From: Candidatus Multivoradales bacterium
GTDB taxonomy: Bacteria; Acidobacteriota; Thermoanaerobaculia; Multivoradales; Multivoraceae
Direction: 5' to 3'
NCBI GenBank assembly: GCA_965223325.1
Contig: CBDCWI010000002.1
Location: 3,680,001-3,744,000, forward strand
Length of the DNA: 64,000 nucleotides
How positions within the stretch are numbered: the first letter of the stretch is position 1; every line of letters starts with the position of its first letter. A program made the position numbers and the translations under genes. The notes beneath the pieces are model-generated. The model saw nothing but the letters and a program-made list of their open reading frames with translations, was not told the DNA's origin and searched no databases. Positions 1 to 64,000 of the stretch are shown piece by piece.

Positions 1-537
1 GGAACCGAACCCACGGCTTCTTTCCTCCTGCGTCTTCGTGCGCTCGCCGTCTGGTGTCCAGAGCTCGAGCTTCCCGACCCCGAGATCCTGCTCGCCGACG
101 CCCTGCCAGCGATGTGCAGAGGCAAGAGGAGTCTGGCGGAGCTCGCTCGCGTGCCGCTTCTCGACACCATCCGCGGCCTGATCCCCTACCCGCTGCTCGC
201 CGAGATCGACCGCCTGGCGCCGCTCGAGCTCGAGCTCAGCAACGGGTTGCGCGCGCGCCTCGAGTACCGCGCCGCAGGCGAGCCTCCGGTTCTGGCGCAG
301 AAGATCCAGCGCTTGTTCGGGGTTGCTCGAACGCCGACCGTTGCCGACGGCCGTGTGCCGGTGCTCGTTCACCTGCTGGCGCCCAATGGGCGGCCGCAGC
401 AGATCACCAGTGATCTCGAGAACTTCTGGCGCACCACCTACCGAGACGTGAAGAAGGATCTCGCTGGTCGCTATCCCAAGCACGCCTGGCCAGACGATCC
501 GACGACCGCTGTTCCGCCCCAACGACGCCGGCGTTAG
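1..537 (+). CDS. hrpB: ATP-dependent helicase HrpB, C-terminal part (5' end outside window)
   Basis: Frame open from base 1. HrpB C-terminal motifs VLAQKIQRLFG, HLLAPNGRPQQITSDLENFW, DLAGRYPKHAWPDDP. Confidence 0.9.
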   Translation, partial: GTEPTASFLLRLRALAVWCPELELPDPEILLADALPAMCRGKRSLAELARVPLLDTIRGLIPYPLLAEIDRLAPLELELSNGLRARLEYRAAGEPPVLAQKIQRLFGVARTPTVADGRVPVLVHLLAPNGRPQQITSDLENFWRTTYRDVKKDLAGRYPKHAWPDDPTTAVPPQRRRR

Positions 538-550
538 CGCGCCCTTTTGA

Positions 551-590
551 AACGAAGAAACCCGGGCCGGCGGTAAACCGCAGACCCGGG
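551..590 (-). terminator. Intrinsic terminator between convergent hrpB and NHLP genes
   Basis: CCCGGG..GCGGT-AA-ACCGC..CCCGGG hairpin (561-590), followed on the minus strand by TTTCTTCGTTTC. Confidence 0.65.
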
Positions 591-646
591 CCTCTCCTGG
601 AGTTGCGCAACGGTGGTGAGTCACGCGGCTCGTCTTCGAACTGTCC

Positions 647-979
647 TCAGACCAGCGACATCTCGAAGTTGTTGACGGTGTTGAGCGCGCCGTCGGAGTC
701 CTGGCAGTTGGCTTCCTTGATGATGGAGTGACCGCCGGCGACCGCTTCGAGGTCGGCGTCGGAGAGCTCATCACCCTGCTCGACGACGTGCGGTAGCACG
801 ACGTAGGCGGTGTCAGCCGACTCTTCGACGACCTTGATGTTCACGCTGCCCGGAACGTCGATTCCGAACTGGCGCTGGATGACCTCGCGCGGGTCAGCCT
901 TCAGGCTCTCGCGGTAGGTGTTGCTCTCGGCTGCGAACTTGGCCAACAGGTCCTGCATCTCGCCTCGGGTAAGTTCCAT
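647..979 (-). CDS. NHLP-leader (nitrile hydratase-like leader) RiPP precursor peptide, 110 aa
   Basis: Start re-called at ATG 979 with AAGGAGA RBS. Leader YRESLKADPREVI..IKVVEESADTAYVVLP..ELSDADLEAVAGG ends in a double-Gly cleavage site. Core is 27 aa, HSIIKEANCQDSDGALNTVNNFEMSLV. Confidence 0.85.
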   Translation of the reverse strand: MELTRGEMQDLLAKFAAESNTYRESLKADPREVIQRQFGIDVPGSVNIKVVEESADTAYVVLPHVVEQGDELSDADLEAVAGGHSIIKEANCQDSDGALNTVNNFEMSLV

Positions 980-1070
980 TTCGTTTCTCCTTGCTGTGGG
1001 GTGTTTGCGGGTTTGATAGTGAGTCGTGAGCTGTAACGTTCGCGCCTCGTTTCGTGATGCGAGGGGTAAC

Positions 1071-1087
1071 TGCAGGCGCTGTGCCAG
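1071..1087 (-). promoter_or_regulatory. Putative sigma54 (-24/-12) promoter of the NHLP precursor
   Basis: Minus strand CTGGCACAGCGCCTGCA: TGGCAC with exact GG-N10-GC spacing, about 90 nt upstream of the ATG. Confidence 0.6.
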
Positions 1088-1288
1088 GACGCTCCAAGAG
1101 CGCTCGCCTTCTTGACGCGGCCCGTCATGGCCAATGAAACCAAGGCTTTGACGGTACCCCTGGCGCGATTCGGCGCGATGAACTGTGACCGCCGCGCGAC
1201 GGTTGAAGAGCAAGGACCGGTTCCTGGTGGAGCTCTCGCTCCAGTCAATAGAGCCCCGGTTCGCCGGGCTCCGTAGCCCAATAACGGT

Positions 1289-2035
1289 CTAGGGCGCCAG
1301 CCTGTCGAGATGGATGCGCGCGACGTCACCCATGTAGTGCGGAAAGTCGATCGCGGTGGCCTTCTCGAGATGGATCAGCGCTTTATCTTTCTGCCCCAGC
1401 ATGTCGGCGTAGAGACCGAGGTAGAGGTGGGCGTAGAAAAGAGGCTGGGTCTCCCCCGAGGCTTCGGCGGCAGCCAGCACCTCTCCGGGCTTCCCGTGGC
1501 CCGCGAAAAGCTCGTAGATTGCAGTCATCGGCACCCGCGAGTCCGGGCCGACCGGCAGGATCTCGGCCTGGGCGGTCTTGATCCCGTCGAGCTTGGCGCG
1601 ACATAAGAGATGCCACACCGCGTTCTCTGTGTCGTTCGGATTGACCTCACGATGGCGGTCGAACTGACCGACGCAGTCCTTGTTTCGCCCCAGGTAGTAG
1701 TAGGCAATGCCGCGCTGCCACAGCTGGGGCTCAGTCTTCGGAGCCAGGGTTGCGACGCGGTCGAAGTCTTCGATCGCGGCGAGTATCTGGCCTCGCTTGA
1801 AGAGCACGCTGCCCCGCAACAGCCAGGCCGAAGGCTCGCGCGGCGCAAGGTCGACCAGCTGCTCGTAGGTTTCATAGGCGGCGTCGAGGTTGCCAGCCAG
1901 CTCGTGTTGCTGCCCTTCGCTGATCAGGCGCCGGATCTCGTTGGGGTCAGCGCGCTGCGCGCCGCACAAAGCGGCCAGAACAAACGCGGTTGAGAAAAGG
2001 GCCAGCGCTTTCCATGCCGTTACTCGGTTCCTCAT
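1289..2035 (-). CDS. Exported TPR-repeat protein (NlpI-like)
   Basis: Signal peptide, TPR helices, LWQRGIAYYY, NPNDTENAVWH, FYAHLYLGLY. Confidence 0.75.
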   Translation of the reverse strand: MRNRVTAWKALALFSTAFVLAALCGAQRADPNEIRRLISEGQQHELAGNLDAAYETYEQLVDLAPREPSAWLLRGSVLFKRGQILAAIEDFDRVATLAPKTEPQLWQRGIAYYYLGRNKDCVGQFDRHREVNPNDTENAVWHLLCRAKLDGIKTAQAEILPVGPDSRVPMTAIYELFAGHGKPGEVLAAAEASGETQPLFYAHLYLGLYADMLGQKDKALIHLEKATAIDFPHYMGDVARIHLDRLAP

Positions 2036-2116
2036 CAGATGACGCTATCGCAGCTTCCGGTCTCCGACTCCCAGGCGCTGGCTGAGACGTGCCGACGGCC
2101 AATAGACTCGACGCTT

Positions 2117-5100
2117 ATGTTCGAGACAGCGATCTGGCGAGACAGCTCAGCGCGCATGCGCGCAAGCGCCCCTTATCGGCGGCTCAAGGAGGCCATCGAG
2201 AGTGGCGATCCTCTGGTCCAGCTTGAACGTACGCCGCTCCCGGTCGCAGCCTGGTGTCTCGAGCTCCTTCGCCAGGATCTCGGCCGGCCCGTCCTGGCGT
2301 TGGTTCCGCGTGAATCCGATGCGGTTGCCTGGGTCGAGGCGGCCCGTCTGCTCGGCGCTCCGGGTGATCCAGAGGCCGTCACCGACTTCCCTTCACCGTC
2401 CTTGACTCCGTACCAGGAAGCGCGTGCCGCCTTGATGGTGCGGGCCGGCGAAGCGCGGGCGCTCGACGCATTGTTTGCCGCCCAGTCGCCCGGGGTGGTG
2501 TGTACGCCGCGCGCCCTCTTTCAACGTTTGCCGGTGAGACGCGATTTCACCGACCGGATCGTGACCTTGTCGACCGGTGACGAGATCGCCGTCGAAACGC
2601 TGGTAGCCAAGCTCGAGGATGCCGGCTACCTACGCGCCGACCTGGTCGCCGAGGTCGGCATGTACGCGGTTCGCGGTGGCGTACTCGACTTGTGGCCACC
2701 TGCCCGGGATCGCCCAGTGCGGCTTGATTTCTTCGGTGACGAGATCGAGTCGGTACGAGCCTTCGATCCCGCCACTCAACGCTCCGACGCCATGTCTGGA
2801 GAAGGGTCGGCCTCAGCGCCAGCCGATGGAGCACAGACGGTCAGAATCCGACCGCTGGGTCTCTTTGCGGTCGGTGAAGCAGAGGCAATGGATCTCGCCG
2901 AGGTCCTCGAGGACGAGGCCCCGGTCGATTTCGTTGGCGCCGCCCGTGAGCGACTGGACCTCTTGGCGCGTGGCGGTCACTTTCCGGGGTGGGAGAACTG
3001 GTTGCCACTGGTTCACGACACGATTTCGCTTCACCAGGCGCTCGAGGACCCTCTGATCGCTCTTTTTGAACCTTCGATTTTGGCCGGCGAGGTGCGTCAT
3101 CACGGTGCTTTGCTCGAGCAGGAATACGAAGCGCGACTCGAGCAGGGCCTGCTTGTTGTGCCACCCGAGGAACTGGCCACTCCGGTCGACGAGGTCGACG
3201 AGACCTTTTCTCTAGCTACGCTCCAGGTCGGCGATGTCGTGGTTGGCGGCGACACCGGCGCCGAGGTGTCGATTGATTTTGAGGCCACAGCCACCGAAAA
3301 CCTGCAAAGGCACCTGCAGCGCTTTCCACGAGAAGTGGAGACGGCGCGCGATCGCGGCGATCGTTTGCTTCTGGTGGCGCCGCCAGAGAACCACAACCGG
3401 CTTTCTGAGTGGCTAGAGCGTGGCCCGGGGGAAGAAGATCTGACGCCCTGGGTTGGTCTTGCCTCAGGTGAGTTGGCTTCAGGCTTCAGGCTGCCAGCGC
3501 TCGAGCTGGTGTTGTTTGGAGAAGAACAGCTCTTTCCGCGACGCAGCGCTCGGGGCAAGAGCGGGCCGAAACGCTTCGGTCCCTTCCTCGCCGACTTGCG
3601 CGACCTGAAGGTCGGCGACTTCGTCGTTCATGAAGACCATGGGATCGGTCAGTTCCTGGGCATTCGGTCGCTGGGAGCGGCAGCAGAACCCGCTCTTGGC
3701 ACTTCTGACCTGCCGCCGGCGATCGCCGGCCTCGAAGAGATCGGCGGAGGCGCAGTGGAGGTGATGGAGATCGTCTACGCTCAGGAGCGCGCCCTGCTCC
3801 TGCCGCTCGATCGTATTCACCAGATCCAGAAGTACAGCGGGCTCGACGCGCTGGTGCCCCGGCTCGACAAACTCGGTGGGTCGAGCTGGGCGAAGAAGAA
3901 GAGCCGCGTCAAGAAGGGGCTGCAGGCACTAGCAACCGACCTGCTCAAGCTCTACGCCGAGCGCGAGCTTGCCGAGGCCCCGGCTATGCCTCCGGACAGC
4001 GATTCGCAGAATCAGTTCGAAGCCTCATTCGAGCACCAGGAGACCGACGACCAGCTCGAAGCCGCGACCGCCATCAAGGCAGATCTCGAACGCGCGAAAC
4101 CGATGGACCGACTCCTGTGCGGCGACGTTGGCTTCGGTAAGACCGAAGTAGCGATGCGGGCGGCCTTCAAGGTCGTCGACGCCGGCTACCAGGTCGCGAT
4201 TCTCGCCCCAACCACCATCCTCGCCGACCAGCACCTGCAGACGTTCAAGCGTCGCTTCGCCGGCTTCCCGATCGAGGTCGAGATGATCTCGCGCTTCCGC
4301 ACCGCGGCCGAGGTGCGTGAGGTGCGTGAACGTGTCGCGGCGGGCAAAGTGCAGATCCTGATTGGTACTCACCGTCTCCTGTCGCGAGACATCGACATTC
4401 CGATGTTGGCTTTGATGATCGTCGACGAAGAGCAGCGTTTCGGCGTCGGCCAGAAGGAAAAGCTCAAGGAGCTGAAGAAGAACATCCACGTGTTGGCAAT
4501 GTCGGCGACGCCGGTTCCGAGAACACTGCAGCTCTCCCTTGCCGGAGTGCGCGATCTATCGGTCATCGAGACGCCGCCGCGCGACCGCATGGCCGTCGAG
4601 ACCCGAATCGTGCCGTTCGGGGCCGACCTGGTGAAAGAAGCAATTGAGTACGAGCTCGAGCGTGAGGGGCAGGTGTACTACGTCTACAACCGCGTCGAGA
4701 ACATCGAAGAGGTCAGCGGTTGGTTGCGCGAGCTGGTACCTGGTGTGCGCATCACGGTCGGCCACGGCCAGATGGACGAGCAGGAGCTCGCGCGCCGCAT
4801 GCACGCATTCACCCGCGGCGAACACGACGTTCTCCTGGCGACCACGATCATCGAGAACGGCATCGACATTCCCAACGTCAATACGATGTTGGTGCATCGC
4901 GCCGACCGTTTCGGGTTAGCGCAGCTCTATCAGCTCAGAGGTCGCGTGGGGCGTTCCGACCAGTTGGCCTATTGCTACATGATGGTGTCGTCAGACAAGG
5001 TGCTCACTGAAGTCGCACGCAAGCGGCTCGAGGCGATTCGTGAGTTCACCGACCTCGGTGCCGGCTTTCGGATTGCGGCACGGGACCTCGAGATTCGGGG

Positions 5101-5716
5101 TGCGGGCAATTTGTTGGGCGCCGAACAGAGTGGACACATTGCCGAACTGGGTATCGAGACCTACCTCAAGATGCTCGAGGACACCGTGCGCGAGCTGCGC
5201 GGCGAGACGATTGAAGAAGCTCCCTCGGCCACCATCGATCTACCGGTCATGACCACCATCCCCTCCGAGTACATCGCCGAAACCAACCTGCGAATGGAGA
5301 TCTATCGCCGTCTCGCCAGTTCCCACGAAGATATCGACGAGGTGCTCACCGAGTTGCGCGATCGTTTCGGGCCGCCTCCCGAGTCGGTCCTGACCCTGGT
5401 GCGCGCCGCGTCGCTCAAGCAGCTCGCCGAGGAGCTGCGCGTGCAGTCGGTTTCCTCGCGCGGTACGACGCTATCGATTCGCATGCGTCAGGACGCGCGG
5501 GTTGATCTCGATACGTTGATTCGCTTCGTCTCCGAGCACGAGAGCGCCACCTTTTCCCCTACCGGTGTTCTGACCCTCGAGGGTGTATCGCCGGGCACCA
5601 GTCTCGACGTTGCCCGACGGACGCTCGAGCACATCGCTCCGGCGACCCTTACCCCGGCCGGCGTCGCGGCAGCTGCGGTAGACAGCGCGCCGACGGAGTC
5701 GCCATGGGTGAATTGA
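2117..5716 (+). CDS. mfd: Transcription-repair coupling factor Mfd
   Basis: VRGGVLDLW, VVHEDHGIG, CGDVGFGKT, DEEQRFG, QLRGRVGRS, DLEIRGAGNLLG and TRCF C-terminus. Start either 2039 or 2117. Confidence 0.97.
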   Translation: MFETAIWRDSSARMRASAPYRRLKEAIESGDPLVQLERTPLPVAAWCLELLRQDLGRPVLALVPRESDAVAWVEAARLLGAPGDPEAVTDFPSPSLTPYQEARAALMVRAGEARALDALFAAQSPGVVCTPRALFQRLPVRRDFTDRIVTLSTGDEIAVETLVAKLEDAGYLRADLVAEVGMYAVRGGVLDLWPPARDRPVRLDFFGDEIESVRAFDPATQRSDAMSGEGSASAPADGAQTVRIRPLGLFAVGEAEAMDLAEVLEDEAPVDFVGAARERLDLLARGGHFPGWENWLPLVHDTISLHQALEDPLIALFEPSILAGEVRHHGALLEQEYEARLEQGLLVVPPEELATPVDEVDETFSLATLQVGDVVVGGDTGAEVSIDFEATATENLQRHLQRFPREVETARDRGDRLLLVAPPENHNRLSEWLERGPGEEDLTPWVGLASGELASGFRLPALELVLFGEEQLFPRRSARGKSGPKRFGPFLADLRDLKVGDFVVHEDHGIGQFLGIRSLGAAAEPALGTSDLPPAIAGLEEIGGGAVEVMEIVYAQERALLLPLDRIHQIQKYSGLDALVPRLDKLGGSSWAKKKSRVKKGLQALATDLLKLYAERELAEAPAMPPDSDSQNQFEASFEHQETDDQLEAATAIKADLERAKPMDRLLCGDVGFGKTEVAMRAAFKVVDAGYQVAILAPTTILADQHLQTFKRRFAGFPIEVEMISRFRTAAEVREVRERVAAGKVQILIGTHRLLSRDIDIPMLALMIVDEEQRFGVGQKEKLKELKKNIHVLAMSATPVPRTLQLSLAGVRDLSVIETPPRDRMAVETRIVPFGADLVKEAIEYELEREGQVYYVYNRVENIEEVSGWLRELVPGVRITVGHGQMDEQELARRMHAFTRGEHDVLLATTIIENGIDIPNVNTMLVHRADRFGLAQLYQLRGRVGRSDQLAYCYMMVSSDKVLTEVARKRLEAIREFTDLGAGFRIAARDLEIRGAGNLLGAEQSGHIAELGIETYLKMLEDTVRELRGETIEEAPSATIDLPVMTTIPSEYIAETNLRMEIYRRLASSHEDIDEVLTELRDRFGPPPESVLTLVRAASLKQLAEELRVQSVSSRGTTLSIRMRQDARVDLDTLIRFVSEHESATFSPTGVLTLEGVSPGTSLDVARRTLEHIAPATLTPAGVAAAAVDSAPTESPWVN

Positions 5717-6579
5717 TTCCGTTGCGCCGCCGCTCTGTGCTCGTACTCGTTTTGATGTCGATGGTGCTCGCGGCTGGGTGCCGTGAAGCCGCTTCGGATC
5801 CTGATCAGGTGGCGAGCGTTGGTGGAGAGCCAATTCTGTTTGCTGACCTGGCGTCGTTCTATCAACAGTCGGTCGGTGACGATTGGCAAGGTCTCGAAAG
5901 CGACGTTCTGGTTGCCCTCTTTGAGCAGTTCCTCGACGAGCGGCTACTCCATCGGCTGGCGGTCGATCGAGGCTTGATCCAGGAGGCCGACGATGGGCGC
6001 ACCGCGCTCGAAGCGTTACTCGAGTCGACGCGGCAGCAGGACGCGGTGAGCGAGGCCGAGATCTCGAAGCGCTACCGACGGCAGGCTGCACGCTTCGAGT
6101 TGCCCGAGCGCGTCGAGCTGCAGCAGATCCTGGTGGAGGACCGTGCGACGGCCGAGAGGGCGCTTTCAGAACTCGCGGCTGGAGCTGATTTCGGCGAGGT
6201 GGCGCGGCAGCTTTCGACCGATCCGAGCGCCCCATACGGGGGCTACCAGGGTGAGTTGGCGCGCGAAGATCTGCCGGTCGCGCTCGCCGAGACCATCTTT
6301 TCGCTTGCCGAAGGGGACGTCTCGGAGATTCTCGAGGCCGACTACGGTTTCCACATCTTTCTGGTTGCCCGTCGCTTGCCGGCCGAGACCCGGTCGCTGG
6401 CCGACGCTCGCGACGAGGTCAGGCGGGAGATTGAGGTCGAGCGGGCGGACATCGGCCTCGGCCAGCTGCTTATGGAGGCGCGCGAGCTATATGATGTCGA
6501 GATTCACCAGGAGCGATTGCCCTTTGCGATCGACCCCGCGCGCAGTGCCACGGCACCTTCGGGCGACAACGAGGACTGA
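5704..6579 (+). CDS. PpiC-type peptidyl-prolyl isomerase lipoprotein (PrsA/SurA-like)
   Basis: Lipobox LAAGC. Parvulin motifs ADFGEVARQLSTDPSA..GGYQG and DYGFHIF. Confidence 0.85.
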   Translation: MGELIPLRRRSVLVLVLMSMVLAAGCREAASDPDQVASVGGEPILFADLASFYQQSVGDDWQGLESDVLVALFEQFLDERLLHRLAVDRGLIQEADDGRTALEALLESTRQQDAVSEAEISKRYRRQAARFELPERVELQQILVEDRATAERALSELAAGADFGEVARQLSTDPSAPYGGYQGELAREDLPVALAETIFSLAEGDVSEILEADYGFHIFLVARRLPAETRSLADARDEVRREIEVERADIGLGQLLMEARELYDVEIHQERLPFAIDPARSATAPSGDNED

Positions 6580-6722
6580 GCGCTGTGGGACTCTTGAGGG
6601 GGCCGGAACCAGAAGCCCTGGAGACACGTTCATAAGACGGTGCGCCGAGAGCTTTGTCTCGAGGCTGGCGTTTCAGCGCTCCAGGCAGCAGCGACCCAGA
6701 ATGCCCTTGGAAGGAAGAGAAG

Positions 6723-7874
6723 ATGAATCGCATACCGAACACTCCCCGGCGGCTCTGCCCAGGCCACTGCGTGCGCTTCGCCATCCTCTGCGCTCTCCTG
6801 CTACCAGCACTCGCAACGCCAGTCGCTGGGCAGGCAGTGCTCAACGAGAATGGCATTGTGTTGCGCGTCAACGACGAGATCGCCACCCAGTGGGACTTCC
6901 AGAGCCGCCTGGCTGAGCGCCGCCGGCTCATCGAGGCCGCACCGGAGTTCGACGCCGAGGAGCGTAGCCGCCGCTCGAGCGAGGCGCCGTCGGTCGTGCT
7001 CAGCAACATCTTCGACGAACTCCTCATCACCTCCCGTGCCGATCAGTTGGGCATCGTGATCACCGATTTCGAGATCGACGAAGCGATCCGACAGATGCGC
7101 GAGCAGAACGGCATTCAAGACGACCGCACGTTCCTCCAGGCGTTGGCGCAGGAGGGGCTGACGCTCGAGCGGCTGCGCGATCAATACCGGCGCCAGCAAA
7201 TGCGCAACGGCGTGATCCAGCGCGAGATTCGCGGTCGCGTCGACCTCGACGAAGACGACCTGCGTCGTATCTATCGCGAGAACCCCGAAGAGTTCCGAAC
7301 CGCCGAGCGCGTTCAGGTACGCGAAATCGTGGTCCTGGAGGCCACCGGGACCAGGCTACTTGCCGATGAGGTCCGTCGTGAATTGGTCGGTGGCAAAAGC
7401 CTGCTGGAGGTCAAAGAGCAATTCGGCGATGAACTCTCCAACGTTCTCGAGGTCGGCTGGGTTGAGTCGGGTGATCTCGACCCCACTCTCGAGGCGGCGG
7501 CCTGGGACCTCGAAGTCAACGAGTACACCCAGCCTGTCGAGGCGCGTGGCGGCTGGCACATCGCTCAGGTGACTGGTCGCGAACTGCCCTCGGTCAAGCC
7601 TTTCGAAGACGTGCGCGACGTGCTCGAGCGGCGAGAGTTCGCGCGTCTCATGGGTGAGGCCTACACCGACTATGTTGCCGAGCTCGAGGAGCGGGCCTTC
7701 GTCGAGTGCGACCAGAGCGTGGCGGGCCAGTTCTGTGCCGACAAGCTCGCCGGGCGCCGGACACCGGGAGCCGACGGTGACTCGTTAGGCCTCGAAGACG
7801 TCGACCGCCTGTTCTCGCCCGCGAATCAGAGCGACGGGACCGCGAGCACCGGAGACGATTCTTCTGGCGATTGA
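6723..7874 (+). CDS. surA: SurA-family chaperone/PPIase
   Basis: SurA N-domain (VLRVNDEIAT..EIDEAIRQMREQNGI..FLQALAQEG) plus parvulin domain (GGWHIAQV). Start re-called at ATG 6723. Confidence 0.75.
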   Translation: MNRIPNTPRRLCPGHCVRFAILCALLLPALATPVAGQAVLNENGIVLRVNDEIATQWDFQSRLAERRRLIEAAPEFDAEERSRRSSEAPSVVLSNIFDELLITSRADQLGIVITDFEIDEAIRQMREQNGIQDDRTFLQALAQEGLTLERLRDQYRRQQMRNGVIQREIRGRVDLDEDDLRRIYRENPEEFRTAERVQVREIVVLEATGTRLLADEVRRELVGGKSLLEVKEQFGDELSNVLEVGWVESGDLDPTLEAAAWDLEVNEYTQPVEARGGWHIAQVTGRELPSVKPFEDVRDVLERREFARLMGEAYTDYVAELEERAFVECDQSVAGQFCADKLAGRRTPGADGDSLGLEDVDRLFSPANQSDGTASTGDDSSGD

Positions 7875-7887
7875 GGGCCGCGGCTGA

Positions 7888-8853
7888 ATGGGCACTTTGA
7901 TGCTCGATGGCGACCAGGTGCGCGAGCTCCTGCCGATGTCGGCTTGTATCGAGGCGCTCGATGGCGCCATGCGCGGCACCAGTGCGGGGACCTTCGAGAT
8001 CCCGCCGCGGACGTTCACCGCTCTCTCGGACCAATCGGGTTTTCTGGGCGTCATGCCGGGAACCTCGACGGACCCTCTGGTTTACGGCGTCAAGATCATC
8101 AGCCTGCACCCCAGCAATCCCGAACGCGGCCTGCCCGCTATTCAAGGTGTTGTGGTGTTGTTCGAGCACCAGACCGGAACCCCGTTGGTGATCCTCGATG
8201 GCGCCGAGCTCACCGCCATTCGCACCGCCGCCGCTAGCGGCCTGGCAACTCGTGAGTTGGCGCGGCTCGAGGCGGCGACCCTGGGCATCTTCGGCTACGG
8301 CGTCCAGGCTAGAACCCACCTCGATGCCATCGCCGCGGTGCGCGATATCGAGGAGGTTCTGGTCTGGGGGCGTGCCTTTGAGAAGGCCGAAGCGTTCGCC
8401 GCGCTCCACTCTCAGCGCACCGGTCTTAAAGTGCGCGCAGTACAGGACGCATCGGATGCCGCTCGATGCGACGTCGTGTGCACCGTCACCGGCTCTCACC
8501 AGGCAGTCCTCGAAGGTCGGTGGCTAGAACCCGGGGCGCACGTCAACCTGGTGGGCACCCACACCCCAGAGGCCCGCGAGGCCGACGCCTGTGCGATCAG
8601 GCGAAGTCGAGTCTTCGTCGATTCAGCGGAGTCAGCGGCCACCGAGGCCGGCGACATTTTGATGGCGATCGCCGAGGGCGTCGTCGACGCTGGGCACACC
8701 CAAGGTGAGATCGGCCAGGTGCTGGCAGGTGAGGTGCCCGGGCGCACCGGAGATTCCGAGATCACCCTCTACAAGTCGGTCGGCCTGGTTTCACAAGACC
8801 TCGCTGCGGCGTACTGCCTGTACCAGCGCGTCGCGAGGGCGCCCTCTGCCTGA
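7888..8853 (+). CDS. Ornithine cyclodeaminase / mu-crystallin family protein
   Basis: LTAIRTAAASGLAT, GIFGYGVQA, ITLYKSVG..QDLAAA. Confidence 0.9.
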   Translation: MGTLMLDGDQVRELLPMSACIEALDGAMRGTSAGTFEIPPRTFTALSDQSGFLGVMPGTSTDPLVYGVKIISLHPSNPERGLPAIQGVVVLFEHQTGTPLVILDGAELTAIRTAAASGLATRELARLEAATLGIFGYGVQARTHLDAIAAVRDIEEVLVWGRAFEKAEAFAALHSQRTGLKVRAVQDASDAARCDVVCTVTGSHQAVLEGRWLEPGAHVNLVGTHTPEAREADACAIRRSRVFVDSAESAATEAGDILMAIAEGVVDAGHTQGEIGQVLAGEVPGRTGDSEITLYKSVGLVSQDLAAAYCLYQRVARAPSA

Positions 8854-8883
8854 CTTTGTCAGGCAGATCGGGGAGTCCGAGAC

Positions 8884-9714
8884 TCAGTCGAGGCAGCTCC
8901 CCTCGAGGCCGATCGAGAACCGCCCGTCGGCAGAGGTCGATCCGCTGACGAACCCGCGGTCGCCATTGCGGAAGTTCCAGACAAACGAGCCGAAGGCAGG
9001 GATGTCGATCCCTGCGTTCATGATGGCGTCGGTGGTGATCGTGCTGACGGTCTTGTCTGAGCTGTAGATGAAACTGCCGAAAGAGACGCCCTGTTCGTCG
9101 TAGATATCGACATCGGCGAGCGCCGTGTTGTTTCCTGACAGGTTGTCCGGTGTGAGAATGAAGAACTCGGTGCCATTGAACACCCCGCCGGTTCCGTAGC
9201 GCGTGCTGATGCTGCCGCAGAGGTCAGAAAAGGAGGGCAGAGAGGCGCCAAAGGCGAAGTCATTGGCCAGGTCGACGAAGTACCAGTCTCCGACCAGCAC
9301 CGGGTTGTCGAGAAAACCGCCCTGGTTGTCGAGGACGTCAAAAATGACGTAGCCGATCGGCGCGCCGATATCGGGATCGTCCGGTAGCGGGACGTCGCGA
9401 ATGTTCACCGTCAGCGTGTCCTGGGCGCCGAGGGTCGTGTCATCGGTAATCGCGGTGCCGTCGGCGAGCACATAGGCGACCCCGAGGTTGATCGGGCTGT
9501 CGCTGGCGTTGCGCACTGCGAAGAGGCTGACCTCGCCGCCCGGGAAGTCGAGAAAGAGAGGCATGATCAGGCTGCTCTCGCGAACCCCGAGGCGTTCGGT
9601 ATTGGGAACCAGCTCGTCCGATGACCCAGCCCGAAGTGGTGTGACGACGAACTGGCTGAAGGTGGTGGCAGCGAGAAGCAAGGTGGCCACGAGGAGGCGA
9701 GAGAGGATCGACAT
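8884..9714 (-). CDS. Secreted hypothetical protein
   Basis: 276-aa ORF with signal peptide and beta-rich body. No family recognised with certainty. Confidence 0.7.
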   Translation of the reverse strand: MSILSRLLVATLLLAATTFSQFVVTPLRAGSSDELVPNTERLGVRESSLIMPLFLDFPGGEVSLFAVRNASDSPINLGVAYVLADGTAITDDTTLGAQDTLTVNIRDVPLPDDPDIGAPIGYVIFDVLDNQGGFLDNPVLVGDWYFVDLANDFAFGASLPSFSDLCGSISTRYGTGGVFNGTEFFILTPDNLSGNNTALADVDIYDEQGVSFGSFIYSSDKTVSTITTDAIMNAGIDIPAFGSFVWNFRNGDRGFVSGSTSADGRFSIGLEGSCLD

Positions 9715-9855
9715 GATGGGACTCCGAAGCGGTGGGATTTGGGGCCGCCGGGGGGGTGACGTGGTGCGGCCGGCGAACTCAAACGATTTTGCGCCGGCGT
9801 CTGCGCGCCGTCAAGGAGTGGTCGCCTGCCGACAGTTCGTCGCGCGCGGTGGGAA

Positions 9856-10074
9856 CTAGCTGTCGTCTTCGACGCGGAAAGCCACCTCCACCGTCGTCTG
9901 CCAACGCTCGACCGAGCCGTCTTTCGCCAGGTTGGCTCGCAGATCGACGATATGGGCCCAGGTCAGGCCGCGAACTTTCGAAGCCGAGGTGGCGACCGCT
10001 GCTTCGACGGCATCTTCGATGCTCTTGGTGGACTCTCCGACGAGTTTGGTCATCTTGTAGGTGCGTGTGGACAT
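9856..10074 (-). CDS. Dodecin family flavin-binding protein
   Basis: 72 aa: TYKMTKLVGESTKSIEDAV..VRGLTW..WQTTVEVAF. AGGAA RBS. Confidence 0.9.
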   Translation of the reverse strand: MSTRTYKMTKLVGESTKSIEDAVEAAVATSASKVRGLTWAHIVDLRANLAKDGSVERWQTTVEVAFRVEDDS

Positions 10075-10247
10075 GAGCAGGTTCCTTTCGGGGTTGTCTA
10101 GTGGACCGGTGGTTGGGTCTGGCCTGACGAAGCTCGACGAGCTTCTTCTGCCGCAGCGTGGGTCGGCCCGTCGCGTTCAGTGTTTCATCCCAGGGCCTGG
10201 GTCGCTGCCGCTCCCGCTGTAGGCTCTCTCGAACAGAGAGGGTTTCG

Positions 10248-11453
10248 ATGAAATCAAGACGGAGATGCAGAGGCCTCAGGTCCAGAGGCCTCGAGTCCTG
10301 GGGCTTCAGGTACTGGGTGCTTGTGCCTACAATTGCGGCGCTGCTCTTTGCCCCTCCGCTTCTGGCTCAGGAACCCGCAGCGGTCTCGAGTGCCGAAGAG
10401 GCCCTCGAACTGGGAGGACTCGGTAGTCGCATCGAAGCGCTGTCTGGTCTCGGTGGCTATTTCGACACCGACAACTTGATTTCCAACGAGCGCGCCTACG
10501 GCCGTGTCGTCGATCGGGTCGCGCCTCGCGGCGGCGTGTACATCGGCGTTGGACCCGACCAGAACTTCCACTACATCGCACGCCTCGAACCCAAGTGGGC
10601 GTTCATTGTCGACGTGCGGCGCGACAATGTCTTGCAGCATCTCCTGATGAACGCAGCGCTCGTTCACTCCGAAACCCGGCTCGAGTACCTGTGCTTCTTG
10701 TTCTCGCGCCCCTGTGTTCCCGGTCGTGATGCAGGGAGCGATCTGCGGTCGCTGGTCGATACGTTCTCTGGTCTCGGGCCGGCGACGGAGGCCGGTGCAG
10801 CGGAGGTCCTGTCACGCGCTCTGCGGCATATCGGCCAAACGGTGGGCTTCGAATTGATTGAGCGTGATCGCGAGATGATCGCTTCGATCCATGAGGCTTT
10901 CCGCCGTGACCAATTGAACCTCCGGTTCCAGAGTCACGGGCGTTCGCCCCGCCGCGACTATCCCAGCTACGGCGACCTGCTTCTCGAGACGACGCCGACA
11001 GGCGACCCGGCGCATTTTCTGGGGTCGAAGAAGACCTTTCGGGTCGTTCGAGATCTAGCGCGGGCGGGACGCCTCGTGCCGGTGGTCGGTGACTTCGGCG
11101 CGCACGAAGCCAGCGCCTTCAGCCGCATCGCGGAGTTCGCTAAAGAGCGCGGTGAGCACGTCACCTTCCTCTACACCTCCAACGTCGAGTACTACCTGCT
11201 GCGCGACGGCAGCTTCAACGAGTGGGTGGAGAACGTACGTACCCTGCCTCGACGCCAGGACGCGGTCATGTTGCGCGCCTACTTCGACTACGGGCGCACC
11301 CACCCCGACCGCCCCGCCGACGGTTCCTACACCCGCAACACCATGGTGCTGCAACCGGTCAGCGCCTTTCTCGAACTCGCCGATCGCGGCGAATTCCGAA
11401 CCTTCTGGGACCTGTCGACCAAGGGGCGACTTCTGCCGGAAGACCAGCGGTGA
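10248..11453 (+). CDS. Exported conserved hypothetical protein
   Basis: Long ORF with signal-like segment. Motifs GYFDTDNLISNE, YIGVGPDQNFHYI, FLYTSNVEYYL. Start uncertain. Confidence 0.7.
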   Translation: MKSRRRCRGLRSRGLESWGFRYWVLVPTIAALLFAPPLLAQEPAAVSSAEEALELGGLGSRIEALSGLGGYFDTDNLISNERAYGRVVDRVAPRGGVYIGVGPDQNFHYIARLEPKWAFIVDVRRDNVLQHLLMNAALVHSETRLEYLCFLFSRPCVPGRDAGSDLRSLVDTFSGLGPATEAGAAEVLSRALRHIGQTVGFELIERDREMIASIHEAFRRDQLNLRFQSHGRSPRRDYPSYGDLLLETTPTGDPAHFLGSKKTFRVVRDLARAGRLVPVVGDFGAHEASAFSRIAEFAKERGEHVTFLYTSNVEYYLLRDGSFNEWVENVRTLPRRQDAVMLRAYFDYGRTHPDRPADGSYTRNTMVLQPVSAFLELADRGEFRTFWDLSTKGRLLPEDQR

Positions 11454-11466
11454 AGCGAGACGGTCC

Positions 11467-11632
11467 CTAGTACCCCGTACCATTGAAACGCACATCGTCT
11501 GCGCGGTCCTCGCGCTCGATCTCTGTGTTGTCACTCCTCGACAGATCACCACTATGCCTGCGTCGTGACGCCTTGATCTCGAGCACGATCATCCGCTCAG
11601 CCACCATCCGTTTCAATGGTACGGGGTACTAG
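11467..11632. mobile_element. 166-bp MITE-like element with perfect 24-bp terminal inverted repeats
   Basis: CTAGTACCCCGTACCATTGAAACG (11467-11490) and its exact reverse complement (11609-11632). CTAG at both ends, no coding capacity. Confidence 0.8.
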
Positions 11633-11798
11633 TCGCCATCGTCGCCATCGGTAATGGCGTGCGCCGCTCGACGACCAGGCGCCTAGGCCAGGCACGGTTG
11701 ATCACTGCAGCCTCGAGACTGAGATCGATCACCACTACCGGGGCCGAGTGCGAGCACGGGTGATCAGTCGCGGTCTTTCAAGGTGAGCACCAAGTATC

Positions 11799-11825
11799 GT
11801 CAGAAACTATGATACTGTTTCTGAC
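11799..11825. promoter_or_regulatory. Palindromic operator upstream of DUF6088 antitoxin
   Basis: GTCAGAAAC-N9-GTTTCTGAC perfect inverted repeat immediately before the AAGGAG RBS. Confidence 0.65.
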
Positions 11826-11840
11826 AGAAGGAGATACCCG

Positions 11841-12440
11841 ATGACTTCAACCATCCAGCAGATCCGCGAACACGCCCAGAAGTACCGGGCCGGAACCCCT
11901 TTGACCGCAAAGGGGCTACTCCATCTGGGGAGTCGCGCTGCCGTTGACCAGGCACTGTCGCGTCTCGCACGCTGCGGCGAGCTGCGGCGCATCTCACGTG
12001 GCCTCTATGTCCGTTCCATCGAAACACGCTTCGGATCTCGCCTACCGGAAGCGAGTGTCGTACTCAGGGAGCTCGCCAAGCAAACAGGTGAAGCGTTCTT
12101 TCCAAGTGGTGCCCTTGTGGCCTACAACAGGGGGCTAACGAGTCAGGTACCGGTCCGACAGGTGTACTTGACAAGCGGCAGATCTCGGATGCTCTTCCTC
12201 GGCGCGCAGACCATCGAGCTGCGACACACCAAGCAAGGGCACCTTGGATCAGCGGCGAAGTGGACCAACGATGCTATTCGGCTGCTGCAGTGGGCACGCC
12301 CAGGCCAGGAAACCGATCGCGTCATCGAGCTCCTCACGGAGACCGGCTCAAACAAGGAGATGCAGGACCTTCTTTCCCTCAGACCTCACCTTTCGACCCC
12401 GAAAGCAGTTCGTCTGAGCGAACTCGCCCATCGTGCCTGA
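11841..12440 (+). CDS. DUF6088-family / AbiEi-like type IV antitoxin (winged helix)
   Basis: LLHLGSRAAVDQALSRL..LRRISRGLY, GLTSQVP..YLTSGRSR. Directly upstream of an AbiEii-type gene. Confidence 0.85.
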   Translation: MTSTIQQIREHAQKYRAGTPLTAKGLLHLGSRAAVDQALSRLARCGELRRISRGLYVRSIETRFGSRLPEASVVLRELAKQTGEAFFPSGALVAYNRGLTSQVPVRQVYLTSGRSRMLFLGAQTIELRHTKQGHLGSAAKWTNDAIRLLQWARPGQETDRVIELLTETGSNKEMQDLLSLRPHLSTPKAVRLSELAHRA

Positions 12441-12750
12441 GACCTTTCTCGAACTGTCCGGAAGCGACAAGAGGGACGTTCTTCAGATCGGGGCAGATCG
12501 GGGCAGATCGATCAGGTCGCCCTGCTGATCTCCTTGAGAAGGACGTCTGGGTCGTTCGTTGCCTAGAAATACTCTGGGAGCAACGATTCGCCGAGCATCT
12601 ATCTTTCAAGGGGGGAACCTCCCTCTCGAAGGTTTATAAAGCCATCGACCGCTTCTCTGAAGACATCGACCTGACCTACGACATTCGCGAGCTCATCCCC
12701 GACCTGATGAACACTGACGAACCTCTCCCCAAGACTCGAAGCCAAGCTGG
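12433..12750 (+). pseudogene. AbiEii/AbiGii nucleotidyltransferase toxin, frameshifted and truncated
   Basis: GTG 12433 overlaps the antitoxin stop. A 10-bp tandem duplication (CAGATCGGGG) shifts the frame. The downstream frame has LEKDVWV..FKGGTSLSK..RFSEDIDL. Similarity ends near KTRSQA. Confidence 0.85.
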
Positions 12751-12854
12751 CCCTGAGGGACTACGTGCCCGAGTGGAGGAGTCTCAGGCTGGCGAACACC
12801 CGGTTGCAACTCCGCTCGGTGCGCATCTAATGTCGTGCGGTTCAACGAAGTCTT

Positions 12855-13568
12855 TCAGTCGCGGGTTCTCGACCGCATCGCTCGAGGATGATCAGAGCTG
12901 CCTTGGCACTCCAGATGCCGGCGCTGCAGCTGGCTAGCTAAGGGTGTCTGCCCTTGCTTTTCGATGTCCTCGATTGCTCGAGAGACATTCCATTCGGGCG
13001 GGCAATCTTCGACCCAGGCAACGAGCTCATCTTCCGACTCTGGAAGTTGTTTCACCCAGCGCTCAACCATGGATCTGGACAGTGCCGATCCCGGCCAGTC
13101 GGCAGCGAATTGTGGCTCTGTTCGCTGCTGGCGTAGCGCGACGCTAAAAGCACTCAGTCCGATCAGAAGGGCAACGCCAGCAACTGAGACAGTCCGCAAC
13201 CAAACGATCCCGGAAGGGTTCCACTCTTGCGGTTTACGGACCCAACTCCTCAGGCTGAACCAGAGGCAGGGGGCCAGCAGGAGGCCGACCAAGCCGAGCC
13301 CGAAAAACATGACACCGAGAGCAAAAACAACCGCGACGATACTCGCGGCCTTTCTTAGTCCCGGGATTCCCGAGTCGGATAGCCCCTGCCAGGAACGAAT
13401 TGCCGCCAGCGCCAGGAACCACGACGCCGACAGCAGAGCCCATCCCTTGACCGGAGGCAAGATCCAGTCGGCGGCGGCCGACCCGCATACAGAGCAGGCC
13501 TCCGCGGGGACGCTCGACAGTGCCAGGATCGAAAAGCCGGCGAGGGTGAAAAGGGTGCGTGATTTCAT
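12855..13568 (-). CDS. Hypothetical membrane protein
   Basis: Signal peptide followed by CSVC and 3-4 hydrophobic helices. Confidence 0.6.
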   Translation of the reverse strand: MKSRTLFTLAGFSILALSSVPAEACSVCGSAAADWILPPVKGWALLSASWFLALAAIRSWQGLSDSGIPGLRKAASIVAVVFALGVMFFGLGLVGLLLAPCLWFSLRSWVRKPQEWNPSGIVWLRTVSVAGVALLIGLSAFSVALRQQRTEPQFAADWPGSALSRSMVERWVKQLPESEDELVAWVEDCPPEWNVSRAIEDIEKQGQTPLASQLQRRHLECQGSSDHPRAMRSRTRD

Positions 13569-13680
13569 AGTTTGTGACCCTGTGGGGGCATAAATCTAAT
13601 TATACGAATATTTCGAATCTCACGAAGAGGCTGGGAGCGCTGACATCACGTCCCGTGGGGGTACACGAAGGGGCTGGGCG

Positions 13681-13764
13681 GGGTACGTGTACGGGGTAGG
13701 GTACGTGTACCGGGTAGTTCGGGTGGTGTACCGCGAGGGTACGTGTACCGGGTAGTTCGGGTGG
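13681..13764 (+). repeat. REP-like repeat cluster, left flank of HUH transposase
   Basis: Two identical 28-mers GGGTACGTGTACCGGGTAGTTCGGGTGG (13699-13726, 13737-13764) plus a partial copy at 13681. Confidence 0.85.
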
Positions 13765-13985
13765 AAACGCGGCGCGTGGGAGTCGCTTTGGCGGTTCGTG
13801 CTCGTATCGACAGCCGCTTTGGCTAGGCAGACACAGTTTCAGTGCACCAGTTCAGGCTGAGAAGGTGCCTGACCCACGATGTAGCTGCCACGAGGCGCAC
13901 CCCACCCTGGAAGAGCCCCACCCTCTTCTTGAGATGCCCCATCTGGCGATGAGCGGCCGGACGGACCCAACCGCTCCCCAGAACG

Positions 13986-14471
13986 CTACGGTGGCGGCAA
14001 CCCCTCGGGAGCGGGCATGTAGAGACCTGTCGGGATGAACGCATGCTCGGGAAACTCATCAAGGGCTTCCCTGATGCCCTTTCGCAGTCGAGCCGACGCA
14101 AGGCGGTAACGGTCGATCCACAGATCCCGCATGTCCACGTAGTGCTTCCACATCTCAAACGTCGCAGCGTGGACCTTCGGGCGCTCGCTCTTCTTCGAGT
14201 ACTCCGGCTGGTAGGCGAACTGGCTCTTGTCGGTCAGGCAGAGGAAGTCACGGATCTGCTCGGCCGACTCTGCACGGACTAGGAGATGGACGTGATTCGT
14301 CATGAACACGACGAAGCACAGGCCGAGGCCGAACTTCGCCTGGGCGTAGGCGAGGACTCCGATGAGGAGCTCGTTGAGCCTCTTGGAGGGGATAAAGAAG
14401 AACCTGCTCTGGAAGGTCTTAAGCGTCACTTCGTACATGTTGTCGGGCGGAAGCCACCGGGGGTTTCTCAT
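13986..14471 (-). pseudogene. REP-associated tyrosine transposase (RAYT / Y1 HUH family), probably internally deleted
   Basis: YEVT..T..SRFF and FMTNHVHLL (HUH motif). The expected Y-xxx-NP catalytic segment is absent and the protein is only 161 aa. Confidence 0.7.
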
Positions 14472-14604
14472 ACCCCTATGAGACGCAAACCGGCCGCGAG
14501 CCCTGACTGCGCACCAGCCGTCGTCACCGAGGTAGGAACCGCCGTCTTCTTAGGACGCAGAAGCCCGCGAGTTCCTTACAGACTGCCAATGCCGCTTCGC
14601 GCTG

Positions 14605-14664
14605 CCCGAACTACCCGGTACCCGTGCTCCCCCGGTACCCGTGCTCCGTACCCGTGCTCCCCCC
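14605..14664 (-). repeat. REP-like repeat cluster, right flank, inverted relative to the left flank
   Basis: CCCGAACTACCCGGTAC (exact reverse complement of the 17-nt left core), with GTACCCGTGCTCC occurring three times. Confidence 0.85.
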
Positions 14665-14867
14665 GGATGTCGGTCATTGCGCGGGCTCCGGAAGCAGGGG
14701 TGAGCTGTTGCTTCCTTGTTCCGGATCTGCGCGTCATTGTTACTGGCGCCGTTCTGCCCGTCGTCGCACGTGTGGCGTTAGGGTTGAGGTTGTGGGTAGA
14801 GCTTCCGCGCCGACTAGACAAGGTCGAAATCAATGCCAAATGCCTTAGAGCGAAGGGAATCCAGGTA

Positions 14868-16373
14868 ATGCGAAGTCGTTTCTCGCCGTTCCTACTTACG
14901 GGGTTGGTCTTTTCTATAGGTCTATTGGCTGCTCATAGCGAGCTGGCCAGCCAGCCATTGCTATCTGCTGAACGCGGAGGGTCGCAGGCGCTCCGAATTG
15001 ACTTCGGGCCAAGCGACACTGTTGCGGTGTCGCCTCTGGGTCCCACCTCGGCAGCCTTGCTTCTCGGCAGGGCGCGCTACTTCAACGGGTCTCTCTTTGT
15101 GAATCGCCCGGTCGCAGAGGTCCTCAGGTCGCCAGATCCCTCGGGTCGCGTTGAGTACGAGTTCGGTATGAACGTTCCGGCAACTTCCCTATGGGTCGCG
15201 GTCGACTTGGAGACCGGTGCGGCGAGTGAACTTCTGGGTGGCGGCGCTGGGACGTTCGAGACCCAGGTACCCCCAGACGCGATACGCGAGGAGTCAGGGA
15301 AACGGAGCCTGCTGTACTTCCCGCTGGGGACTGCGACGTTCTGGCTGGTCCGCACAGGCGGTGAGCTGCAGAACGCTGGGATCTGGATGGCCTCCGTCTT
15401 CGATGCCGATCCCCTGGACGTGGATGGGACGGCGAATGCCCAGGTCTTGGTTCGGCTTGCGGACATGGAGCCTTTTCAGGGCTTCGGCGTAGACCCCCCA
15501 ACGGAAGTCCTGCCGGGTGACTGGGTCACTGTCATCTCGGACCGCGATCAGACGTACTACGCGTTTCGAGTCACAGTGTCGCAACCTGGAACCGAGCCGG
15601 AGGACACGCTTCGGGTTATGGCGCGGGCCGAACCTGGCCTCCACAACAGTATCAACGACGCGGTGCGCGCCTTCGGCGGCTACACGATCTACAGTCAACG
15701 ACGGGGCGAAGAGTTGCTTCTTCGGGTCCCGGCGGACTCTTTCGGTAGCCTCCGCACGATGGCCCTTCGCGAACCCGCGTTCTACTCGCTTCGTGTCGAC
15801 GACTTCAACTGCAACCCGTTCGCCGAAGCGTGCAGGCCCATCGCTGTGGGGCTTTCAGCCGAACCGTCAGCCTCAGCAACGGTGGCTGAACTCGAGGAGG
15901 TGCTTCGCAGTTTGGGCGGGGAGCGTGTTGGCGGCCACTTCGCCCTTCGGGAGGATGAGATTCAGAACTTCGCCCACTCGTCGCGTGTCGACGGCGCCTC
16001 CATCCACATTCTTGGGAACGACCCCGACGCTGGGTCCGACTACCTGGGGCTAGGAGTCGGCCACCGTTTCACGGCCACCGCCACATGGTCAACAGCAGAT
16101 GGTCGCAGTGATAGTGCGCGCCCCAGAGAGCAAAGCGTGGCGAGTGGCTCAATGTACTTCTTCGGCTCCGACAACAGCGAGCTCTTCATCAAGGTACTCA
16201 ACGGCTGCGGACTCAACGGGCATCGGTGGGTGTTCATCTCGGGCTTGACCGATGTCGGTGTCGATCTAGTTGTGCGTGACCGGTTGCAGGGGCTAGAGCG
16301 ACGGTACACCTCACCGATTGGTGAAGCGTTCCAGCCCCGTTTCGACACGGTTGCGTTTCCCTGCTCGGGCTAG
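14868..16373 (+). CDS. Secreted protein with lineage-typical Cys-containing C-terminal domain
   Basis: Start re-called at ATG 14868 (signal peptide MRSRFSPFLLTGLV). C-terminus FFGSDNSELFIKVLNGCGLNGHRWVF..GLTDV..DTVAFPC. Confidence 0.7.
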   Translation: MRSRFSPFLLTGLVFSIGLLAAHSELASQPLLSAERGGSQALRIDFGPSDTVAVSPLGPTSAALLLGRARYFNGSLFVNRPVAEVLRSPDPSGRVEYEFGMNVPATSLWVAVDLETGAASELLGGGAGTFETQVPPDAIREESGKRSLLYFPLGTATFWLVRTGGELQNAGIWMASVFDADPLDVDGTANAQVLVRLADMEPFQGFGVDPPTEVLPGDWVTVISDRDQTYYAFRVTVSQPGTEPEDTLRVMARAEPGLHNSINDAVRAFGGYTIYSQRRGEELLLRVPADSFGSLRTMALREPAFYSLRVDDFNCNPFAEACRPIAVGLSAEPSASATVAELEEVLRSLGGERVGGHFALREDEIQNFAHSSRVDGASIHILGNDPDAGSDYLGLGVGHRFTATATWSTADGRSDSARPREQSVASGSMYFFGSDNSELFIKVLNGCGLNGHRWVFISGLTDVGVDLVVRDRLQGLERRYTSPIGEAFQPRFDTVAFPCSG

Positions 16374-17152
16374 GCCTGGCGGGCGCTATCGCTATCTCGG
16401 CAACGTTCCGTTGACCTAAGTTTCGGAGTCAGCCTAGGTTCACGCTGCGTTTCCTCCCGCGAGGACGGAGGGGTGGACGTGGCCACAGTCGAGCGAGGGA
16501 CCGCCTGGCAATCACCGGGTTCGGTGGTCCGAGCTCGTTCTTGTATAGCGGGGCGCGCGGATGCGCGCACTCGGACTCTGGCGGCAGGATGGCGTAGGAA
16601 CGGTCAGGCCGGTGTCTTGGACAGACCACGTAGCATCGCGCCGATCTTCTGCTGCAGGGCGACCTGGTTGGTCGCCGCGTGAGGTCTGGACATTTGCAGA
16701 GCGAGGTCTTCGACCTTCGCCGTTTCCTTGAATCCTTCGACTACGAAGTCGAGAGTTGCAGGCCTGGCCATTTCCCGGATCTGGCAGCCGAGTAGCTCAG
16801 CGGCGACGAGGGTTCATCGTTGCCGTAGTGGTTGAGAAGAGCGAGATCTTCATAGATGAGGTCTTGGAGGCTGGGAAGGCGGTCGTAGTTTCGGAGGACG
16901 TAGTCGATGTCGCGGGCGTCCTTTGCAGCTGCTGTGCGGTCGCCGCGATCGAGCCAGGCGATGAGCTTCAAGAGCGTCAGGCCTATAGGCGACGCGACGT
17001 GCAGGGTGAGTGTAGCGGTCTTGGTTTAGTGGACAGTTGTTTGTGATGACGGCGATTCTGCCTCGTCGCCTTGGGAATCGGATCGCGAGGTTGCCCTGTG
17101 TTGGGCTTCTCGCGGGTGTTGCATGGTGCAGGTACCGCCATCGTGGCGCTCC

Positions 17153-18073
17153 TCAGGCGGCCTTTGAGAGCTTCCACTCTGAACGGATCTGAGCGGGCGT
17201 CAGGTAGCCGTGCTTCTCGACCAGCCAGTTCTGGTTGTACTTCGCCTTGAAGTCGAGCAACGCGAGACGCAGGTCTTCGACGGTGTCGAATCTCTTCACC
17301 CAGAGCAGCTGCTCCTTCAGGGTTCGGATGAAGCGCTCGGCGACACCGTTGCCTTCCGGAGCCCGCACGAAGCTCGGCGACGAGCAGATGCCCAGAAAGT
17401 CGATCTCCTGCTGGAAGTCTCGGCTGGCGTACGCGCTGCCCCAGTCGTGGCGCAGGCCCAGGCCCAGCGCGACGCCCTGATCGGGCTCGCCGAAGTGCTC
17501 ACGAACGCCCTGGCGCACAGGCTCGAGAGCCTCGAAGCGATTCCCCGACCTCGAGGCGTGGATCCCGATGCACTCGCTGGTGCAGTGATCCACGGCGACG
17601 AAGATCCAGGCCAGGCCTTCCTCTCTCGTCCAGGTCATCGTTGCGTCGGTGCCCCACATCAGATCGGGCTCTGGCATCGTGATCGTCCCGTCGTGGACCC
17701 GAGGGCCACGCTCGCGACCCACGCGAGTAGGTGCAAGAAGCGAGTTCTCGCGCATCAGGCGTAGCACTCGCTCTCGACCCACGTGGACGTCGCGTGCCCT
17801 CAGGCGAGCCCTCACCTTGCGATGCCCTTCGCCACGCAAGCCGGTCTCCTGCTCGAGCTCGCGCACGACCTCTTGGATCATGGCCACCAGCTCCTGATCC
17901 GAGACCGCCGTCTTCGGGCCGGTCTTGCGCTTCTCGATCCCGCAAGACTCGCGGCGCTTGCGCGCGGCGTAGAAGCCAGACCGGGCAACCTCCCAGAGAC
18001 GACAGACCCGTGATATGCCGTAGCGGATTCCTGTGGAGGGAGAGGGTGCGGCACTCACTTCCTCGACCTCCAT
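17153..18073 (-). CDS. IS3-family transposase OrfB (DDE integrase core)
   Basis: RVLRLMRE, WGTDAT, VAVDH, RHDWGSAY, PEGNGVAERFIRTLKE. Confidence 0.92.
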   Translation of the reverse strand: MEVEEVSAAPSPSTGIRYGISRVCRLWEVARSGFYAARKRRESCGIEKRKTGPKTAVSDQELVAMIQEVVRELEQETGLRGEGHRKVRARLRARDVHVGRERVLRLMRENSLLAPTRVGRERGPRVHDGTITMPEPDLMWGTDATMTWTREEGLAWIFVAVDHCTSECIGIHASRSGNRFEALEPVRQGVREHFGEPDQGVALGLGLRHDWGSAYASRDFQQEIDFLGICSSPSFVRAPEGNGVAERFIRTLKEQLLWVKRFDTVEDLRLALLDFKAKYNQNWLVEKHGYLTPAQIRSEWKLSKAA

Positions 18074-18402
18074 CCAAGAAAAGGCTTCTCGCCCTCCAAG
18101 CGATGGATCTTCTCGAACAGAAGCTCCTGATCCATCGTCAGTTCACCGATCTTCGCCTGCAGCCGCCGCTTGTCCTCGACAAGAGACTCGACCACCGGAT
18201 CCTCGGTACGGGCTTTCAAGCCCTCCTCACCTGCGCTCAGGAAGGACTCGCGCCACTCGCTCAGACGAGCCACCGTCAGGCCGGTCTCGCGCGACACCTC
18301 GTCAAGCGACTCGCCGCGAAGAAGACGCAGGACCACAGAGGCCTTGCGCTTTGCGGACCAACGGCCCTTCGTCTTCGGAGCTCTTCGTTTCGTCTTCGAC
18401 AT
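18055..18402 (-). CDS. IS3-family transposase OrfA (HTH plus coiled coil)
   Basis: RWSAKRKASVVLRLLRGESLDEVSRE..LSEW..LQAKIGELTMDQELL. Confidence 0.9.
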   Translation of the reverse strand: MSKTKRRAPKTKGRWSAKRKASVVLRLLRGESLDEVSRETGLTVARLSEWRESFLSAGEEGLKARTEDPVVESLVEDKRRLQAKIGELTMDQELLFEKIHRLEGEKPFLGWRSRK

Positions 18403-18522
18403 TCGACACCTCCAACCCGAACTTAGCTCGGGTCATGTGTCCAACGAAAACCCAGGCCGACAGAGTGAGCGCCTGTGCTCCGCCTCCGATCGTCACCCGG
18501 TCGGCGTGATTCATCGCCTCCT

Positions 18523-18617
18523 GGGGGGTACATGGAGGTACATGCCGGGTAGTTCGGGTAGAACCCCCGTGCTCCCTGCCCCGAGCTGCCGAACTACCCG
18601 GTACCCGTGCTCCCCCC
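18523..18617. repeat. Inverted REP-like doublet (gene-less version of the RAYT flanks)
   Basis: CCGGGTAGTTCGGG (18545-18558) faces CCGAACTACCCGGTACCCGTGCTCC (from 18589). Confidence 0.8.
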
Positions 18618-18738
18618 ATGACCATTAGGAGGTGAGCGGGTGGCCTTTACGAAGCGGTTGAAGCCTCCGCTGGTAACAACGCCGGCGGGATCCGGAAGAA
18701 GGGTGTGACAGCCATTCCCGGCCGCCCGGAGCCCGCCC

Positions 18739-21033
18739 ATGACCGACATCACAAACGACAATCCTTCAGGATTCAGCCTGAATCTGTCCGACACCTTCGG
18801 TGGTTCCGATAGCGGTTTCGGAACCTCGCCGAGCCTCGAGAGCGACACCTACGAACCGTCAGGCTCCAGTGGCTTCGGCTCGCTTTTCGAGGCCAACACG
18901 CAGGCCCCGGCAACGTTCGACCTCGGACTCGAGGAAAGCTTCGGCACTGACTCCGACTTCAACTTCAGCTTCGACGCTGGCCTCGGCAGCAACAGCGCGA
19001 ACCTCTGGGACTTCGACACAGACTTCTCCTATGACGATCCGTTCGGCTCAGACTGGAGCCTCGACCCATGGCCCGACGACTTCGGCACCGACACCGACCT
19101 CGAAGAACCGCGCCAGTTCGATCTCGGCTGGGATTTCGACTTCGACCTCGACATCGGCGGTAGCGAAGAAGATCGGCAGCTGGGTCTGGAGCTCGAGAAC
19201 TTCGACTGGAACTGGGATGACGCGGGCTTCGACACTGAACCCGCAGAATTCAGCCTCTGGGGCGGTCTGCCTGATGACGCCTGGTCCGATGCGAACTTCG
19301 ACTTCGGGTTCGACTTCACCAACGATCTCGATTTCGACCGGGACTTCGACCTTGATGACGCAGCCTGGTTCCGCGGCCTCACCGAACCAGGCACAGAACC
19401 CGCCTGGACGCCCGTCTTCCGCACCCCCGAACTCGCTCCCAACCCCCATGCTCCAGGCTTTCAACTGACCGTCGAGAAAGGCGACACCCTTTCAGCCCTA
19501 GCCCAGTCTCTCGGCATCACCGTCGACGATCTACTCGAGGTCAACCCCGGCATCACCGAAACCAGCACCCTCCAAATCGGCGAGAAGCTCGCCGTCCCCG
19601 CCTGGACGCACAGCGAAACCGTGACCGTAAGAGGACACGCCAACGCCTGTACCGCCGCCGAGCGAATCCACACCGCCCTCCTAAGCGGCGACAACGAAAT
19701 GGCGAAGGTCGTGGAGATCCGCAGGGCCATCGCCAGCGCCGGGCCAGGAGAAGGCGAAGCTCTCATCGAGGCCATGCGCAAGATGGCGCTCGACGAAGAA
19801 CTCATGACGTCGCTCGACCCGCGCTACCGAGAACTCGTCGAGGAGCAGATCCACAACCTCGGCGGCTCCACCATCTCCTACCTCGAGCCGGTGCTCGAGC
19901 AGATCGCCTACGGCTACGTCGAGGGAATGGCCGACGGCGGCGTTGAGGCAGTCGAAGCCTTCAAGTCCCTCTTCCGTGCTCAGACCTGGAAAGACCTCGG
20001 TGCTCTGGGAACCACCGTCGTCAAAGCAACCAACCTCGGCGTCGGCCTCGTCGACCCCGACGCCCAGTCCGATGCCATGGCCGATTTGATTCTCATGACC
20101 CAGGCATCGTGGGAGAACTTCCGCGACGGTTGGCAAGACGCAAAGGACAATGGAACCACCCTGCGCTACATGTCAGAAGCGGCCGGCCGATTGACAACCG
20201 AAGCGTTCATCGGCGCCGCCGGAGGCGCCGCAACAACAGCCGCCAAGACCGGCCTCCGCCTGGGGCTCAACGCGGGCGAAGCTGCCACTCTCGGTCGCCT
20301 CGTCGATGGCATCGAGACCGCATCCCGCTGGCGCGCGGACTGGATGCCTGATGAGGCGTTGGGCATGTTGTCGAAAGAAGGGCAGGCTGCCCTGCGCGCA
20401 GTTCACAAAGCACACGAACTCGACAACAACAAGGGCCTCCTGCCAGGCGTAGTCGAGCAAAAGAAGGCAGAGCGCAGCATCGCCCTTTCCGAAGTGCTGG
20501 TCGCCGAACTCTCGCCAGAAGATATGGCGCGCTTCGCAACGCTCCTCGAGAACGACTACCCCGATTTCCACCGCGGTGCCTTTCCGGGCATGGACCCATC
20601 GCGACTGCCGTCACTCGAGAACCCTCTGTTTCATGACGCCCATGTGCATTTCCCCGACGTCACCTACAAGCCTGGACGGGGCGGCAGGCTCAGAGCGTCA
20701 GTGGCCGGCTATCATCATCGGCAAGGTGGAGTGGATGCTCCAGGGGTGCAGCTGGTCAACGCGTCGAAGCCCGATGCGAATGGTGTCTACAAGGGTTTTG
20801 TGCAGTTCCAGGACCCTCTATCGGGAACTTGGGGGAGACAGAAGGCCAAGACGTTCTTTCCGGACAGCTGGAGTGCCTCCCGGATCAGACGTGAAGTCAC
20901 CGCGGCCTTCGAGAATCGTGAGCCAGGCACAGGTCCGTTCTGGAAGGGCTACTCACCAACAGGGATTCTGATCAAGGGTTGGTTGGACTCCGCCGGGAAT
21001 ATTGCGACGGCCTATCCTGTCCCCTTCAAGTAA
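18739..21033 (+). CDS. Polymorphic toxin: acidic low-complexity N-terminus, LysM, helical linker, bacterial EndoU RNase tip
   Basis: LysM TVEKGDTLSALAQSLGITVDDLLEVNP..LQIGEKLAVP. EndoU motifs H..AGYHH..PDANGVY..KTFFPDSWS..I..EV..AF..WKG..IATAYP. Confidence 0.85.
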   Translation: MTDITNDNPSGFSLNLSDTFGGSDSGFGTSPSLESDTYEPSGSSGFGSLFEANTQAPATFDLGLEESFGTDSDFNFSFDAGLGSNSANLWDFDTDFSYDDPFGSDWSLDPWPDDFGTDTDLEEPRQFDLGWDFDFDLDIGGSEEDRQLGLELENFDWNWDDAGFDTEPAEFSLWGGLPDDAWSDANFDFGFDFTNDLDFDRDFDLDDAAWFRGLTEPGTEPAWTPVFRTPELAPNPHAPGFQLTVEKGDTLSALAQSLGITVDDLLEVNPGITETSTLQIGEKLAVPAWTHSETVTVRGHANACTAAERIHTALLSGDNEMAKVVEIRRAIASAGPGEGEALIEAMRKMALDEELMTSLDPRYRELVEEQIHNLGGSTISYLEPVLEQIAYGYVEGMADGGVEAVEAFKSLFRAQTWKDLGALGTTVVKATNLGVGLVDPDAQSDAMADLILMTQASWENFRDGWQDAKDNGTTLRYMSEAAGRLTTEAFIGAAGGAATTAAKTGLRLGLNAGEAATLGRLVDGIETASRWRADWMPDEALGMLSKEGQAALRAVHKAHELDNNKGLLPGVVEQKKAERSIALSEVLVAELSPEDMARFATLLENDYPDFHRGAFPGMDPSRLPSLENPLFHDAHVHFPDVTYKPGRGGRLRASVAGYHHRQGGVDAPGVQLVNASKPDANGVYKGFVQFQDPLSGTWGRQKAKTFFPDSWSASRIRREVTAAFENREPGTGPFWKGYSPTGILIKGWLDSAGNIATAYPVPFK

Positions 21034-21043
21034 GGACCAGTAG

Positions 21044-21451
21044 ATGCTGAAAATCGACTTTTCTACCGAGACACTGTCCAAAGGCACCAAGCTGCCGCTT
21101 GCAAAGGCTGAAGGTGACTTGAACCTCTTGGCCTTGTTCCTCCACAGCGAGTGCCTCTATCCATATCTGGTTCGTGGTGCCCTCAACTGGCTCTCAGCGA
21201 TCCTGGCAGCAGGCGATGGTCCCGAAGCAAAGCGCCTCGGGATGGTCGGAGGCGACGACGTCACAGCAACGTTTGAGGACGGCAAGATCCTGCTCGAAGC
21301 CGAGCCTCACGTAACCGCCGACTACCCGGAGCACTACGACGTCACTCCAGAGGACTTCAAGGAAGTACTGGTCGCCTGGATGAAGTTCATGGAAGAGAGC
21401 GGACTCGGCGACCCACCGGAGATGGCGCACGTCGAACCTATCCAGCGATAG
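21044..21451 (+). CDS. Putative cognate immunity protein
   Basis: 135-aa acidic ORF 10 nt after the toxin stop, with TAAGGA RBS. Has a paralogue at 24288. Confidence 0.75.
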   Translation: MLKIDFSTETLSKGTKLPLAKAEGDLNLLALFLHSECLYPYLVRGALNWLSAILAAGDGPEAKRLGMVGGDDVTATFEDGKILLEAEPHVTADYPEHYDVTPEDFKEVLVAWMKFMEESGLGDPPEMAHVEPIQR

Positions 21452-21709
21452 GTACCCCAGGGCGGACTGGACTTCGGCAACACCGAAGGTCGACTACTGG
21501 GCCTGAGGCTCTTCATGGCGACCGCGCGCTTCTCGATCGCGTGCGTGGACGTGTACCAGGGTCGTTAGGCCACCCTCCTCACAGTCACCGCGTACCCGTC
21601 CGCCGACAAAGGACCCGGGCCGAGGGCCGAACGTCACGACGCCAGGAGCTCCCGTCTACTGAGACGCGAATGGCCTTCGCTCCCTGAAAAGGCCTGCCGC
21701 CTAGCGCCG

Positions 21710-23062
21710 CTACTCAGCGAGGACGTAAATGCGCTTCGGGTCTTGAGGGCCCGTTCCGATCTCGCGGATATGGCCGGAAGCCACGAGCTTTGCGAGCCGC
21801 GTCCTCGTCGCCCTCGTGCTCATGCCGAGCGCGTTGGCAATCTCACTTGTCGACAGACCCTCGCTGCTTGCGAGTTGTTCAAGAACAAACCGGTCCTTAT
21901 CGTCCATTTTGGGAGCCCCCACCTTTTCGCTGGGAATGGTCACTCGAAAACGGACCGCGACCTCCTCGAAACGAGGCGGAGCAAGGCCGGCGTCTTGGCA
22001 CCCGGCGATCATTCGCTGGACACCGCTTCCCCATTGCTCGATGAGTCCAAGCTCATAGAAGGCCCGCCCAATCACTCGGTTCCTGAGCTTTGATACGCCC
22101 TGCTGAAGATCCTCGATAGTTAGACCAAGAGGCAACAAACCCGGGCTTTCGATCTCGAGACGATCATCGAAGACCGAAACTCGAATGGGAGCGCCTGTCT
22201 GCGAATAGTCGGCGTGGGCCACGGCGTTGATCACAGCTTCTCGTACGACCACTGGTGGAACGCTCCAAATCTCCCGGCGACGAACAGAGCCGATCTCGGC
22301 GCCATGAAGGCTGTGCTTTTCGACGAACTCGATAGCTTCCTCGACAGCACGAACAGGCATCGATCGAATCTCAGCCTGGTCCACGATCTTGCTCTTGTCG
22401 AATCCTCTGAAGCGGCCTGCCTGGATCCAGGCATCCGGGAAGTGCTGCCTTCTGTTCTTGCCGAACAAGATGACGCCGCCAACAGTTGGAACCGATCGTC
22501 CCTGGTGTGGAGCCAGGAGGTGAAGCGTCTCAAGATCTCGACGTCTCAGCTTCCGGACCCCAGCGAAGAACTCGGAAGCAGCTCGGAAGTCCAACTCTTC
22601 CGAGTCGAGTTCTGGCATCGGCTGTTCGTCGTAGCTTTCGCTCCGGCTGGACCGCCTCAGTTCCTCGAGCAGCTGCTGATCTGCCCGACGGTTGCTCGAT
22701 CCGACCCGCACATAGGTAGTGTTTGCGGCGCTCTTGCCACTGAGGTAGTGAGGGCGTGTCGGACTTGGAAAGACCTCGACCGATAGAACGTAGGTTTCAC
22801 GCCATGGCAGGATCTCGATCTCAGGGATCAAGCGAGGCGAGACACGGTCGCTGATCAAGTTTGCAAGACGCTCCTCCATGTCGACTGGCTCCTCGACACC
22901 TCGGACATGCCGTGATTGGTCTTCGACCCCTATCAGCAGCGTTCCGCCGGACGTGTTTGCGAACGCGACGATCGTCTTCAAAACGCCCTCCACCCCCGAG
23001 AGGTCGCGTTTGAACTCGAGGACCTTGCCCTCTTGGCGTTTCAGTAGCTCCACCAGACCCAT
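21710..23062 (-). CDS. AlbA_2 (Schlafen-like) + HATPase_c_4 + HTH protein (RecG-like/COG2865)
   Basis: LEFKR..IVAFANTSGGTLLIGVED, REAVINAVAHADYS, IESPGLL, RNRVI, IEQWGSG and a C-terminal HTH. Confidence 0.88.
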   Translation of the reverse strand: MGLVELLKRQEGKVLEFKRDLSGVEGVLKTIVAFANTSGGTLLIGVEDQSRHVRGVEEPVDMEERLANLISDRVSPRLIPEIEILPWRETYVLSVEVFPSPTRPHYLSGKSAANTTYVRVGSSNRRADQQLLEELRRSSRSESYDEQPMPELDSEELDFRAASEFFAGVRKLRRRDLETLHLLAPHQGRSVPTVGGVILFGKNRRQHFPDAWIQAGRFRGFDKSKIVDQAEIRSMPVRAVEEAIEFVEKHSLHGAEIGSVRRREIWSVPPVVVREAVINAVAHADYSQTGAPIRVSVFDDRLEIESPGLLPLGLTIEDLQQGVSKLRNRVIGRAFYELGLIEQWGSGVQRMIAGCQDAGLAPPRFEEVAVRFRVTIPSEKVGAPKMDDKDRFVLEQLASSEGLSTSEIANALGMSTRATRTRLAKLVASGHIREIGTGPQDPKRIYVLAE

Positions 23063-23066
23063 AATG

Positions 23067-23112
23067 CTCGGAAGTCTACTCGGAAGTGCTCGGAAGGCGA
23101 GGATCTTCCGAG
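23067..23112. promoter_or_regulatory. CTCGGAAG repeat array (three direct, one inverted) upstream of the AlbA_2 gene
   Basis: CTCGGAAG at 23067, 23079 and 23089; CTTCCGAG at 23105. Confidence 0.6.
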
Positions 23113-23288
23113 TTACACCGCCGAGCCAGGGCGTCTTGCTCCCACAGGTGCTCGCCGCCGGCGGGACGAGCAGCAGGACAAAAGGCTAGGCAGAACGGAA
23201 AACACTATTTAGATAGTGAATGATCAAGAGGCACGGCCAGGGAGGTTCTGACAGCAACTAGAGATGGCCTCCCTACGGACTACCAAGC

Positions 23289-23318
23289 TTGACACATAGA
23301 AGAGATATACGAGAAAAT
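23289..23318 (+). promoter_or_regulatory. Possible sigma70 promoter
   Basis: TTGACA-N18-GAAAAT in an AT-rich patch about 30 nt upstream of ORF 23348. Confidence 0.45.
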
Positions 23319-23347
23319 GGAGTTAACTAGATGATTGGAGTGCCCCA

Positions 23348-24043
23348 ATGAGAATCGTAGTTGCCCTCGTCGCCCTTCTTCTTGGCGGATGTGTTTCGAG
23401 TGCACCGCTTGCCTTCAATGTTCAGGTCGACAATCTGGGCACGATCAGGACAGAACAGAGATCGTTTGTCCTTCTTCCTGGGAATGACGGTGTCGCTGCT
23501 GAGGACCTTCAGTTCCAGGAGTACGCCCGGTACGTTGGTGCCGCGCTTGAGGCTCGAGGTTTTCAGCCCGCAGATGGTCTGGCAACAGCCGATCTAGCCT
23601 TCCTTGTCAGCTACGGAATCGGCGACCCCGTGACTCATTCCTGGGAAGAGACGTCTCCGGTCTACGGCCTTAAGGAGGGTGAGGCCAGGGTCACCAGTAC
23701 CACCTTTGGAACCGACAGATACAAGACAACCACGACCACGGTTAACCGGCCAGTTACGTACGGCGTGGTTGGCAGCCAAACGCACACTCGATCCCGAACC
23801 GAGTACTTTCGCTATCTAAGTCTCTCTGCTGTGGATTTGGAGCGTTATCGAGCCTCGGCTGAGGTTGAGGAGCGGTGGCGAACTAGAGTTACGAGCACAG
23901 GAAGTTCGGGCGACCTCCGGCGAGTCATGCCGATCCTTGTCGCTGCGGCAGCACCTCACCTCGGAAACCGAACTGACGGCAAGCTCTTTGTAAGCCTTCG
24001 CGAAGACTCGCCCCAGGTCTCGGCCGTCCGCGGCGAGCCGTAG
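23348..24043 (+). CDS. Lipoprotein, DUF4136-like
   Basis: Lipobox LLGGC, ALEARGF..ADLAFLVSYG, W..RVTSTGSSGDLR. Confidence 0.7.
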   Translation: MRIVVALVALLLGGCVSSAPLAFNVQVDNLGTIRTEQRSFVLLPGNDGVAAEDLQFQEYARYVGAALEARGFQPADGLATADLAFLVSYGIGDPVTHSWEETSPVYGLKEGEARVTSTTFGTDRYKTTTTTVNRPVTYGVVGSQTHTRSRTEYFRYLSLSAVDLERYRASAEVEERWRTRVTSTGSSGDLRRVMPILVAAAAPHLGNRTDGKLFVSLREDSPQVSAVRGEP

Positions 24044-24212
24044 AGTCAGCGACTATTCGCCAGCCCATGCGGCTGAAGCGTCATCAACCGTTTGCGGCTC
24101 GGGGTCCTCCCGCTCCGCCACCTCTTGCTGTCCGCTGAATCGCAGTGGCACATCTCACGCTTCATGGGCTTTTACCCACGGGTGGCGCTTCTCGAGCCTT
24201 TGTCTGGTTCGG

Positions 24213-24281
24213 GTCTTGATTGAGGGTTGGCTTGATCAGGCGGGGAATCTCGTGACGGCGTACCCTGTTCCGGGGGAGTGA
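24213..24281 (+). pseudogene. Orphan EndoU toxin extreme C-terminal fragment
   Basis: VLIEGWLDQAGNLVTAYPVPGE* versus toxin end ILIKGWLDSAGNIATAYPVPFK*; 15 of the first 20 residues identical. Confidence 0.85.
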
Positions 24282-24287
24282 GCCAAG

Positions 24288-24698
24288 ATGCTAGACATGG
24301 ACTTTTCGATCGAGACACTCCGCGACGGCACCAGAGTTTCTCGAGCCAAAGCAGAAGGCGACCTGAACCTCCTTGCTCTGTTTCTCTACAAAGAGTGTCG
24401 CCGCCCGTATGTCATTCGCCGGGTTCTGAACTGGCTGCCTGCCAAAATAGCTGCCGAGAATGACCGCCGGGAGAGTCATCGACTCGGCAGAATGGGTGGC
24501 AACGACGTCACTGCCACCATCGAAGATGGTCTCGTCGAACTCGAAGCAAAGCCCCACGTTAGCTGCGACCACCCGGAGTACTGCGACGTGACTCCGGAGG
24601 ACTTCAAGGAAGTCCTGATCGCCTGGATGAAGTTCCTGGAAGAGAACGGGCTCGGCGATCCACCGGAGATGGCGAACGTCGAACCATTCCGTCGCTAG
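24288..24698 (+). CDS. Orphan immunity protein paralogue
   Basis: About 66% identical (hand alignment) to 21044..21451. Confidence 0.8.
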   Translation: MLDMDFSIETLRDGTRVSRAKAEGDLNLLALFLYKECRRPYVIRRVLNWLPAKIAAENDRRESHRLGRMGGNDVTATIEDGLVELEAKPHVSCDHPEYCDVTPEDFKEVLIAWMKFLEENGLGDPPEMANVEPFRR

Positions 24699-25150
24699 GC
24701 CCGAGACAAACCTTGCGTTTTCGCTCGGTACGTTCCAGCAACCCGATACTGTTCGGCACGTCAGAAACTCACGTCTCAAAGCTCGCCGTGGGGCCACTCA
24801 GCACGTCCCCGCTCAGTTCGCTTCCTACGCCTGCTCCCGTAACTTCGTTTCCAAGCGGAGGCGACCGGAATCTGAGCTAACCACGCTCGTAAAGCTCGCG
24901 CTCTGCTCGCAGTCGCAAGTCGACCTTCTTGACTTTCTCTTCCTCGGTCTGTTCCCTTCGTGAGAATCGTCGCGAGCACTTCGTTGCCGTCCAGCAAGCT
25001 CAGCCGCACGTCCACTCGCTTGTCGTGCGACTCGAGCACCTAGATGATCCTGGAGAGGTCGAAGATGCCTTCTTCCGCGAAAGCTGCGGGGGGCCGTGTG
25101 GGGCCGCGAGCACCTGGATGATCCTGGGGGGGGGCGTGTCCCCCCGTGTC

Positions 25151-25167
25151 CCCGGTACCCGTGCTCC
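25151..25167 (-). repeat. Partial REP-like copy
   Basis: CCCGGTACCCGTGCTCC, identical to the copies at 14631 and 18597. Confidence 0.75.
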
Positions 25168-25248
25168 TCAGTAGACGACGTTTGCGATCAGCTTCTCTAT
25201 GGATTTGCCAGGACGACGGGTAGACTGCCTCGACTTCATCAAGAAACC

Positions 25249-26160
25249 ATGTCGAAGAAGCCCCAGCAACCAGCCGCCGCCGAGACCGTTCGATTCTCCG
25301 GCGAAGACGTAGCCAACCTCACGGCCGGCCTCTCGCGCCAGTACGGCTCACTGGTCGTCATCCAGGGCCTCGACGTGGGGATCCACCAGCTCTGTGATCG
25401 GCCGATTACGATCGGGCGCGAAGCGTCGATAGGGCTCACCCTTCTCGACACTTCGATTTCCCGTCGGCACTGCCGCGTGGAACTCGACGAACAGTCCGAC
25501 CGCTACGTCGTCCGCGACCTCGGTTCTACCAACAGGACACGCCTCAACGGCAAGATCATCGAGGCCCCCACCCCCCTGAACGACGGAGACAAGATCTCCC
25601 TCGGCTCGACGGTCATCAAGTTCGGCTACTCGGACAAGCTCGATGTTGAGTACCTCTCGCGTCTGGAACGCTGGGTTCGAACGGACTCGCTCACAGGGCT
25701 GCTGGTCCGCCGCCAGTTCGACAAGGCCTTTGCCCACGAGGTCGAGCAGGCTGGCGCGGCTGGTGCCGACCTTGCCGTCCTGGTGATGGACATGGACGGC
25801 ATCAAGCAGATCAATGACACACATGGCCACGAGTTCGGGGGCTTTTCGATCGTCGAAGGAGCCAAGATCATTCAGAGCTGCATCGAGCATCGCGGTCAGC
25901 TTTGCCGCTGGGGTGGCGACGAGTTCATCGCCTTCCTGCGTGAAAGCGACAAGGAGGAAGGCTGCCGACTCGCCGAAGCGATCCGCAATGGCATCGCGAA
26001 CCATGTCTTCGTCAAGGACGACATCGAAGTGCAACCCACCATCTCGATCGGAGTCAGCGCCCACCCCGAAGACGGGAGCAGCACCGATGAACTCTTCCGC
26101 GCGGCGGACCGTGCGCTCTATCGTGCGAAAGCAGCGGGCCGAAATAGCGTTGCCACCTGA
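25249..26160 (+). CDS. FHA-domain diguanylate cyclase
   Basis: FHA IGR..ISRRH..DLGSTN. TDSLTGL, DMDGIKQINDTHGH, intact GGDEF, ADRALYRAK. Start re-called at ATG 25249. Confidence 0.92.
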   Translation: MSKKPQQPAAAETVRFSGEDVANLTAGLSRQYGSLVVIQGLDVGIHQLCDRPITIGREASIGLTLLDTSISRRHCRVELDEQSDRYVVRDLGSTNRTRLNGKIIEAPTPLNDGDKISLGSTVIKFGYSDKLDVEYLSRLERWVRTDSLTGLLVRRQFDKAFAHEVEQAGAAGADLAVLVMDMDGIKQINDTHGHEFGGFSIVEGAKIIQSCIEHRGQLCRWGGDEFIAFLRESDKEEGCRLAEAIRNGIANHVFVKDDIEVQPTISIGVSAHPEDGSSTDELFRAADRALYRAKAAGRNSVAT

Positions 26161-26416
26161 GCGGCTACCGGGCACGGTCGGGGGGACCTTCCGTGGGCCC
26201 CACCGACATCGCGACGCCACGATTCCGTGCTCCCCGAACCCCACCAGGCCTCACTCCAAACGCGAGCGCCGAGGCCGGGGATCACCGGAGGGGTTCTCGC
26301 GACGTCACGCTCCGCCGCGCGCGACATTCCCACCGCAGTTCAAGGTTGCACGTGCAAGGCGAGCACCCAACACACTCGGCCCGCACGACGGGCCGCTTGC
26401 GCGGCCAATGTGATCA

Positions 26417-27640
26417 CTAGTTCGTGGGGTTGAAGTCCTTTCCGTCCTCTAGCAGTTGGATTACGGTGTCGAGGTTGCCCTGGTTGAGTGCATCGGGAGC
26501 CTCGGCGCGCGCCTTGCGGGCGTACTCGAGCGCCTTTTTGAACTTCCCTTCGGCCGAGTAGGCTCTTGCTAGACCGACGTTGATCGGCCACACGTCGCCG
26601 TGGCGTTCATGATTGAGCTTGAACAACTCAACCGCCTTCTCGGTGTTGCCGGCAGCCTGGAGCTGACGGGCGACTCCATGGAGCTGAATCGGGCCGGTGG
26701 TTCGGTGATCGACCAGCTTCGCGAGTGCTCCCTGGGCCTCGTCGGTGCGGCCCAGAGCTGACAGAACCTGATAGCGGTTCTGCAGCGTTGCGAAGTTTTC
26801 CTGGCCGACGAACTGTCTCGAGATCGCTGCGTCGGCCCACTCCAGAGCCTGTTCGAGACACCGGTTACCCTGCAGGCAGAACTGAGACGCTCCGACCCAC
26901 GCTTGCCAGCTGAATCCTGGGGAGTCGCGAAGATCGTCGCGAATTCTGGCCAGGTAGAGCTCGTCACTGTTCGGGACCTTGATCTCGAAAGGGATGCGTA
27001 GCTCTTCCCAATGCAACGCCAGGGTCGCGGTGTCCAGTTGGCGGTCGGTGAAGTCGTAGGTCAACCACTCTCGATAGGGAGCCGATTCGGCCGTGGTGGT
27101 CACCCGCAGAGCGTCTTCGTCCTCTTCGTAGAAGAAGGAGCCCCAGGAGGCCGAGTTGTTGGAGAAGATGATCGTCCACTCGTCTTCGCCAGGGATCATG
27201 TGGAGACCGTAGCGGCCGGCGGCTAACGGCTTGCCTTCGATCTCGATGTCGTGACTGGTCGTAAACACCGTGTTCTCATTGGCACCAGCGCGCCAGGGCA
27301 TTGGTTTGCCGTTGCCAAACGCGGCGCTCGAAAGCCCCCAGGGCACCAGCTGGCCCCAGATGTTTCCGCGCCGATCGGTGCCGTCTGGCGCTGTGACGTC
27401 GGGACTCGAGTAGTCGACCGAGACCGTGACCAGACCGAGCTGTTGGGTCACTGACGCTTTCTGGTTGCCGCCCGAGGGCGGCACGGTCAGGCCGGCCTGC
27501 GCGAGCGCTGGCGGAGAAAGGCTGAGGACGAGGGCGACAACGGCGATCGTCACGCCCACGAGCGGCAACAGGGTGTGCGGTTGCGGTCGCCGTCTGGGCT
27601 GTTCTGTGGGCTGCTTCGAGGAATGGATGAATGGCTGCAT
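26417..27640 (-). CDS. DUF2911-domain exported protein with TPR C-terminus
   Basis: VDYSSP..IWGQLVP..PWRAGANENT..LAAGRYGLHMIP..EWTIIFS. Start ATG 27640 with AAGGAG RBS. Confidence 0.85.
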   Translation of the reverse strand: MQPFIHSSKQPTEQPRRRPQPHTLLPLVGVTIAVVALVLSLSPPALAQAGLTVPPSGGNQKASVTQQLGLVTVSVDYSSPDVTAPDGTDRRGNIWGQLVPWGLSSAAFGNGKPMPWRAGANENTVFTTSHDIEIEGKPLAAGRYGLHMIPGEDEWTIIFSNNSASWGSFFYEEDEDALRVTTTAESAPYREWLTYDFTDRQLDTATLALHWEELRIPFEIKVPNSDELYLARIRDDLRDSPGFSWQAWVGASQFCLQGNRCLEQALEWADAAISRQFVGQENFATLQNRYQVLSALGRTDEAQGALAKLVDHRTTGPIQLHGVARQLQAAGNTEKAVELFKLNHERHGDVWPINVGLARAYSAEGKFKKALEYARKARAEAPDALNQGNLDTVIQLLEDGKDFNPTN

Positions 27641-27884
27641 GAATGAGTCTCCTTGAGTCCCCACCACCCGGACCTGTGTCTTGGCTTTGTGTCGATTGTT
27701 CTCTCTTCTCGATTCGGCAGCACCTGCCTCGGCAATGTCAGTCCTTGGCCAGCAGGGCACGCAGCGACGGGAGCCCTTCCTGGGTGACTGCACGAATCTT
27801 TGAGGGTCAGAGCTGATACGTAGTAGGCGCGAGCGAGGTTTGGAATCGATTTACGCCTCAGTTTCGCCAATTTTCGTAGAAGTT

Positions 27885-27918
27885 GTGGACTGACGTGGAG
27901 TGAAATGGACAATAGTGG
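27885..27918 (+). promoter_or_regulatory. MraZ-binding repeats
   Basis: GTGG/GTGG/ATGG/GTGG at exact 10-bp spacing (27885, 27895, 27905, 27915) upstream of mraZ. Confidence 0.75.
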
Positions 27919-28017
27919 ATTCAAATGCTAGCTTCGGCGGTCAGGACGTCAGGGTGACGGGGATTGTCCCCCGTGCGACCGCAATGCTTCTGGCGCCCGA
28001 GATTTGGGAAGTTCCGT

Positions 28018-28458
28018 ATGTTTCGTGGCAGTGCCTCGGCCAAGATCGACGACAAGGGTCGGCTCAAGATGCCGACTCCTTTCAAGCGACAGGTCCAGAA
28101 CGAGTTCGGTCCAGAACTGTTCTTGACGTCGCTCAAGGGCGACTGCGTCCAGATCTACCCGTTTGCCACCTGGGAACAAATCGAGCAGCGACTGGCCGGA
28201 GTCCCCAACACCCTACCGGCCAAGCGCCTGTTCGTGGAGCGTGTCAACTACTTCGGGCAGCAGGGCAAGCTCGATTCTCAGGGCCGCGTGGTCCTGTCTC
28301 CAATTCTTCGAGAGTCAGCAGAGATGGTGGGTGAGGTGGTGGTGTTCGGTGCCCTCGATCATTTCGAGGTCTGGAACCACGAGAACCTCAAGAACAAGCT
28401 GAAAGAGGTGCCGTTCACCGACGACGATCTCCGGGAGCTCAGCGAACTGGGGATCTGA
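28018..28458 (+). CDS. mraZ: Transcriptional regulator MraZ
   Basis: MFRG..KIDDKGRL..LDSQGRV..FEVW. Heads the dcw cluster. Confidence 0.95.
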   Translation: MFRGSASAKIDDKGRLKMPTPFKRQVQNEFGPELFLTSLKGDCVQIYPFATWEQIEQRLAGVPNTLPAKRLFVERVNYFGQQGKLDSQGRVVLSPILRESAEMVGEVVVFGALDHFEVWNHENLKNKLKEVPFTDDDLRELSELGI

Positions 28459-28594
28459 CCCCAGAGCGCACGGTGCGACCGGTGAGTCGAAAGGAACGAC
28501 CCCTGGCGAGGCCCCTGGCCCCGGGCGTACCGAGGGAGAGCTGTGGCCGCGCGAGGAGCAGGCCTGAGATCAACGTGGTGTTTTTGAGGAACCT

Positions 28595-29563
28595 ATGCCG
28601 GGCAGTGGTTTTGGCGAGACAGCCGAAGGTGGCGCGAACGACGGCGGTTGGCACGTCTCGGTCCTGGTCGAGGAATGCCTGCACTTTCTTGCGCCCGAAC
28701 GCGGCGGTGTCTTCGTCGACTGCACCCTGGGGCTCGGCGGGCACGCGCGAGCGCTCCTCGAGGCCAACCCTGAGCTCAGGCTGGTGGGAATCGATCGTGA
28801 CGCCGAAGCGCTCGAGATCGCGCGCCGGGAACTGGCGGAGTTCGGCGAGCGCGTGGAGTTTCTACGTGGCACGTTCGAAGACCTCGAAGAGCTTCTCCAG
28901 GCGGCAGGTCACGCAGCGGTGGCCGGAATCCTGGCGGACCTCGGCGTCTCGTCGCTGCAACTCGAACGCGCGCACCGGGGCTTCAGTTTCCGCCGTGATG
29001 GACCTCTCGACATGCGCATGGACACCCGCGGTGGCATGACAGCTGCCGACGTGGTGAACGGATATCCGGAGGAGCAGTTGCGAAAGATCCTCAGTGAGTA
29101 CGGCGAGGAACGGCGGGCACGGCGCATAGCGCGCCAACTCGTTCTGAGCCGCCAGGAGAAACCGCTCGAGACCACCGGCGACCTGCGCGCGGCGGTCGTC
29201 GCTGCGGTTGGATCGGGCCGTCCCGGGCGCATCGATCCCGCGACTCGTACGTTCCAGGCCGTCCGCATCGAGGTCAATCGGGAACTTGCCGGCCTCGATC
29301 GCTTCTTCGAGCAGACGATGCGTCTGCTCGAGAGTGATGGTCGCCTGGTAGTGATTTCGTACCACAGCCTCGAAGACCGGATCTCCAAGATGGCGCTGCG
29401 CTCGGCGGCTCGCGGTGAGGTCGATCCGATCACCGGCCGGCCGCTGTCCGAGACCCGCCTCATCGAGCTGCTGACCAAAAAGCCCGTCCGGCCAACCGAG
29501 GCCGAGGTGACGGCGAACCCGAGATCGCGCTCGGCGCGTCTGCGCGCTGCACGTCGTATCTGA
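28595..29563 (+). CDS. rsmH: 16S rRNA m4C1402 methyltransferase
   Basis: HVSVL, DCTLGLGGH, DLGVSSLQL, RGFSF, ISYHSLEDR, NPRSRSARLR. Confidence 0.97.
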   Translation: MPGSGFGETAEGGANDGGWHVSVLVEECLHFLAPERGGVFVDCTLGLGGHARALLEANPELRLVGIDRDAEALEIARRELAEFGERVEFLRGTFEDLEELLQAAGHAAVAGILADLGVSSLQLERAHRGFSFRRDGPLDMRMDTRGGMTAADVVNGYPEEQLRKILSEYGEERRARRIARQLVLSRQEKPLETTGDLRAAVVAAVGSGRPGRIDPATRTFQAVRIEVNRELAGLDRFFEQTMRLLESDGRLVVISYHSLEDRISKMALRSAARGEVDPITGRPLSETRLIELLTKKPVRPTEAEVTANPRSRSARLRAARRI

Positions 29564-29608
29564 CTCCCCCCTTCCTACCTTTCCCTTCGAGCGAGCTCGA
29601 TTTGTCTC

Positions 29609-29956
29609 ATGCGAACTGCCTACGCCATCAACCGACCCGTCGAAAATGCATGGTTGGTCCGCGAACGCGATCGCCGTCGTATGACGGAGTTGCTCGTGGT
29701 GCTCGGCATCGTGGTACCTCTCATTGTCGGTCTGCTCGGCTACACCTGGCTTCGCCATCAAGTGATTGCCATCGGAGCTGACACCAAGCGGGTCGAAGCC
29801 GAGTTGCTCGAGCGTCGCAACGAGGAGCGGCGACTACGGCTCGAAGTGTCACGGCTCGAGAGCCCGGCCCGCATCGAGGGGGTCGCGCGCGAAGATCTCG
29901 GTCTGGTACCGCCAAGCGTCGAGCAGCTCGTGTTCGTCGAACGGGGTGCGCCTTGA
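29609..29956 (+). CDS. ftsL: Cell division protein FtsL
   Basis: Single TM plus coiled coil, LESPARIE..A..LGL. Lies between rsmH and ftsI. Confidence 0.8.
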   Translation: MRTAYAINRPVENAWLVRERDRRRMTELLVVLGIVVPLIVGLLGYTWLRHQVIAIGADTKRVEAELLERRNEERRLRLEVSRLESPARIEGVAREDLGLVPPSVEQLVFVERGAP

Positions 29957-31923
29957 GAGTTCGCGTTCACGGGCGCGACCCGCGGCGCCACCGGGATCCG
30001 CGGGTGGTGGCGGCGGCTTCAGAAGCGTCGCTCGATAAGGTGGCGGCGCCCCTTCGCCCGGCGCGCTCGGTGACCCGTGGTCGCCTGGTATCGCTTGCTC
30101 TCGTGATCTGGGGGATGTTGATCGTCGGTCGCCTCTATTCTCTCCAGGTCGTAGAACACGAGCGCTACTCGGAAATGGCGGTCCAGAAGTACTCGGTGAT
30201 CGAACTCGATGGGCCACGTGGAACGATCTATGACGCGCGCGGTCGCGAGCTGGCGATCTCGGTTCCGGCGCCGTCGATCTACGCGGTGCCGAATGAGGTC
30301 GAAGACCCGGCCGCCACGGTCGCGGCTCTCGCCCGGGTTCTCCCGCTGGCGCCGGCCGAACGAAGAGTCCTCGAGCGTCGCCTGTCGAGCGACAGCACGT
30401 TTGCGTGGGTGAAGCGCCAACTCGAGCCCGAGGTCGCAAGCATGGTCCAAGCGCTCGGGCTCCCGGCGATCCATGTTCGCGACGAACCCAAGCGTTACTA
30501 CCCGAACGGGAGCCTGGCCTCTCAGGTCATCGGTTTCGTTGGTGTCGATCACCAGGGGCTGGCCGGTCTCGAGGTGCGGTACGACGAAACGATTGCAGGA
30601 AGCACCCTGCGTCGCACCGCACGGCGTGGTCGCAACGGCGGCTACGTACTCGATGACCGCACCCTCGAAGAACTGGCGCGGTCTGGAAGCGGTGCCGCCC
30701 TGCACCTCACGCTCGATGCCACGCTCCAGCACCTCGCCGAACGCGAACTGGCGCGCATGATCGAGGCGACACGGGCGCGTGCCGGCGTGGTCGTTGCACT
30801 CGACCCGGCAGACTCGGCGGTTCTGGCGATGGCTTCGCTCCCCAACTTCGACCCTAACGACGTTGCCTCTTCAGGGCCCGAGGACCGCCGCAATCGTGCC
30901 GTGATGGACGCCTACGATCCGGGCTCGACCTTCAAGGTCGTCACTGCGGCCTCAGTGCTCGAGAACATGGTCCTCCACCCCGACGACCTTCTGGACTGCG
31001 AGATGGGCTCGCTGGTCGTTCAAGGAACCCGCATCCGTGACCACAAGGCGTACGACATTCTCACCTTCAGCCAGGTGCTCGAGAAGTCGTCGAACGTGGG
31101 GGTAATGAAAGCGGCTTTGCGCCTCGGTGGGGGACGCTTCCTAGAGACCACCGAGCGTTTCGGCGTCGGTCAACGGACGGGGATTGACCTTCCCGGTGAA
31201 CAGACCGGTCAGATACGTCGCCAGGACTGGAACCGCGACATCATGGTCGCCTACGCCTCGTTCGGTCAGGGCATCACGCTCACCCCGCTTCAGGTCGCGA
31301 ACTTCTTCGCCGCGGTCGCCAACGGCGGCACCTTGCATCGACCCTACGTCGTGCGGGCGATCGAACGCGACGGCCGCAACATCGACCTGCGCCGAGAATC
31401 ACTCGTTCCCGACGGTCCTTTGGCTGGCGCCCCGGTCCGCCGTGCGATCAGCGAACAGACTGCCCAGACCCTCTTGCGCATCCTCGAGGGGGTGGTCACC
31501 GACGGCACAGCAAAGCGCGCTGCCGTTCCGGGCTATCGGGTGGCGGGGAAAACCGGCACTGCGGAGAAAACCAGCCGTCACGGCGTCTCCAAGGTCAACA
31601 AGATGGCGAGCTTCGTTGGCGTCGTGCCGGCTCGCAACCCACGGTTGGTGGTCCTCGTGATGCTCGACGAACCACGTGGGCTCACTCACGGGGGCACGGT
31701 CGCCGCGCCCGTATTCGCCAGCATGACGCGTGAGGCGCTGGTGTACCTGGGTGTTGCACCGGATGAGGACACGGGCTCCGACGCGACGGGAACCGAGTCC
31801 GCAGCACAGATCGCACGGTTTACCTTGCCGCTTCTCCCCGACGGCTCGCCGTCCGAAGATGGCGCCGAAGCGACCGAAGCTGAAACGCGGGTTGCCAGTC
31901 TTGCCGCGGGCGGAGGCCGCTAG
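29953..31923 (+). CDS. ftsI: Penicillin-binding protein FtsI (PBP3)
   Basis: RGTIYD, RYYPNG, PGSTFK, SSN, GKTGT. True start may be GTG near 30069. Confidence 0.93.
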   Translation: MRVRVHGRDPRRHRDPRVVAAASEASLDKVAAPLRPARSVTRGRLVSLALVIWGMLIVGRLYSLQVVEHERYSEMAVQKYSVIELDGPRGTIYDARGRELAISVPAPSIYAVPNEVEDPAATVAALARVLPLAPAERRVLERRLSSDSTFAWVKRQLEPEVASMVQALGLPAIHVRDEPKRYYPNGSLASQVIGFVGVDHQGLAGLEVRYDETIAGSTLRRTARRGRNGGYVLDDRTLEELARSGSGAALHLTLDATLQHLAERELARMIEATRARAGVVVALDPADSAVLAMASLPNFDPNDVASSGPEDRRNRAVMDAYDPGSTFKVVTAASVLENMVLHPDDLLDCEMGSLVVQGTRIRDHKAYDILTFSQVLEKSSNVGVMKAALRLGGGRFLETTERFGVGQRTGIDLPGEQTGQIRRQDWNRDIMVAYASFGQGITLTPLQVANFFAAVANGGTLHRPYVVRAIERDGRNIDLRRESLVPDGPLAGAPVRRAISEQTAQTLLRILEGVVTDGTAKRAAVPGYRVAGKTGTAEKTSRHGVSKVNKMASFVGVVPARNPRLVVLVMLDEPRGLTHGGTVAAPVFASMTREALVYLGVAPDEDTGSDATGTESAAQIARFTLPLLPDGSPSEDGAEATEAETRVASLAAGGGR

Positions 31924-33446
31924 TGCTTCTGTCGCAACTGGTGGCCGACTTGCCGGTCGAGCGCTTAGAGGCGGCGGTTGATCCGCAGGTCTCGGGGGTT
32001 GCCTACGACTCACGGCGTGTGCGAGTCGGCGATCTATTCGCTGCCTGGTGTGGTGAGCATGCCGACGGCCGGAGGTTCGCGCCGGCCGCGATCGAGGCCG
32101 GGGCTTCAGCGGTGTTGTCTTTCGATCGCCCTCTCGACGATGCGCCGCCAGTCGACGTTCCATGGTTGGTCACCGAGCGCCCTCGCGCGTTGCTCGGTAT
32201 TCTCGCGGCGCGCCTCACCGGCCACCCTGAACGAGCGCTCACCCTGCTTGCTGTGACCGGCACGAACGGCAAATCGACGACCGTCGAGATCGTGCGGCAG
32301 ATCATGCAGGCCGCGGGATATCCGACCGGCACGATCGGAACCATGGGGTACCAGTTCGGAAATCGAATCCTGGAAGGTGAGCGCACAACTCCAGAGGGTT
32401 CGGACTTCATCGCCGTCCTCGAGACGATGCGGGATGAGGGAGTGGCCGCGGTCGCCTTCGAAGCGTCTTCCCACGCCCTGGCCCAGGGCCGGCTGATGGG
32501 TATCGAACCCACCGTTGGCGCCTTCTTGAACCTGACCCGTGATCATCTCGACTTCCACCCCGACCTCGAGGCCTACTGGAGAGCCAAGCGCTCGCTCTTC
32601 TTCGGAGAGGCTTCTGCCCTTGCGAACTCTCCCTGCGCGGCGGTGGTCTCGATCGACGATCCCTGGGGTCGTCGCTTGGCGGACGAGATCGCCGCGGCCG
32701 AGGGACCCGCCAGACAACTGCTGACTTTCGGTGAGGGGGCGGACGTCTGTGTCCACGAAGAGACCCTGGACACCGCCGGAATTCGCGCTGTGATCAAGAC
32801 GCCGAGCGGCATGCTCCCGATCGAGAGCCGGCTTCTGGGACGCTTCAACCTGTCGAACATCCTGGCGGCGACGGCGATTGCAGAAGCGCTGTCGATAGAC
32901 CACGAGGCGATCGCCGCCGGAATCGCCCTGGTCGAGCCGATTCCCGGCCGGATGGAAGCAATCAACGCGGGCCAGTCGTTTCCCGTCGTCGTCGACTACG
33001 CCCACACGCCGGGGGCACTCGAGGCGGCCCTCGAAGCGCTGCGCGAGCTGTCGGGCAAGAAGACCGTCCTGGTCTTTGGCTGCGGCGGCGAGCGTGACCC
33101 AGGCAAACGATCGTTGATGGGACGCGTTGCCGGGCAGCTGGCCGAGCAGCCGATCGTTACCGACGACAATCCGCGCGGCGAGGACCCCGCGCTCATTCAC
33201 GCCGCCATCGAAGAGGGGCTCGAGGAAGCTGGCTGCGAGAACTACCGGCGCGTTCCTGATCGGCGCGAAGCGATTCGCCGCGGCATCGCCTTTGCCGCCG
33301 CACGCTCTGATGGTTGGAGCGTGCTGGTTGCCGGCAAAGGGCACGAAGACACGCAGACCACGGCGAGCGGCGAGCGCCCGTTCTCGGATCGCGATGAGAT
33401 CCTCGAAGCACTGGAGGGTACCGGTGGTACGGCGGCGAATCGATGA
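31923..33446 (+). CDS. murE: UDP-MurNAc-tripeptide synthetase (meso-DAP type)
   Basis: GTNGKST, EASSH, NLTRDHLDFH, DYAHTP, DNPR, GKGHE. Confidence 0.96.
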   Translation: MLLSQLVADLPVERLEAAVDPQVSGVAYDSRRVRVGDLFAAWCGEHADGRRFAPAAIEAGASAVLSFDRPLDDAPPVDVPWLVTERPRALLGILAARLTGHPERALTLLAVTGTNGKSTTVEIVRQIMQAAGYPTGTIGTMGYQFGNRILEGERTTPEGSDFIAVLETMRDEGVAAVAFEASSHALAQGRLMGIEPTVGAFLNLTRDHLDFHPDLEAYWRAKRSLFFGEASALANSPCAAVVSIDDPWGRRLADEIAAAEGPARQLLTFGEGADVCVHEETLDTAGIRAVIKTPSGMLPIESRLLGRFNLSNILAATAIAEALSIDHEAIAAGIALVEPIPGRMEAINAGQSFPVVVDYAHTPGALEAALEALRELSGKKTVLVFGCGGERDPGKRSLMGRVAGQLAEQPIVTDDNPRGEDPALIHAAIEEGLEEAGCENYRRVPDRREAIRRGIAFAAARSDGWSVLVAGKGHEDTQTTASGERPFSDRDEILEALEGTGGTAANR

Positions 33447-35055
33447 AGCGGTGGATGCCATGAGCGGCACGATCCAGCTCTCAGGGGAGGCCACCTCCAC
33501 GAAGGCCCTCTCCGCGAAGGCTCAGGTGGTGGGTGCTTCGATGTGGAGCGGCGCCGAGATTGACTCGCGACGGATAGCGGGCAACGAGTTGTTCTTTGCG
33601 CTGCCCGGCGAACATACCGACGGCCATCACTTCGTCGGCGCGGCGCTCGAGGCAGGGGCGGCGGCGGCGGTGATCTCAGATCGATCGCTGCTCGATGAGT
33701 CCAGGGTCAGCGGTCCGTTGATCTCGGTGGCCGATGTGGCCAGGGGGCTGCATGACTTGACCCGGGCAGTGCGGCACACCGCGCCGGCGAATCTGGTCGC
33801 CATCACCGGTTCGGCCGGGAAGACCACCACCAAGGAATACCTGGCCGCGTTCCTGGCAGAAGACTTTCGTACCGCAGCGAGCCCAGGCAATTTCAACAAC
33901 CTGCTCGGCTTCCCGCTTTCTCTGCTTGCCATCGCCGACGATACCGAGTGGATGGTCGCCGAGATGGGAATGTCCGAGCCCGGCGAGCTCCGCCAGGTCT
34001 CCAGCCTCGGAAGGCCCGACGTCGCCGTGTTCACCAACGTGCGCCCGGCTCACCTGGCTGGCTTTGAAGGCGCTCGAGCCCCGGGTAGTGACCCTCTGCG
34101 CTCGATCGCCGAGGCGAAGTCGGAGCTGCTCCTCGGCCTGGCCGCCGGTGGTCTGATCGTTGCCAATGCCTCCGACCCGTGGGTGACCTGGTTGGTTCAT
34201 CGCTTTCGCACCACGATCGATCCATCGGTACGGGTCGCATGGTTCCGCCTGGCGGAGGAAGCCCGGGCCGAACCGGCGGCGGAGGTGAGCAGAGAGTCCG
34301 CCTGGCAGGTCGGCGACCGTGAGCTGGTGGCGGAACATCTCGAGCCCCTTCTGCCGATTGGTACGTCGTTTGTGCTGACGGCTGGTCTTCTAGGGACCGA
34401 CCGCTCCCAGGGGGCTGGCTCGCCCGCCAGCAGGAGCAGCGTCTCAGTTGAGCTTCCGGTTCATGGCGAAGTCAATGTGCGCAACCTGTTGGCTGCGGCG
34501 ACGGCGGCGCACGCCATCGGAATCGAGCTCGAGACGATCAGAGAGGTCGCGGCGACGTTTGAAGCTCCCAGTGGGCGTGGGCGGATGTGCGAGCGCAGCG
34601 GCATTTCGGTCATCGACGACACCTACAACGCCAATCCCGAAGCCACCGAGGCGGCGCTCGATGCGGCTCGTGCGCACTACCTGCGAGCCGGGAAGCGTGG
34701 TCGGTGCGCCTGTGTTCTGGGCGACATGCGTGAGCTCGGTTCCGAGAGTGAGCGTTACCACCGGCGAATCGGTGCGCAGGCGGCGCGCCTTCTCTTCGAA
34801 CCCATCGTGACGGTCGGCATCGAAGCGCGCGCGACCGCAGACGCGGCACGGGAAGAAGGCGCACCAACCGTTCTGTCCTATGACACGGCCGACAAAGCAG
34901 CCGACGCCCTTGCCGGCAGGTCGCGCCCCGGTGACCTCTGGCTGGTCAAAGGCTCGCGCGGCGTGGCCCTCGAGTCGATCGTGCCAGTTCTTCTCGGTGA
35001 GCCTGCCGGTGATGGCGACACCAGCACCGGCGATACCAGGAAGGAAGTGAACTAG
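33424..35055 (+). CDS. murF: UDP-MurNAc-pentapeptide synthetase
   Basis: ITGSAGKTTTKE, NFNNLLG, EMGM, DDTYNANP, LGDMRELG, VKGSRG. Start GTG 33424 with GGAGG. Confidence 0.95.
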   Translation: MVRRRIDEAVDAMSGTIQLSGEATSTKALSAKAQVVGASMWSGAEIDSRRIAGNELFFALPGEHTDGHHFVGAALEAGAAAAVISDRSLLDESRVSGPLISVADVARGLHDLTRAVRHTAPANLVAITGSAGKTTTKEYLAAFLAEDFRTAASPGNFNNLLGFPLSLLAIADDTEWMVAEMGMSEPGELRQVSSLGRPDVAVFTNVRPAHLAGFEGARAPGSDPLRSIAEAKSELLLGLAAGGLIVANASDPWVTWLVHRFRTTIDPSVRVAWFRLAEEARAEPAAEVSRESAWQVGDRELVAEHLEPLLPIGTSFVLTAGLLGTDRSQGAGSPASRSSVSVELPVHGEVNVRNLLAAATAAHAIGIELETIREVAATFEAPSGRGRMCERSGISVIDDTYNANPEATEAALDAARAHYLRAGKRGRCACVLGDMRELGSESERYHRRIGAQAARLLFEPIVTVGIEARATADAAREEGAPTVLSYDTADKAADALAGRSRPGDLWLVKGSRGVALESIVPVLLGEPAGDGDTSTGDTRKEVN

Positions 35056-36131
35056 TGCTCTACCACTTCCTCTTTCCGCTCGCGGATCGCTTCGGTGCCT
35101 TGAACGTTTTTCAGTACATCACCTTCAGGACGGCGGGCTCGATCATGACGGCTCTCATCCTGAGTCTCTGGCTGGGCGGCCCCACGGTGCGGTGGCTAGA
35201 GCGTCTCTCGGTGGGCCAGAGCGTGCGTGAGGTCGGCCCCGAAAGCCATCTTGCCAAGACCGGAACGCCAACCATGGGTGGCGTCTTGATCTTGATGACG
35301 GTTCTTGCAGCGACTCTGTTGTGGGCCGATCCAACCAACCTCTACGTATGGGTCGCAGTCCTGGCAACCACCGGGTTCGGGGCGGTCGGCTTTCTCGATG
35401 ACTGGCTCAAGGTGACGCGTTCGTCGAGCGATGGCCTCTCGGCGCGCGCCAAGATGCTGGCGCTCTCGGTCGTAGCCGTCCTGGTGGGTGCGACTCTGGT
35501 CTACGCCAGTCCCTTCGACTCGTCGCTCGGCTTTCCGTTCTTCAAGAACGTCGTACTCGAGCTCGGGCCGCTCTACATCCTGCTCGTCGTCATTGTTCTG
35601 ACGGGTGCTTCGAATGCCGTCAACTTGACCGATGGTCTCGACGGGCTCGCGATTGGCGCCATCTTGATCGCTGCTGCGACCTATGCCGTCTTTGCCTACA
35701 TCGCCGGTAACTCTGTGGTGTCCGGGTACCTCCAGGTTCCCTACGTTGCCGGGGTCGGAGAGGTCGCGATTTTCTGTGGCGCGCTGGTGGGCGCGAGCCT
35801 CGGTTTCCTGTGGTTCAACTGTCACCCGGCCGAGGTCTTCATGGGCGACGTTGGGTCGCTAGGGCTCGGTGGTGCGATCGGTGTTGTCGCGGTGCTTTCT
35901 AAGCAGGAGATCGTGCTCGTTCTGGTTGGTGGGCTGTTCGTGATCGAGGCTCTGTCGGTGATCGTGCAGGTCATCTCCTACAAGACGACAGGGCGCCGCG
36001 TGCTGCGCATGGCGCCACTTCATCATCACTTTGAACTCGCTGGCTGGAAGGAGCCCAAGGTGATCGTTCGCCTGTGGATCATCGCGCTCCTGTTTGCGCT
36101 TGCGAGTCTTTCGACCTTGAAGCTGCGATGA
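35055..36131 (+). CDS. mraY: Phospho-MurNAc-pentapeptide transferase
   Basis: KTGTPTMGG, NAVNLTDGLDGL, FMGDVGS, MAPLHHHFE. Confidence 0.97.
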   Translation: MLYHFLFPLADRFGALNVFQYITFRTAGSIMTALILSLWLGGPTVRWLERLSVGQSVREVGPESHLAKTGTPTMGGVLILMTVLAATLLWADPTNLYVWVAVLATTGFGAVGFLDDWLKVTRSSSDGLSARAKMLALSVVAVLVGATLVYASPFDSSLGFPFFKNVVLELGPLYILLVVIVLTGASNAVNLTDGLDGLAIGAILIAAATYAVFAYIAGNSVVSGYLQVPYVAGVGEVAIFCGALVGASLGFLWFNCHPAEVFMGDVGSLGLGGAIGVVAVLSKQEIVLVLVGGLFVIEALSVIVQVISYKTTGRRVLRMAPLHHHFELAGWKEPKVIVRLWIIALLFALASLSTLKLR

Positions 36132-37528
36132 CGAATCCATGCCCATGGCGCGTTGCGCTGGTCTATGGCTTCGGTCTTTCAGGTCGTGCCGCCGCGCGCT
36201 TGTTGTTGTCGCGCGGCGTACAAGTGATCGTGGTCGACGAACGTTCGCGAGAAGAACTCGAGACCTCAGCCGACGCGGAGGTACGTTCAGAACTGGACTC
36301 TCTTGCGGGTCAAGCGGCGGAGTTCCATCTCGGCGAGGTCCCGCAGTCTCTGCCAGCAGGCGTTGAAGTGGTGGTGGTAAGCCCGGGCGTTTCTCCCGAT
36401 CGACCCCTGCTCGTGGCTGCGCGTCGCGCCGGCGTCGCGGTGATCGCTGAAGTCGAGCTCGCCTGGCGGAATCTTTCCGGGTCCGACCGGGTGATTGCGA
36501 TTACCGGCTCGAACGGCAAGAGCACAACGACGGCGATGGTTGGGCACCTGCTCGACGAGGCAGGCGTGCCAGCTCTGGTGTGCGGAAACATTGGTCGACC
36601 GATGGCCGATGCGGTCCTCGAGGTAGCCGCCGATACGACTGCGCGGCCGGTCTTCGTTGTCGAGCTGTCGAGCTTTCAGCTCGAGACCACCGAGACCTTC
36701 CACCCGCAGGTGGCAGCGCTTCTGAACGTATCGCCCGATCATCTCGACCGTCATGGAACCGAAGAGCGCTACCGCGTTGCCAAGGAGCGAATCTTCGGGC
36801 GCCAGCAGGCTGATGACACCGCGGTCGTGCGCGCCGATGAAAGAGAAAAGATGCTGACTCCGATCGCGGCGCGCGTTCGTTCTTTCTCGATTCACCAGGA
36901 AGTCGACGACGGTTGCTTTCTCGCCGGTGATGAGGTTCGCGAACGGGTGGCAAGCTATGAGCACCTGCTCTTCCCCAGGCAGTCGGTTGCAGTGCCAGGC
37001 CTTCACAACCTCGAGAACGCCATGGCCGCAGCTCTCATGGCGGGCGCATTGGGCGTCGACAGAAAGGCAATCGCTGCGGGTCTCGAGAGCTTCGTCGGGC
37101 TGCCTCATCGCACCGAACGGGTGCGTGACATGGGCGGCGTGCTCTGGTTCGACGACTCCAAGGGCACCAACATGGACGCGACTGCCCGTTCGCTCGAAGG
37201 TTTCGAGGACAAGAGCGTGCACTTGATCCTCGGCGGGCGCAACAAAGACGCCGATCCGCTTCTGCTTGCCGATGCCGTCTCGGCCAAGGCCAAGCGCCTC
37301 TATCTGATCGGCGAAGCCGCGCCCCTCTTCGAGGCGGCGCTAGGGAACCTTGTTCCCGTCGAGTCTTGCGGTGACCTGCACAACGCGGTGAAACGAGCGG
37401 CGGAGTGCGCGTTGCCGGGAGAAGTCGTTCTGTTGTCGCCGGCCTGCGCGAGTTTCGACCAGTTCGATTCGTACGCCCACCGAGGCGAAGTCTTCCACCA
37501 GCTCGTTGAGCAGTTGGAGGCACGCTAG
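36128..37528 (+). CDS. murD: UDP-MurNAc-L-Ala-D-Glu ligase
   Basis: GSNGKSTT, ELSSFQL, DHLDRH, DDSKGTN, LLSPACASFD. Confidence 0.96.
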   Translation: MTNPCPWRVALVYGFGLSGRAAARLLLSRGVQVIVVDERSREELETSADAEVRSELDSLAGQAAEFHLGEVPQSLPAGVEVVVVSPGVSPDRPLLVAARRAGVAVIAEVELAWRNLSGSDRVIAITGSNGKSTTTAMVGHLLDEAGVPALVCGNIGRPMADAVLEVAADTTARPVFVVELSSFQLETTETFHPQVAALLNVSPDHLDRHGTEERYRVAKERIFGRQQADDTAVVRADEREKMLTPIAARVRSFSIHQEVDDGCFLAGDEVRERVASYEHLLFPRQSVAVPGLHNLENAMAAALMAGALGVDRKAIAAGLESFVGLPHRTERVRDMGGVLWFDDSKGTNMDATARSLEGFEDKSVHLILGGRNKDADPLLLADAVSAKAKRLYLIGEAAPLFEAALGNLVPVESCGDLHNAVKRAAECALPGEVVLLSPACASFDQFDSYAHRGEVFHQLVEQLEAR

Positions 37529-37530
37529 CG

Positions 37531-38622
37531 ATGCCTAAGAAACGCGCAGTCGATCGCGCTCTGTTCATCGGAATTGCCGCCCTCGTCGCCTTTGGTCTGG
37601 TGATGGTGTATTCGGCGAGCGGCATCGACACCCAGTCGTCAGACGCGCCGGTGTGGCAGGTGTCACCTCTGGCGCGGCAGCTGGTGGCCACTGCTGTCGG
37701 TGTGCTTGCGATGTTCGCTGCGATGCACCTCGACTACCACCACCTCAAAGAGCCATGGGTGGTCTACGTGCTCCTCCTGGGCGTGCTCGGCCTCCTGGTT
37801 GCGGTGCTCTTCATGCCGATGCTCAACAACGCGCGTCGCTGGCTCTTTCTGTTCGGGTTTTCGTTTCAACCCTCGGAACTGGCCAAGCTGGCACTGGTTG
37901 TCTTTCTCGCCTACCAGATCGACCGTAAGCGCGACCGGGTCAACACGCCAACGTTCCTGGTCCCCGCCTTGGCCACCCTGGTCATGCTGGCCGCACTGAT
38001 TCTTCTCGAGCCCGATCTCGGGACGACGGTCATGTTGGTGCTCTCGGGAGCGGCGCTTTTGTTTCTCGGTGGAGTCGCCTGGCGCTATGTGGCTGTTGCG
38101 GGCCTGCTCTCGGTTCCGGCAGTCCTTCTCCTGGCGGTGATCGAGCCGCGCCGTTGGCAGCGCATCACGACCTTTCTCGATTCGAGCGCCGATCCTCTAG
38201 GCGATGGCTGGCAGATCTCGCAATCGCTCATCGCGGTGGGTTCGGGAGGCCTGACCGGTGTGGGGCTCGGTGAGTCGGTGCAGAAGATGGCTTTCCTGCC
38301 CATGGCGAACTCGGACTTCATTTTCGCGGTTGTGTGCGAAGAACTCGGCCTGCTCGGCGGTGGAGCACTGCTCGGCCTGTTCGGCCTCTTCGCCTGGCGC
38401 GGTTTTCGGGTCGGCGAACTCGCACCGGACGCTTTCGGTCGCTTTCTCGCCTGGGGGATCACCATGACCCTCACCCTCCAGGCTCTGCTCCACATGAGCA
38501 TCGCGCTCAACCTCCTGCCGACGACCGGTATGACCTTGCCCTTCGTGTCGTCGGGCGGAACCTCACTGCTCATTACGCTCGCCGCCTGCGGTGTGCTCCT
38601 CAACGTTTCGCAACACGTCTGA
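37531..38622 (+). CDS. ftsW: SEDS peptidoglycan polymerase FtsW
   Basis: MVYSAS, FQPSELAK, EPDLGT, DFIF..EELG, LPFVSSGGTS. Confidence 0.95.
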   Translation: MPKKRAVDRALFIGIAALVAFGLVMVYSASGIDTQSSDAPVWQVSPLARQLVATAVGVLAMFAAMHLDYHHLKEPWVVYVLLLGVLGLLVAVLFMPMLNNARRWLFLFGFSFQPSELAKLALVVFLAYQIDRKRDRVNTPTFLVPALATLVMLAALILLEPDLGTTVMLVLSGAALLFLGGVAWRYVAVAGLLSVPAVLLLAVIEPRRWQRITTFLDSSADPLGDGWQISQSLIAVGSGGLTGVGLGESVQKMAFLPMANSDFIFAVVCEELGLLGGGALLGLFGLFAWRGFRVGELAPDAFGRFLAWGITMTLTLQALLHMSIALNLLPTTGMTLPFVSSGGTSLLITLAACGVLLNVSQHV

Positions 38623-39911
38623 TGAAGCTCAACTCGACATTCCTCTTCCAGTCGCTCCCGGTTCAGTGTGGCGTGCGCCTCTCAACCGCGTTTGCCGCCG
38701 GCAACTCGAGCACCGGGAATCCAGCCGTCAGAACCTCGAAGGCCACGCTTCCCCTCGTGCTGGTGGCGGGTGGCAAGAGCGGCGGCCACATCTTCCCGGC
38801 ACTGGCGGTGGCAGAAGAGCTGCGCACCCGCGGCTGGCGCGTCGAAATGGTTGGCGCCGAAGACAGCATGGAGAAGCGGCTTGCCGAGAAGAATGGGGTG
38901 CCCTTTCATGCGGTCGAAGCCAGGCCGCTGGTTGGTCGCGGGATGATCGCGAAGATTAAGGCGCTGATGGTTCTGGGCCGATCGGCCTTCCAGGCGCGAC
39001 GCTTGCTACGCAGGTTGCGCCCCGACGCCGTCTTGGGGACTGGAGGCTTCGTTTCGGCCCCCACGGTCCTGGGTGCCCGATTGGCCGGTGTGCCTTCTCT
39101 GTTGATCGAACCCAACGCCGAGGTCGGCGTCGCCAATCGTTGGCTATCGCTGTTTGCCACCGGCGCCGTGACCGCCTGGCCCGAGACCGTCGAGAGGCTG
39201 CACTGCATCACCGTGGCGACGGGAATTCCGGTGCGCACCGGCTTCTTTGCGGTTCCGGCCCTCGAGCCCAAAGCGAGCCGCGAGGAGACCAGGAGGGTTG
39301 TGGTCCTCGGGGGCAGCCAGGGCTCGCGTTCGCTGAACCTCAGTGTTCCGTTGGCCTTTGCCAGGCTGCGGGCTGAACGCGGGGAGGACCTGCCGCACAT
39401 TGAGCTTCTCCATCAGGCGGGCCGCGAAAGGAGCGAAGAAGCTTCGGCTGCCTATCGCGAAGCACTTGGTGACGGGCCCGCCGGAGGCCTCGAGTTGACG
39501 GTCACTCCGTTCCTCGATGACACGGTAAGTGCGATGGCCAGCGCCGATCTGGTGCTCTCACGCGCCGGTGCGATCACCCTTGCGGAGTTGCAAGCCGCGG
39601 GTCGCGGTGCTCTCCTGGTGCCGCTGCCGATCGCTGGTGGTCACCAAGAGGACAACGCACGTGCCGTTGCGAGCGCCGGTGCGGCGGTCGTCGTTCTAGA
39701 AGAGAGCACGTCGGCCGAGCCCGAAGTGCGAACGGAGCTGGCTGGCCGGATCGCCGCGGCGCTCGCTCGAGTTCTGGTCGACGAACCGACAGCACTCGCC
39801 GAGATGGGAGCGCGCGCGCGTGAGCTGGCGAAGCCCGAAGCATGTGCGGAGATCGCGTCGTTTCTCGAGGGCATTGCCAAGAGCAGGCCAGTAGCCGGGG
39901 AGGCGGCCTGA
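38622..39911 (+). CDS. murG: Lipid II GlcNAc transferase
   Basis: AGGKSGGHIFP, GTGGFVS, EPNA, GGSQG, SRAGA, HQEDNA. Start uncertain. Confidence 0.93.
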   Translation: MKLNSTFLFQSLPVQCGVRLSTAFAAGNSSTGNPAVRTSKATLPLVLVAGGKSGGHIFPALAVAEELRTRGWRVEMVGAEDSMEKRLAEKNGVPFHAVEARPLVGRGMIAKIKALMVLGRSAFQARRLLRRLRPDAVLGTGGFVSAPTVLGARLAGVPSLLIEPNAEVGVANRWLSLFATGAVTAWPETVERLHCITVATGIPVRTGFFAVPALEPKASREETRRVVVLGGSQGSRSLNLSVPLAFARLRAERGEDLPHIELLHQAGRERSEEASAAYREALGDGPAGGLELTVTPFLDDTVSAMASADLVLSRAGAITLAELQAAGRGALLVPLPIAGGHQEDNARAVASAGAAVVVLEESTSAEPEVRTELAGRIAAALARVLVDEPTALAEMGARARELAKPEACAEIASFLEGIAKSRPVAGEAA

Positions 39912-39912
39912 C

Positions 39913-41325
39913 ATGTTTCAACATCTTGCAGGTCTCGATCACATTCATTTCGTTGGCATTGGCGGTGCCGGCATGAGTGGCATTGCCGAAGTGTTGCTCG
40001 ACTACGACCTCGAAGTGTCGGGCTCCGACCTCCAGTCGACCTCGGTCACCGAACGCCTCGCCAGCCTGGGTGCGACGATTCACCTGGGACACGACGCTGC
40101 GCAGGTTGGCGACGCGGATCTGGTGGTCGTGTCGTCGGCGGTCCCGGATGAGAACCCCGAGATCCTGGCAGCAGAGGCGGCTGGCATCACCGTCGTCCGG
40201 CGGGCCGAGATGCTCGGCGAACTCATGCGCCTCAAGTACGGCATCGCGGTCGCGGGGACGCACGGCAAGACCACCACGACCTCGTTGATTGGCACCGTCC
40301 TGACCGAGGCAGGGCTCGACCCGACGGTGATCGTCGGTGGACGCATGCGGGTGTCGGGTACCGGCGCTCGTCATGGCAAGAGCGACTTCCTGGTTGCCGA
40401 GGCGGATGAGTTCGACCGCAGCTTCCTTCGCCTTGCGCCGATTCTGGCGGTGATCACCAACATCGATGTCGAGCATCTCGATACCTACAGCGATCTCGAC
40501 GAGATCGTCGACGCCTTCGAGGCGTTCGCCTCCCGCGTACCGTTCTTCGGGCAGGTGATCCTGTGCCTCGACGACCCCAACGTGCAGCGCCTTCTGCCCC
40601 GGCTTGCCGACCGTCGGGTGGTGACCTACGGGCTATCTCCGCAAGCCGAGCTCTGTGCCTCCGACCTGGTCAATGAAGACGGCGGCGGCACTTCCTTTGC
40701 GGTGCGCCACGCGCGCCTTGGAGAACTCGGTCGCCTGACCATTCCGATGCCCGGCGAACACAACGTGTGCAACGCACTGGCAGCGGTTGCCACGGGAATG
40801 GCGCTTGGTCTCGAGTTCTGTGCAGCAGCGCGCGGTCTCGAAGACTTTCCGGGTGTCCACCGTCGTTTCGAACGCCTGGGCTTCTTTCATGGTGCCGAGG
40901 TCATCGACGATTACGCGCATCATCCGACTGAGGTCACCGCAACACTGCGTGCAGCGCGCCAGGTCTATCCTGCCGGTCAGATTCACGCGGTTTTTCAACC
41001 ACATCTGTTCAGTCGTACTCGCGATCACGCCGAGGGATTCGGGGCGGCGCTCCTGCTGGCCGACTCGGCGTGGATCACCGACATCTACCCATCGCGCGAG
41101 CAGGCGATCGAAGGTGTGACGTCGGAGCTGGTGCTCGATGCCGCCCGCCAGAGTGGCCATCGTCGCGTCGAGTGGGCCTCGGACTGGGAGGCCATGAAAG
41201 AGCGCCTGGCAGGCGAGGTTCGTTCAGGTGACGCGGTCATCACCCTTGGTGCTGGCGATATCTACAAATTCGCCCACGGTCTCGTCGAGCAGTCGACCGG
41301 AAGTGTGGCCCGAAGTCATGTTTGA
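39913..41325 (+). CDS. murC: UDP-MurNAc-L-Ala ligase
   Basis: HFVGIGGAGMSGIA, GTHGKTTT, EADEFDRSF, DDYAHHPTE, FQPH. Confidence 0.97.
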   Translation: MFQHLAGLDHIHFVGIGGAGMSGIAEVLLDYDLEVSGSDLQSTSVTERLASLGATIHLGHDAAQVGDADLVVVSSAVPDENPEILAAEAAGITVVRRAEMLGELMRLKYGIAVAGTHGKTTTTSLIGTVLTEAGLDPTVIVGGRMRVSGTGARHGKSDFLVAEADEFDRSFLRLAPILAVITNIDVEHLDTYSDLDEIVDAFEAFASRVPFFGQVILCLDDPNVQRLLPRLADRRVVTYGLSPQAELCASDLVNEDGGGTSFAVRHARLGELGRLTIPMPGEHNVCNALAAVATGMALGLEFCAAARGLEDFPGVHRRFERLGFFHGAEVIDDYAHHPTEVTATLRAARQVYPAGQIHAVFQPHLFSRTRDHAEGFGAALLLADSAWITDIYPSREQAIEGVTSELVLDAARQSGHRRVEWASDWEAMKERLAGEVRSGDAVITLGAGDIYKFAHGLVEQSTGSVARSHV

Positions 41326-41340
41326 AGCACGGGTCCAGCG

Positions 41341-42306
41341 ATGATGGAGTATCGAGACCTCGAGCGCGAGCCTCCGTGGGTGAAGCCACCCGCCGAGAGA
41401 GTCCCGCTACCGCCGCCGCCGGCGGCCGGCGACGACCAGCGTGCCGGTCGGCGCCTCGAAGAACTCCTGCCGTCGCCGTTCAGGCGTCGGGTCGACGCAC
41501 CGCGTCGTCGTCGCTCGCGCCCCTGGTTGCGGCGCCTGCGTCGTCTCGCGGTGCTGTTGGCGATGCTGGTGCCACTGGCAGCGGCAGGCCTCTGGGCGCT
41601 GCGCTCACCGACCATGGCGCTGGCACGTCTCCAGGTGGAGGGTACGTCGAAAGTCGACCAACAGTGGATCGAAGAGCAGCTGCGCCCGGTGCGGCGTCAG
41701 AACCTTCTCCTGTTGCGGCTCGATCCGCTGCAGGCTGCGCTCGAAGCGCATCCTTGGGTGCGTTCGGTGGGCTTGCGCAAAGAACCGCCCGACCTGCTAA
41801 TCGTTGCCGTCGAAGAACATCAGTCGGTGGCGTGTGCGCGCTTCGCGGATGGGTGGTTCTGGCTGGCAGAGAGTGGCGAGGTCATCACTGGTTGTGGGGC
41901 AGAGCCGCCGGCCGACGCCTTGCAGCTGGAGGTCGCAGCTCTTCTCGGGCCCGGGGAGGCTTGGTTGGGCGACACGCCGCAACCGGTGAGATTGGCGTTG
42001 TCGGCGGTGGACGAACTGCGCGAAGTCCATCCGCCGTGGGGCGAACGGGTCGCCACCCTCCGTCTACTTGGCGAGGAAGATTTTGAGCTCTCGATCGAAG
42101 GAGTGCGCTTCGCTCTGCGGATGCGACCGGGGTCGGCGCGAGAGCGGCTGGACACGTTGCGCCAGCTGCTGCCGCAGGTGGCCTCGCGATACGAAGTCGT
42201 CGAGACGATCGATCTTCGCTTCGAACGCCGCATCGTGCTCGGCGGTGCCGAGCTCCACCCCGTCACAAAGGGCGACGGTGGAGGCGAGATGAGGGCATCT
42301 GGATGA
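41341..42306 (+). CDS. ftsQ: Cell division protein FtsQ/DivIB
   Basis: TM plus POTRA (LEAHPWVRSV..P..L.V.VEE) and C-terminal IDLRF. Confidence 0.85.
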   Translation: MMEYRDLEREPPWVKPPAERVPLPPPPAAGDDQRAGRRLEELLPSPFRRRVDAPRRRRSRPWLRRLRRLAVLLAMLVPLAAAGLWALRSPTMALARLQVEGTSKVDQQWIEEQLRPVRRQNLLLLRLDPLQAALEAHPWVRSVGLRKEPPDLLIVAVEEHQSVACARFADGWFWLAESGEVITGCGAEPPADALQLEVAALLGPGEAWLGDTPQPVRLALSAVDELREVHPPWGERVATLRLLGEEDFELSIEGVRFALRMRPGSARERLDTLRQLLPQVASRYEVVETIDLRFERRIVLGGAELHPVTKGDGGGEMRASG

Positions 42307-42393
42307 TGTGCGTGGATTTTTCGGAGTGCAACGGAACGGGCAGAAATGAGATGGTGGGAACGCTTCTCTTTGGGAAAGATTGGGGACTGACCT

Positions 42394-43632
42394 ATGGCTA
42401 GACCGGAAAAGTACTTCGTCGGAGTCGATGTCGGCTCCTCGAAGGTGGCAGTGCTGATCGGTCAGCGCGACGAGAGCGGCGAACTCGAAGTCGTCGGCAA
42501 GGGCATGGCCCCGCATCGTGGAACGCGCCGCGGCAACATCGTCAACGTCGAGGCCACCGTCGAGGCGTTGAAACAGGCGACGGAAGAGGCCGAGGTGATG
42601 GCCGGCGTCGAGGTGTCGCGGGCTTACGTTGGGGTCGCAGGCTCTGATGTGCGCAGCATCAACAGCCGAGGCATGGTCTACGTGTCGAGGAAGGATCGCG
42701 AGATCACCCGTCAGGACATCCAGCGTGTGCTGGAGGCGGCACGGTCGCCGGCGCTGCCGTCTGACCGCGAGATCCTGCACGCCATCCCGCAGGAGTTTGT
42801 CGTTGACGAGCAGGGTGGAATCGCCGAACCGCTAGGCATGCTGGGCAGTCGACTCGAAGTCGCGGTGCACCTGGTGACCGGCCACCAGACCCGCAACAAG
42901 ACGCTGCTCACCTGCGTCAATCGCGCCGGCATCGAGGTGATCGAGTTGGTGCTCGAGCCGCTGGCAACTGCCGAGGCACTCTTGACTCCAGATGAGCGTG
43001 AGCTCGGCTCTCTGTTGATCGACCTGGGGTGCGGCACGACCGGCGTGGCTGTATTCGGCGAGGGCGAGATTCAGCACAGCACGGTCATCCCGATTGGCGC
43101 CAGCCACTTCACCAATGACATCGCCCAGGTGTTGCGCACTCCGTTTGCGGAAGCTGAGCGCATCAAGGTGCGGCGCGGCTGTTGCTTGACCAACATGGTT
43201 GCCGACGACGAGGGGATTTCGGTTCCTGCAGTCGGCGGCGGCGGCTCGCGCGTCGTGCCCCGGCATGAGGTCTCCGACATTCTGCAACCGCGTGCCGAGG
43301 AGCTCTTCCAGCTGGTGCGCGAAGACCTGGCGCGCAACTCTGCTGAAGAGCAACTGCGCGGCGGAGTGATTCTCACCGGCGGCGGCGCACAGCTCGACGG
43401 TCTGCTCGAGCTCGCCGAGCAGGTCTTCGATGCCAGCGTCCGCTACGGCATGCCGCGCGGGCTGGGCGGCCTGGTCGACGTCATCAATTCACCCATCTGG
43501 GCGACTGCCGCCGGCCTTCTGCGCTACGGCCTGGCCAGCGAGAAGCTGCGGCGGCGCGGCCAGAAACGTTCGATCTGGAGCATGCGCAGCATGGTCGGCA
43601 ACCTGCGCGGCATGTTCCAGGACCTGTTGTAG
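42394..43632 (+). CDS. ftsA: Cell division protein FtsA
   Basis: VDVGSSKV, PQEFVVD, DLGCGTT, TNDI, AERIK, LTGGGA. Confidence 0.96.
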   Translation: MARPEKYFVGVDVGSSKVAVLIGQRDESGELEVVGKGMAPHRGTRRGNIVNVEATVEALKQATEEAEVMAGVEVSRAYVGVAGSDVRSINSRGMVYVSRKDREITRQDIQRVLEAARSPALPSDREILHAIPQEFVVDEQGGIAEPLGMLGSRLEVAVHLVTGHQTRNKTLLTCVNRAGIEVIELVLEPLATAEALLTPDERELGSLLIDLGCGTTGVAVFGEGEIQHSTVIPIGASHFTNDIAQVLRTPFAEAERIKVRRGCCLTNMVADDEGISVPAVGGGGSRVVPRHEVSDILQPRAEELFQLVREDLARNSAEEQLRGGVILTGGGAQLDGLLELAEQVFDASVRYGMPRGLGGLVDVINSPIWATAAGLLRYGLASEKLRRRGQKRSIWSMRSMVGNLRGMFQDLL

Positions 43633-43732
43633 CCGCTGGCCGTCGAAACCAAACCAGCACGACTCATTTACACACCCACCAACCATCCCTCGAGTCTCCT
43701 GACTCTTTCCCTACGAACCGAGGACTGAACCC

Positions 43733-45073
43733 ATGATCCTTTTTGACGAAACCGAAGACACGACGACCGAAGGTCCCCGCATTACTTTCGATCAGGACCC
43801 GGTGAGCCCGGCTGTGATCAAGGTTCTGGGCATCGGCGGCGGCGGCGGGAACGCAGTGAATCGAATGATCGATGCCAACCTTCGCGGCATCGAGTTCATG
43901 GCCTGCAACACCGACCTGCAGGCGCTTTCCAACTGTCGCGCTCCCACCAAGTTGCAACTCGGTGTGCAGCTCACCCGCGGACTTGGCGCCGGCGCCGATC
44001 CGAGCATCGGTCGCGATGCAGCTCTCGAAGACACCGAGAACATTCTGCAGTTTCTAGAAGGCGCCGACATGGTCTTTCTAACCGCCGGGCTCGGCGGCGG
44101 CACGGGAACCGGAGCGGCGCCGATCATTGCGTCGCTCGCTTCTGAGATCGGTGCGTTGACGGTCGCGGTGGTGACCAAGCCGTTCGGTTTCGAAGGTCGG
44201 CGGCGGATGCAGATCGCCGAGATGGGCGTCGAGCACTTGCGCAGCGCCGTCGATACCGTCATCACCATTCCGAATCAGCGGCTGTTGAGTTTCGTCGATC
44301 GCGGAACCCCGCTCTCGGAAGCCTTCCTGATTGCCGATGATGTGCTGCGGCAGGCCGTCCAGGGAATCAGCGACCTGATCACGGTGCCTGGCGAAGTCAA
44401 CGCGGACTTTGCAGACGTCAAGACCATCATGTCGGGAATGGGCATGGCGCTCATGGGCACCGGAATCGCGTCGGGCGAGAACCGGGCCCTGGAGGCCGCG
44501 CAACGCGCCATCGCGTCGCCGCTTCTGGAGGACACGTCGATTCAGGGTGCCAAGGGCGTCCTGATCAACATTTCGGGTTCCAAGAACCTGACCCTGCACG
44601 AAGTCGCCGAAGCGGCGGATGTCATTGCAGAGGCTGTCGATCCAGACGCCAACATCATCTCGGGGCTGGTACTCGATCCGACCCTCGAAGACGACATGAA
44701 GGTGACCGTCATCGCCACCGGCTTCCCGTACACGCCAACCGAGCAGCCTGCCGTTCCGCAGCGCGAGCCCCTTGCTCCGCCTCGTCCGAAGCATCTAGAG
44801 CGCGAACCGGAGATCCGACGCTACGAGTCGCCGCGCGACCTGCCCGTCATGTCGTCGCCCCCGGCCCCGGAGTTGCCGATGTCATCGGAAACAAACAGTG
44901 ACGAGGAGATCGACCTGACTCTCGGCGGGGACGGTCGAGAAGAGACAGAGGTTCCCTTCTACAAGCGCGTCCTGGCCGAGCGCCACGGCGACGACAACGG
45001 TGGCTTCGGCCCCAACCAGCGCGATGTCGACGACTACGACATCCCGACGATTCTGCGCAAAGCCTCTGACTGA
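43733..45073 (+). CDS. ftsZ: Cell division protein FtsZ
   Basis: [27 protein letters not shown]-terminal DIPTILRK. Confidence 0.98.
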
Positions 45074-45080
45074 ACAGGTG

Positions 45081-45105
45081 GTGGGGGGCGGCCGCCGCCC
45101 CCCAC
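45081..45105 (+). terminator. Strong hairpin after ftsZ
   Basis: GTGGGGGGCGG-CCG-CCGCCCCCCAC perfect 11-bp stem, with only a weak U-tract. Confidence 0.6.
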
Positions 45106-45178
45106 TCGTTCTCAGACGGCCTGAAGGGTTCCGGCGACGGTTTTCTGGGAAACCTCGTCGGAGCCGGCGTGCGAACTG

Positions 45179-47302
45179 GTGCCCAAGCAAAGAGGGGTTG
45201 ATACTCTTCTATGTCCGCCGCTCGGACAGTCTTCCTCTCGCCGGGCGATTCCCTGGACTCTGACTCCGAAGTCTGACGCACCCTTGAACCGCCTCGAGCC
45301 AGGTTCGGTCCTGGACAACAAGTACGAGATCCTCGCCTGTCTCAATGAGATCGGGCCGTCTGAGGTCTATCTAGCGCGCCACCTACACCTCGATGCACAG
45401 CGGGTGGTCAAGGTTCTGGGGAACGAGAACGCGCGCGACCCTGAGGTCCTGGCCCGGTTTCAACGCGAGGCGCTCACGGCGACGCAGATTCAGCACCCGC
45501 GCATCGCAACCCTCTACGACTATTCAGTGATCGGCGATGGTGACTTCTACATGGTTTGGGAGTACATCGAGGGTCGCGACCTCGCCAGTTGGCTCGACAG
45601 ACACGGGCGTGTTCCCTTGCTTCCGGGGGTCGAGTTGGCGATTCAGGGGCTCGAGGGTCTACTGGCTCTCCACGAGGCCGGCATCCTGCATCGTGACGTG
45701 AGCCCCGACAACATGATGCTGACCCGCGACGCAGCAGGTGCGGTTTGTCTAAAGCTCATCGACTTCGGCCTGGCCCGCACTACGGCTGACGCGGAGCTGG
45801 AGTCGGGGTTTTTCGGGGGTAAGTTCCTCTATTGCTCACCCGAGCAGGCTGGGGTCACAGAGGGCGGAACGGTCGACCACAGGAGCGACCTCTACTGCTT
45901 CGGTCTGGTGATCTACGAGATGCTGACGGGGCATCGACCTTGGACCAGCGGTCAGGAAGAGAGCCTCGAGGCGCGCTTTGGTAACCCGCCGCTCCCCATG
46001 CGTTCGCGTAACCCCGAAGTCGAGATTCCTGTTGAGTTGGATCGCACCGTCATGCGAGCGCTCTCGGCATCGCCCCAAGCGCGTCAGCAAGATGCCCGCG
46101 AGCTGCTCGCCGAGCTCGAGCGCGCCTTGCGCGGGCTGCGAGCCGAGGAACGGCTGCGCGACGAGCAGGTGCGGTTGTCAGGCTCCAGGCCCATCGAAGA
46201 CGACGAGGAACGTCGGCCCGACGCGGTGCCCGACGAGATCCGCGACGCGCCGAGCCTGGTTGGCATCGCCGAGCGCTCGCTGCGTGCCGGGCGGCTCGAG
46301 CTTGCCGAAAGCGCAATGCGCCGGCTACGAGCTCTCGAGCGACCACCGCTGGGGATGGCTGAACTCGAGCGTCGCCTAGAAGATTCGCGGGCGCGCCGCC
46401 TACGCATGCAGGTCATGCAAACCGAAGAGCTGCTGGAGCAACACATCCAGGAACGTCGCCAGGGTCTGGCCGAGCTGGCGCTCGAGGTGCTGGTCCAACT
46501 CGCCCCCGACCATCCGGAACGTGCAGCCCTCGAGTGGCGCGTCGAGTCGATCGGCTCGAAACTCGGTCCCGCCCATGACCCTCGCCGCATGTTCGAGGAA
46601 GGCCGTCGGCTGGCTGTGCGCGGTGATCTCGACGGTGCTAGGCGAATCGCCGACCAGCTCCGTCATGATCAACGTGGCGCACACTTCAGCCGCCAGCTCG
46701 ACCAGCAGGTCAAGGAGCTCGAAAAGGGTGAGAGATCAGATCGCGCCGCGCGCAAGCTCAAGGCGCAGGTCGAGAAACTGCTCGAAGTCGGTCGCATCGA
46801 TGAGGCCGAGCAGGAGATCAACAAGCTCAGCGCGCTCTCCGTCCCGCGCCTGGTGACCGACCTTTTGCGCCAACGGATCGACGAAAGTCGTGACGTTTCT
46901 CGTCGCCATTGGCAAGGTCGCATGATCGAAATGCGTTTCCCTCGACTGCTCGAGAATCGTGACTGGGAAGGCGCCCGCGGGGCAGCCCGCGAACTACGCG
47001 AGCTGCTTCCGGCAAGTGAACGCCCCGCCGAAATGCTCGCCGAGGTGGATCGGTGTGAGCGCGAAGAAGAACGGCAGGACGCACTCATTCACGGGCGCCA
47101 GTTGGTCGAGCAGTTTCTGGAGTCCGAGCGACTCAGTGAGGCAGAGACGGCCCTCGCCACCTTGATTCAACTCGATCCCGATCATCCCGATCGCGCTCGT
47201 CTCGAGAATGAACTCAAGGCATGCCAGTCCAATGAACTCGAGTACTCGCCCGATCAGGCGGTAGCCTCCGTCGAGGCGCAGACGTCCCAGTCGGCCGACT
47301 GA
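45179..47302 (+). CDS. Hanks-type Ser/Thr protein kinase with helical-repeat C-terminus
   Basis: VVKVL, RFQRE, HRDVSPDN, DFG, YCSPEQ, DLYCFG. No TM segment. Start uncertain (TTG 45284 possible). Confidence 0.88.
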   Translation: MPKQRGVDTLLCPPLGQSSSRRAIPWTLTPKSDAPLNRLEPGSVLDNKYEILACLNEIGPSEVYLARHLHLDAQRVVKVLGNENARDPEVLARFQREALTATQIQHPRIATLYDYSVIGDGDFYMVWEYIEGRDLASWLDRHGRVPLLPGVELAIQGLEGLLALHEAGILHRDVSPDNMMLTRDAAGAVCLKLIDFGLARTTADAELESGFFGGKFLYCSPEQAGVTEGGTVDHRSDLYCFGLVIYEMLTGHRPWTSGQEESLEARFGNPPLPMRSRNPEVEIPVELDRTVMRALSASPQARQQDARELLAELERALRGLRAEERLRDEQVRLSGSRPIEDDEERRPDAVPDEIRDAPSLVGIAERSLRAGRLELAESAMRRLRALERPPLGMAELERRLEDSRARRLRMQVMQTEELLEQHIQERRQGLAELALEVLVQLAPDHPERAALEWRVESIGSKLGPAHDPRRMFEEGRRLAVRGDLDGARRIADQLRHDQRGAHFSRQLDQQVKELEKGERSDRAARKLKAQVEKLLEVGRIDEAEQEINKLSALSVPRLVTDLLRQRIDESRDVSRRHWQGRMIEMRFPRLLENRDWEGARGAARELRELLPASERPAEMLAEVDRCEREEERQDALIHGRQLVEQFLESERLSEAETALATLIQLDPDHPDRARLENELKACQSNELEYSPDQAVASVEAQTSQSAD

Positions 47303-47391
47303 GCTTCCGGCGCATACCCCATCAAGAAAGAACCACCCGTTGTGCCACTCGGCCAACGGGCGATGAGGCCTCATCCAGGCCACGAGGATGT

Positions 47392-49488
47392 ATGACTCGT
47401 TCTGCTACTGAACCCCGCTCGACGACCCCGGCCAAACGCTCTTCACCCGCCCTGCGCCTTGGCCTCATGTTGCTCTCACGGGCGCTCGACGAGCGCTTCG
47501 AGTCGCTGCGCCTCTCGGGTCGAGTCGCCAAGTGGTACAGCGCAATCGGTAACGAGGGCATCACCGTTCCGGCCGGTCTGGCACTCGATCAACGCGATGT
47601 CCTGGTGACGTTGCATCGCGACCTCGGGGCGATTCTGGGCGTCTATCTCGATCCAGCGCGCACCTTTCCGGGCCTGGGCCTGCCGGCTGAAGCACAGAAG
47701 CCAGAACCCGAGGCGATTCTCGAGCGCCTGGCCCGTCAGCTGCTCGGCCGCGCCGGCGGCTTCTCGGAGGGGATCGAGCGCTCGTATCACTACGGCTACT
47801 TCGACGAAGCTGCTGGTATTCAACACATCGGCATGATCAGCCACCTCGGCTCGATGATTCCGGTCACCGCCGGTGCGGCCTTCGCGCGCCAGCGCGAAGG
47901 GAACGGCGGCATCGCGATCAACTTCATCGGCGAAGGTGGAACCTCGACGGGCGACTTTCACGAGGCGCTCAATATCGCCTCGGTGTGGAAGCTACCGATG
48001 GTTCTTGTGGTTGAGAACAACCAGTTTGCCTTCTCTACGCCGGCGGCGGCGCAGTTCTCCTGTGAACGCCTTTCGGATCGTGCGCTCGGCTATGGCATGG
48101 CCGGAGAGACCATCGACGGCAACGACCCCGAGCGCATGCAGACCGCGGTCGAGGCGGCAGTGCGCCGCGCCCGCGAGGGGCGCGGGCCGACTTTGCTCGA
48201 GGCGGTCGTCGGTCGCATGCGAGGTCACGCCGAGGGGGACGACTCGCTGAAGGTGGTTCCCGAGGAAGATCTCGAGCGCTACCGCGCCGCCGACCCGGTG
48301 CCGGCCTACAGGACGCGCCTGATCTCAGGCGGCGTGCTTGACGAGGCCATCGTGAGGGCGCTCGAGGAGCGCGCCCATGAGCTCACCGAGCTGGCCCTCG
48401 ACCGTGCCCTCGAGGCGCCGCTACCCGACGCCTCGGTGGCCAGACGCCCGGTCCGTGCAGCGGCTTCCCCGGACAGGATCGCGATTCCCACCCCCACGAG
48501 CCGCGCGCCCGCGGATGATTCGACGTCGTACGTTGACGCGATTTCCCGCGCCCTCTCTGAAGCGATGGAGAGCGACCCTTCGGTGGTCCTCATGGGCCAG
48601 GACATCGGAGCTTTCGAAGGTGCGTTCCGTGTGACTCGCGGGCTCCACCAGCGCTGGCCCGAGCGTGTGCGTGACACCCCGATCGCCGAAAGCGGCACTC
48701 TCGGTCTCGCTGCCGGTGCGGCACTCCTCGGGCTGAAACCAATCGTCGAGATGCAGTTCGCCGACTTCGTCTCCTGCGGCTTCAACCAGATCGTCAATGT
48801 CATGGCCAAGCTCTACTACCGCTTCGAACGCCCCTGTCCGGTGGTCATACGCCTGCCTTCGGGGGGTGGCGTTGGCGCCGGCGCTTTCCATTCGCAAAAC
48901 CCTGAGGGTTGGTTCGCGCACACCGCAGGGCTCGAGGTGGTGTGCCCTGCCACCGCAGTCGACGCCTGGTCGCTGATGCACGCGGCGATACAGAGCCCCA
49001 ACCCGGTGATCTTCTGCGAGCACAAGTATCTCTATCGCCGGATCAAAGAGGTCCTGCCGATGGAGTGGGAGCCCGAGGTCCTCGGTCGCGCTGCGGTGCG
49101 TCGGCCGGGCTCTGACCTGACGCTGGTCGGCTATGGCGCGTCGGTCTGGACGTGCATCGACGTTGCGGAGGCACTCTCGGAAGCCGGCGTGGCGGAAGCA
49201 GAAGTCGTTGACCTGCGTACGCTCGTTCCGCTCGACGAGGAGACGCTTCTCGAGTCAGTCAAGAAAACCGGCCGCGCGATCGTCGTTCACGAAGCGCAGC
49301 GCACAGGTGGCTTCGGTGCCGAGATTGCAGCGCGCATTGCCGATTCAGCCTTCGCCTGGCTCGACGCGCCGGTCAAGCGCGTGGCCTATGCCGATCGCCC
49401 GGTTCCGTACCTGAAAGTGCTCGAGAAAGAGCTTCTACCTGACGTCGACCGAGTCACCGCCGTTGCCCGCGAGGTCCTGGCCTTCTAG
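47392..49488 (+). CDS. 2-oxoacid dehydrogenase E1 alpha/beta fusion
   Basis: TPP motif GEGGTSTGDFHEALN..ENN, DTPIAES, EMQFADF, HSQ, EHK.LY. Confidence 0.92.
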   Translation: MTRSATEPRSTTPAKRSSPALRLGLMLLSRALDERFESLRLSGRVAKWYSAIGNEGITVPAGLALDQRDVLVTLHRDLGAILGVYLDPARTFPGLGLPAEAQKPEPEAILERLARQLLGRAGGFSEGIERSYHYGYFDEAAGIQHIGMISHLGSMIPVTAGAAFARQREGNGGIAINFIGEGGTSTGDFHEALNIASVWKLPMVLVVENNQFAFSTPAAAQFSCERLSDRALGYGMAGETIDGNDPERMQTAVEAAVRRAREGRGPTLLEAVVGRMRGHAEGDDSLKVVPEEDLERYRAADPVPAYRTRLISGGVLDEAIVRALEERAHELTELALDRALEAPLPDASVARRPVRAAASPDRIAIPTPTSRAPADDSTSYVDAISRALSEAMESDPSVVLMGQDIGAFEGAFRVTRGLHQRWPERVRDTPIAESGTLGLAAGAALLGLKPIVEMQFADFVSCGFNQIVNVMAKLYYRFERPCPVVIRLPSGGGVGAGAFHSQNPEGWFAHTAGLEVVCPATAVDAWSLMHAAIQSPNPVIFCEHKYLYRRIKEVLPMEWEPEVLGRAAVRRPGSDLTLVGYGASVWTCIDVAEALSEAGVAEAEVVDLRTLVPLDEETLLESVKKTGRAIVVHEAQRTGGFGAEIAARIADSAFAWLDAPVKRVAYADRPVPYLKVLEKELLPDVDRVTAVAREVLAF

Positions 49489-49495
49489 GCGCCTT

Positions 49496-49660
49496 TCAGT
49501 CCTTCTTGGCCTCGAGCGCTGCCAGCCGGCGCTCGATCTCAGCCAGCTTGTAGAGGATCAGAACGTGAGTCTTCTTGGCGTCGATGCCCACCGGGCTTTG
49601 GTCGCTGTGGATGAGCGCTTCGATCTCTTTCTGCGCGTCTTTTGGGATCTCGAGGGCCAT
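49496..49660 (-). CDS. Small protein (54 aa) not in the ORF track, divergent from narK
   Basis: MALEIPKDAQKEIEALIHSDQSPVGIDAKKTHVLILYKLAEIERRLAALEAKKD. GGAGG RBS and GC3-biased codons. Confidence 0.7.
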   Translation of the reverse strand: MALEIPKDAQKEIEALIHSDQSPVGIDAKKTHVLILYKLAEIERRLAALEAKKD

Positions 49661-49921
49661 TGCGGTTTCGCCTCCAGGTTGTTTCGGTTGTTCGAATCGT
49701 TCTCCTTGAGCTGACTCCGGAGTGTGTCAAGAAACGCTCGCCCGGCGGGCCAGGAGCAGGCTTGGAAACAGGCTACGTAGTTACCCTTACGTGGACTGGT
49801 AGTTGCCCGACGTCACAGGTCTCGGCCACCTTTCTATGGTGAACCAGTCGTGGTTTTTGTGTCATCAATTCGGGGTCAAAGAACAAGGTTTCGGTAGCCG
49901 CCATCTAGAGGGAGGGAACTG

Positions 49922-51481
49922 TTGGCTGGTGTCAACCTGTCCCAGTGGGACATCGAGAACGAAGAGTTCTGGAGGGTAACCGGTCGCAGGATCGGGATGC
50001 GCAACCTCTGGATCTCGATTCCCTGTCTCCTGTGCGGCTTTGCGGTGTGGCTCTACTGGAGCATCATCACCACCGAGATGCTCAACCTGGGATTTCCCTT
50101 CACCCAGGCCCAGCTCTTTACCCTTGCCGGAATCGCTGGCGTCACCGGCGCCACTCTGCGCATTCCGAGCTCGTTTCTGATCCGCATCGCGGGCGGTCGC
50201 AACACGCTTTTCCTGACCACGTCGCTGCTGCTCCTTCCGGCGCTCGGAACGGGCCTCGCACTCCGTGATCCGGAGACGCCGCTGTGGGTCTTCTGGATGT
50301 TGGCGGCGCTCTCTGGCATCGGAGGCGGCAACTTCGCCTCTTCGATGTCGAACATCAGCTTCTTCTTTCCGAAGCGCATGCAGGGTCTCTCCCTGGGGCT
50401 CAACGCCGGCCTCGGCAATCTCGGGGTCAGCGTCATGCAGGTGCTCCTGCCCTACGTGATGACCTTCGGGTTGTTCGGTGCCGCCGCCGGAGAGCCACGA
50501 ACCAATCCCGCAACGGGTGCGCTGAGCTTCATTCAAAACGCCGGGTTCGTCTGGGTGCCGGTGCTCTTGTTGCTTGGCGTGCTGGCGTTTTTCGGTCTCA
50601 ACAACATCACCACAGAGTGGGTGTCGCCGGGTCTGGGCTCGACCCTGTCGAGTTTCGGCAAGGTGCTCTCGCTACTCCTCATCGGTCTCGTTGCCGCGTC
50701 GGCAGGGCTCTACCTCCTGCTAGTGCTCGGGGTCAGCAAGTGGATCGTGTTGCCGATGGTGATCGCTGCGACCGTCTTCGGGATGAAGCTCGTCCCAGGA
50801 GAAACCCGCGACGCACTCGACCGCCAGTACAAGATCTTTGGCAACAAACACACTTGGGTCATGACGGTCATCTACATCATGACCTTTGGCTCCTTCATCG
50901 GCTTCTCGGCGGCGTTTCCGCTCGCCATCAAGGTGATCTTCGGTTTTGCCCACAGCCCCACCGGCGCTGAGCTCGGTGTCAATCCGAATGCTCCGAACCC
51001 CTTCATGTACGCCTGGCTGGGTCCTCTGGTGGGCTCGTTGGCGCGCCCTGTCGGCGGCTGGGTGTCAGACATGAAGATTGGCGGCGCCAAGGTGACCCAG
51101 ATCATCACCTTGGTGATGATCTCTGCGGCCCTCGGGGTCTCGTACTTCATGGTGCAGGCCTACCGCTCCGAGACCCCTGAGGTCTTCTTTCTTCCCTTCC
51201 TGCTGCTCTTTCTCGCGCTGTTCACGGCGACCGGAGTCGGCAATGGCTCGACTTTTCGTTCGATGGGTGTGATGTTCGACAAAGAGCAGGCCGGCCCAGT
51301 CCTCGGGTGGACCTCGGCGGTTGCCGCCTACGGTGCCTACCTCATTCCGCAGATCCTCGGCGAGCAGATCCAGGCCGGAACACCCGAGCGTGCCCTGATG
51401 GGCTTTGCGGCTTTCTATACAGCTTGTCTGGTTCTAAACTGGTGGTACTACGCTAGGCGTAACGCCGAGATCAAGTGCTGA
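49922..51481 (+). CDS. narK: Nitrate/nitrite MFS transporter
   Basis: WDIENEEFW, GGGNFASSMSNISFFFPK, GLGNLGVS, TFGSFIGF, GNGSTF. Confidence 0.95.
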   Translation: MAGVNLSQWDIENEEFWRVTGRRIGMRNLWISIPCLLCGFAVWLYWSIITTEMLNLGFPFTQAQLFTLAGIAGVTGATLRIPSSFLIRIAGGRNTLFLTTSLLLLPALGTGLALRDPETPLWVFWMLAALSGIGGGNFASSMSNISFFFPKRMQGLSLGLNAGLGNLGVSVMQVLLPYVMTFGLFGAAAGEPRTNPATGALSFIQNAGFVWVPVLLLLGVLAFFGLNNITTEWVSPGLGSTLSSFGKVLSLLLIGLVAASAGLYLLLVLGVSKWIVLPMVIAATVFGMKLVPGETRDALDRQYKIFGNKHTWVMTVIYIMTFGSFIGFSAAFPLAIKVIFGFAHSPTGAELGVNPNAPNPFMYAWLGPLVGSLARPVGGWVSDMKIGGAKVTQIITLVMISAALGVSYFMVQAYRSETPEVFFLPFLLLFLALFTATGVGNGSTFRSMGVMFDKEQAGPVLGWTSAVAAYGAYLIPQILGEQIQAGTPERALMGFAAFYTACLVLNWWYYARRNAEIKC

Positions 51482-51534
51482 GCATGCCTGACGCTTTCAA
51501 CAACTCTCCAGCGCGACGCGCTTGAGGTGACTCG

Positions 51535-52374
51535 ATGAAGATGAAACGAAGTGCATGGCCGGCGCTCTTGCCGGCCGTCGTCATGTTGGTCGTGCCGCAG
51601 ATGGCGATCGGGCAGGAAACAAGTGACTACTTCCGCGCCAACTGCATGAGCTGTCACACCATCGGCGGCGGGCGCCTGGTCGGGCCTGACCTCAAAAACG
51701 TCGCCGAGCGCGCTGACCACGAGTGGCTGGTCAACTTCATCCTCAATCCGACCACGGTTCTCAACTCTGGCGACGCCTACGCCAAGAAGCTTCAGGATGA
51801 AGCGGGAGGTGCGGTGATGCCGGCGGTCATGGGAATGTCTCGCGATCAGGCAGAGCGACTGCTCGAGCTGATCGCCAGCGAGTCGCAACTCGACCAGTCT
51901 GCGTTCGCCGGTCTTTCGATTGGTGACGAGCCGTTCACCCAGGCCGACATCGATCGCGGAAAACGAATCTTCGAAGGGCGTCAACACCTGAGCAACGGGG
52001 GCCCGCCGTGCCTGTCGTGTCATACCGCCAGTGCTCTGGGTGGCTTCGGGGGCGGGCGCCTTGGTCCGGACCTGACCAGGGTGTACGAGCGCCTCGCCGG
52101 CCGCAAGAGCCTCGCCGCCTGGTTGCAAGCGCCGGCGACTGAAGTCATGCGGCCGGTCTACCGCGACCACACATTGACCAACGACGAGATCGTCGGCCTG
52201 GTTGCCTACCTCGAAGATCGCGCGCAAGCTGGCGGTGAAGCCTCGCAGACTTTCCAGGCGCTGTTGTTGGTACTCGGTCTCGTCGGTGTGGCGTTGACCT
52301 TCTTTTTGGCGGACACCCTCTGGAAGGGACGCTTTCGTGGAGTTAGAACCCCACTCGTGAAAGGTGAGCGATGA
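51535..52374 (+). CDS. Membrane-anchored diheme cytochrome c (NarC-like)
   Basis: Signal peptide, CMSCH and CLSCH each followed by GPDL, C-terminal TM. Stop overlaps the narG start. Confidence 0.85.
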
Positions 52375-55300
52375 CCAAGATCAAGAGCAACAACCCGTGG
52401 ATCCAGGACGAGGTCGATCCACAGTCGCGCAGCTGGGAAGAGTTCTACCGCAACCGCTGGCAGCACGACAAGATCGTGCGCTCGACACACGGCGTCAACT
52501 GCACCGGTGGCTGCACCTGGCAGATCCACGTCAAGAACGGCATCGTCACATGGGAGATGCAGGGCCTCGACTACCCGTCGCTCCAGGCTGATCTGCCGCC
52601 CTACGAGCCGCGCGGTTGTCAGCGCGGGATCTCGTTCTCCTGGTACCTCTACAGCCCGCTGCGGGTGAAGTACCCCTACGCTCGCGGCGCCCTGCTCGAC
52701 CTCTGGCACGAGGCACGCAAGAAGCACGACGACCCGGTCGACGCCTGGAAGTCGTTGATGGACGACCCCACCAAACGCAGTCGCTTCCAGCGCGCCCGTG
52801 GCAAGGGCGGCTTCCGCCGCACCGACTGGGACACGGCGCTCGAGTTGATGGCGGCGGCCAACGTGCACACCATCAAAGAACACGGTCCCGACCGGGTCAA
52901 CGGCTTCTCGCCGATTCCCGCCATGTCGATGATCAGCTACGGCGGCGGTTCGCGCTTCCTACAGCTCGCCGGTGGTGTGTCGCTCTCCTTCTACGACTGG
53001 TACTGCGATTTGCCCAATGCGTCGCCCGAGACTTGGGGCGAACAAACCGACGTGCAGGAGTCGGCCGACTGGTTCAACGCCAAGCTTCTCGCCGTCATGG
53101 GCTCGAACCTCAACATGACCCGCACCCCCGACTGCCACTTCGCCGCCGAGGCGCGCCACAACGGTTCGAAGATGTGGGTCTTTGCGCCCGACTTCAACCA
53201 GGTCGCCAAGTATGCCGACGAGTGGGTGTCGATCAACGCGGGCCAGGACGGCGCCTGGTGGATGGCGGTCAACCATGTGCTTCTCAAGGAGTTCCACCAC
53301 GAGCGCCAGACCCCTTACTTTCTGAACTACGCCAAGCAGTACACCGACTGCACTCATCTGGTCGAGCTCCTGCCCGAGAACGGTCACTACAAGGCCGGGC
53401 AGATGCTGCGCGCCAACCGCCTGGCGACCTACCAGGACACCGAGAACGGTGACTGGAAGTTCCTCATGTGGGACAAGGGCGGCAAGCCCATGATGCCGAT
53501 GGGGAGCGCCGGCTTCCGGTGGGCAGACAAAAAGGGCCCGAACGGTGAGGGGCAGTGGAACCTCAAGCTCGAAGACGGTCAGACCGGGGAGAAGATCGAT
53601 CCCATCCTGAGTTTCCTCGAGGTCCAGAACGAAGGCTCGGTCGACCAACTGCAGGTCCGGCTGGACGACTTTGGCCAGGGCCGCACGATGACCAGGGGTG
53701 TGCCGGTGCAATACGTCGACACCATCGACGGTCCGGTTCCCTGTACCACGGTCTATGACTTGATGATGGCGCAGTACGGCGTCAACCGCGGTCTCGAGGG
53801 CGAGTACCCCGAAGACTACGATGCCGACAGCGCGTACACCCCGGCCTGGGCCGAGAAGTACACCGGCATGAGTCGCAAGATGGTGCTGCGATTCGCCCGC
53901 GAGTGGGGCGAGACCGCCGAGCGCACCGGTGGCGCCTGCACGATCATCATCGGTGCCGGCATCAACCACTGGTACCACGCCAACCTGATGTATCGCGCCG
54001 GCATTCACGCTCTCATGCTGTGCGGTTGCATCGGCGTCAACGGTGGTGGCCTGGCGCACTATGTCGGCCAGGAGAAGCTGGCACCCGGCGAGTCCTGGGG
54101 AGCACTGGCGATGGGTAAAGACTGGGCCCCGGCTTCGCGGCTCCAGAACGCACCCAGTTGGCACTACGTGCACACCGACCAGTGGCGCTACGAGAAGTCG
54201 TTCACCGACTACCACACGGTGCCCGAGGGGTCGCAGATGGCCCAAGGCCACACCATGGACATGCAGGTCAAGGCGGTGCGCAACGGCTGGTTGCCGTTCT
54301 ACCCGCAGTTCAACCGCAACAGTATCGACCTGGCGCGCGAAGCCCAGGAAGATGGTTGTGAGACCGATGAAGAGATCAGCGCCTGGTTGGTCGACAAGCT
54401 CAAAAACGACGAGGTTCAGTTCTCGATCGAGGATCCAGACGCTCCCGAGAACTGGCCGCGGGTCTGGTACATCTGGCGTGGCAATGCGCTGATGGCGAGT
54501 GCCAAGGGGCATGAGTACTTCCTCAAGCACTACCTCGGTACGCACACCAACACGATCTCCGAAGACATGGCTGAGGACTCGGTCGAAGACGTGCGCTGGC
54601 GCGACGCCCCGATCGGCAAGATGGACCTGGTGGTCGACATCAACTTCCGCATGGACACCTCGGCGCTCTACTCCGACATCGTCCTGCCGGCCGCCACCTG
54701 GTACGAGAAGGCCGACCTCAACTCGACCGACATGCACAGCTTCATTCACCCGCTGTCCAAGGCGGTGCCGCCGTGCTGGGAGTCGAAGAGCGACTGGCAG
54801 GCCTTCCGTGCTCTCGCCAAGAAGCAGGCCGAGCTCTCCGAGCGTCACTTCCCCGAACCCGTCAAGGACATCGTCGCGGTGCCGCTCGCCCACGACTCGA
54901 AGGCCGAGATTGCCCAGCGTCACATCCGCGATTGGAAAACGGGTGAGGTCGAGGCCATTCCGGGCAAGACCATGCCGGCCTTCAAGATCATGACCCGCGA
55001 CTACAAGAACCTCTACCGCCAGTTCTGCGCCTTCGGCCCCGGGCCGCGCAAGAACGGCCTCGGCGCTCACGGCACCCACTACGCAATTGAAGATTTCTAC
55101 GACGAGTTGGCAGCCAAGCAGCCGTCGAGAGAATGGCCGGGAGAGGCGTACCCGTCGGTCAAGGAAGACGAAGAAGCCTGCAACCTGATTCTCACCCTTG
55201 CTTCAGTAACCAATGGCGAACTGGCCTACCGCTCCTACAAGAACATGGAGAAGAGGACCGGCCTGCCCTTGGTACATCTCGCCGAGAAGAACCGCGGTTC

Positions 55301-56039
55301 GCGAGCGACCTACAAGGATCTCCAGAGCCAGGTGAAGCGCCTCCTCAACAGCCCGATGTGGTCGGGCCTGACCGAGAACGGTCGCGCCTACTCGCCATTC
55401 ACCTACAACGTCGAGACCCTGGTGCCTTGGCGCACGCTCACCGGCCGGCAGCACTTCTACCTCGATCACGAGATGTACATCGAATTCGGGGAGCACGTGC
55501 CGACCTACAAGCCGAAGCCCCTGCCCCACGAGTACGCCGACCTTGTGTATACCGAGGAACGCGGTGAGATCCCACACGAAGAGTCGATGATGCTCAACTA
55601 CCTCACCCCGCACGGGAAGTGGCACATTCACTCGACCTACGGCGACAACCAGCGCATGACGACCCTGTCGCGCGGCTGTGAGCCGCTGTGGATGAACCCG
55701 AAAGACGCAGCGCAAGTCGGAGTTGTCGACAACGACTGGGTCGAGGTCTTCAACGATCACGGCGTCGTTGCGACCCGCGCGGCCGTCTCGGCACGGATCC
55801 CGCCCGGCATCTGCATCCAATATCACTCGCCGGAGCGCACCTACTCGGTTCCCAAGTCTCCGCTACGTAAGAACAGGCGAGCCGGTGGCCACAACAGCCT
55901 CACCCGGACTCGCCTGAAGCCCAACCTGATGGCTGGTGGCTACGGCCAGTTCACGTTCCACTTCAACTACTGGGGCCCCACCGGCTGCAACCGTGACACG
56001 CACATCATGGTTCGCAAGATGCCCACCCTGAACTGGTAA
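52371..56039 (+). CDS. narG: Respiratory nitrate reductase alpha subunit
   Basis: [49 protein letters not shown]. No Tat leader. Confidence 0.96.
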
Positions 56040-56073
56040 CCGAAGCACTGAAAGAAAAGGACGGAGACATTTC

Positions 56074-57567
56074 ATGAACGTACGCTCTCAAGTCTCGATG
56101 GTGTTTCACCTCGACAAGTGCATCGGTTGCCATACCTGCTCGATCGCCTGCAAGAACGTCTGGACGGACCGCCGTGGCACTGAGTACATGTGGTGGAACA
56201 ACGTCGAGACCAAGCCCGGTACTGGCTACCCCACCAAGTGGGAAGACCAGGAGAAGTACCAGGGCGGCTGGGAGGTCAAAGGTGACAAGGCGCAGCTCAA
56301 GTCGACCGGGCCCGCTCGGGTGGTGGCAAACATCTTCCACAACCCGCACCAGCCGTCGATGGACGACTACTACGAGCCATGGACGTACGACTACCAGAAC
56401 CTGTTCAACGCTCCCGAAGGTGACGATCAACCGGTGGCGCAGCCGATCTCGATGGTCACTGGCGAGCCGATGGACGTCGAAGCCGGGCCCAACTGGGATG
56501 ACGACCTCGGGGGTTCCGAGATCTACGCTGCCAACGACCCCAACCTCGACGGCCTGAGCCAACAGCAGCGCGACGAGTTGCAGGCCGTCGAGCGGCTGGT
56601 GTTCTTCTACTTCCCACGCATTTGCAACCACTGTCTGAACCCATCGTGCATTGCCTCGTGCCCGTCGGGTGCGCTTTATAAGCGCGGCGAAGACGGCATC
56701 GTTCTCATCGATCAGAAACGTTGTCGCGGTTGGCGCTCATGTGTCGCGGCCTGCCCCTACAAGAAGACCTTCTACAACTGGCAAACCGGCAAGTCCGAGA
56801 AGTGCATCTTGTGCTATCCGCGTCTCGAGACTGGCCAGGCGCCAGCCTGTTTCCACTCCTGCGTCGGCCGCATTCGCTATCTCGGCGTTCTGCTCTACGA
56901 CGCAGATCAGATCGAGGCTGCCGCCGCCCTTCCCGACGAAGAACTGGTCGAAGCGCAGCGCAACATGATCCTCGATCCGTTCGATCCCGAGGTCATCAAA
57001 GCGGCTCGCCGCGACGGTGTCCCCGACGACGTCATCGAGTCGGCCCAGAAGTCGCCGGTCTACCAGTTCGTCAAGGTGTGGAAGATCGCGCTTCCGCCAC
57101 ACGTCGAATACCGCACGTTCCCGATGCTCTTCTACGTGCCGCCGATGTCGCCGGTTCAGGCCAGCAAAGACGGCGACGTGGTGTTCCACATCAGCGGCAA
57201 CCTGTTTCACGACATCGACGAGGCGCGTGTGCCAATCGAGTACCTGGCGAATCTGTTCGGTGCGGGTGACGAAGGCGGTGTGCGCTACGCACTGCGTAAG
57301 CAGAAGGCGGTACGCATGTATCGACGGGCGCTCACGGTTGGCGATGTCGACGACGAGTGGGCAGCCCGCGCCCTGCGCGAGGCCGACTGCTCGCCCGAAG
57401 AGGCCGAGGCGATCTACAGGTTGACGGCGCTGTGCACCTTCGACGAGCGTTTCGTCATCCCGCCGATGCACCGTGAGGAAGCGCTGGCGATGATGGAAGA
57501 CGATCCGCACGAAACCAAGGCCTCGACCGGGTTCGGCTTCGTCCAGGCGCCACGAAGGGGTCTCTAG
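56074..57567 (+). CDS. narH: Nitrate reductase beta subunit
   Basis: LDKCIGCHTC, WNNVETKPG, CNHCLNPSC, CRGWRSC, KCILCYPR. Confidence 0.97.
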   Translation: MNVRSQVSMVFHLDKCIGCHTCSIACKNVWTDRRGTEYMWWNNVETKPGTGYPTKWEDQEKYQGGWEVKGDKAQLKSTGPARVVANIFHNPHQPSMDDYYEPWTYDYQNLFNAPEGDDQPVAQPISMVTGEPMDVEAGPNWDDDLGGSEIYAANDPNLDGLSQQQRDELQAVERLVFFYFPRICNHCLNPSCIASCPSGALYKRGEDGIVLIDQKRCRGWRSCVAACPYKKTFYNWQTGKSEKCILCYPRLETGQAPACFHSCVGRIRYLGVLLYDADQIEAAAALPDEELVEAQRNMILDPFDPEVIKAARRDGVPDDVIESAQKSPVYQFVKVWKIALPPHVEYRTFPMLFYVPPMSPVQASKDGDVVFHISGNLFHDIDEARVPIEYLANLFGAGDEGGVRYALRKQKAVRMYRRALTVGDVDDEWAARALREADCSPEEAEAIYRLTALCTFDERFVIPPMHREEALAMMEDDPHETKASTGFGFVQAPRRGL

Positions 57568-58368
57568 ATGGGCACCGAGACACCAGCCAAGAGCACGGTG
57601 GACTGGAGTCCGCTAGCCCAGCTGGCGCCGCTTCTGGTGTACCCCACCCGGGAGCTGCCGAGCCAGTTACCTCTGTTGCGCGCGCTCTTCGAAGCGAGCG
57701 GTGAGCCGATGGCTCCTGAGCTCGAAGTGGCGCTGTCGCGACTCGCGGAGCTCACATTTCACGAGCTCGAAGAGCTGTACACCCAGATCTTCGACCTCAA
57801 TCCGGTGTGTACCCTCGAAGTCGGTTGGCACCTCTATGGAGAGCAGTACGAGCGCGGCCGCTTCCTGGTGCGCACCCGTGACCTCCTGATGAGTGTTGGC
57901 CAGGGCGAGGCCGGCGAGCTGCCGGACTTCTTGCCAACGCTGCTTCTGGCGCTGCCGCGCCTCGAGGCAGAGCGCGCCGTTGGGCTTGCGGCTTACCTGG
58001 TACCCGCACTACGAAAGATGTGTGATGCCTTCGGTGACGAAAAGCAGGCTGGCGAAGCCGCACAGCTCTATTTGCCGATCCTTCGCGCAGTGCGCGCTGG
58101 CCTCGAAGCGCGAGTACCGAAGGCTCTCGTCTCTGAAGTCGAAACGCGTTTCAGACCAGCAATGGTCGCGGGTCGAATGCGCGGTCTCGACCCTGGGCCG
58201 AACGGTGACTTCCCACTCGACATCGTTGGGGACACGGGCTTCTCCGGAAGAGCGGCGGCCGGACAGGACGGCATCGTGAAACTTGGGGTGGACAAGCCGC
58301 GCGGTCCGAAGGGCGCGGTGTCTGGCATTCCGATCAGCGAGATCCCGATGGAAGGAAAACCATCATGA
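57568..58368 (+). CDS. narJ: Nitrate reductase assembly chaperone
   Basis: LL.YP, ELYTQIFD, GE.YERG, ELPDFLP. Lies between narH and narI. Confidence 0.88.
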   Translation: MGTETPAKSTVDWSPLAQLAPLLVYPTRELPSQLPLLRALFEASGEPMAPELEVALSRLAELTFHELEELYTQIFDLNPVCTLEVGWHLYGEQYERGRFLVRTRDLLMSVGQGEAGELPDFLPTLLLALPRLEAERAVGLAAYLVPALRKMCDAFGDEKQAGEAAQLYLPILRAVRAGLEARVPKALVSEVETRFRPAMVAGRMRGLDPGPNGDFPLDIVGDTGFSGRAAAGQDGIVKLGVDKPRGPKGAVSGIPISEIPMEGKPS

Positions 58369-59075
58369 CCAACTGGGCTGCACAGCTCGACCTCTTTTTG
58401 TTCTCGGCCTTGCCATACATGGCGCTGGTGATCTTCTTCGTCGGCACCATCTACCGCTACCGGATGCAGGCCTTTACCTACTCGAGTCTGTCTTCGCAGT
58501 TCCTCGAGAACCGTCATCACTTCTGGGCGCTGGTGCCTTTCCACTACGGCATCCTGGTGGTGCTCGCCGGTCACATCCTGGCGTTTTTCCTCCCCAAGCA
58601 GATCCTGCTCTGGAACAGCGTGCCGGTGAGGCTATGGGCGCTCGAGATCACGGGACTGGTTTTTGGGCTCATGACCCTGGTGGGGCTCTTGGCGATCCTT
58701 GTGCGCCGCTGGACGACGTCGAAAGTCAAGATCGTGACCAGCACCGCCGACTGGGTTCTCTACCTGCTGCTCCTGGTCCAGGTGGCGACCGGTTTGTGGG
58801 TGGCGCTCGCCCACCCCTGGGGCTCGTCGTGGTTCGCCACGTCGATGACGCCCTATCTGTGGTCGATCGCCAAATTCTCACCCGCCGCCGAGTACATCGT
58901 GGGCATGCCATTCATCGTCAAGCTGCACGTCGTCAACGCGTTCGTTCTGATTCTGTTCTTCCCGTTCACTCGTCTGGTGCACGTCCTGGTGACGCCAAAC
59001 CACTACCTGTGGCGCAAGCGCCAGGTCGTCCGTTGGTATGCCAACCCCGCCGACCGGGCCGCGGCGCGGCGCTGA
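58365..59075 (+). CDS. narI: Nitrate reductase gamma subunit (cytochrome b)
   Basis: SSQFLE, FHYGIL..GH, KLH, FPFTRLVH. Confidence 0.94.
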   Translation: MTNWAAQLDLFLFSALPYMALVIFFVGTIYRYRMQAFTYSSLSSQFLENRHHFWALVPFHYGILVVLAGHILAFFLPKQILLWNSVPVRLWALEITGLVFGLMTLVGLLAILVRRWTTSKVKIVTSTADWVLYLLLLVQVATGLWVALAHPWGSSWFATSMTPYLWSIAKFSPAAEYIVGMPFIVKLHVVNAFVLILFFPFTRLVHVLVTPNHYLWRKRQVVRWYANPADRAAARR

Positions 59076-59098
59076 TGGTTGCTTAGGGGTAGACGCTC

Positions 59099-59764
59099 AT
59101 GAAGGGTCGAATCTTCACCTTGCTGTTGCTGGTGGGTGTGCTGTACGCGTTGCTCATTCTGGTGCCCAAGCTCGACGCTGTCCGCCTGCCCGACAACCAC
59201 CGAGGCTTCCAACCAGAGCAGCCCATCGCCTACTCCCATCGCCTCCACGCCGGTGAGCTCCAGATCGACTGCGAGTACTGCCACTCGGGGGCGCGCCGCA
59301 GTCGCCACGCCGGGATCCCAGCCGTCGAGGTGTGCATGAACTGCCACTCCTACGTCACCGCCACTCGCGCTCAAGTACGGGCGGCCGAAGCCGAGGCCGA
59401 ACAGAACGGCCAGCCGGCTCCAACCAGGGTCATGTCGCCCGAGATCTCCAAGCTCTACCGAGCGCTCGATCTTTCAGACGACGGCGATCCGTTGGGCGGT
59501 GAACCTTCGCCGGTCGAGTGGGTGCGGATTCACCAACTCCCCGACTTTGCCGCCTTCGACCATCGTCCCCACGTCGCTGCCGAGGTGCCGTGTCAGAGCT
59601 GTCACGGCGCGGTTGAATCGATGGAGCGGGTGCGCCAGGTCGAGTCGCTATCGATGGGCTTTTGCGTCAACTGCCATCGCCTGCCGGCGGCGGACGGTCG
59701 CACTCTCGCCGACGGTCAACCGCATCCGCAGGCGTCGACCGACTGCGCGACCTGTCACTACTGA
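59099..59764 (+). CDS. actA: Pentaheme cytochrome c, alternative complex III ActA-like
   Basis: N-terminal TM, PEQPIAYSHRLH, five CxxCH motifs, SMGFC. Confidence 0.88.
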   Translation: MKGRIFTLLLLVGVLYALLILVPKLDAVRLPDNHRGFQPEQPIAYSHRLHAGELQIDCEYCHSGARRSRHAGIPAVEVCMNCHSYVTATRAQVRAAEAEAEQNGQPAPTRVMSPEISKLYRALDLSDDGDPLGGEPSPVEWVRIHQLPDFAAFDHRPHVAAEVPCQSCHGAVESMERVRQVESLSMGFCVNCHRLPAADGRTLADGQPHPQASTDCATCHY

Positions 59765-59773
59765 GTTTCGATC

Positions 59774-62700
59774 ATGAAAGAAGTAGAACGACTCCCCATC
59801 CTCCAGCCCAACCCAACGGGGGAAACGACGCTCGAAGAAGTCCTCGAGCGGGAAGGTGTCCTGGGCATAGGCCGGCGCGGTTTTCTGCAATCGGCCGGCT
59901 TTGGCCTGGCCGCCACGGCACTCGCGGGCTGTTCACGTGCTCCGATCGAGAAGGCGATTCCCTACGCCACTCAGCCCGAAGGTCTGGTGCCGGGGCGCGC
60001 GGACTGGTACGCCTCGACGTGTGCTGGCTGCTCGGCCGGGTGTGGCGTTCTGGTCAAGACGCGCGAAGGTCGACCGATCAAGCTCGAAGGCAATCCTGAC
60101 CATCCGGTTTCGAAGGGTGGTCTGTGTGCGGTGGGCCAGGCCAGCCTGGTCGGGCTCTACGACTCGCTGCGCTTTCGGAGCCCGATGGTCGACGGATCAT
60201 CCTCGACCTGGCAAGAAGTCGACACCCGGGTCACGGCGGCGCTCGCCAATACGTCGGGAGGTCGAGTGCGGCTCTTGACCGGAACCCTGAACGGTCCCAC
60301 CGATCGCGCCTGGATCGAGCGCTTCGTCGCACGTTTTGCCAACGCCCGCCACGTAACCTACGACGCGCTCTCGTCGTCGGCGATTCAGAGCGCCCACCTG
60401 AAGAGTCACGGTGTGCGTGCGCTGCCGCGCTACTTCTTCGATCGCGCCGAGACGATCGTCAGCTTCGGTGCCGACTTCTTGGGCAGCTGGGTTTCGCCGG
60501 TTGGTGATACCGCTCGCTACGTCAAGGGGCGCAGTCTCGCGACCAGCCCACCGCGAATGAGCCATCACACCCAGTTCGAAGGCAGGCTTTCGCTCACCGG
60601 GGCGAACGCCGACGAGCGGGTCAAGGTCTCGCCGAGTCAGGCCAGTGCTGCGTTGGCGTGGCTGGCGGCGGATCTGGGTGCCCGGGCCGGTGCGTCGGGA
60701 CACACCAGGGCTCCGCTTCCGGCAGCGCTCGAAGCCGAGGTCAAAGACGTTGCCGATCGGCTCTGGCAGTCGCGAGGTCGAGGTCTGGTGGTGTCGGATT
60801 CACAGGGCGAAACCGACCAGCTCCTGTGCAACCAGATCAACCATGCCCTCGACAACTACGGCCACACGCTCGACCTCGATCGGCCCTCGTATCAACGACT
60901 GGGCAACGACGCAGCGCTCGAGGAGTTGCTCGCTGAGCTCGAGCGGGGCGACGTCGAGGTTTTGATTACCGCGGGCGTCAACCCGGTCTACGACCTGCCA
61001 GACGCCTCGGGCCTTGCTGCTGCTCTCGATCGGGTCCCGCTGGTGGTGGCCATCGCGCAGCGTGACGACGAGACCACGGCGCACGCCGGGGTTGTATGCC
61101 CGGAGGCCCATGAGCTCGAGAGTTGGCGTGACGCCGAGCCGGTGGCCGGGGTCGTTTCGCTTACTCAGCCGGCGATTCGCAACGTGTTCGACTCGCGCAC
61201 CTTGAGCGAATGTCTCGCCGCCTGGACCGGGACACCGGGCACCGCCCTCGACCTCATGCGGAAGACCTGGGAAGAGCGGGTGTTCCCGCGCGCCAGGGCC
61301 CAAGGGAACTTCAGCGCCTTCTGGGACTTAGCGGTTCACGACGGTTACGTCGAGCTGCCGGCAGTGGCTACGGGTGCGGCCTGGGCTGCCCCAGCGATCA
61401 ATCCGGCTGCGTCCGGAGGGTCATCATCTGGGGAGACAGTATCCGGGGAGACAGCGGGTTTGGCGCTCGTTCTCTATCCCAAGGTCGGTCTGCTCGATGG
61501 GCGGCACGCTCACAACCCCTGGCTGCAGGAACTTCCCGATCCGATCACCAAGGCCAGCTGGGACAACTACGCGTGCATCGCTCCGGAGACCGCACGTGAG
61601 CTCGGGATCGAAACCGGCGACATGGTGCGGGTCGAGATCGATGCCGACGCGATCGAGCTGCCGGCCTTCGTCCAGGAGGCTCAGCATCCTGAGGTGGTCG
61701 CGGTGGCGGTCGGCTACGGCCGCACGGGAACCGATCGTTTCGAGAAGGTCGGGCCGCAATGGCTCGAGGCGCGCCCTAGCGTTTCAGCCGGCGACACCGT
61801 CGGCGTGCGCGCTAACGGCCTGGCGCACTGGCAGGATTCCCAGCGTTCGATGACGCAGAGTGGTGCGAAGCTCACCAAGCTAGCCGGCTCCGTGCGATTG
61901 GCGCTTTCGCAGACCACGGCGTCGCTTACTCCCGACGGCTTCCGTGAGCCACTCGACAAGTCGCCGCGCCCGATCGTTCAGGACACCGTACTCGGCGCAT
62001 ACATCAAAGATCCTCATGCCGGTACACCGGCCGTCCATCATTTCGACTCCGACCTGTGGCCCGAGCACGAGCCGGGTCGGCACCATTGGGGCCTGGCCGT
62101 CGACCTCAATGCCTGCACAGGTTGCAGTGCCTGCGTCGTCGCCTGCCAGTCCGAGAACAACGTGCCGGTCGTCGGCCGCGATGAAGTGCGACGGCGTCGT
62201 GACATGCAGTGGATGCGCCTCGATCGCTACTACAACGAAGAAGGCGATGCGACGTTTCAACCGATGATGTGTCAGCAGTGCGACAACGCGCCGTGCGAGA
62301 CGGTGTGCCCGGTGGTGGCCACGGTGCACAGCGACGAAGGCCTCAACCAGCAGGTCTACAACCGTTGTGTCGGCACGCGCTACTGTGCCAACAACTGCCC
62401 CTACAAGGTGCGGCGCTTCAACTGGTTCAACTACCGCCACGACGACCTGCTCGCCAACCTCGCCCTCAACCCGGAGGTCGTCGTGCGCACCCGCGGGGTG
62501 ATGGAAAAGTGCACCTTCTGCGTCCAGCGCATCGAAGACCGGCGGGCGAACGCCAAGGCAGAGGGCCATGAGCTCGAAGACGGCGAGATCAAGACCGCCT
62601 GCCAGCAATCGTGCCCGGCGGGTGCGATCGTATTCGGCGACATGGCAGACCCCAACAGTCAGGTGTCGCAGATGGCCCAAAGCGGGCGGCACTTCCGCAT

Positions 62701-62845
62701 TCTGGAAGAGATGAACATCAAGCCTTCGGTGGCCTATTTGAGGAAGGTGCGCAACCGGCCGGCTGGTGGCAGTCACCGTGATGACAGTGCCGGTGACCAT
62801 GCAACCGACCATGCGCCTACAGAGGAGGAAGCCGCTCATGGCTGA
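59774..62845 (+). CDS. actB: Alternative complex III ActB (molybdopterin-fold plus Fe-S domain)
   Basis: Tat motif GRRGFL, REGRPIKLEGNPDHP, NPWLQELPDPITK..WDNY, CTGCSAC, CQQCDNAPC, YNRCVGTRYC, RGVMEKCTFC. Confidence 0.9.
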   Translation: MKEVERLPILQPNPTGETTLEEVLEREGVLGIGRRGFLQSAGFGLAATALAGCSRAPIEKAIPYATQPEGLVPGRADWYASTCAGCSAGCGVLVKTREGRPIKLEGNPDHPVSKGGLCAVGQASLVGLYDSLRFRSPMVDGSSSTWQEVDTRVTAALANTSGGRVRLLTGTLNGPTDRAWIERFVARFANARHVTYDALSSSAIQSAHLKSHGVRALPRYFFDRAETIVSFGADFLGSWVSPVGDTARYVKGRSLATSPPRMSHHTQFEGRLSLTGANADERVKVSPSQASAALAWLAADLGARAGASGHTRAPLPAALEAEVKDVADRLWQSRGRGLVVSDSQGETDQLLCNQINHALDNYGHTLDLDRPSYQRLGNDAALEELLAELERGDVEVLITAGVNPVYDLPDASGLAAALDRVPLVVAIAQRDDETTAHAGVVCPEAHELESWRDAEPVAGVVSLTQPAIRNVFDSRTLSECLAAWTGTPGTALDLMRKTWEERVFPRARAQGNFSAFWDLAVHDGYVELPAVATGAAWAAPAINPAASGGSSSGETVSGETAGLALVLYPKVGLLDGRHAHNPWLQELPDPITKASWDNYACIAPETARELGIETGDMVRVEIDADAIELPAFVQEAQHPEVVAVAVGYGRTGTDRFEKVGPQWLEARPSVSAGDTVGVRANGLAHWQDSQRSMTQSGAKLTKLAGSVRLALSQTTASLTPDGFREPLDKSPRPIVQDTVLGAYIKDPHAGTPAVHHFDSDLWPEHEPGRHHWGLAVDLNACTGCSACVVACQSENNVPVVGRDEVRRRRDMQWMRLDRYYNEEGDATFQPMMCQQCDNAPCETVCPVVATVHSDEGLNQQVYNRCVGTRYCANNCPYKVRRFNWFNYRHDDLLANLALNPEVVVRTRGVMEKCTFCVQRIEDRRANAKAEGHELEDGEIKTACQQSCPAGAIVFGDMADPNSQVSQMAQSGRHFRILEEMNIKPSVAYLRKVRNRPAGGSHRDDSAGDHATDHAPTEEEAAHG

Positions 62846-64000
62846 GCCGTTCGTTCTGCGCCGTCCCTTGGTGACGGGCAACAAAGGGCCGGCCGAGGTT
62901 ACGGCCGACATCACCGACCCGCTCGAGCGTCAGCCGGGCGCGCTCTGGTGGGGCGCCTTTTTGACCGCGGTCGCCGCCTTACTGCTCGGCATCGCCGCGG
63001 TGACCTACCAGATCGGCACCGGGATCGGGGTCTGGGGCCTCAACAAGACGGTTGGTTGGGCTTTCGACATCACCAACTTCGTTTTCTGGGTCGGCATCGG
63101 TCATGCCGGAACCCTGATCTCGGCGGTGCTCTTTCTGTTGCGCCAGCGTTGGCGCACGGCGGTCAACCGGTCGGCCGAGGCGATGACTATCTTTGCGGTC
63201 ATCTGCGCGGGCATCTTCCCGATCATCCACATGGGGAGGCCGTGGTTGGCCTTCTGGATGCTGCCGTATCCCAACACGCGCGGGCCGTTGTGGGTGAACT
63301 TCCGGTCTCCGCTGCTCTGGGACGTGTTTGCGATCAGTGTCTATCTAACGATCTCGGCGGTGTTCTGGTACGTGGGCTTGATCCCGGATCTGGCGACGCT
63401 GCGCGATCGCTGGAAGGGTCGCAACACTCTGAGGCAGAAGCTCTACGGCATCTTCAGCCTCGGCTGGCGCGGTTCGGTGCGCGACTGGCAGCGTTACGAG
63501 AAGGTCTATCTCTTGCTCGCCGGGCTCGCGACGCCCCTCGTGCTCTCGGTGCACTCGATCGTTAGTTTCGACTTCGCCACCAGCGTGATTCCCGGCTGGC
63601 ATACGACGATCTTCCCGCCCTACTTTGTTGCCGGCGCGATCTTCTCGGGAATGGCTATGGTGCTGACCCTGATGATCATCGCGCGAGTGACAATGCGCCT
63701 CCAGGACTACGTCACCGTCGATCACATTGAAGTGATGTGCAAGCTGGTGCTGCTCACCTCTTGCATCGTCGGCCTAGCCTACGGTACCGAGTTCTTCATC
63801 GCCATGTACTCGGAGAACCGTTTCGAGCGTTTCGTATTTCTCAATCGCGCCAGCGGTCCGATGGCTTGGAGCTACTGGATCATGGTGAGCTGCAACGTTA
63901 TCGTGCCGCAGCTCCTATGGTTCAGAAGAGTACGGCGCTGGATCGCGGCGGTCTTCGTGATTTCGCTCCTGGTCAACGTGGGGATGTGGTTCGAGCGTTT
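62838..64000 (+). CDS. actC: Alternative complex III ActC (NrfD/PsrC family), 3' end outside window
   Basis: Translated by hand from ATG 62838: GIGVWGLN..GWAFDITNFVFWVGIGHAGTLISA..NRSAEAMT..NFRSPLLWD..LSVHSIVS..GWHTTIFPPYF. Confidence 0.92.
   Translation, partial: MAEPFVLRRPLVTGNKGPAEVTADITDPLERQPGALWWGAFLTAVAALLLGIAAVTYQIGTGIGVWGLNKTVGWAFDITNFVFWVGIGHAGTLISAVLFLLRQRWRTAVNRSAEAMTIFAVICAGIFPIIHMGRPWLAFWMLPYPNTRGPLWVNFRSPLLWDVFAISVYLTISAVFWYVGLIPDLATLRDRWKGRNTLRQKLYGIFSLGWRGSVRDWQRYEKVYLLLAGLATPLVLSVHSIVSFDFATSVIPGWHTTIFPPYFVAGAIFSGMAMVLTLMIIARVTMRLQDYVTVDHIEVMCKLVLLTSCIVGLAYGTEFFIAMYSENRFERFVFLNRASGPMAWSYWIMVSCNVIVPQLLWFRRVRRWIAAVFVISLLVNVGMWFER

Follow-up and report, generated by a model that had tools for sequence, protein, structure and literature searches.

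Polymorphic toxins are usually sorted by their N-terminal trafficking domain, and in the known examples a constant N-terminal module marks that domain, as set out in excerpts of PMC3482391. Nuclease bacteriocins of the colicin E and S-pyocin type follow a different plan. In ColE9, 83 disordered residues at the N-terminus form the translocation domain, which carries linear epitopes for OmpF and TolB; folded domains come next, and the nuclease with its immunity protein comes last (excerpts of PMC8561637). The excerpted text of PMC5536347 gives disordered N-termini for five of eight groups of nuclease bacteriocins, describes release through lysis proteins or prophage genes, and contains no occurrence of EndoU as a warhead. 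Pyocin G carries a TonB box within its unstructured N-terminus, and the Pyocin_S/IMT domain (PF06958) is described for all nuclease bacteriocins (both in excerpts of bioRxiv 10.1101/2021.11.17.469063). The CdiA-CT EndoU toxin of Escherichia coli STEC_O31 (5HKQ) is reported to have a His-His-Lys triad with an adjacent Thr (PMC9086364).

The stretch of DNA that was analysed (the window; 64,000 nucleotides) carries on the forward strand a toxin gene, P0001 (18739..21033; 764 aa; ATG start), followed after a gap of 10 nt (21034-21043) by a putative immunity gene on the same strand, P0002 (21044..21451; 135 aa). Both open reading frames (ORFs) and the gap were confirmed, which agrees with the first-pass annotation of the window, as does the lack of a signal peptide and of RHS, PAAR, haemagglutinin-repeat, and WXG/LXG domains that it had reported. 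Six homologues beginning with MTDI or MSDI confirm the start codon. The ~10 open codons upstream of the ATG (open frame of 774 versus 764 aa) are too few to accommodate a signal peptide, and the N-terminus lacks hydrophobic character (Kyte-Doolittle 19-residue maximum of -0.06 for segments starting in the first 25 residues). Pfam assigns LysM and EndoU_bacteria domains to the toxin, both above their cut-offs, and returns nothing else at an E value of <= 1; RHS, PAAR, haemagglutinin, and WXG/LXG domains are not among the Pfam matches. NCBIfam returns LysM-type matches alone, all of them sub-threshold. A leader of ~67 nt before the start codon (18672..18738, forward strand) is conserved in the paralogue alignment and can be aligned in all four close paralogues and in an N-terminal fragment copy. 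It holds GGTAACAAC and GGAG 10-13 nt ahead of the ATG and, in most copies, the inverted repeat TCCGGAAG ... CTTCCGGA. A structured RNA in this leader was rejected, with a compensatory change in 0 of 22 predicted pairs and no covariation; the leader gave no Rfam match of note, and a sigma-70-like promoter was not matched in it.

P0001 is one of five full paralogues in its own genome, which also contains one fragment, and two metagenome orthologues were found. The C-terminal parts are exchanged among family members at three break points: behind the N-terminal region in P0006, behind LysM in a 589-aa paralogue, and near residue 555 in P0005. The first-pass annotation had suggested a search for homologues with different C-termini, and these paralogues and break points are its outcome. 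A constant N-terminal part joined to variable C-terminal toxin parts characterizes polymorphic toxins (Zhang et al. 2012) and is also the arrangement of this family. An N-terminal domain that would point to one of the known trafficking routes (signal peptide, TPS, PAAR/VgrG, RHS, WXG/LXG, MuF, PVC, and others) was detected by neither Pfam nor NCBIfam, consistent with the unrecognised delivery architecture that had been noted initially. In searches of Pfam, NCBIfam, and PDB sequences with the other four members, LysM is the sole match, and their tips match no family. A search of 60 relatives did not find the family, and a genome of the same genus has no copy. Scans of metagenome contigs with the family alignment A1 and with P0009 (451 and 57 pattern stretches) and of public genome contigs with A1 (222 pattern stretches) gave no confirmed relative, these scans being made with a few back-translated patterns that can miss relatives. 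Word-indexed searches with the toxin and with A1 returned the same five members and otherwise LysM-only matches, and a search with P0010 returned P0010 and P0011 alone. P0013, which also has an acidic and aromatic N-terminus, was considered as a sixth relative and was not demonstrable as such (hhalign probability of 0.1). All known members of the family come from one genome and two metagenome contigs.

The putative immunity protein P0002 is acidic (pI 4.5; charge of -13) and has no family match in Pfam, NCBIfam, PADLOC, or PDB sequences. Its charge is complementary to that of the EndoU tip (-13 versus +9), and a different small ORF lies behind each paralogue with a different tip. In polymorphic toxin systems (Zhang et al. 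2012) the immunity gene directly follows the toxin and is specific to its tip, and the position of P0002 conforms to this. An orphan cassette, consisting of an EndoU 3' end and a second immunity gene, is located 3 kb downstream of the toxin. Its EndoU remnant comprises the last 22 codons and the stop codon (VLIEGWLDQAGNLVTAYPVPGE*; 24213..24281, forward strand) and is 75% identical to residues 743-762 of P0001 by tblastn. The immunity paralogue behind it (24288..24698, forward strand; 136 aa) is identical to P0002 at 91 of 136 positions by BLASTP (67%; E value of 1e-68). A second orphan immunity gene, 86% identical, lies behind tandem paralogues at C1:1399177-1399494. Displaced cassettes of tip and immunity gene near a full-length gene are a further feature of polymorphic toxins (Zhang et al. 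2012). By its position, its charge, and the second copy behind an EndoU remnant, P0002 is a putative and cognate-looking immunity gene. The strongest evidence that the locus belongs to a polymorphic toxin system comes from the four further paralogues and from the orphan cassette of tip and immunity gene at 24213-24698, neither of which the first-pass annotation had noticed. Judged from the sequences, these genes make up a genuine family of polymorphic toxins and putative immunity proteins, restricted to one lineage and built on a chassis that has not been described before, and the swapped C-termini and orphan cassettes uphold the first-pass annotation's reading as a polymorphic toxin with a cognate-looking immunity gene.

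The EndoU_bacteria domain (PF14436), predicted to be an RNase, spans residues 654-761 (20698..21021, forward strand). The HMM comparison that had been recommended for it gave 59.5 bits against a cut-off of 25.3 (E value of 5.6e-16; profile positions 18-128 of 129), and in a genome-wide search P0001 is the sole EndoU match (63.9 bits). In the structure model the folded EndoU unit covers residues ~641-764 with a pLDDT of about 70-80, and the tip is basic (pI 10.2; charge of +9). Its top Foldseek match is the CdiA-CT EndoU toxin of E. coli STEC_O31 (5hkq_A; probability of 1.00, TMt of 0.44, 138 columns, and 10% identity). The E value of this match, 0.025, is weak since all 764 residues of the model served as the query; at E <= 0.001 this whole-model Foldseek search returned no match. 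The candidate His-His-Lys residues, H636, H659/H660, and K704-T705, are conserved in all three EndoU-bearing members of the sequence alignment. P0001 is, on this evidence, the EndoU member of its toxin family, with a predicted RNase activity.

The N-terminal region of P0001 (residues 1-226; 18739..19416, forward strand) is acidic, rich in Gly, Ser, Asp, Phe, and Trp, and predicted to be disordered from the structure model, where it has a pLDDT of ~24 and is without secondary structure. The acidity remarked on in the first-pass annotation is pronounced, with a net charge of -53 in residues 1-226 and with 58 D+E versus 5 K+R in residues 1-234, which also contain 40 F/W/Y. The region is 68-72% identical in three other full-length genes of the same genome, and its similarity to the distant paralogue P0009 exceeds that of 1000 of 1000 composition-preserving shuffles. 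In five of six paralogue pairs it has a dN/dS of 0.26-0.30 at a dS of 0.68-0.74, which indicates that the acidic N-terminus is under purifying selection at the sequence level. The N-termini of the family contain two or three copies of FDLG[LWF][DE] and a single GxDWxLD, represented in P0001 by FDLGLE (60-65), GSDWSLD (103-109), and FDLGWD (127-132). This combination of motifs was found in the five toxins alone among 33,624 genome frames of at least 100 aa. Four other frames have one such motif and look like chance matches, and the idea that the motifs mimic an endogenous protein was dropped on that account. An ESM Atlas search with residues 1-295 gave nothing above 0.83 and yielded leads only (EndoU, MafB, and LysM clusters). 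The constant module of the family is this acidic N-terminus of 226 residues, predicted to be disordered, and not LysM.

The composition of this region also bears on whether the toxin could be an effector against eukaryotic grazers, such as amoebae and other protists, in which case the N-terminus would mimic trafficking-adaptor motifs, EndoU would attack host RNA, and the immunity protein would protect only the producer. The region contains DPF, DPW, and F-x-D-x-F-like strings, which we take to resemble motifs that bind clathrin-adaptor appendages. However, a sequence rich in D, F, and W can be expected to contain strings of this kind by chance, DPF and DPW occur only once or twice per protein at positions that are not fixed across all members, and the invariant motifs (FDLG.. 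and GxDWxLD) are of another kind. As LysM and the orphan immunity cassettes point to bacterial rivals, a role against grazers appears highly improbable.

LysM occupies residues 244-287 of P0001 (19468..19599, forward strand). It is supported by Pfam (PF01476; E value of 2.3e-11; 43.9 bits against a cut-off of 20.9) and by a Foldseek match to the solved LysM 5k2l (TMt of 0.86; rmsd of 1.2; 48 columns). It is present in four of the five paralogues, and P0006 is without a Pfam LysM, so the first-pass annotation's use of LysM as the defining feature of the toxin class does not hold. The central region (residues 300-606; 19636..20556, forward strand) is all-helical in the structure models (pLDDT of 40-85) and Ala/Gly rich, as had been described before, with 42 A and 28 G in residues 291-555. 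A transmembrane-like segment was not found there (maximum KD19 of 1.29). Its first five-helix unit (~298-378) resembles an annexin repeat and the N-terminal domain of Tse3, and in a fold search it matched 1m9i_A with a Z value of 7.4 and 4luq_A with a Z value of 7.2 (rmsd of 2.8 over 82 residues), both of which lie in the chance range for helical models. An exhaustive search found four proteins matching the central region among 1.84 billion representatives, and two remote relatives have weak T6SS_Tse3_N Pfam matches below the cut-off (E values of 1.6e-4 and 1.8e-4). In the ESM Atlas, residues 290-650 gave nothing above 0.86 and, again, leads only, to EndoU, MafB, and LysM clusters.

The genome, which is 98.2% complete and assembled in two contigs, was searched for secretion markers with profiles that were each positive in at least one known genome as a control (three genomes for Phage_sheath_1). 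TssC/VipB, Phage_sheath_1, PAAR, WXG100, and VirB4 had no match in it. Regarding the individual systems, the genome has no TssC/VipB or PAAR and the toxin no PAAR, VgrG, MIX, or Rhs module, as would be expected of a T6SS effector; a contractile sheath (Phage_sheath_1), of which an eCIS cargo would be a client, was not matched in the genome, and the profile of the tube family had no match in any control genome; for T7SS, WXG100 is not found in the genome nor WXG100/LXG in the toxin; and for CDI or two-partner secretion, a signal peptide, a TPS domain, and haemagglutinin repeats are all absent from the toxin. The first-pass annotation had advised profiling co-occurrence with T6SS, eCIS, or T7SS genes; in this genome, no marker searched for these three systems was matched. 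A secretion gene was not found among the 25 ORFs scanned from 6654 to 37528, as that annotation had also observed, and none adjoins any of the five family loci. The neighbours in the window are defence or mobile genes (AbiEi and an AbiEii fragment, a Schlafen/AlbA_2 protein, and an IS3 transposase), P0006 is adjoined by GmrSD and Fic, and positions 16,265-26,416 of the window have no blastn match in three relatives.

This setting, together with the missing signal peptide and the lack of a detected secretion system in the genome, would fit a toxin-antitoxin or abortive-infection module that acts inside the producing cell, never leaves it, and is retained in defence islands. However, LysM, with which extracytoplasmic proteins bind peptidoglycan or chitin, is present in most of the paralogues, and the four family members scanned and the immunity protein have no PADLOC match. 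A constant N-terminus with swapped tips and orphan cassettes is, moreover, the signature of exported polymorphic toxins in excerpts of PMC3482391, and an intracellular module is consequently considered improbable.

A stronger rival is that the acidic disordered N-terminus serves as an export or loading signal for a route of the producer that is unrecognised or not normally linked to toxins. The candidate routes are a type I/C39-peptidase ABC exporter, the flagellar type III gate, Tad/type IV pilus, and vesicles. This is also how the first-pass annotation read the protein, and LysM would then anchor the toxin on the wall of the producer or of the target. Of all modules, the N-terminus alone occurs in every member, and it is subject to purifying selection, which is the pattern that marks a trafficking domain in excerpts of PMC3482391; the genome holds one C39-peptidase ABC exporter and one FlhA. 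In addition, DTFGG at residues 18-22 in six close members is superficially like a double-glycine leader. On the other hand, ~64 kb separate the C39 transporter from the nearest paralogue and the other paralogues are distant from it, a transporter gene adjoins none of the five loci, and the toxins have no conserved neighbour that looks like a chaperone or adaptor gene. The double-glycine leader itself was rejected as unlikely, with GG replaced by RG in the distant paralogue P0009 and a stretch that presumably does not fit the hydrophobic spacing of such leaders. Type I signals are normally C-terminal, and the C-terminus is the variable part of this toxin family. An export signal in the N-terminus is hence possible but rather doubtful. 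The first-pass annotation had combined the absence of a recognisable delivery domain, which stands, with an unknown export route, which presumes that export needs a machine. A machine may be unneeded, since the colicin/S-pyocin model, which that annotation did not consider, expects neither a signal peptide nor a secretion system and has a disordered N-terminus as its means of import.

We tentatively propose, by analogy and at somewhat short of even chances, that the toxin works like a colicin or S-pyocin bacteriocin and is delivered independently of a secretion system. The basic EndoU domain and the acidic immunity protein would be made as a complex in the cytoplasm and released without a dedicated exporter, through lysis of some cells or leakage. 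The helical region, LysM, or both may hold the toxin at the target envelope. There, an outer-membrane protein would let the disordered N-terminus through, and its motifs would be offered to energy-coupled proteins of the Tol or Ton type in the periplasm. In the target periplasm, peptidoglycan would be gripped by LysM. Passage across the inner membrane would follow for the C-terminal part, whose RNase would cut RNA, the substrate being tRNA in the closest solved relative. Sibling cells would be shielded by the immunity protein. GSDWSLDPW of P0001 resembles, as we assume, the TolB box of ColE9; a Tol or Ton box as such was not identifiable in the disordered N-terminus. The genome has a TolB gene with a TonB/TolA-like neighbour. 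A disordered N-terminal region, one of the features of nuclease bacteriocins, is present by prediction (pLDDT of ~24). However, the N-terminus is ~3 times as long as that of ColE9 and extremely acidic, and the C39-peptidase ABC exporter and FlhA leave an export route possible. Pyocin_S (PF06958), the colicin T domain (PF03515), and any other colicin domain had no Pfam match at E <= 1, and because the IMT domain (PF06958) is absent from the toxin, it does not qualify as a member of the nuclease bacteriocins. A plausible lysis-type small ORF was not found after the immunity gene, between 21451 and 21710.

A more specific version of the bacteriocin-like proposal, which we regard as speculative and on the unlikely side, is a self-delivering chassis of a new kind that would combine a polyanionic disordered leash of 226 residues, a LysM domain serving as a peptidoglycan ratchet in the target periplasm, and a new helical module that would carry interchangeable tips across the inner membrane, making these the first colicin-style protein bacteriocins outside Proteobacteria. 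The leash would pass through an outer-membrane channel and, with its three FDLG-type motifs and one GxDWxLD motif, hijack energised periplasmic proteins. No characterised protein bacteriocin was found for Acidobacteriota in the literature searched. If the N-terminus is an import device, the colicin principle, that is, disordered epitopes parasitising envelope machines, would reach a new phylum, and the portable delivery modules would be a disordered region with motifs, LysM, and a new helical domain. If it is an export signal, it would belong to a secretion route not yet tied to toxins. The family has none of the known trafficking domains by which polymorphic toxins are usually sorted. In either case, one genome of cultivable size offers a compact experimental system of five paralogues that differ in their tips and putative immunity genes. 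Four of the tips and all of the immunity proteins lie outside described families and are candidates, by sequence, for new toxin and immunity folds.

Compared with known systems, the N-terminal annexin-like domain of the T6SS effector Tse3 (4LUQ) superposes on the first five-helix unit with a chance-range score, but the toxin has no muramidase domain and the genome neither TssC nor PAAR. The MafB-N and Microscilla-N toxins likewise have a constant N-terminal module of narrow lineage on several paralogues with different tips; in excerpts of PMC3482391 their modules are globular with a signal peptide, whereas that of the present family is predicted to be disordered and lacks a signal peptide, and the toxins have no conserved MafA-like partner gene next to them. 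The CdiA-CT EndoU/CdiI pair of E. coli STEC_O31 (5HKQ) differs in that CdiA depends on Sec and two-partner secretion and forms a filament with haemagglutinin repeats, all of them features that P0001 lacks, and the immunity sequences of CdiI and P0002 are unrelated. Its EndoU domain, however, belongs to the same Pfam family as the tip of P0001 and is the top structural match of that tip, and its His-His-Lys and Thr residues (PMC9086364) have candidate equivalents in H636, H659/H660, and K704-T705. Unlike the colicin E and S-pyocin bacteriocins (ColE9 and pyocin G), the family has no Pyocin_S/IMT, colicin T, or colicin R domain and no lysis gene, the tip is EndoU and not of the HNH, ColE3, ColD, or ColE5 type, LysM is present, the disordered region has 226 residues and a charge of -53, and the host is an acidobacterium and not a gammaproteobacterium. 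As far as excerpts of the bacteriocin literature describe them, both groups nevertheless share the absence of a signal peptide, N-terminal disorder ahead of folded helical parts, a C-terminal nuclease with an adjoining downstream immunity gene, domain swapping, and, if the proposal is right, delivery that needs no secretion system.

The toxin gene (18739 to 21033, plus strand) codes for 764 residues, with a gap of 10 nt between it and a putative immunity ORF downstream (21044 to 21451, plus strand; 135 residues). Exactly two Pfam domains were detected in the toxin at an E value of ≤1, LysM (residues 244 to 287; 43.9 bits versus a cutoff of 20.9) and EndoU_bacteria (residues 654 to 761; 59.5 bits versus a cutoff of 25.3), and further NCBIfam matches were all subthreshold and of the LysM type. 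The first-pass annotation had read the ORFs, the 10-nt gap, both domains, and the lack of a signal peptide from the sequence, and every particular that can be checked in this way holds, with the EndoU profile score confirming the proposed tip. A signal peptide is excluded on sequence grounds, because the open frame upstream of the ATG spans only about ten codons, the N terminus is not hydrophobic, and the highest 19-residue Kyte-Doolittle mean in the protein is 1.29. The candidate catalytic residues H636, H659/H660, and K704-T705 are kept in all three EndoU-bearing family members, and a His-His-Lys(-Thr) set is described for a solved CDI EndoU toxin (PMC9086364). The AlphaFold2 model, made from an alignment of seven sequences, is of low confidence overall (mean pLDDT, 49); despite this, its domain pattern is clear, with no predicted secondary structure across residues 1 to 226 (pLDDT of about 24), followed by a LysM unit, helices (300 to 606), and a beta-rich domain (641 to 760). 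A Foldseek search of the model against the PDB gave no matches at an E value of ≤0.001, with the CdiA-CT EndoU toxin 5hkq_A in the first row (E value, 0.025; probability, 1.00; TMt, 0.44), ahead of LysM domains of known structure.

The first-pass annotation described a single gene, which stands, and missed the family to which it belongs. A word-indexed protein search with the toxin (7,999 candidates scored) returned 7 proteins at an E value of ≤0.001, 5 sharing the N terminus and 2 the LysM domain alone. The source genome (6.69 Mb in 2 contigs, C1 and C2; 98.2% complete) contains one EndoU match in total, and searching it with residues 1 to 234 yielded four genes of full length and a fragment of 48 residues broken by TGA. 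When the central region (residues 290 to 653) was searched exhaustively against 1.84 billion representatives, only four proteins were found, and the best foreign match, P0009, proved to be a product of the source genome (C1:1702365-1704542), which, beside the four N-terminal matches, brings the full paralogues there to five. Outside this genome, only two metagenome orthologues were found; they are 77% and 70% identical, and each carries LysM and EndoU. No member was found in the 60 nearest genomes searched (1 of 61 counting the source genome), in pattern scans of metagenome contigs, or in a scan covering 185,579 species with one genome each, both kinds of scan resting on a few patterns. The family, known from one genome and two metagenome contigs only, is real, well delimited, and tractable by experiment.

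A search for homologues with different C termini behind a shared N-terminal part, suggested in the first-pass annotation, recovered them, such as P0005 and P0006, and the family alignment breaks at three different places. The paralogue P0006, in which Pfam finds no LysM, shares only the N-terminal ~225 residues, a 589-residue paralogue shares the N terminus and LysM, and P0005 is shared up to about residue 555 and has a different C terminus beyond; P0009 has a diverged N terminus, LysM, and the helical region and then yet another C terminus. Because these breaks fall behind the N terminus, the constant module of the family is the acidic N terminus, predicted to be disordered, which has a net charge of −53 (58 D+E versus 5 K+R in residues 1 to 234, with 40 aromatic residues and 24 Gly). 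Several sequence features show that this region is not neutral filler: its dN/dS is 0.26 to 0.30 at a dS of 0.68 to 0.74 in five of six paralogue pairs, the remaining pair being a recent tandem duplicate (dS, 0.08; dN/dS, 0.59); FDLG[LWF][DE]-type motifs (two or three) and a single GxDWxLD keep the same order in all seven sequences; of the genome's 33,624 stop-to-stop frames (≥100 residues), 9 have either motif and only the five toxins have both, the four other frames looking like chance matches; and the window and P0009 N termini align with a score of 117, which none of 1,000 shuffles reached (60.6 ± 10.9). Of 3,347 long frames, only one more, P0013 (652 residues; C2:2400924-2402882, minus strand), has an acidic, aromatic-rich N terminus. 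It has no Pfam family, its HSQGA string may represent a serine motif of the lipase type, and a 205-residue ORF lies 12 nt downstream; a relationship to the toxin family is not demonstrable (hhalign probability, 0.1), and the two ORFs may form another signal-less toxin pair.

The protein encoded downstream of the toxin has no family match in Pfam, NCBIfam, PADLOC, or PDB sequences and is acidic (pI 4.5; charge, −13); the pI of the basic EndoU domain is 10.2 and its charge +9. Among the 401 genomes of the phylum searched, the downstream protein was found in the source genome only, in two copies. The second copy (24288 to 24698; 67% identical) lies directly behind an EndoU remnant of the last 22 codons plus stop (24213 to 24281), and the two together (24213 to 24698) make up a displaced cassette of tip plus immunity gene. 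On C1, the tandem paralogues have an additional small ORF, 86% identical to that behind P0005, and different small ORFs, none with a known family, lie behind each paralogue with another tip. The downstream protein is a putative immunity protein, predicted to neutralize the EndoU toxin.

The neighbors of the toxin loci are mobile or defense genes, including IS3-type transposase, AbiEi and AbiEii fragment, Schlafen/AlbA_2, GmrSD, Fic, and IS200-like genes, and blastn of the window segment 16,265 to 26,416 gave no match in three relatives. An IS3-family transposase (rve, HTH_21; 17153 to 18509, minus strand) lies directly upstream of the toxin, and its partner ORF recurs beside P0006 (115/115 residues identical; C2:4448537-4449341), so that IS copies flank two toxin loci. 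Further upstream are a 695-residue coding-like ORF on the same island (14286 to 16373, plus strand; GC3, 0.67), without a Pfam or PADLOC match, and an AbiEi antitoxin-like gene (PADLOC E value, 8.5e-48), which, with a short ORF behind it matching AbiEii in its N-terminal part only, is probably a decayed AbiE defense pair (11841 to 12937, plus strand). A 450-residue Schlafen/AlbA_2, HATPase_c_4, and wHTH protein (21710 to 23062, minus strand), with weak PADLOC matches to pAgo-associated models, converges on the immunity gene. An IS200/Y1-transposase-like array (C2:4455000-4476000) with at least five near-identical copies (95 to 99% within two types) adjoins the P0006 locus and interrupts an N-terminal toxin fragment (C2:4464672-4464815). 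A 5′ leader of ~67 nt (18672 to 18738) is conserved at the same position before all close copies, including the broken fragment; pairing of its inverted repeat would cover the GGAG that precedes the start codon. Since compensatory changes were found in 0 of 22 pairs, it may be the mere edge of a recombining unit, or a promoter/operator. Set among such neighbors, the toxin could act inside its own cell in defense, which we consider improbable.

The first-pass annotation saw no secretion genes nearby, and none lies within about 10 kb of any of the five loci. Searches of the source genome for VipB/TssC, Phage_sheath_1, PAAR, WXG100, and VirB4 gave zero matches, each with a positive control in at least one known genome; that for T4 gp19-type tubes was uninformative, its control being positive nowhere. 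The genome encodes a single C39-peptidase ABC transporter, a single FlhA, and TolB with a TonB/TolA-like neighbor, and its genes of the SurA, TolB, and MraZ/dcw types are in keeping with a diderm cell. The transporter locus (C1:1758001-1778000) has by eye two long ORFs upstream, a 383-residue ORF, and a 1,122-residue ABC-like ORF downstream and could be a bacteriocin export locus; the closest toxin paralogue is ~64 kb away. The main rival, proposed in the first-pass annotation, takes the N terminus as an export signal for an unrecognized route; Zhang et al. discuss constant N-terminal domains confined to particular lineages (MafB-N, Microscilla-N) as potential devices for a new kind of secretion or anchoring and LysM as an adhesion module in some toxins (PMC3482391), and we regard this reading as rather unlikely. 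An effector against eukaryotes is very improbable.

The central region, modeled separately (mean pLDDT, 57.8), is predicted to be helical throughout. The first of its five-helix units can be superposed on annexin repeats (1m9i_A; Z, 7.4) as well as on the N-terminal domain of Tse3, a T6SS effector (4luq_A; Z, 7.2; rmsd, 2.8; 82 residues). Since Z values of this size are frequent by chance for helical models, the likeness is a lead rather than an assignment. The only foreign relatives of this region, P0010 and P0011 (28 to 30% identity), have subthreshold T6SS_Tse3_N matches, no obvious signal peptide, and no further homologues in a 5.8-billion-protein index; they share one 168-kb NCBI contig and are Lys rich, as would suit an organism of low GC content.

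The toxin tip, LysM, and the logic of polymorphic toxins are already known. No description of the chassis was found in the literature searched, nor such a family by title or abstract among the papers listed on Acidobacteria and polymorphic toxins; similar architectures could be listed in the supplement (Additional file 1) of Zhang et al. 2012. By its sequence, the toxin is not a member of the colicin/S-type pyocin family, because it lacks the Pyocin_S/IMT domain reported in all nuclease bacteriocins (bioRxiv 10.1101/2021.11.17.469063) and colicin domains (Pfam, E ≤ 1), its operon has no lysis ORF, and its tip is EndoU, a word with 0 occurrences in the nuclease-bacteriocin survey text (PMC5536347). 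The delivery that we tentatively favor, at somewhat less than an even chance, is that of a released bacteriocin, in which the N terminus would serve as an import device and LysM would grip peptidoglycan. Nuclease bacteriocins are released by lysis proteins or prophage genes, and five of eight groups have disordered N termini (PMC5536347); the disordered translocation domain of ColE9 (83 residues) carries OmpF- and TolB-binding epitopes (PMC8561637), and pyocin G has a TonB box in its unstructured N terminus (bioRxiv 10.1101/2021.11.17.469063). This reading is favored because colicins and S-type pyocins offer the nearest parallel to the logic of the toxin's anatomy: no signal peptide and no secretion system detected, a long N terminus predicted to be disordered with conserved linear motifs followed by folded helical parts, a C-terminal nuclease with a putative immunity gene directly downstream, and modules exchanged among paralogues.

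Follow-up and report, generated by a model that had tools for sequence, protein, structure and literature searches.

NarCGHI is the nitrate reductase of Thermus thermophilus and is encoded by the narCGHJIK operon. Its NarC subunit is reported to bind NarI in two-hybrid assays (PMC7694296). Alternative complex III (ACIII) is described as a quinol oxidoreductase with cytochrome c/HiPIP as acceptor (PMC5928083). In Flavobacterium johnsoniae it forms a supercomplex with cytochrome aa3 (6BTM), in which the N-terminal haem domain of ActA is a proposed electron shuttle from ACIII to the oxidase (PMC8552683).

DsrMKJOP and Hmc-type complexes, found in sulfate reducers, combine a cytochrome b of the NarI family, a subunit of the NrfD family, a periplasmic 4Fe-4S protein, a multihaem cytochrome c and a catalytic subunit in the cytoplasm, as does the locus described here. 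In DsrMKJOP, NarI-family DsrM is reported to touch trihaem DsrJ on the periplasmic face, and NrfD-like DsrP is the quinol oxidation site (preprint 10.64898/2026.08.25.746951).

A "novel NrfD-type complex" has been reported downstream of nar in 13 instances in Planctomycetota and KSB1 metagenome-assembled genomes (MAGs) (PMC10732223). It comprises the same six genes as the act run described here, annotated as a 5-haem cytochrome, Mo/FeS protein, NrfD, ActD, "ccoP" and "quinone-binding subunit 2". Its authors did not identify it as ACIII and guessed at a nitrite reductase resembling NrfAH or a role in the respiratory chain; their passages on the complex mention no survey of other phyla, cluster phylogeny, fusions or NarC.

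Anatomy of the nar-act run

The window, the whole 64,000-nucleotide stretch of DNA that was analysed, contains a nitrate reductase gene set followed directly by act genes.

49922-51481, + strand: narK, NarK/NarU-type nitrate/nitrite MFS transporter, 519 aa from TTG (start uncertain; ORF and family scan)
51535-52374, + strand: narC-like gene, membrane-anchored dihaem cytochrome c, 279 aa (family scan, CxxCH motifs, likeness to NarC and ActA)
52371-56039, + strand: narG, nitrate reductase catalytic subunit (TIGR01580, 1467 bits; cut-off 1084)
56074-57567, + strand: narH, iron-sulfur subunit (TIGR01660, 665 bits; cut-off 524; Nitr_red_bet_C domain)
57568-58368, + strand: narJ-like chaperone (TIGR00684, 49 bits, below the cut-off of 59)
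58365-59075, + strand: narI, dihaem cytochrome b membrane subunit (PF02665, 206 bits; TIGR00351, 132 bits, cut-off 106)
59076-59098, no strand: narI-actA spacer, 23 nt, with a purine-rich stretch ahead of the actA ATG (sequence and site scan)
59099-59764, + strand: actA, pentahaem cytochrome c with a membrane helix at its N-terminus (five CxxCH; PDB matches)
59774-62845, + strand: actB, fused molybdopterin-like and 4Fe-4S subunit (family scans; PDB matches)
62838-64000, + strand, cut by the window end: actC, NrfD-like membrane subunit (6BTM_C, E = 4.8e-160)
L004:211-8139, past the window, after actC: actD, actE, actF, NarK-like MFS transporter, 695-aa multihaem protein, FG-GAP protein

The actC ORF is listed from 62766, with a likely ATG at 62838 and its end at the equivalent of 64214. 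NarK scores 302 bits against NF011608 (NarU) and 266 bits against TIGR00886 (NarK family), both below curated cut-offs; its orthologue at locus L007 is 85% identical. The position of narJ between narH and narI is conserved across related loci.

Intergenic gaps from narK to actC are 53, -4, 34, 0, -4, 23 (narI-actA), 9 and -8 nt. These coordinates bear out the original prediction of nine co-directional genes with gaps of at most 53 bp and 23 bp between narI and actA. Reading beyond position 64000 extends the order narK, narC, narGHJI, actABC through actDEF, a second narK-like gene, the multihaem cytochrome and the FG-GAP gene, and no oxidase genes were found after the act run. Gaps across all 15 co-directional genes range from -8 to +76 nt. 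The run is probably one operon, with its first nine genes inside the window, and from this anatomy we infer its co-transcription. A consensus scan covering sigma-70-type promoters and intrinsic terminators placed one promoter-like and 15 terminator-like sites, every one intragenic; the 23-nt narI-actA gap held neither type of site.

NarG is 61% identical to Thermus NarG across 1212 residues and, as there, has no N-terminal extension (alignment from residue 4). It lacks a twin-arginine signal and therefore faces the cytoplasm. The order narC-narG-narH-narJ-narI with MFS transporters also matches Thermus; however, an MFS gene and DUF2249 genes, not act genes, lie past narI there. NarI retains all four haem ligands (His-60, -70, -188 and -206 in alignment with E. 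coli NarI, 1Q16_C), whose pairing with the distal and proximal haems is our assumption, and has Arg at the position of E. coli Lys86, which we presume to have a functional role. Because of these residues, NarI may be able to oxidise quinol alone, as in E. coli.

The NarC-like protein has a signal peptide, CxxCH motifs at 37 and 159, and a C-terminal hydrophobic helix. Two CxxCH motifs occur in 37/37 orthologues and the C-terminal hydrophobic segment in 36/37. The protein shares the architecture of Thermus NarC, and its second haem domain (residues 138-240) is 42% identical (E 3e-18). Domain 1 gave no BLASTP alignment to Thermus NarC; residues 9-126 find their best PDB match in the mobile domain at the N-terminus of F. 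johnsoniae ActA (6BTM_A, E 1.4e-10). On sequence grounds, domain 1 is homologous to this ActA haem domain.

The best PDB matches of ActA, ActB, ActC and ActF are solved ACIII subunits (6BTM, 6F0K, 8K9E, 6LOD), with 6BTM chains ranking first. ActA has CxxCH at 58, 79, 165, 189 and 216 (6BTM_A, 8K9E_A, 6F0K_A, 6LOD_A), and all 40 orthologues carry five such motifs. ActB (6BTM_B, E 1.9e-188; 6F0K_B, E 2.9e-176) has a twin-arginine motif followed by a lipobox-like Cys. Unlike in 6BTM, a separate dihaem protein, rather than a domain fused to ActA, supplies the cytochrome c module, and the terminal enzyme would be a cytoplasm-facing molybdoenzyme reached via a dihaem cytochrome b rather than a haem-copper oxidase.

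A search for a second act cluster, as originally proposed, found a canonical actABCDEF set elsewhere in the genome (C2:~1.2 Mb), with genes for COX1 and a CuA-type protein downstream. The nar-linked act set is a dedicated ACIII paralogue distinct from the housekeeping enzyme.

Conservation and phylogeny of nar-linked ACIII

True NarI occurs in four of 41 relatives (G000, G010, G032, G036), and in 4/4 ActD follows on the same strand, 5.7-5.9 kb downstream. A contig search via NarI found act genes after narI in 11/11 informative loci with close NarI relatives (5 Acidobacteriota, 4 Planctomycetota, 2 Gammaproteobacteria), a count that excludes four loci too short to judge. A 401-genome phylum sample held 39 NarI places in 36 genomes: 31 act-linked, two with NarI fused to Rieske (NarI::Rieske) followed by cytochrome b, one with neither and five too short. 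Act linkage thus holds in 31/34 informative loci, and NarI::Rieske accounts for 2/3 of the exceptions. The sample is biased, since loci were picked up by their likeness either to this NarI or to motifs of ActA, and many of the genomes are kin.

NarI and nar-type ActD are both missing from G001, a genome of the same genus, and identity to the window co-varies between NarG or NarH and ActC (Spearman 0.83-0.84, 31-36 loci); nar and act genes therefore travel together. In 16/38 loci, narI and actA have one or two transporter genes between them, so direct narI-actA translational coupling is not general. The nar-act arrangement recurs across several bacterial phyla and, given its recurrence in dozens of genomes, is far beyond chance. 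A separate promoter before actA, oxidase genes next in line and a lack of conserved linkage had been named as evidence against a joint unit; none of the three was found in the scan, the genes read or the loci surveyed.

ActC trees, built without oxidase-linked ACIII from Planctomycetota and Gammaproteobacteria, separate nar-linked ACIII, as a clade, from its oxidase-linked counterparts within the same order. In one, 12 nar-linked rows and the G027 fusion form a clade (86/97), with 13 cox-linked rows apart (98/98). In the 64-row tree, every nar-linked, orphan or NarC-domain::ActA form falls in a 53-row clade (99), among them NarC-domain::ActA forms that are followed by cox genes, and eight cox-linked rows stand apart.

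A large orphan family inside this clade has lost narGHJ and keeps NarC-like and NarI-like proteins. In G027, a NarC-like gene precedes a NarI-like domain fused in frame to ActA and then actBCDEF, with narGHJ absent. At least 55 NarI-like::ActA fusions are present among the 120 database matches listed. A NarI-like gene accompanies actA in 59/80 metagenome loci, mostly as a separate gene (56/59 abutting, three fused), and a NarC-like gene lies directly upstream in 43/59. Of the two His pairs, the orphan NarI-like parts retain the one that aligns with E. coli H66/H187, which we take to be the distal-haem ligands, but not the counterpart of H56/H205. Foldseek matches the AlphaFold fusion model to ActA (6BTM_A) and NarI (1Q16_C, TMt 0.67, the target-length-normalised TM-score). 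The model's haem-c part is of low confidence (pLDDT < 60), so haem-to-haem geometry is unreadable.

A proposed composite respiratory unit and its alternatives

The best explanation, to which we give slightly better than even chances, is that these genes together specify a composite respiratory unit in which nitrate reductase and ACIII form one periplasmic-haem-wired complex resembling DsrMKJOP. Conserved synteny, the separate clade, NarI-like::ActA fusions, NarC-ActA homology and NarI::Rieske variants favour the originally predicted supercomplex joined through the dihaem cytochrome. In family scans, NarI also matches DsrM, HmcE and TmcC, ActB matches DsrO and QrcC, and ActC matches DsrP. Unlike DsrMKJOP, the catalytic module is NarGH rather than HdrD-like DsrK, and ACIII includes ActD, ActE and a pair of NrfD-like subunits; the DsrMKJOP structure is solved, whereas the Nar-ACIII unit is a prediction from genes.

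The Thermus-type, cytoplasm-facing nitrate reductase would couple to its dedicated ACIII at the distal haem on NarI's periplasmic face, where pentahaem ActA and membrane-anchored dihaem NarC would meet it. In the favoured route, which follows DsrMKJOP logic, NrfD-like ActC would oxidise quinol and electrons would pass via the iron-sulfur clusters of ActB, then the ActA haems, then NarC and the two NarI b haems, to NarH and NarG for cytoplasmic nitrate reduction. If NarI oxidises quinol by itself, this route is unnecessary.

Co-regulation alone, which we consider rather unlikely, would make the act paralogue an anaerobiosis- or nitrate-induced quinol:cytochrome c oxidoreductase for periplasmic cytochrome c-dependent reductases, sharing a promoter with nar and making no Nar-ACIII contact. 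It accords with the known activity of ACIII (PMC5928083) and with the transporters that split narI from actA. Candidate acceptors are a NosZ-like enzyme (C1:521908-523566 on another contig; 530 bits, below the cut-off of 625) and perhaps the 695-aa multihaem protein of the same run; a distant 5-haem protein adjoins orphan clusters in 12/80 metagenome loci (25% identity over 242 aa, E 6e-7). However, of the loci searched, only those of G000 and G010 yielded the 695-aa protein, and the genome has no NirS, no NrfA and no NirK above cut-off. NirK (judged at cut-off), NirS and NosZ are all absent from 27/32 nar-act genomes, about ten of which also lack NrfA; feeding denitrification therefore does not explain the linkage, and the proposed nitrate-induced ACIII serving that pathway loses ground. 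Co-regulation also leaves unexplained the NarI-like::ActA fusions, the NarC-like and NarI-like genes kept with ACIII after narGHJ loss, and the NarI::Rieske variants.

Outward branching is a variant of the composite reading that differs in direction alone, and it seems doubtful. Nar would be an extra quinol-oxidising module of ACIII: NarI would act as quinol dehydrogenase, with electrons leaving its distal haem through NarC/ActA and the ACIII haem wire to periplasmic cytochrome c acceptors, much as has been proposed for Thermus NarC, which would carry electrons across to Nir and Nor under complex III repression (PMC7694296). The orphan family, with only distal-haem ligands beside ActA, fits a quinol site and one haem feeding ActA, and a Glu is invariant in true NarI (E94) and fused NarI-like domains (E82). 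However, ActC already gives ACIII a quinol site, cytochrome c-dependent N-oxide reductases occur in few nar-act genomes, and DsrM is reported to bind structural quinone only (preprint 10.64898/2026.08.25.746951).

Nitrite oxidation by a Nitrobacter-type cytoplasmic NXR, with electrons running from NarI through NarC to ACIII or an oxidase and ACIII reversed to reduce quinone, is highly improbable: a narC-like cytochrome is reported ahead of nxr genes in Nitrobacter hamburgensis (PMC7694296) and cytoplasmic NXR falls among Nar sequences in a published NarG/NxrA tree (PMC10732223), but NarG and NarH exceed the NCBI NarG and NarH equivalog cut-offs, the cluster lacks an oxidase, and NrfA for nitrite ammonification in 18/32 nar-act genomes points to nitrate/nitrite reduction, leaving the predicted reversible arrangement unsupported.

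One paper had already noted the synteny in MAGs, with ACIII unrecognised (PMC10732223). From comparative evidence we infer both the physical Nar-ACIII association and the direction of electron flow; the synteny and fusions in relatives would fit a stable complex and also transient electron transfer between co-regulated partners. Nar and ACIII probably work as one electron-transfer machine, and if ACIII translocates protons, the favoured route could combine this with the charge separation of Nar.

The nar-act gene run

The run narK, cytochrome c, narG, narH, narJ, narI, actA, actB and actC was predicted to be co-directional and tightly spaced, and the list of open reading frames (ORFs) and the Pfam/NCBIfam scans agree on this, with all genes on the + strand. 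The genes past position 64000 have now been read in L004, the stretch of the genome directly 3' of the window. They comprise actDEF, an MFS gene, a multihaem protein and an FG-GAP/ASPIC protein; an oxidase is missing.

Genes of the run in order, with coordinates, strand and supporting evidence

49922-51481, +, narK-type MFS gene (ORF list and Pfam/NCBIfam scans)
51535-52374, +, dihaem cytochrome c gene, NarC-like (ORF list and Pfam/NCBIfam scans)
52371-56039, +, narG (TIGR01580, 1467 bits; cut-off 1084)
56074-57567, +, narH (665 bits; cut-off 524)
57568-58368, +, narJ-like gene (TIGR00684, 49 bits, below the cut-off of 59; position conserved)
58365-59075, +, narI (132 bits; cut-off 106)
59099-59764, +, actA (five CxxCH)
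59774-62845, +, actB (ORF list and Pfam/NCBIfam scans)
from ~62838, truncated at the window end, +, actC (ORF list and Pfam/NCBIfam scans)
L004, 3' of the window, +, actD (PF11821, 177 bits)
L004, 3' of the window, after actD, +, actE (one CxxCH)
L004, 3' of the window, after actE, +, actF (best PDB match 6BTM_F)
L004, after actF, +, second NarK-family MFS gene
L004, after the second MFS gene, +, gene for a 695-aa protein (N-terminal membrane domain, five haem motifs)
L004, last of the run, +, gene for an FG-GAP/ASPIC protein

Successive gaps from narK to actC are 53, -4, 34, 0, -4, 23, 9 and -8 nt (narI-actA, 23 nt), and those between the genes beyond the window range from -4 to +76 nt. A consensus scan finds zero promoter- or terminator-like sites in the intergenic gaps of the gene string, and 15/15 terminator-like matches are intragenic. 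The region 5' of narK (49488-49922) contains zero matches to the FNR-type box TTGATNNNNATCAA at up to 2 mismatches. Over the whole window, TTGATNNNNATCAA at up to 2 mismatches has 26 matches against 8.35 expected, a number reached in 0/100 shuffles.

Upstream, positions 47392-49488 (+) hold a single 698-aa ORF that combines the E1 alpha (PF00676) and transketolase-like E1 beta parts of a 2-oxo acid dehydrogenase, immediately preceded by a gene for a 707-aa Ser/Thr kinase (45179-47302). At the other end, the last two genes of the run occupy L004:4264-8139. Membrane helices of the 695-aa protein number about five, and its haem motifs divide into one CxxxxCH and four CxxCH. Among the loci searched it was found in the source genome and one other (G010) only; a PDB search returns no significant relative and its Pfam matches are weak.

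NarG, NarH and NarI all score above curated equivalog cut-offs. In the alignment to E. coli NarI, residues H60, H70, H188 and H206 of NarI fall on its four conserved histidines, and an Arg stands where E. coli NarI has Lys86; 18/18 nar-linked NarI proteins have all four His. The NarG N-terminus lacks an RR motif, and with it a twin-arginine signal, as in the cytoplasm-facing type. Two NarK-family MFS genes, predicted to encode nitrate/nitrite transporters, accompany the nar-act genes.

Judged by sequence, the act genes of the run encode an alternative complex III (ACIII). They stand in the canonical order actABCDEF, with a pentahaem ActA and a monohaem ActE, and the best PDB matches of ActA, B, C and F are ACIII subunits of 6BTM, 6F0K, 8K9E and 6LOD. 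ActB carries an RRGF motif followed by LAGC, and Tat export is predicted. No haem-copper oxidase lies within 20 kb downstream of the act genes of this run; clustering with one is usual for ACIII and does not define it.

A second act cluster was looked for in the source genome and is present: actABCDEF at ~1.2 Mb of contig C2, with genes for a CuA-type protein and COX1 after it. The window itself spans C2:3680001-3744000. This makes the nar-linked set an additional paralogue rather than the housekeeping ACIII. A third, more distant ACIII-like/NrfD-type cluster lies in the C1:1103692-1104165 region (L006), with an ActD of 65 bits, a 43% identical ActC-like protein and an apparently split ActB.

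The original prediction also offered an ACIII that feeds downstream denitrification enzymes, a reading weakened by the 32 nar-act genomes surveyed in the phylum: the three cytochrome c-dependent enzymes covered, NirK (above cut-off), NirS and NosZ, are all missing in 27/32. Taken singly, NirK exceeds its cut-off in 1 of these genomes, NosZ-like genes occur in 4 and NrfA in 18. NirS is found in 0/32, a count that has no positive control because the control genomes also gave no match. In the source genome, NirS and NrfA are absent and no NirK exceeds its cut-off; there are three genes for COX1, a single bc-type cytochrome b and, on the other contig, a NosZ-like gene.

Recurrence and phylogeny of the linkage

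Surveys of nar-act synteny show that the linkage recurs. A NarI scan of genome_contigs gave 15 loci, 11 with enough downstream DNA, and act genes follow narI in 11/11 (5 Acidobacteriota, 4 Planctomycetota and 2 Gammaproteobacteria); the downstream DNA of the remaining four (1 Planctomycetota, 3 Bacteroidota) is too short. An even sample of 401 genomes of the phylum holds 39 NarI places in 36 genomes at E <= 1e-20. All 39 were examined: 31 are act-linked, 2 are NarI::Rieske fusions, 1 is neither and 5 lie on contigs too short to tell, counts that come from loci picked by similarity to the window NarI or to ActA motifs and from genomes many of which are close kin. Within the order, true NarI occurs in 4/41 genomes (the source genome, G010, G032 and G036), and ActD lies 5.7-5.9 kb 3' of it on the same strand in 4/4; G001, of the same genus, has neither true NarI nor nar-type ActD.

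Of 38 loci, 21 have a narI-actA spacing of -14 to +74 nt and one a spacing of 274 nt; in the other 16 the spacing is 1.3-3.3 kb, occupied by one or two MFS transporter genes. Identity of NarG or NarH to the window proteins co-varies with that of ActC (Spearman 0.83-0.84 over 31-36 loci), which says only that both gene sets diverge together, because kin are not independent.

Three of the 31 act-linked places (L068:2562-16000, L071 and L077) combine NarC, NarI and ACIII with a divergent NarG-like enzyme. The NarG-like/NarH-like pair, which scores 493 bits with TIGR01580 (cut-off 1084) and 474 with TIGR01660 (cut-off 524), sits between the NarC gene and NarI-actABCDEF; NarJ is absent, and a Rrf2-family regulator is encoded upstream. 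Another of the 31, L078 in G406, looks degenerate, with fragmented nar-act matches and TGA stops inside them. L045 in G345 has one TGA in its NarI match, and the frame stays open for 1468 aa over actA and actB. Decay or sequencing errors could account for the TGA stops in both genomes.

An ActC tree of 33 rows groups the 12 nar-linked ones with G027, a genome without narGHJ, in one clade (86/97) and puts 13 oxidase-linked rows from the same order in another (98/98*). Planctomycetota and Gammaproteobacteria rows are interspersed among those of Acidobacteriota, which suggests that the whole nar-act module was transferred between phyla. A 64-row quick tree, rooted on three actCDF-type rows and built without the oxidase-linked ACIII of other phyla, places 53 rows in a 99* clade apart from 8 oxidase-linked Acidobacteriota rows (100*). 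These 53 comprise 27 nar-linked rows, 3 with divergent NarG, 16 of the orphan family, which has NarC-like, NarI-like (NarI') and ACIII genes without narGHJ, and 7 in which a NarC-like domain is in frame with ActA, with cox genes next in several. Fifteen of the 16 orphan rows fall in one group nested beside nar-linked rows; L117 arises separately.

Two of the three act-less nar clusters in the phylum sample encode a NarI with a C-terminal Rieske [2Fe-2S] domain (L074:7992-9320, +; L076:10688-12007, -). After this gene come one for a bc-type cytochrome b (PF00033) and others for a monohaem cytochrome c and an MFS transporter; with these neighbours the clusters look like a Nar-bc hybrid. Together with the act-linked clusters, they show Nar linked to a complex-III-like module of each known architecture.

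NarC, NarI-like::ActA fusions and the orphan family

The NarC-like gene lies directly 5' of narG, and its product carries two CxxCH motifs between a signal peptide and a C-terminal hydrophobic helix. Among its orthologues, 37/37 have two CxxCH and 36/37 the C-terminal hydrophobic segment. Its best matches in a plasmid collection are 13 Thermus records, and in the one inspected the matched gene is narC, the c-type cytochrome gene that immediately precedes narG. The likeness to Thermus NarC is confined to residues 138-240, the second haem domain (42% over 103 residues, E 3e-18), whereas the first domain gives no alignment. That first domain instead finds F. johnsoniae ActA residues 33-151 as its best PDB match (6BTM_A, E 1.4e-10), within the N-terminal domain proposed, in the accessible part of PMC8552683, as a mobile sixth-haem carrier from ACIII to cytochrome aa3. 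For Thermus NarC, the accessible part of PMC7694296 describes a strong two-hybrid interaction with NarI, a requirement in Nar maturation and a proposed role in bridging electrons to other reductases.

G027 has a NarC-like gene, then a NarI-like domain in frame with ActA in one ORF, then actBCDEF. Among the 120 matches listed in a database search with this fusion protein, 55, from several sources and often annotated 'nitrate reductase gamma subunit', carry both PF02665 and multihaem c domains. These 55 and G027 were compared with 18 true NarI rows, with numbering from the source genome. The H70-aligned His is kept in 54 of the 56 fusions (2 are gapped) and the H188-aligned His in 56, whereas the H60-aligned His is found in 0 and the H206-aligned His in 1; the true NarI rows have all four in 18/18. 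By alignment, the pair kept corresponds to H66/H187 of E. coli NarI, which we take to be the ligands of the distal, periplasmic-side haem, and the pair lost to H56/H205, presumably those of the proximal haem.

AlphaFold models the NarI-like bundle and ActA membrane helix of the G027 fusion with confidence (pLDDT 80-94) and the haem-c part with low confidence (pLDDT below 60). A Foldseek search with this model finds 6BTM_A (E 1.2e-7) and E. coli NarI, the latter at a target-length-normalised TM-score of 0.67-0.69. The assemblies behind fused ORFs were checked for G027, L080, L081 and L117.

A metagenome scan with the fusion alignment confirmed 525 loci, of which 80 were kept. The NarI-like gene is immediately 5' of actA in 59/80: 3 are fusions, and in 56 the two are separate genes that abut. 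Only 2/59 (L105 and L149) have narGH upstream; L116 and L120 are truncated and resemble true nar. A NarC-like gene lies directly 5' of the NarI-like gene in 43/59, leaving no room for narGHJ, and 12 more are truncated upstream. Of the 55 loci that show no sign of nar, one has the first His, one the fourth and none both. These data point to the orphan family, which is common in metagenome contigs, as an ACIII subtype with two extra Nar-derived subunits, undescribed in the literature searched. Annotation pipelines name the fused proteins 'nitrate reductase gamma subunit', which could inflate counts of nitrate reducers.

A 1014-aa ORF 5' of the G027 cluster was considered as a conserved neighbour and rejected, being the antisense of a gene for a 966-aa 5-haem cytochrome (L024:4688-7588, -). 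The latter adjoins orphan clusters in 12/80 metagenome loci and is distantly related to the 695-aa protein (25% identity over 242 aa). In two proteins of about 555 aa (P0110 and P0117), a TehA/SLAC1-like permease domain (PF03595) is combined with a multihaem domain of the ActA type.

A candidate electron route and its meaning

NarGHI is the textbook quinol-oxidising redox loop, for which complex III is not needed. In the nar-act arrangement, the periplasmic face of NarI, at the distal haem, could serve as the docking point for the c-type haems of ACIII and NarC. This would be the simplest account of all observations; direction, stoichiometry and any extra proton translocation are inferred. The fusions, and they only, lend indirect support to the idea that the nar and act modules may form one physical complex.

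Electrons might leave NarI outwards, as proposed for Thermus, where NarC has been cast as the bridge to other reductases; we regard this direction as the less probable one here. The favoured route would run from ActC through ActB, ActA/NarC, NarI and NarH to NarG, because of the analogy with DsrMKJOP. In that complex, according to the accessible part of a preprint (10.64898/2026.08.25.746951), the NarI-family DsrM touches the trihaem DsrJ on the periplasmic face, the NrfD-like DsrP is the site of quinol oxidation, and the cytoplasmic catalytic subunit is the final recipient of the electrons. DsrMKJOP and Hmc-type complexes likewise unite a NarI-family b cytochrome, an NrfD-family subunit, a periplasmic FeS protein, a multihaem c cytochrome and a cytoplasmic catalytic subunit, a likeness of module content in one operon and not of homology of the whole complex. 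A tentative proposal, possible and still doubtful, is a genuine respiratory supercomplex of Nar and ACIII, in which menaquinol is oxidised at ActC and electrons pass along ActB-ActA-NarC-NarI-NarH-NarG to nitrate.

Within the literature searched (subscription journals and supplements outside its scope), nar-act synteny is reported only in PMC10732223, whose accessible part gives 13 instances of nar with an NrfD-type cluster in Planctomycetota and KSB1 MAGs and calls the cluster an undescribed NrfD-type complex, tentatively an NrfAH-like nitrite reductase. Papers on ACIII gene neighbourhoods, in their accessible parts, describe oxidase linkage or none. No paper with 'NarI-like' together with 'ACIII' was found in the literature searched (subscription journals outside its scope).

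If Nar and ACIII do form the proposed supercomplex, more energy would be conserved per nitrate than with textbook NarGHI, and this would hold for the prevailing nitrate respiration in Acidobacteriota and for some Planctomycetota and Gammaproteobacteria. The orphan NarC-NarI'-ACIII family and the Flavobacterium-type ACIII-oxidase supercomplex would then descend from a nitrate-respiring ancestor, and the NarI::Rieske-cytochrome b clusters would be a convergent solution on a bc-type complex. If most Acidobacteriota Nar, and some elsewhere, are wired to a dedicated ACIII, the electron path and energy yield now assigned to nitrate-respiring bacteria that abound in soils and sediments would be incomplete. 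On that condition ACIII would also gain a second physiological partner beside oxidases and photosynthetic reaction centres, and the function of the NarC cytochrome, a question since Thermus NarC was first described, could be put to the test.
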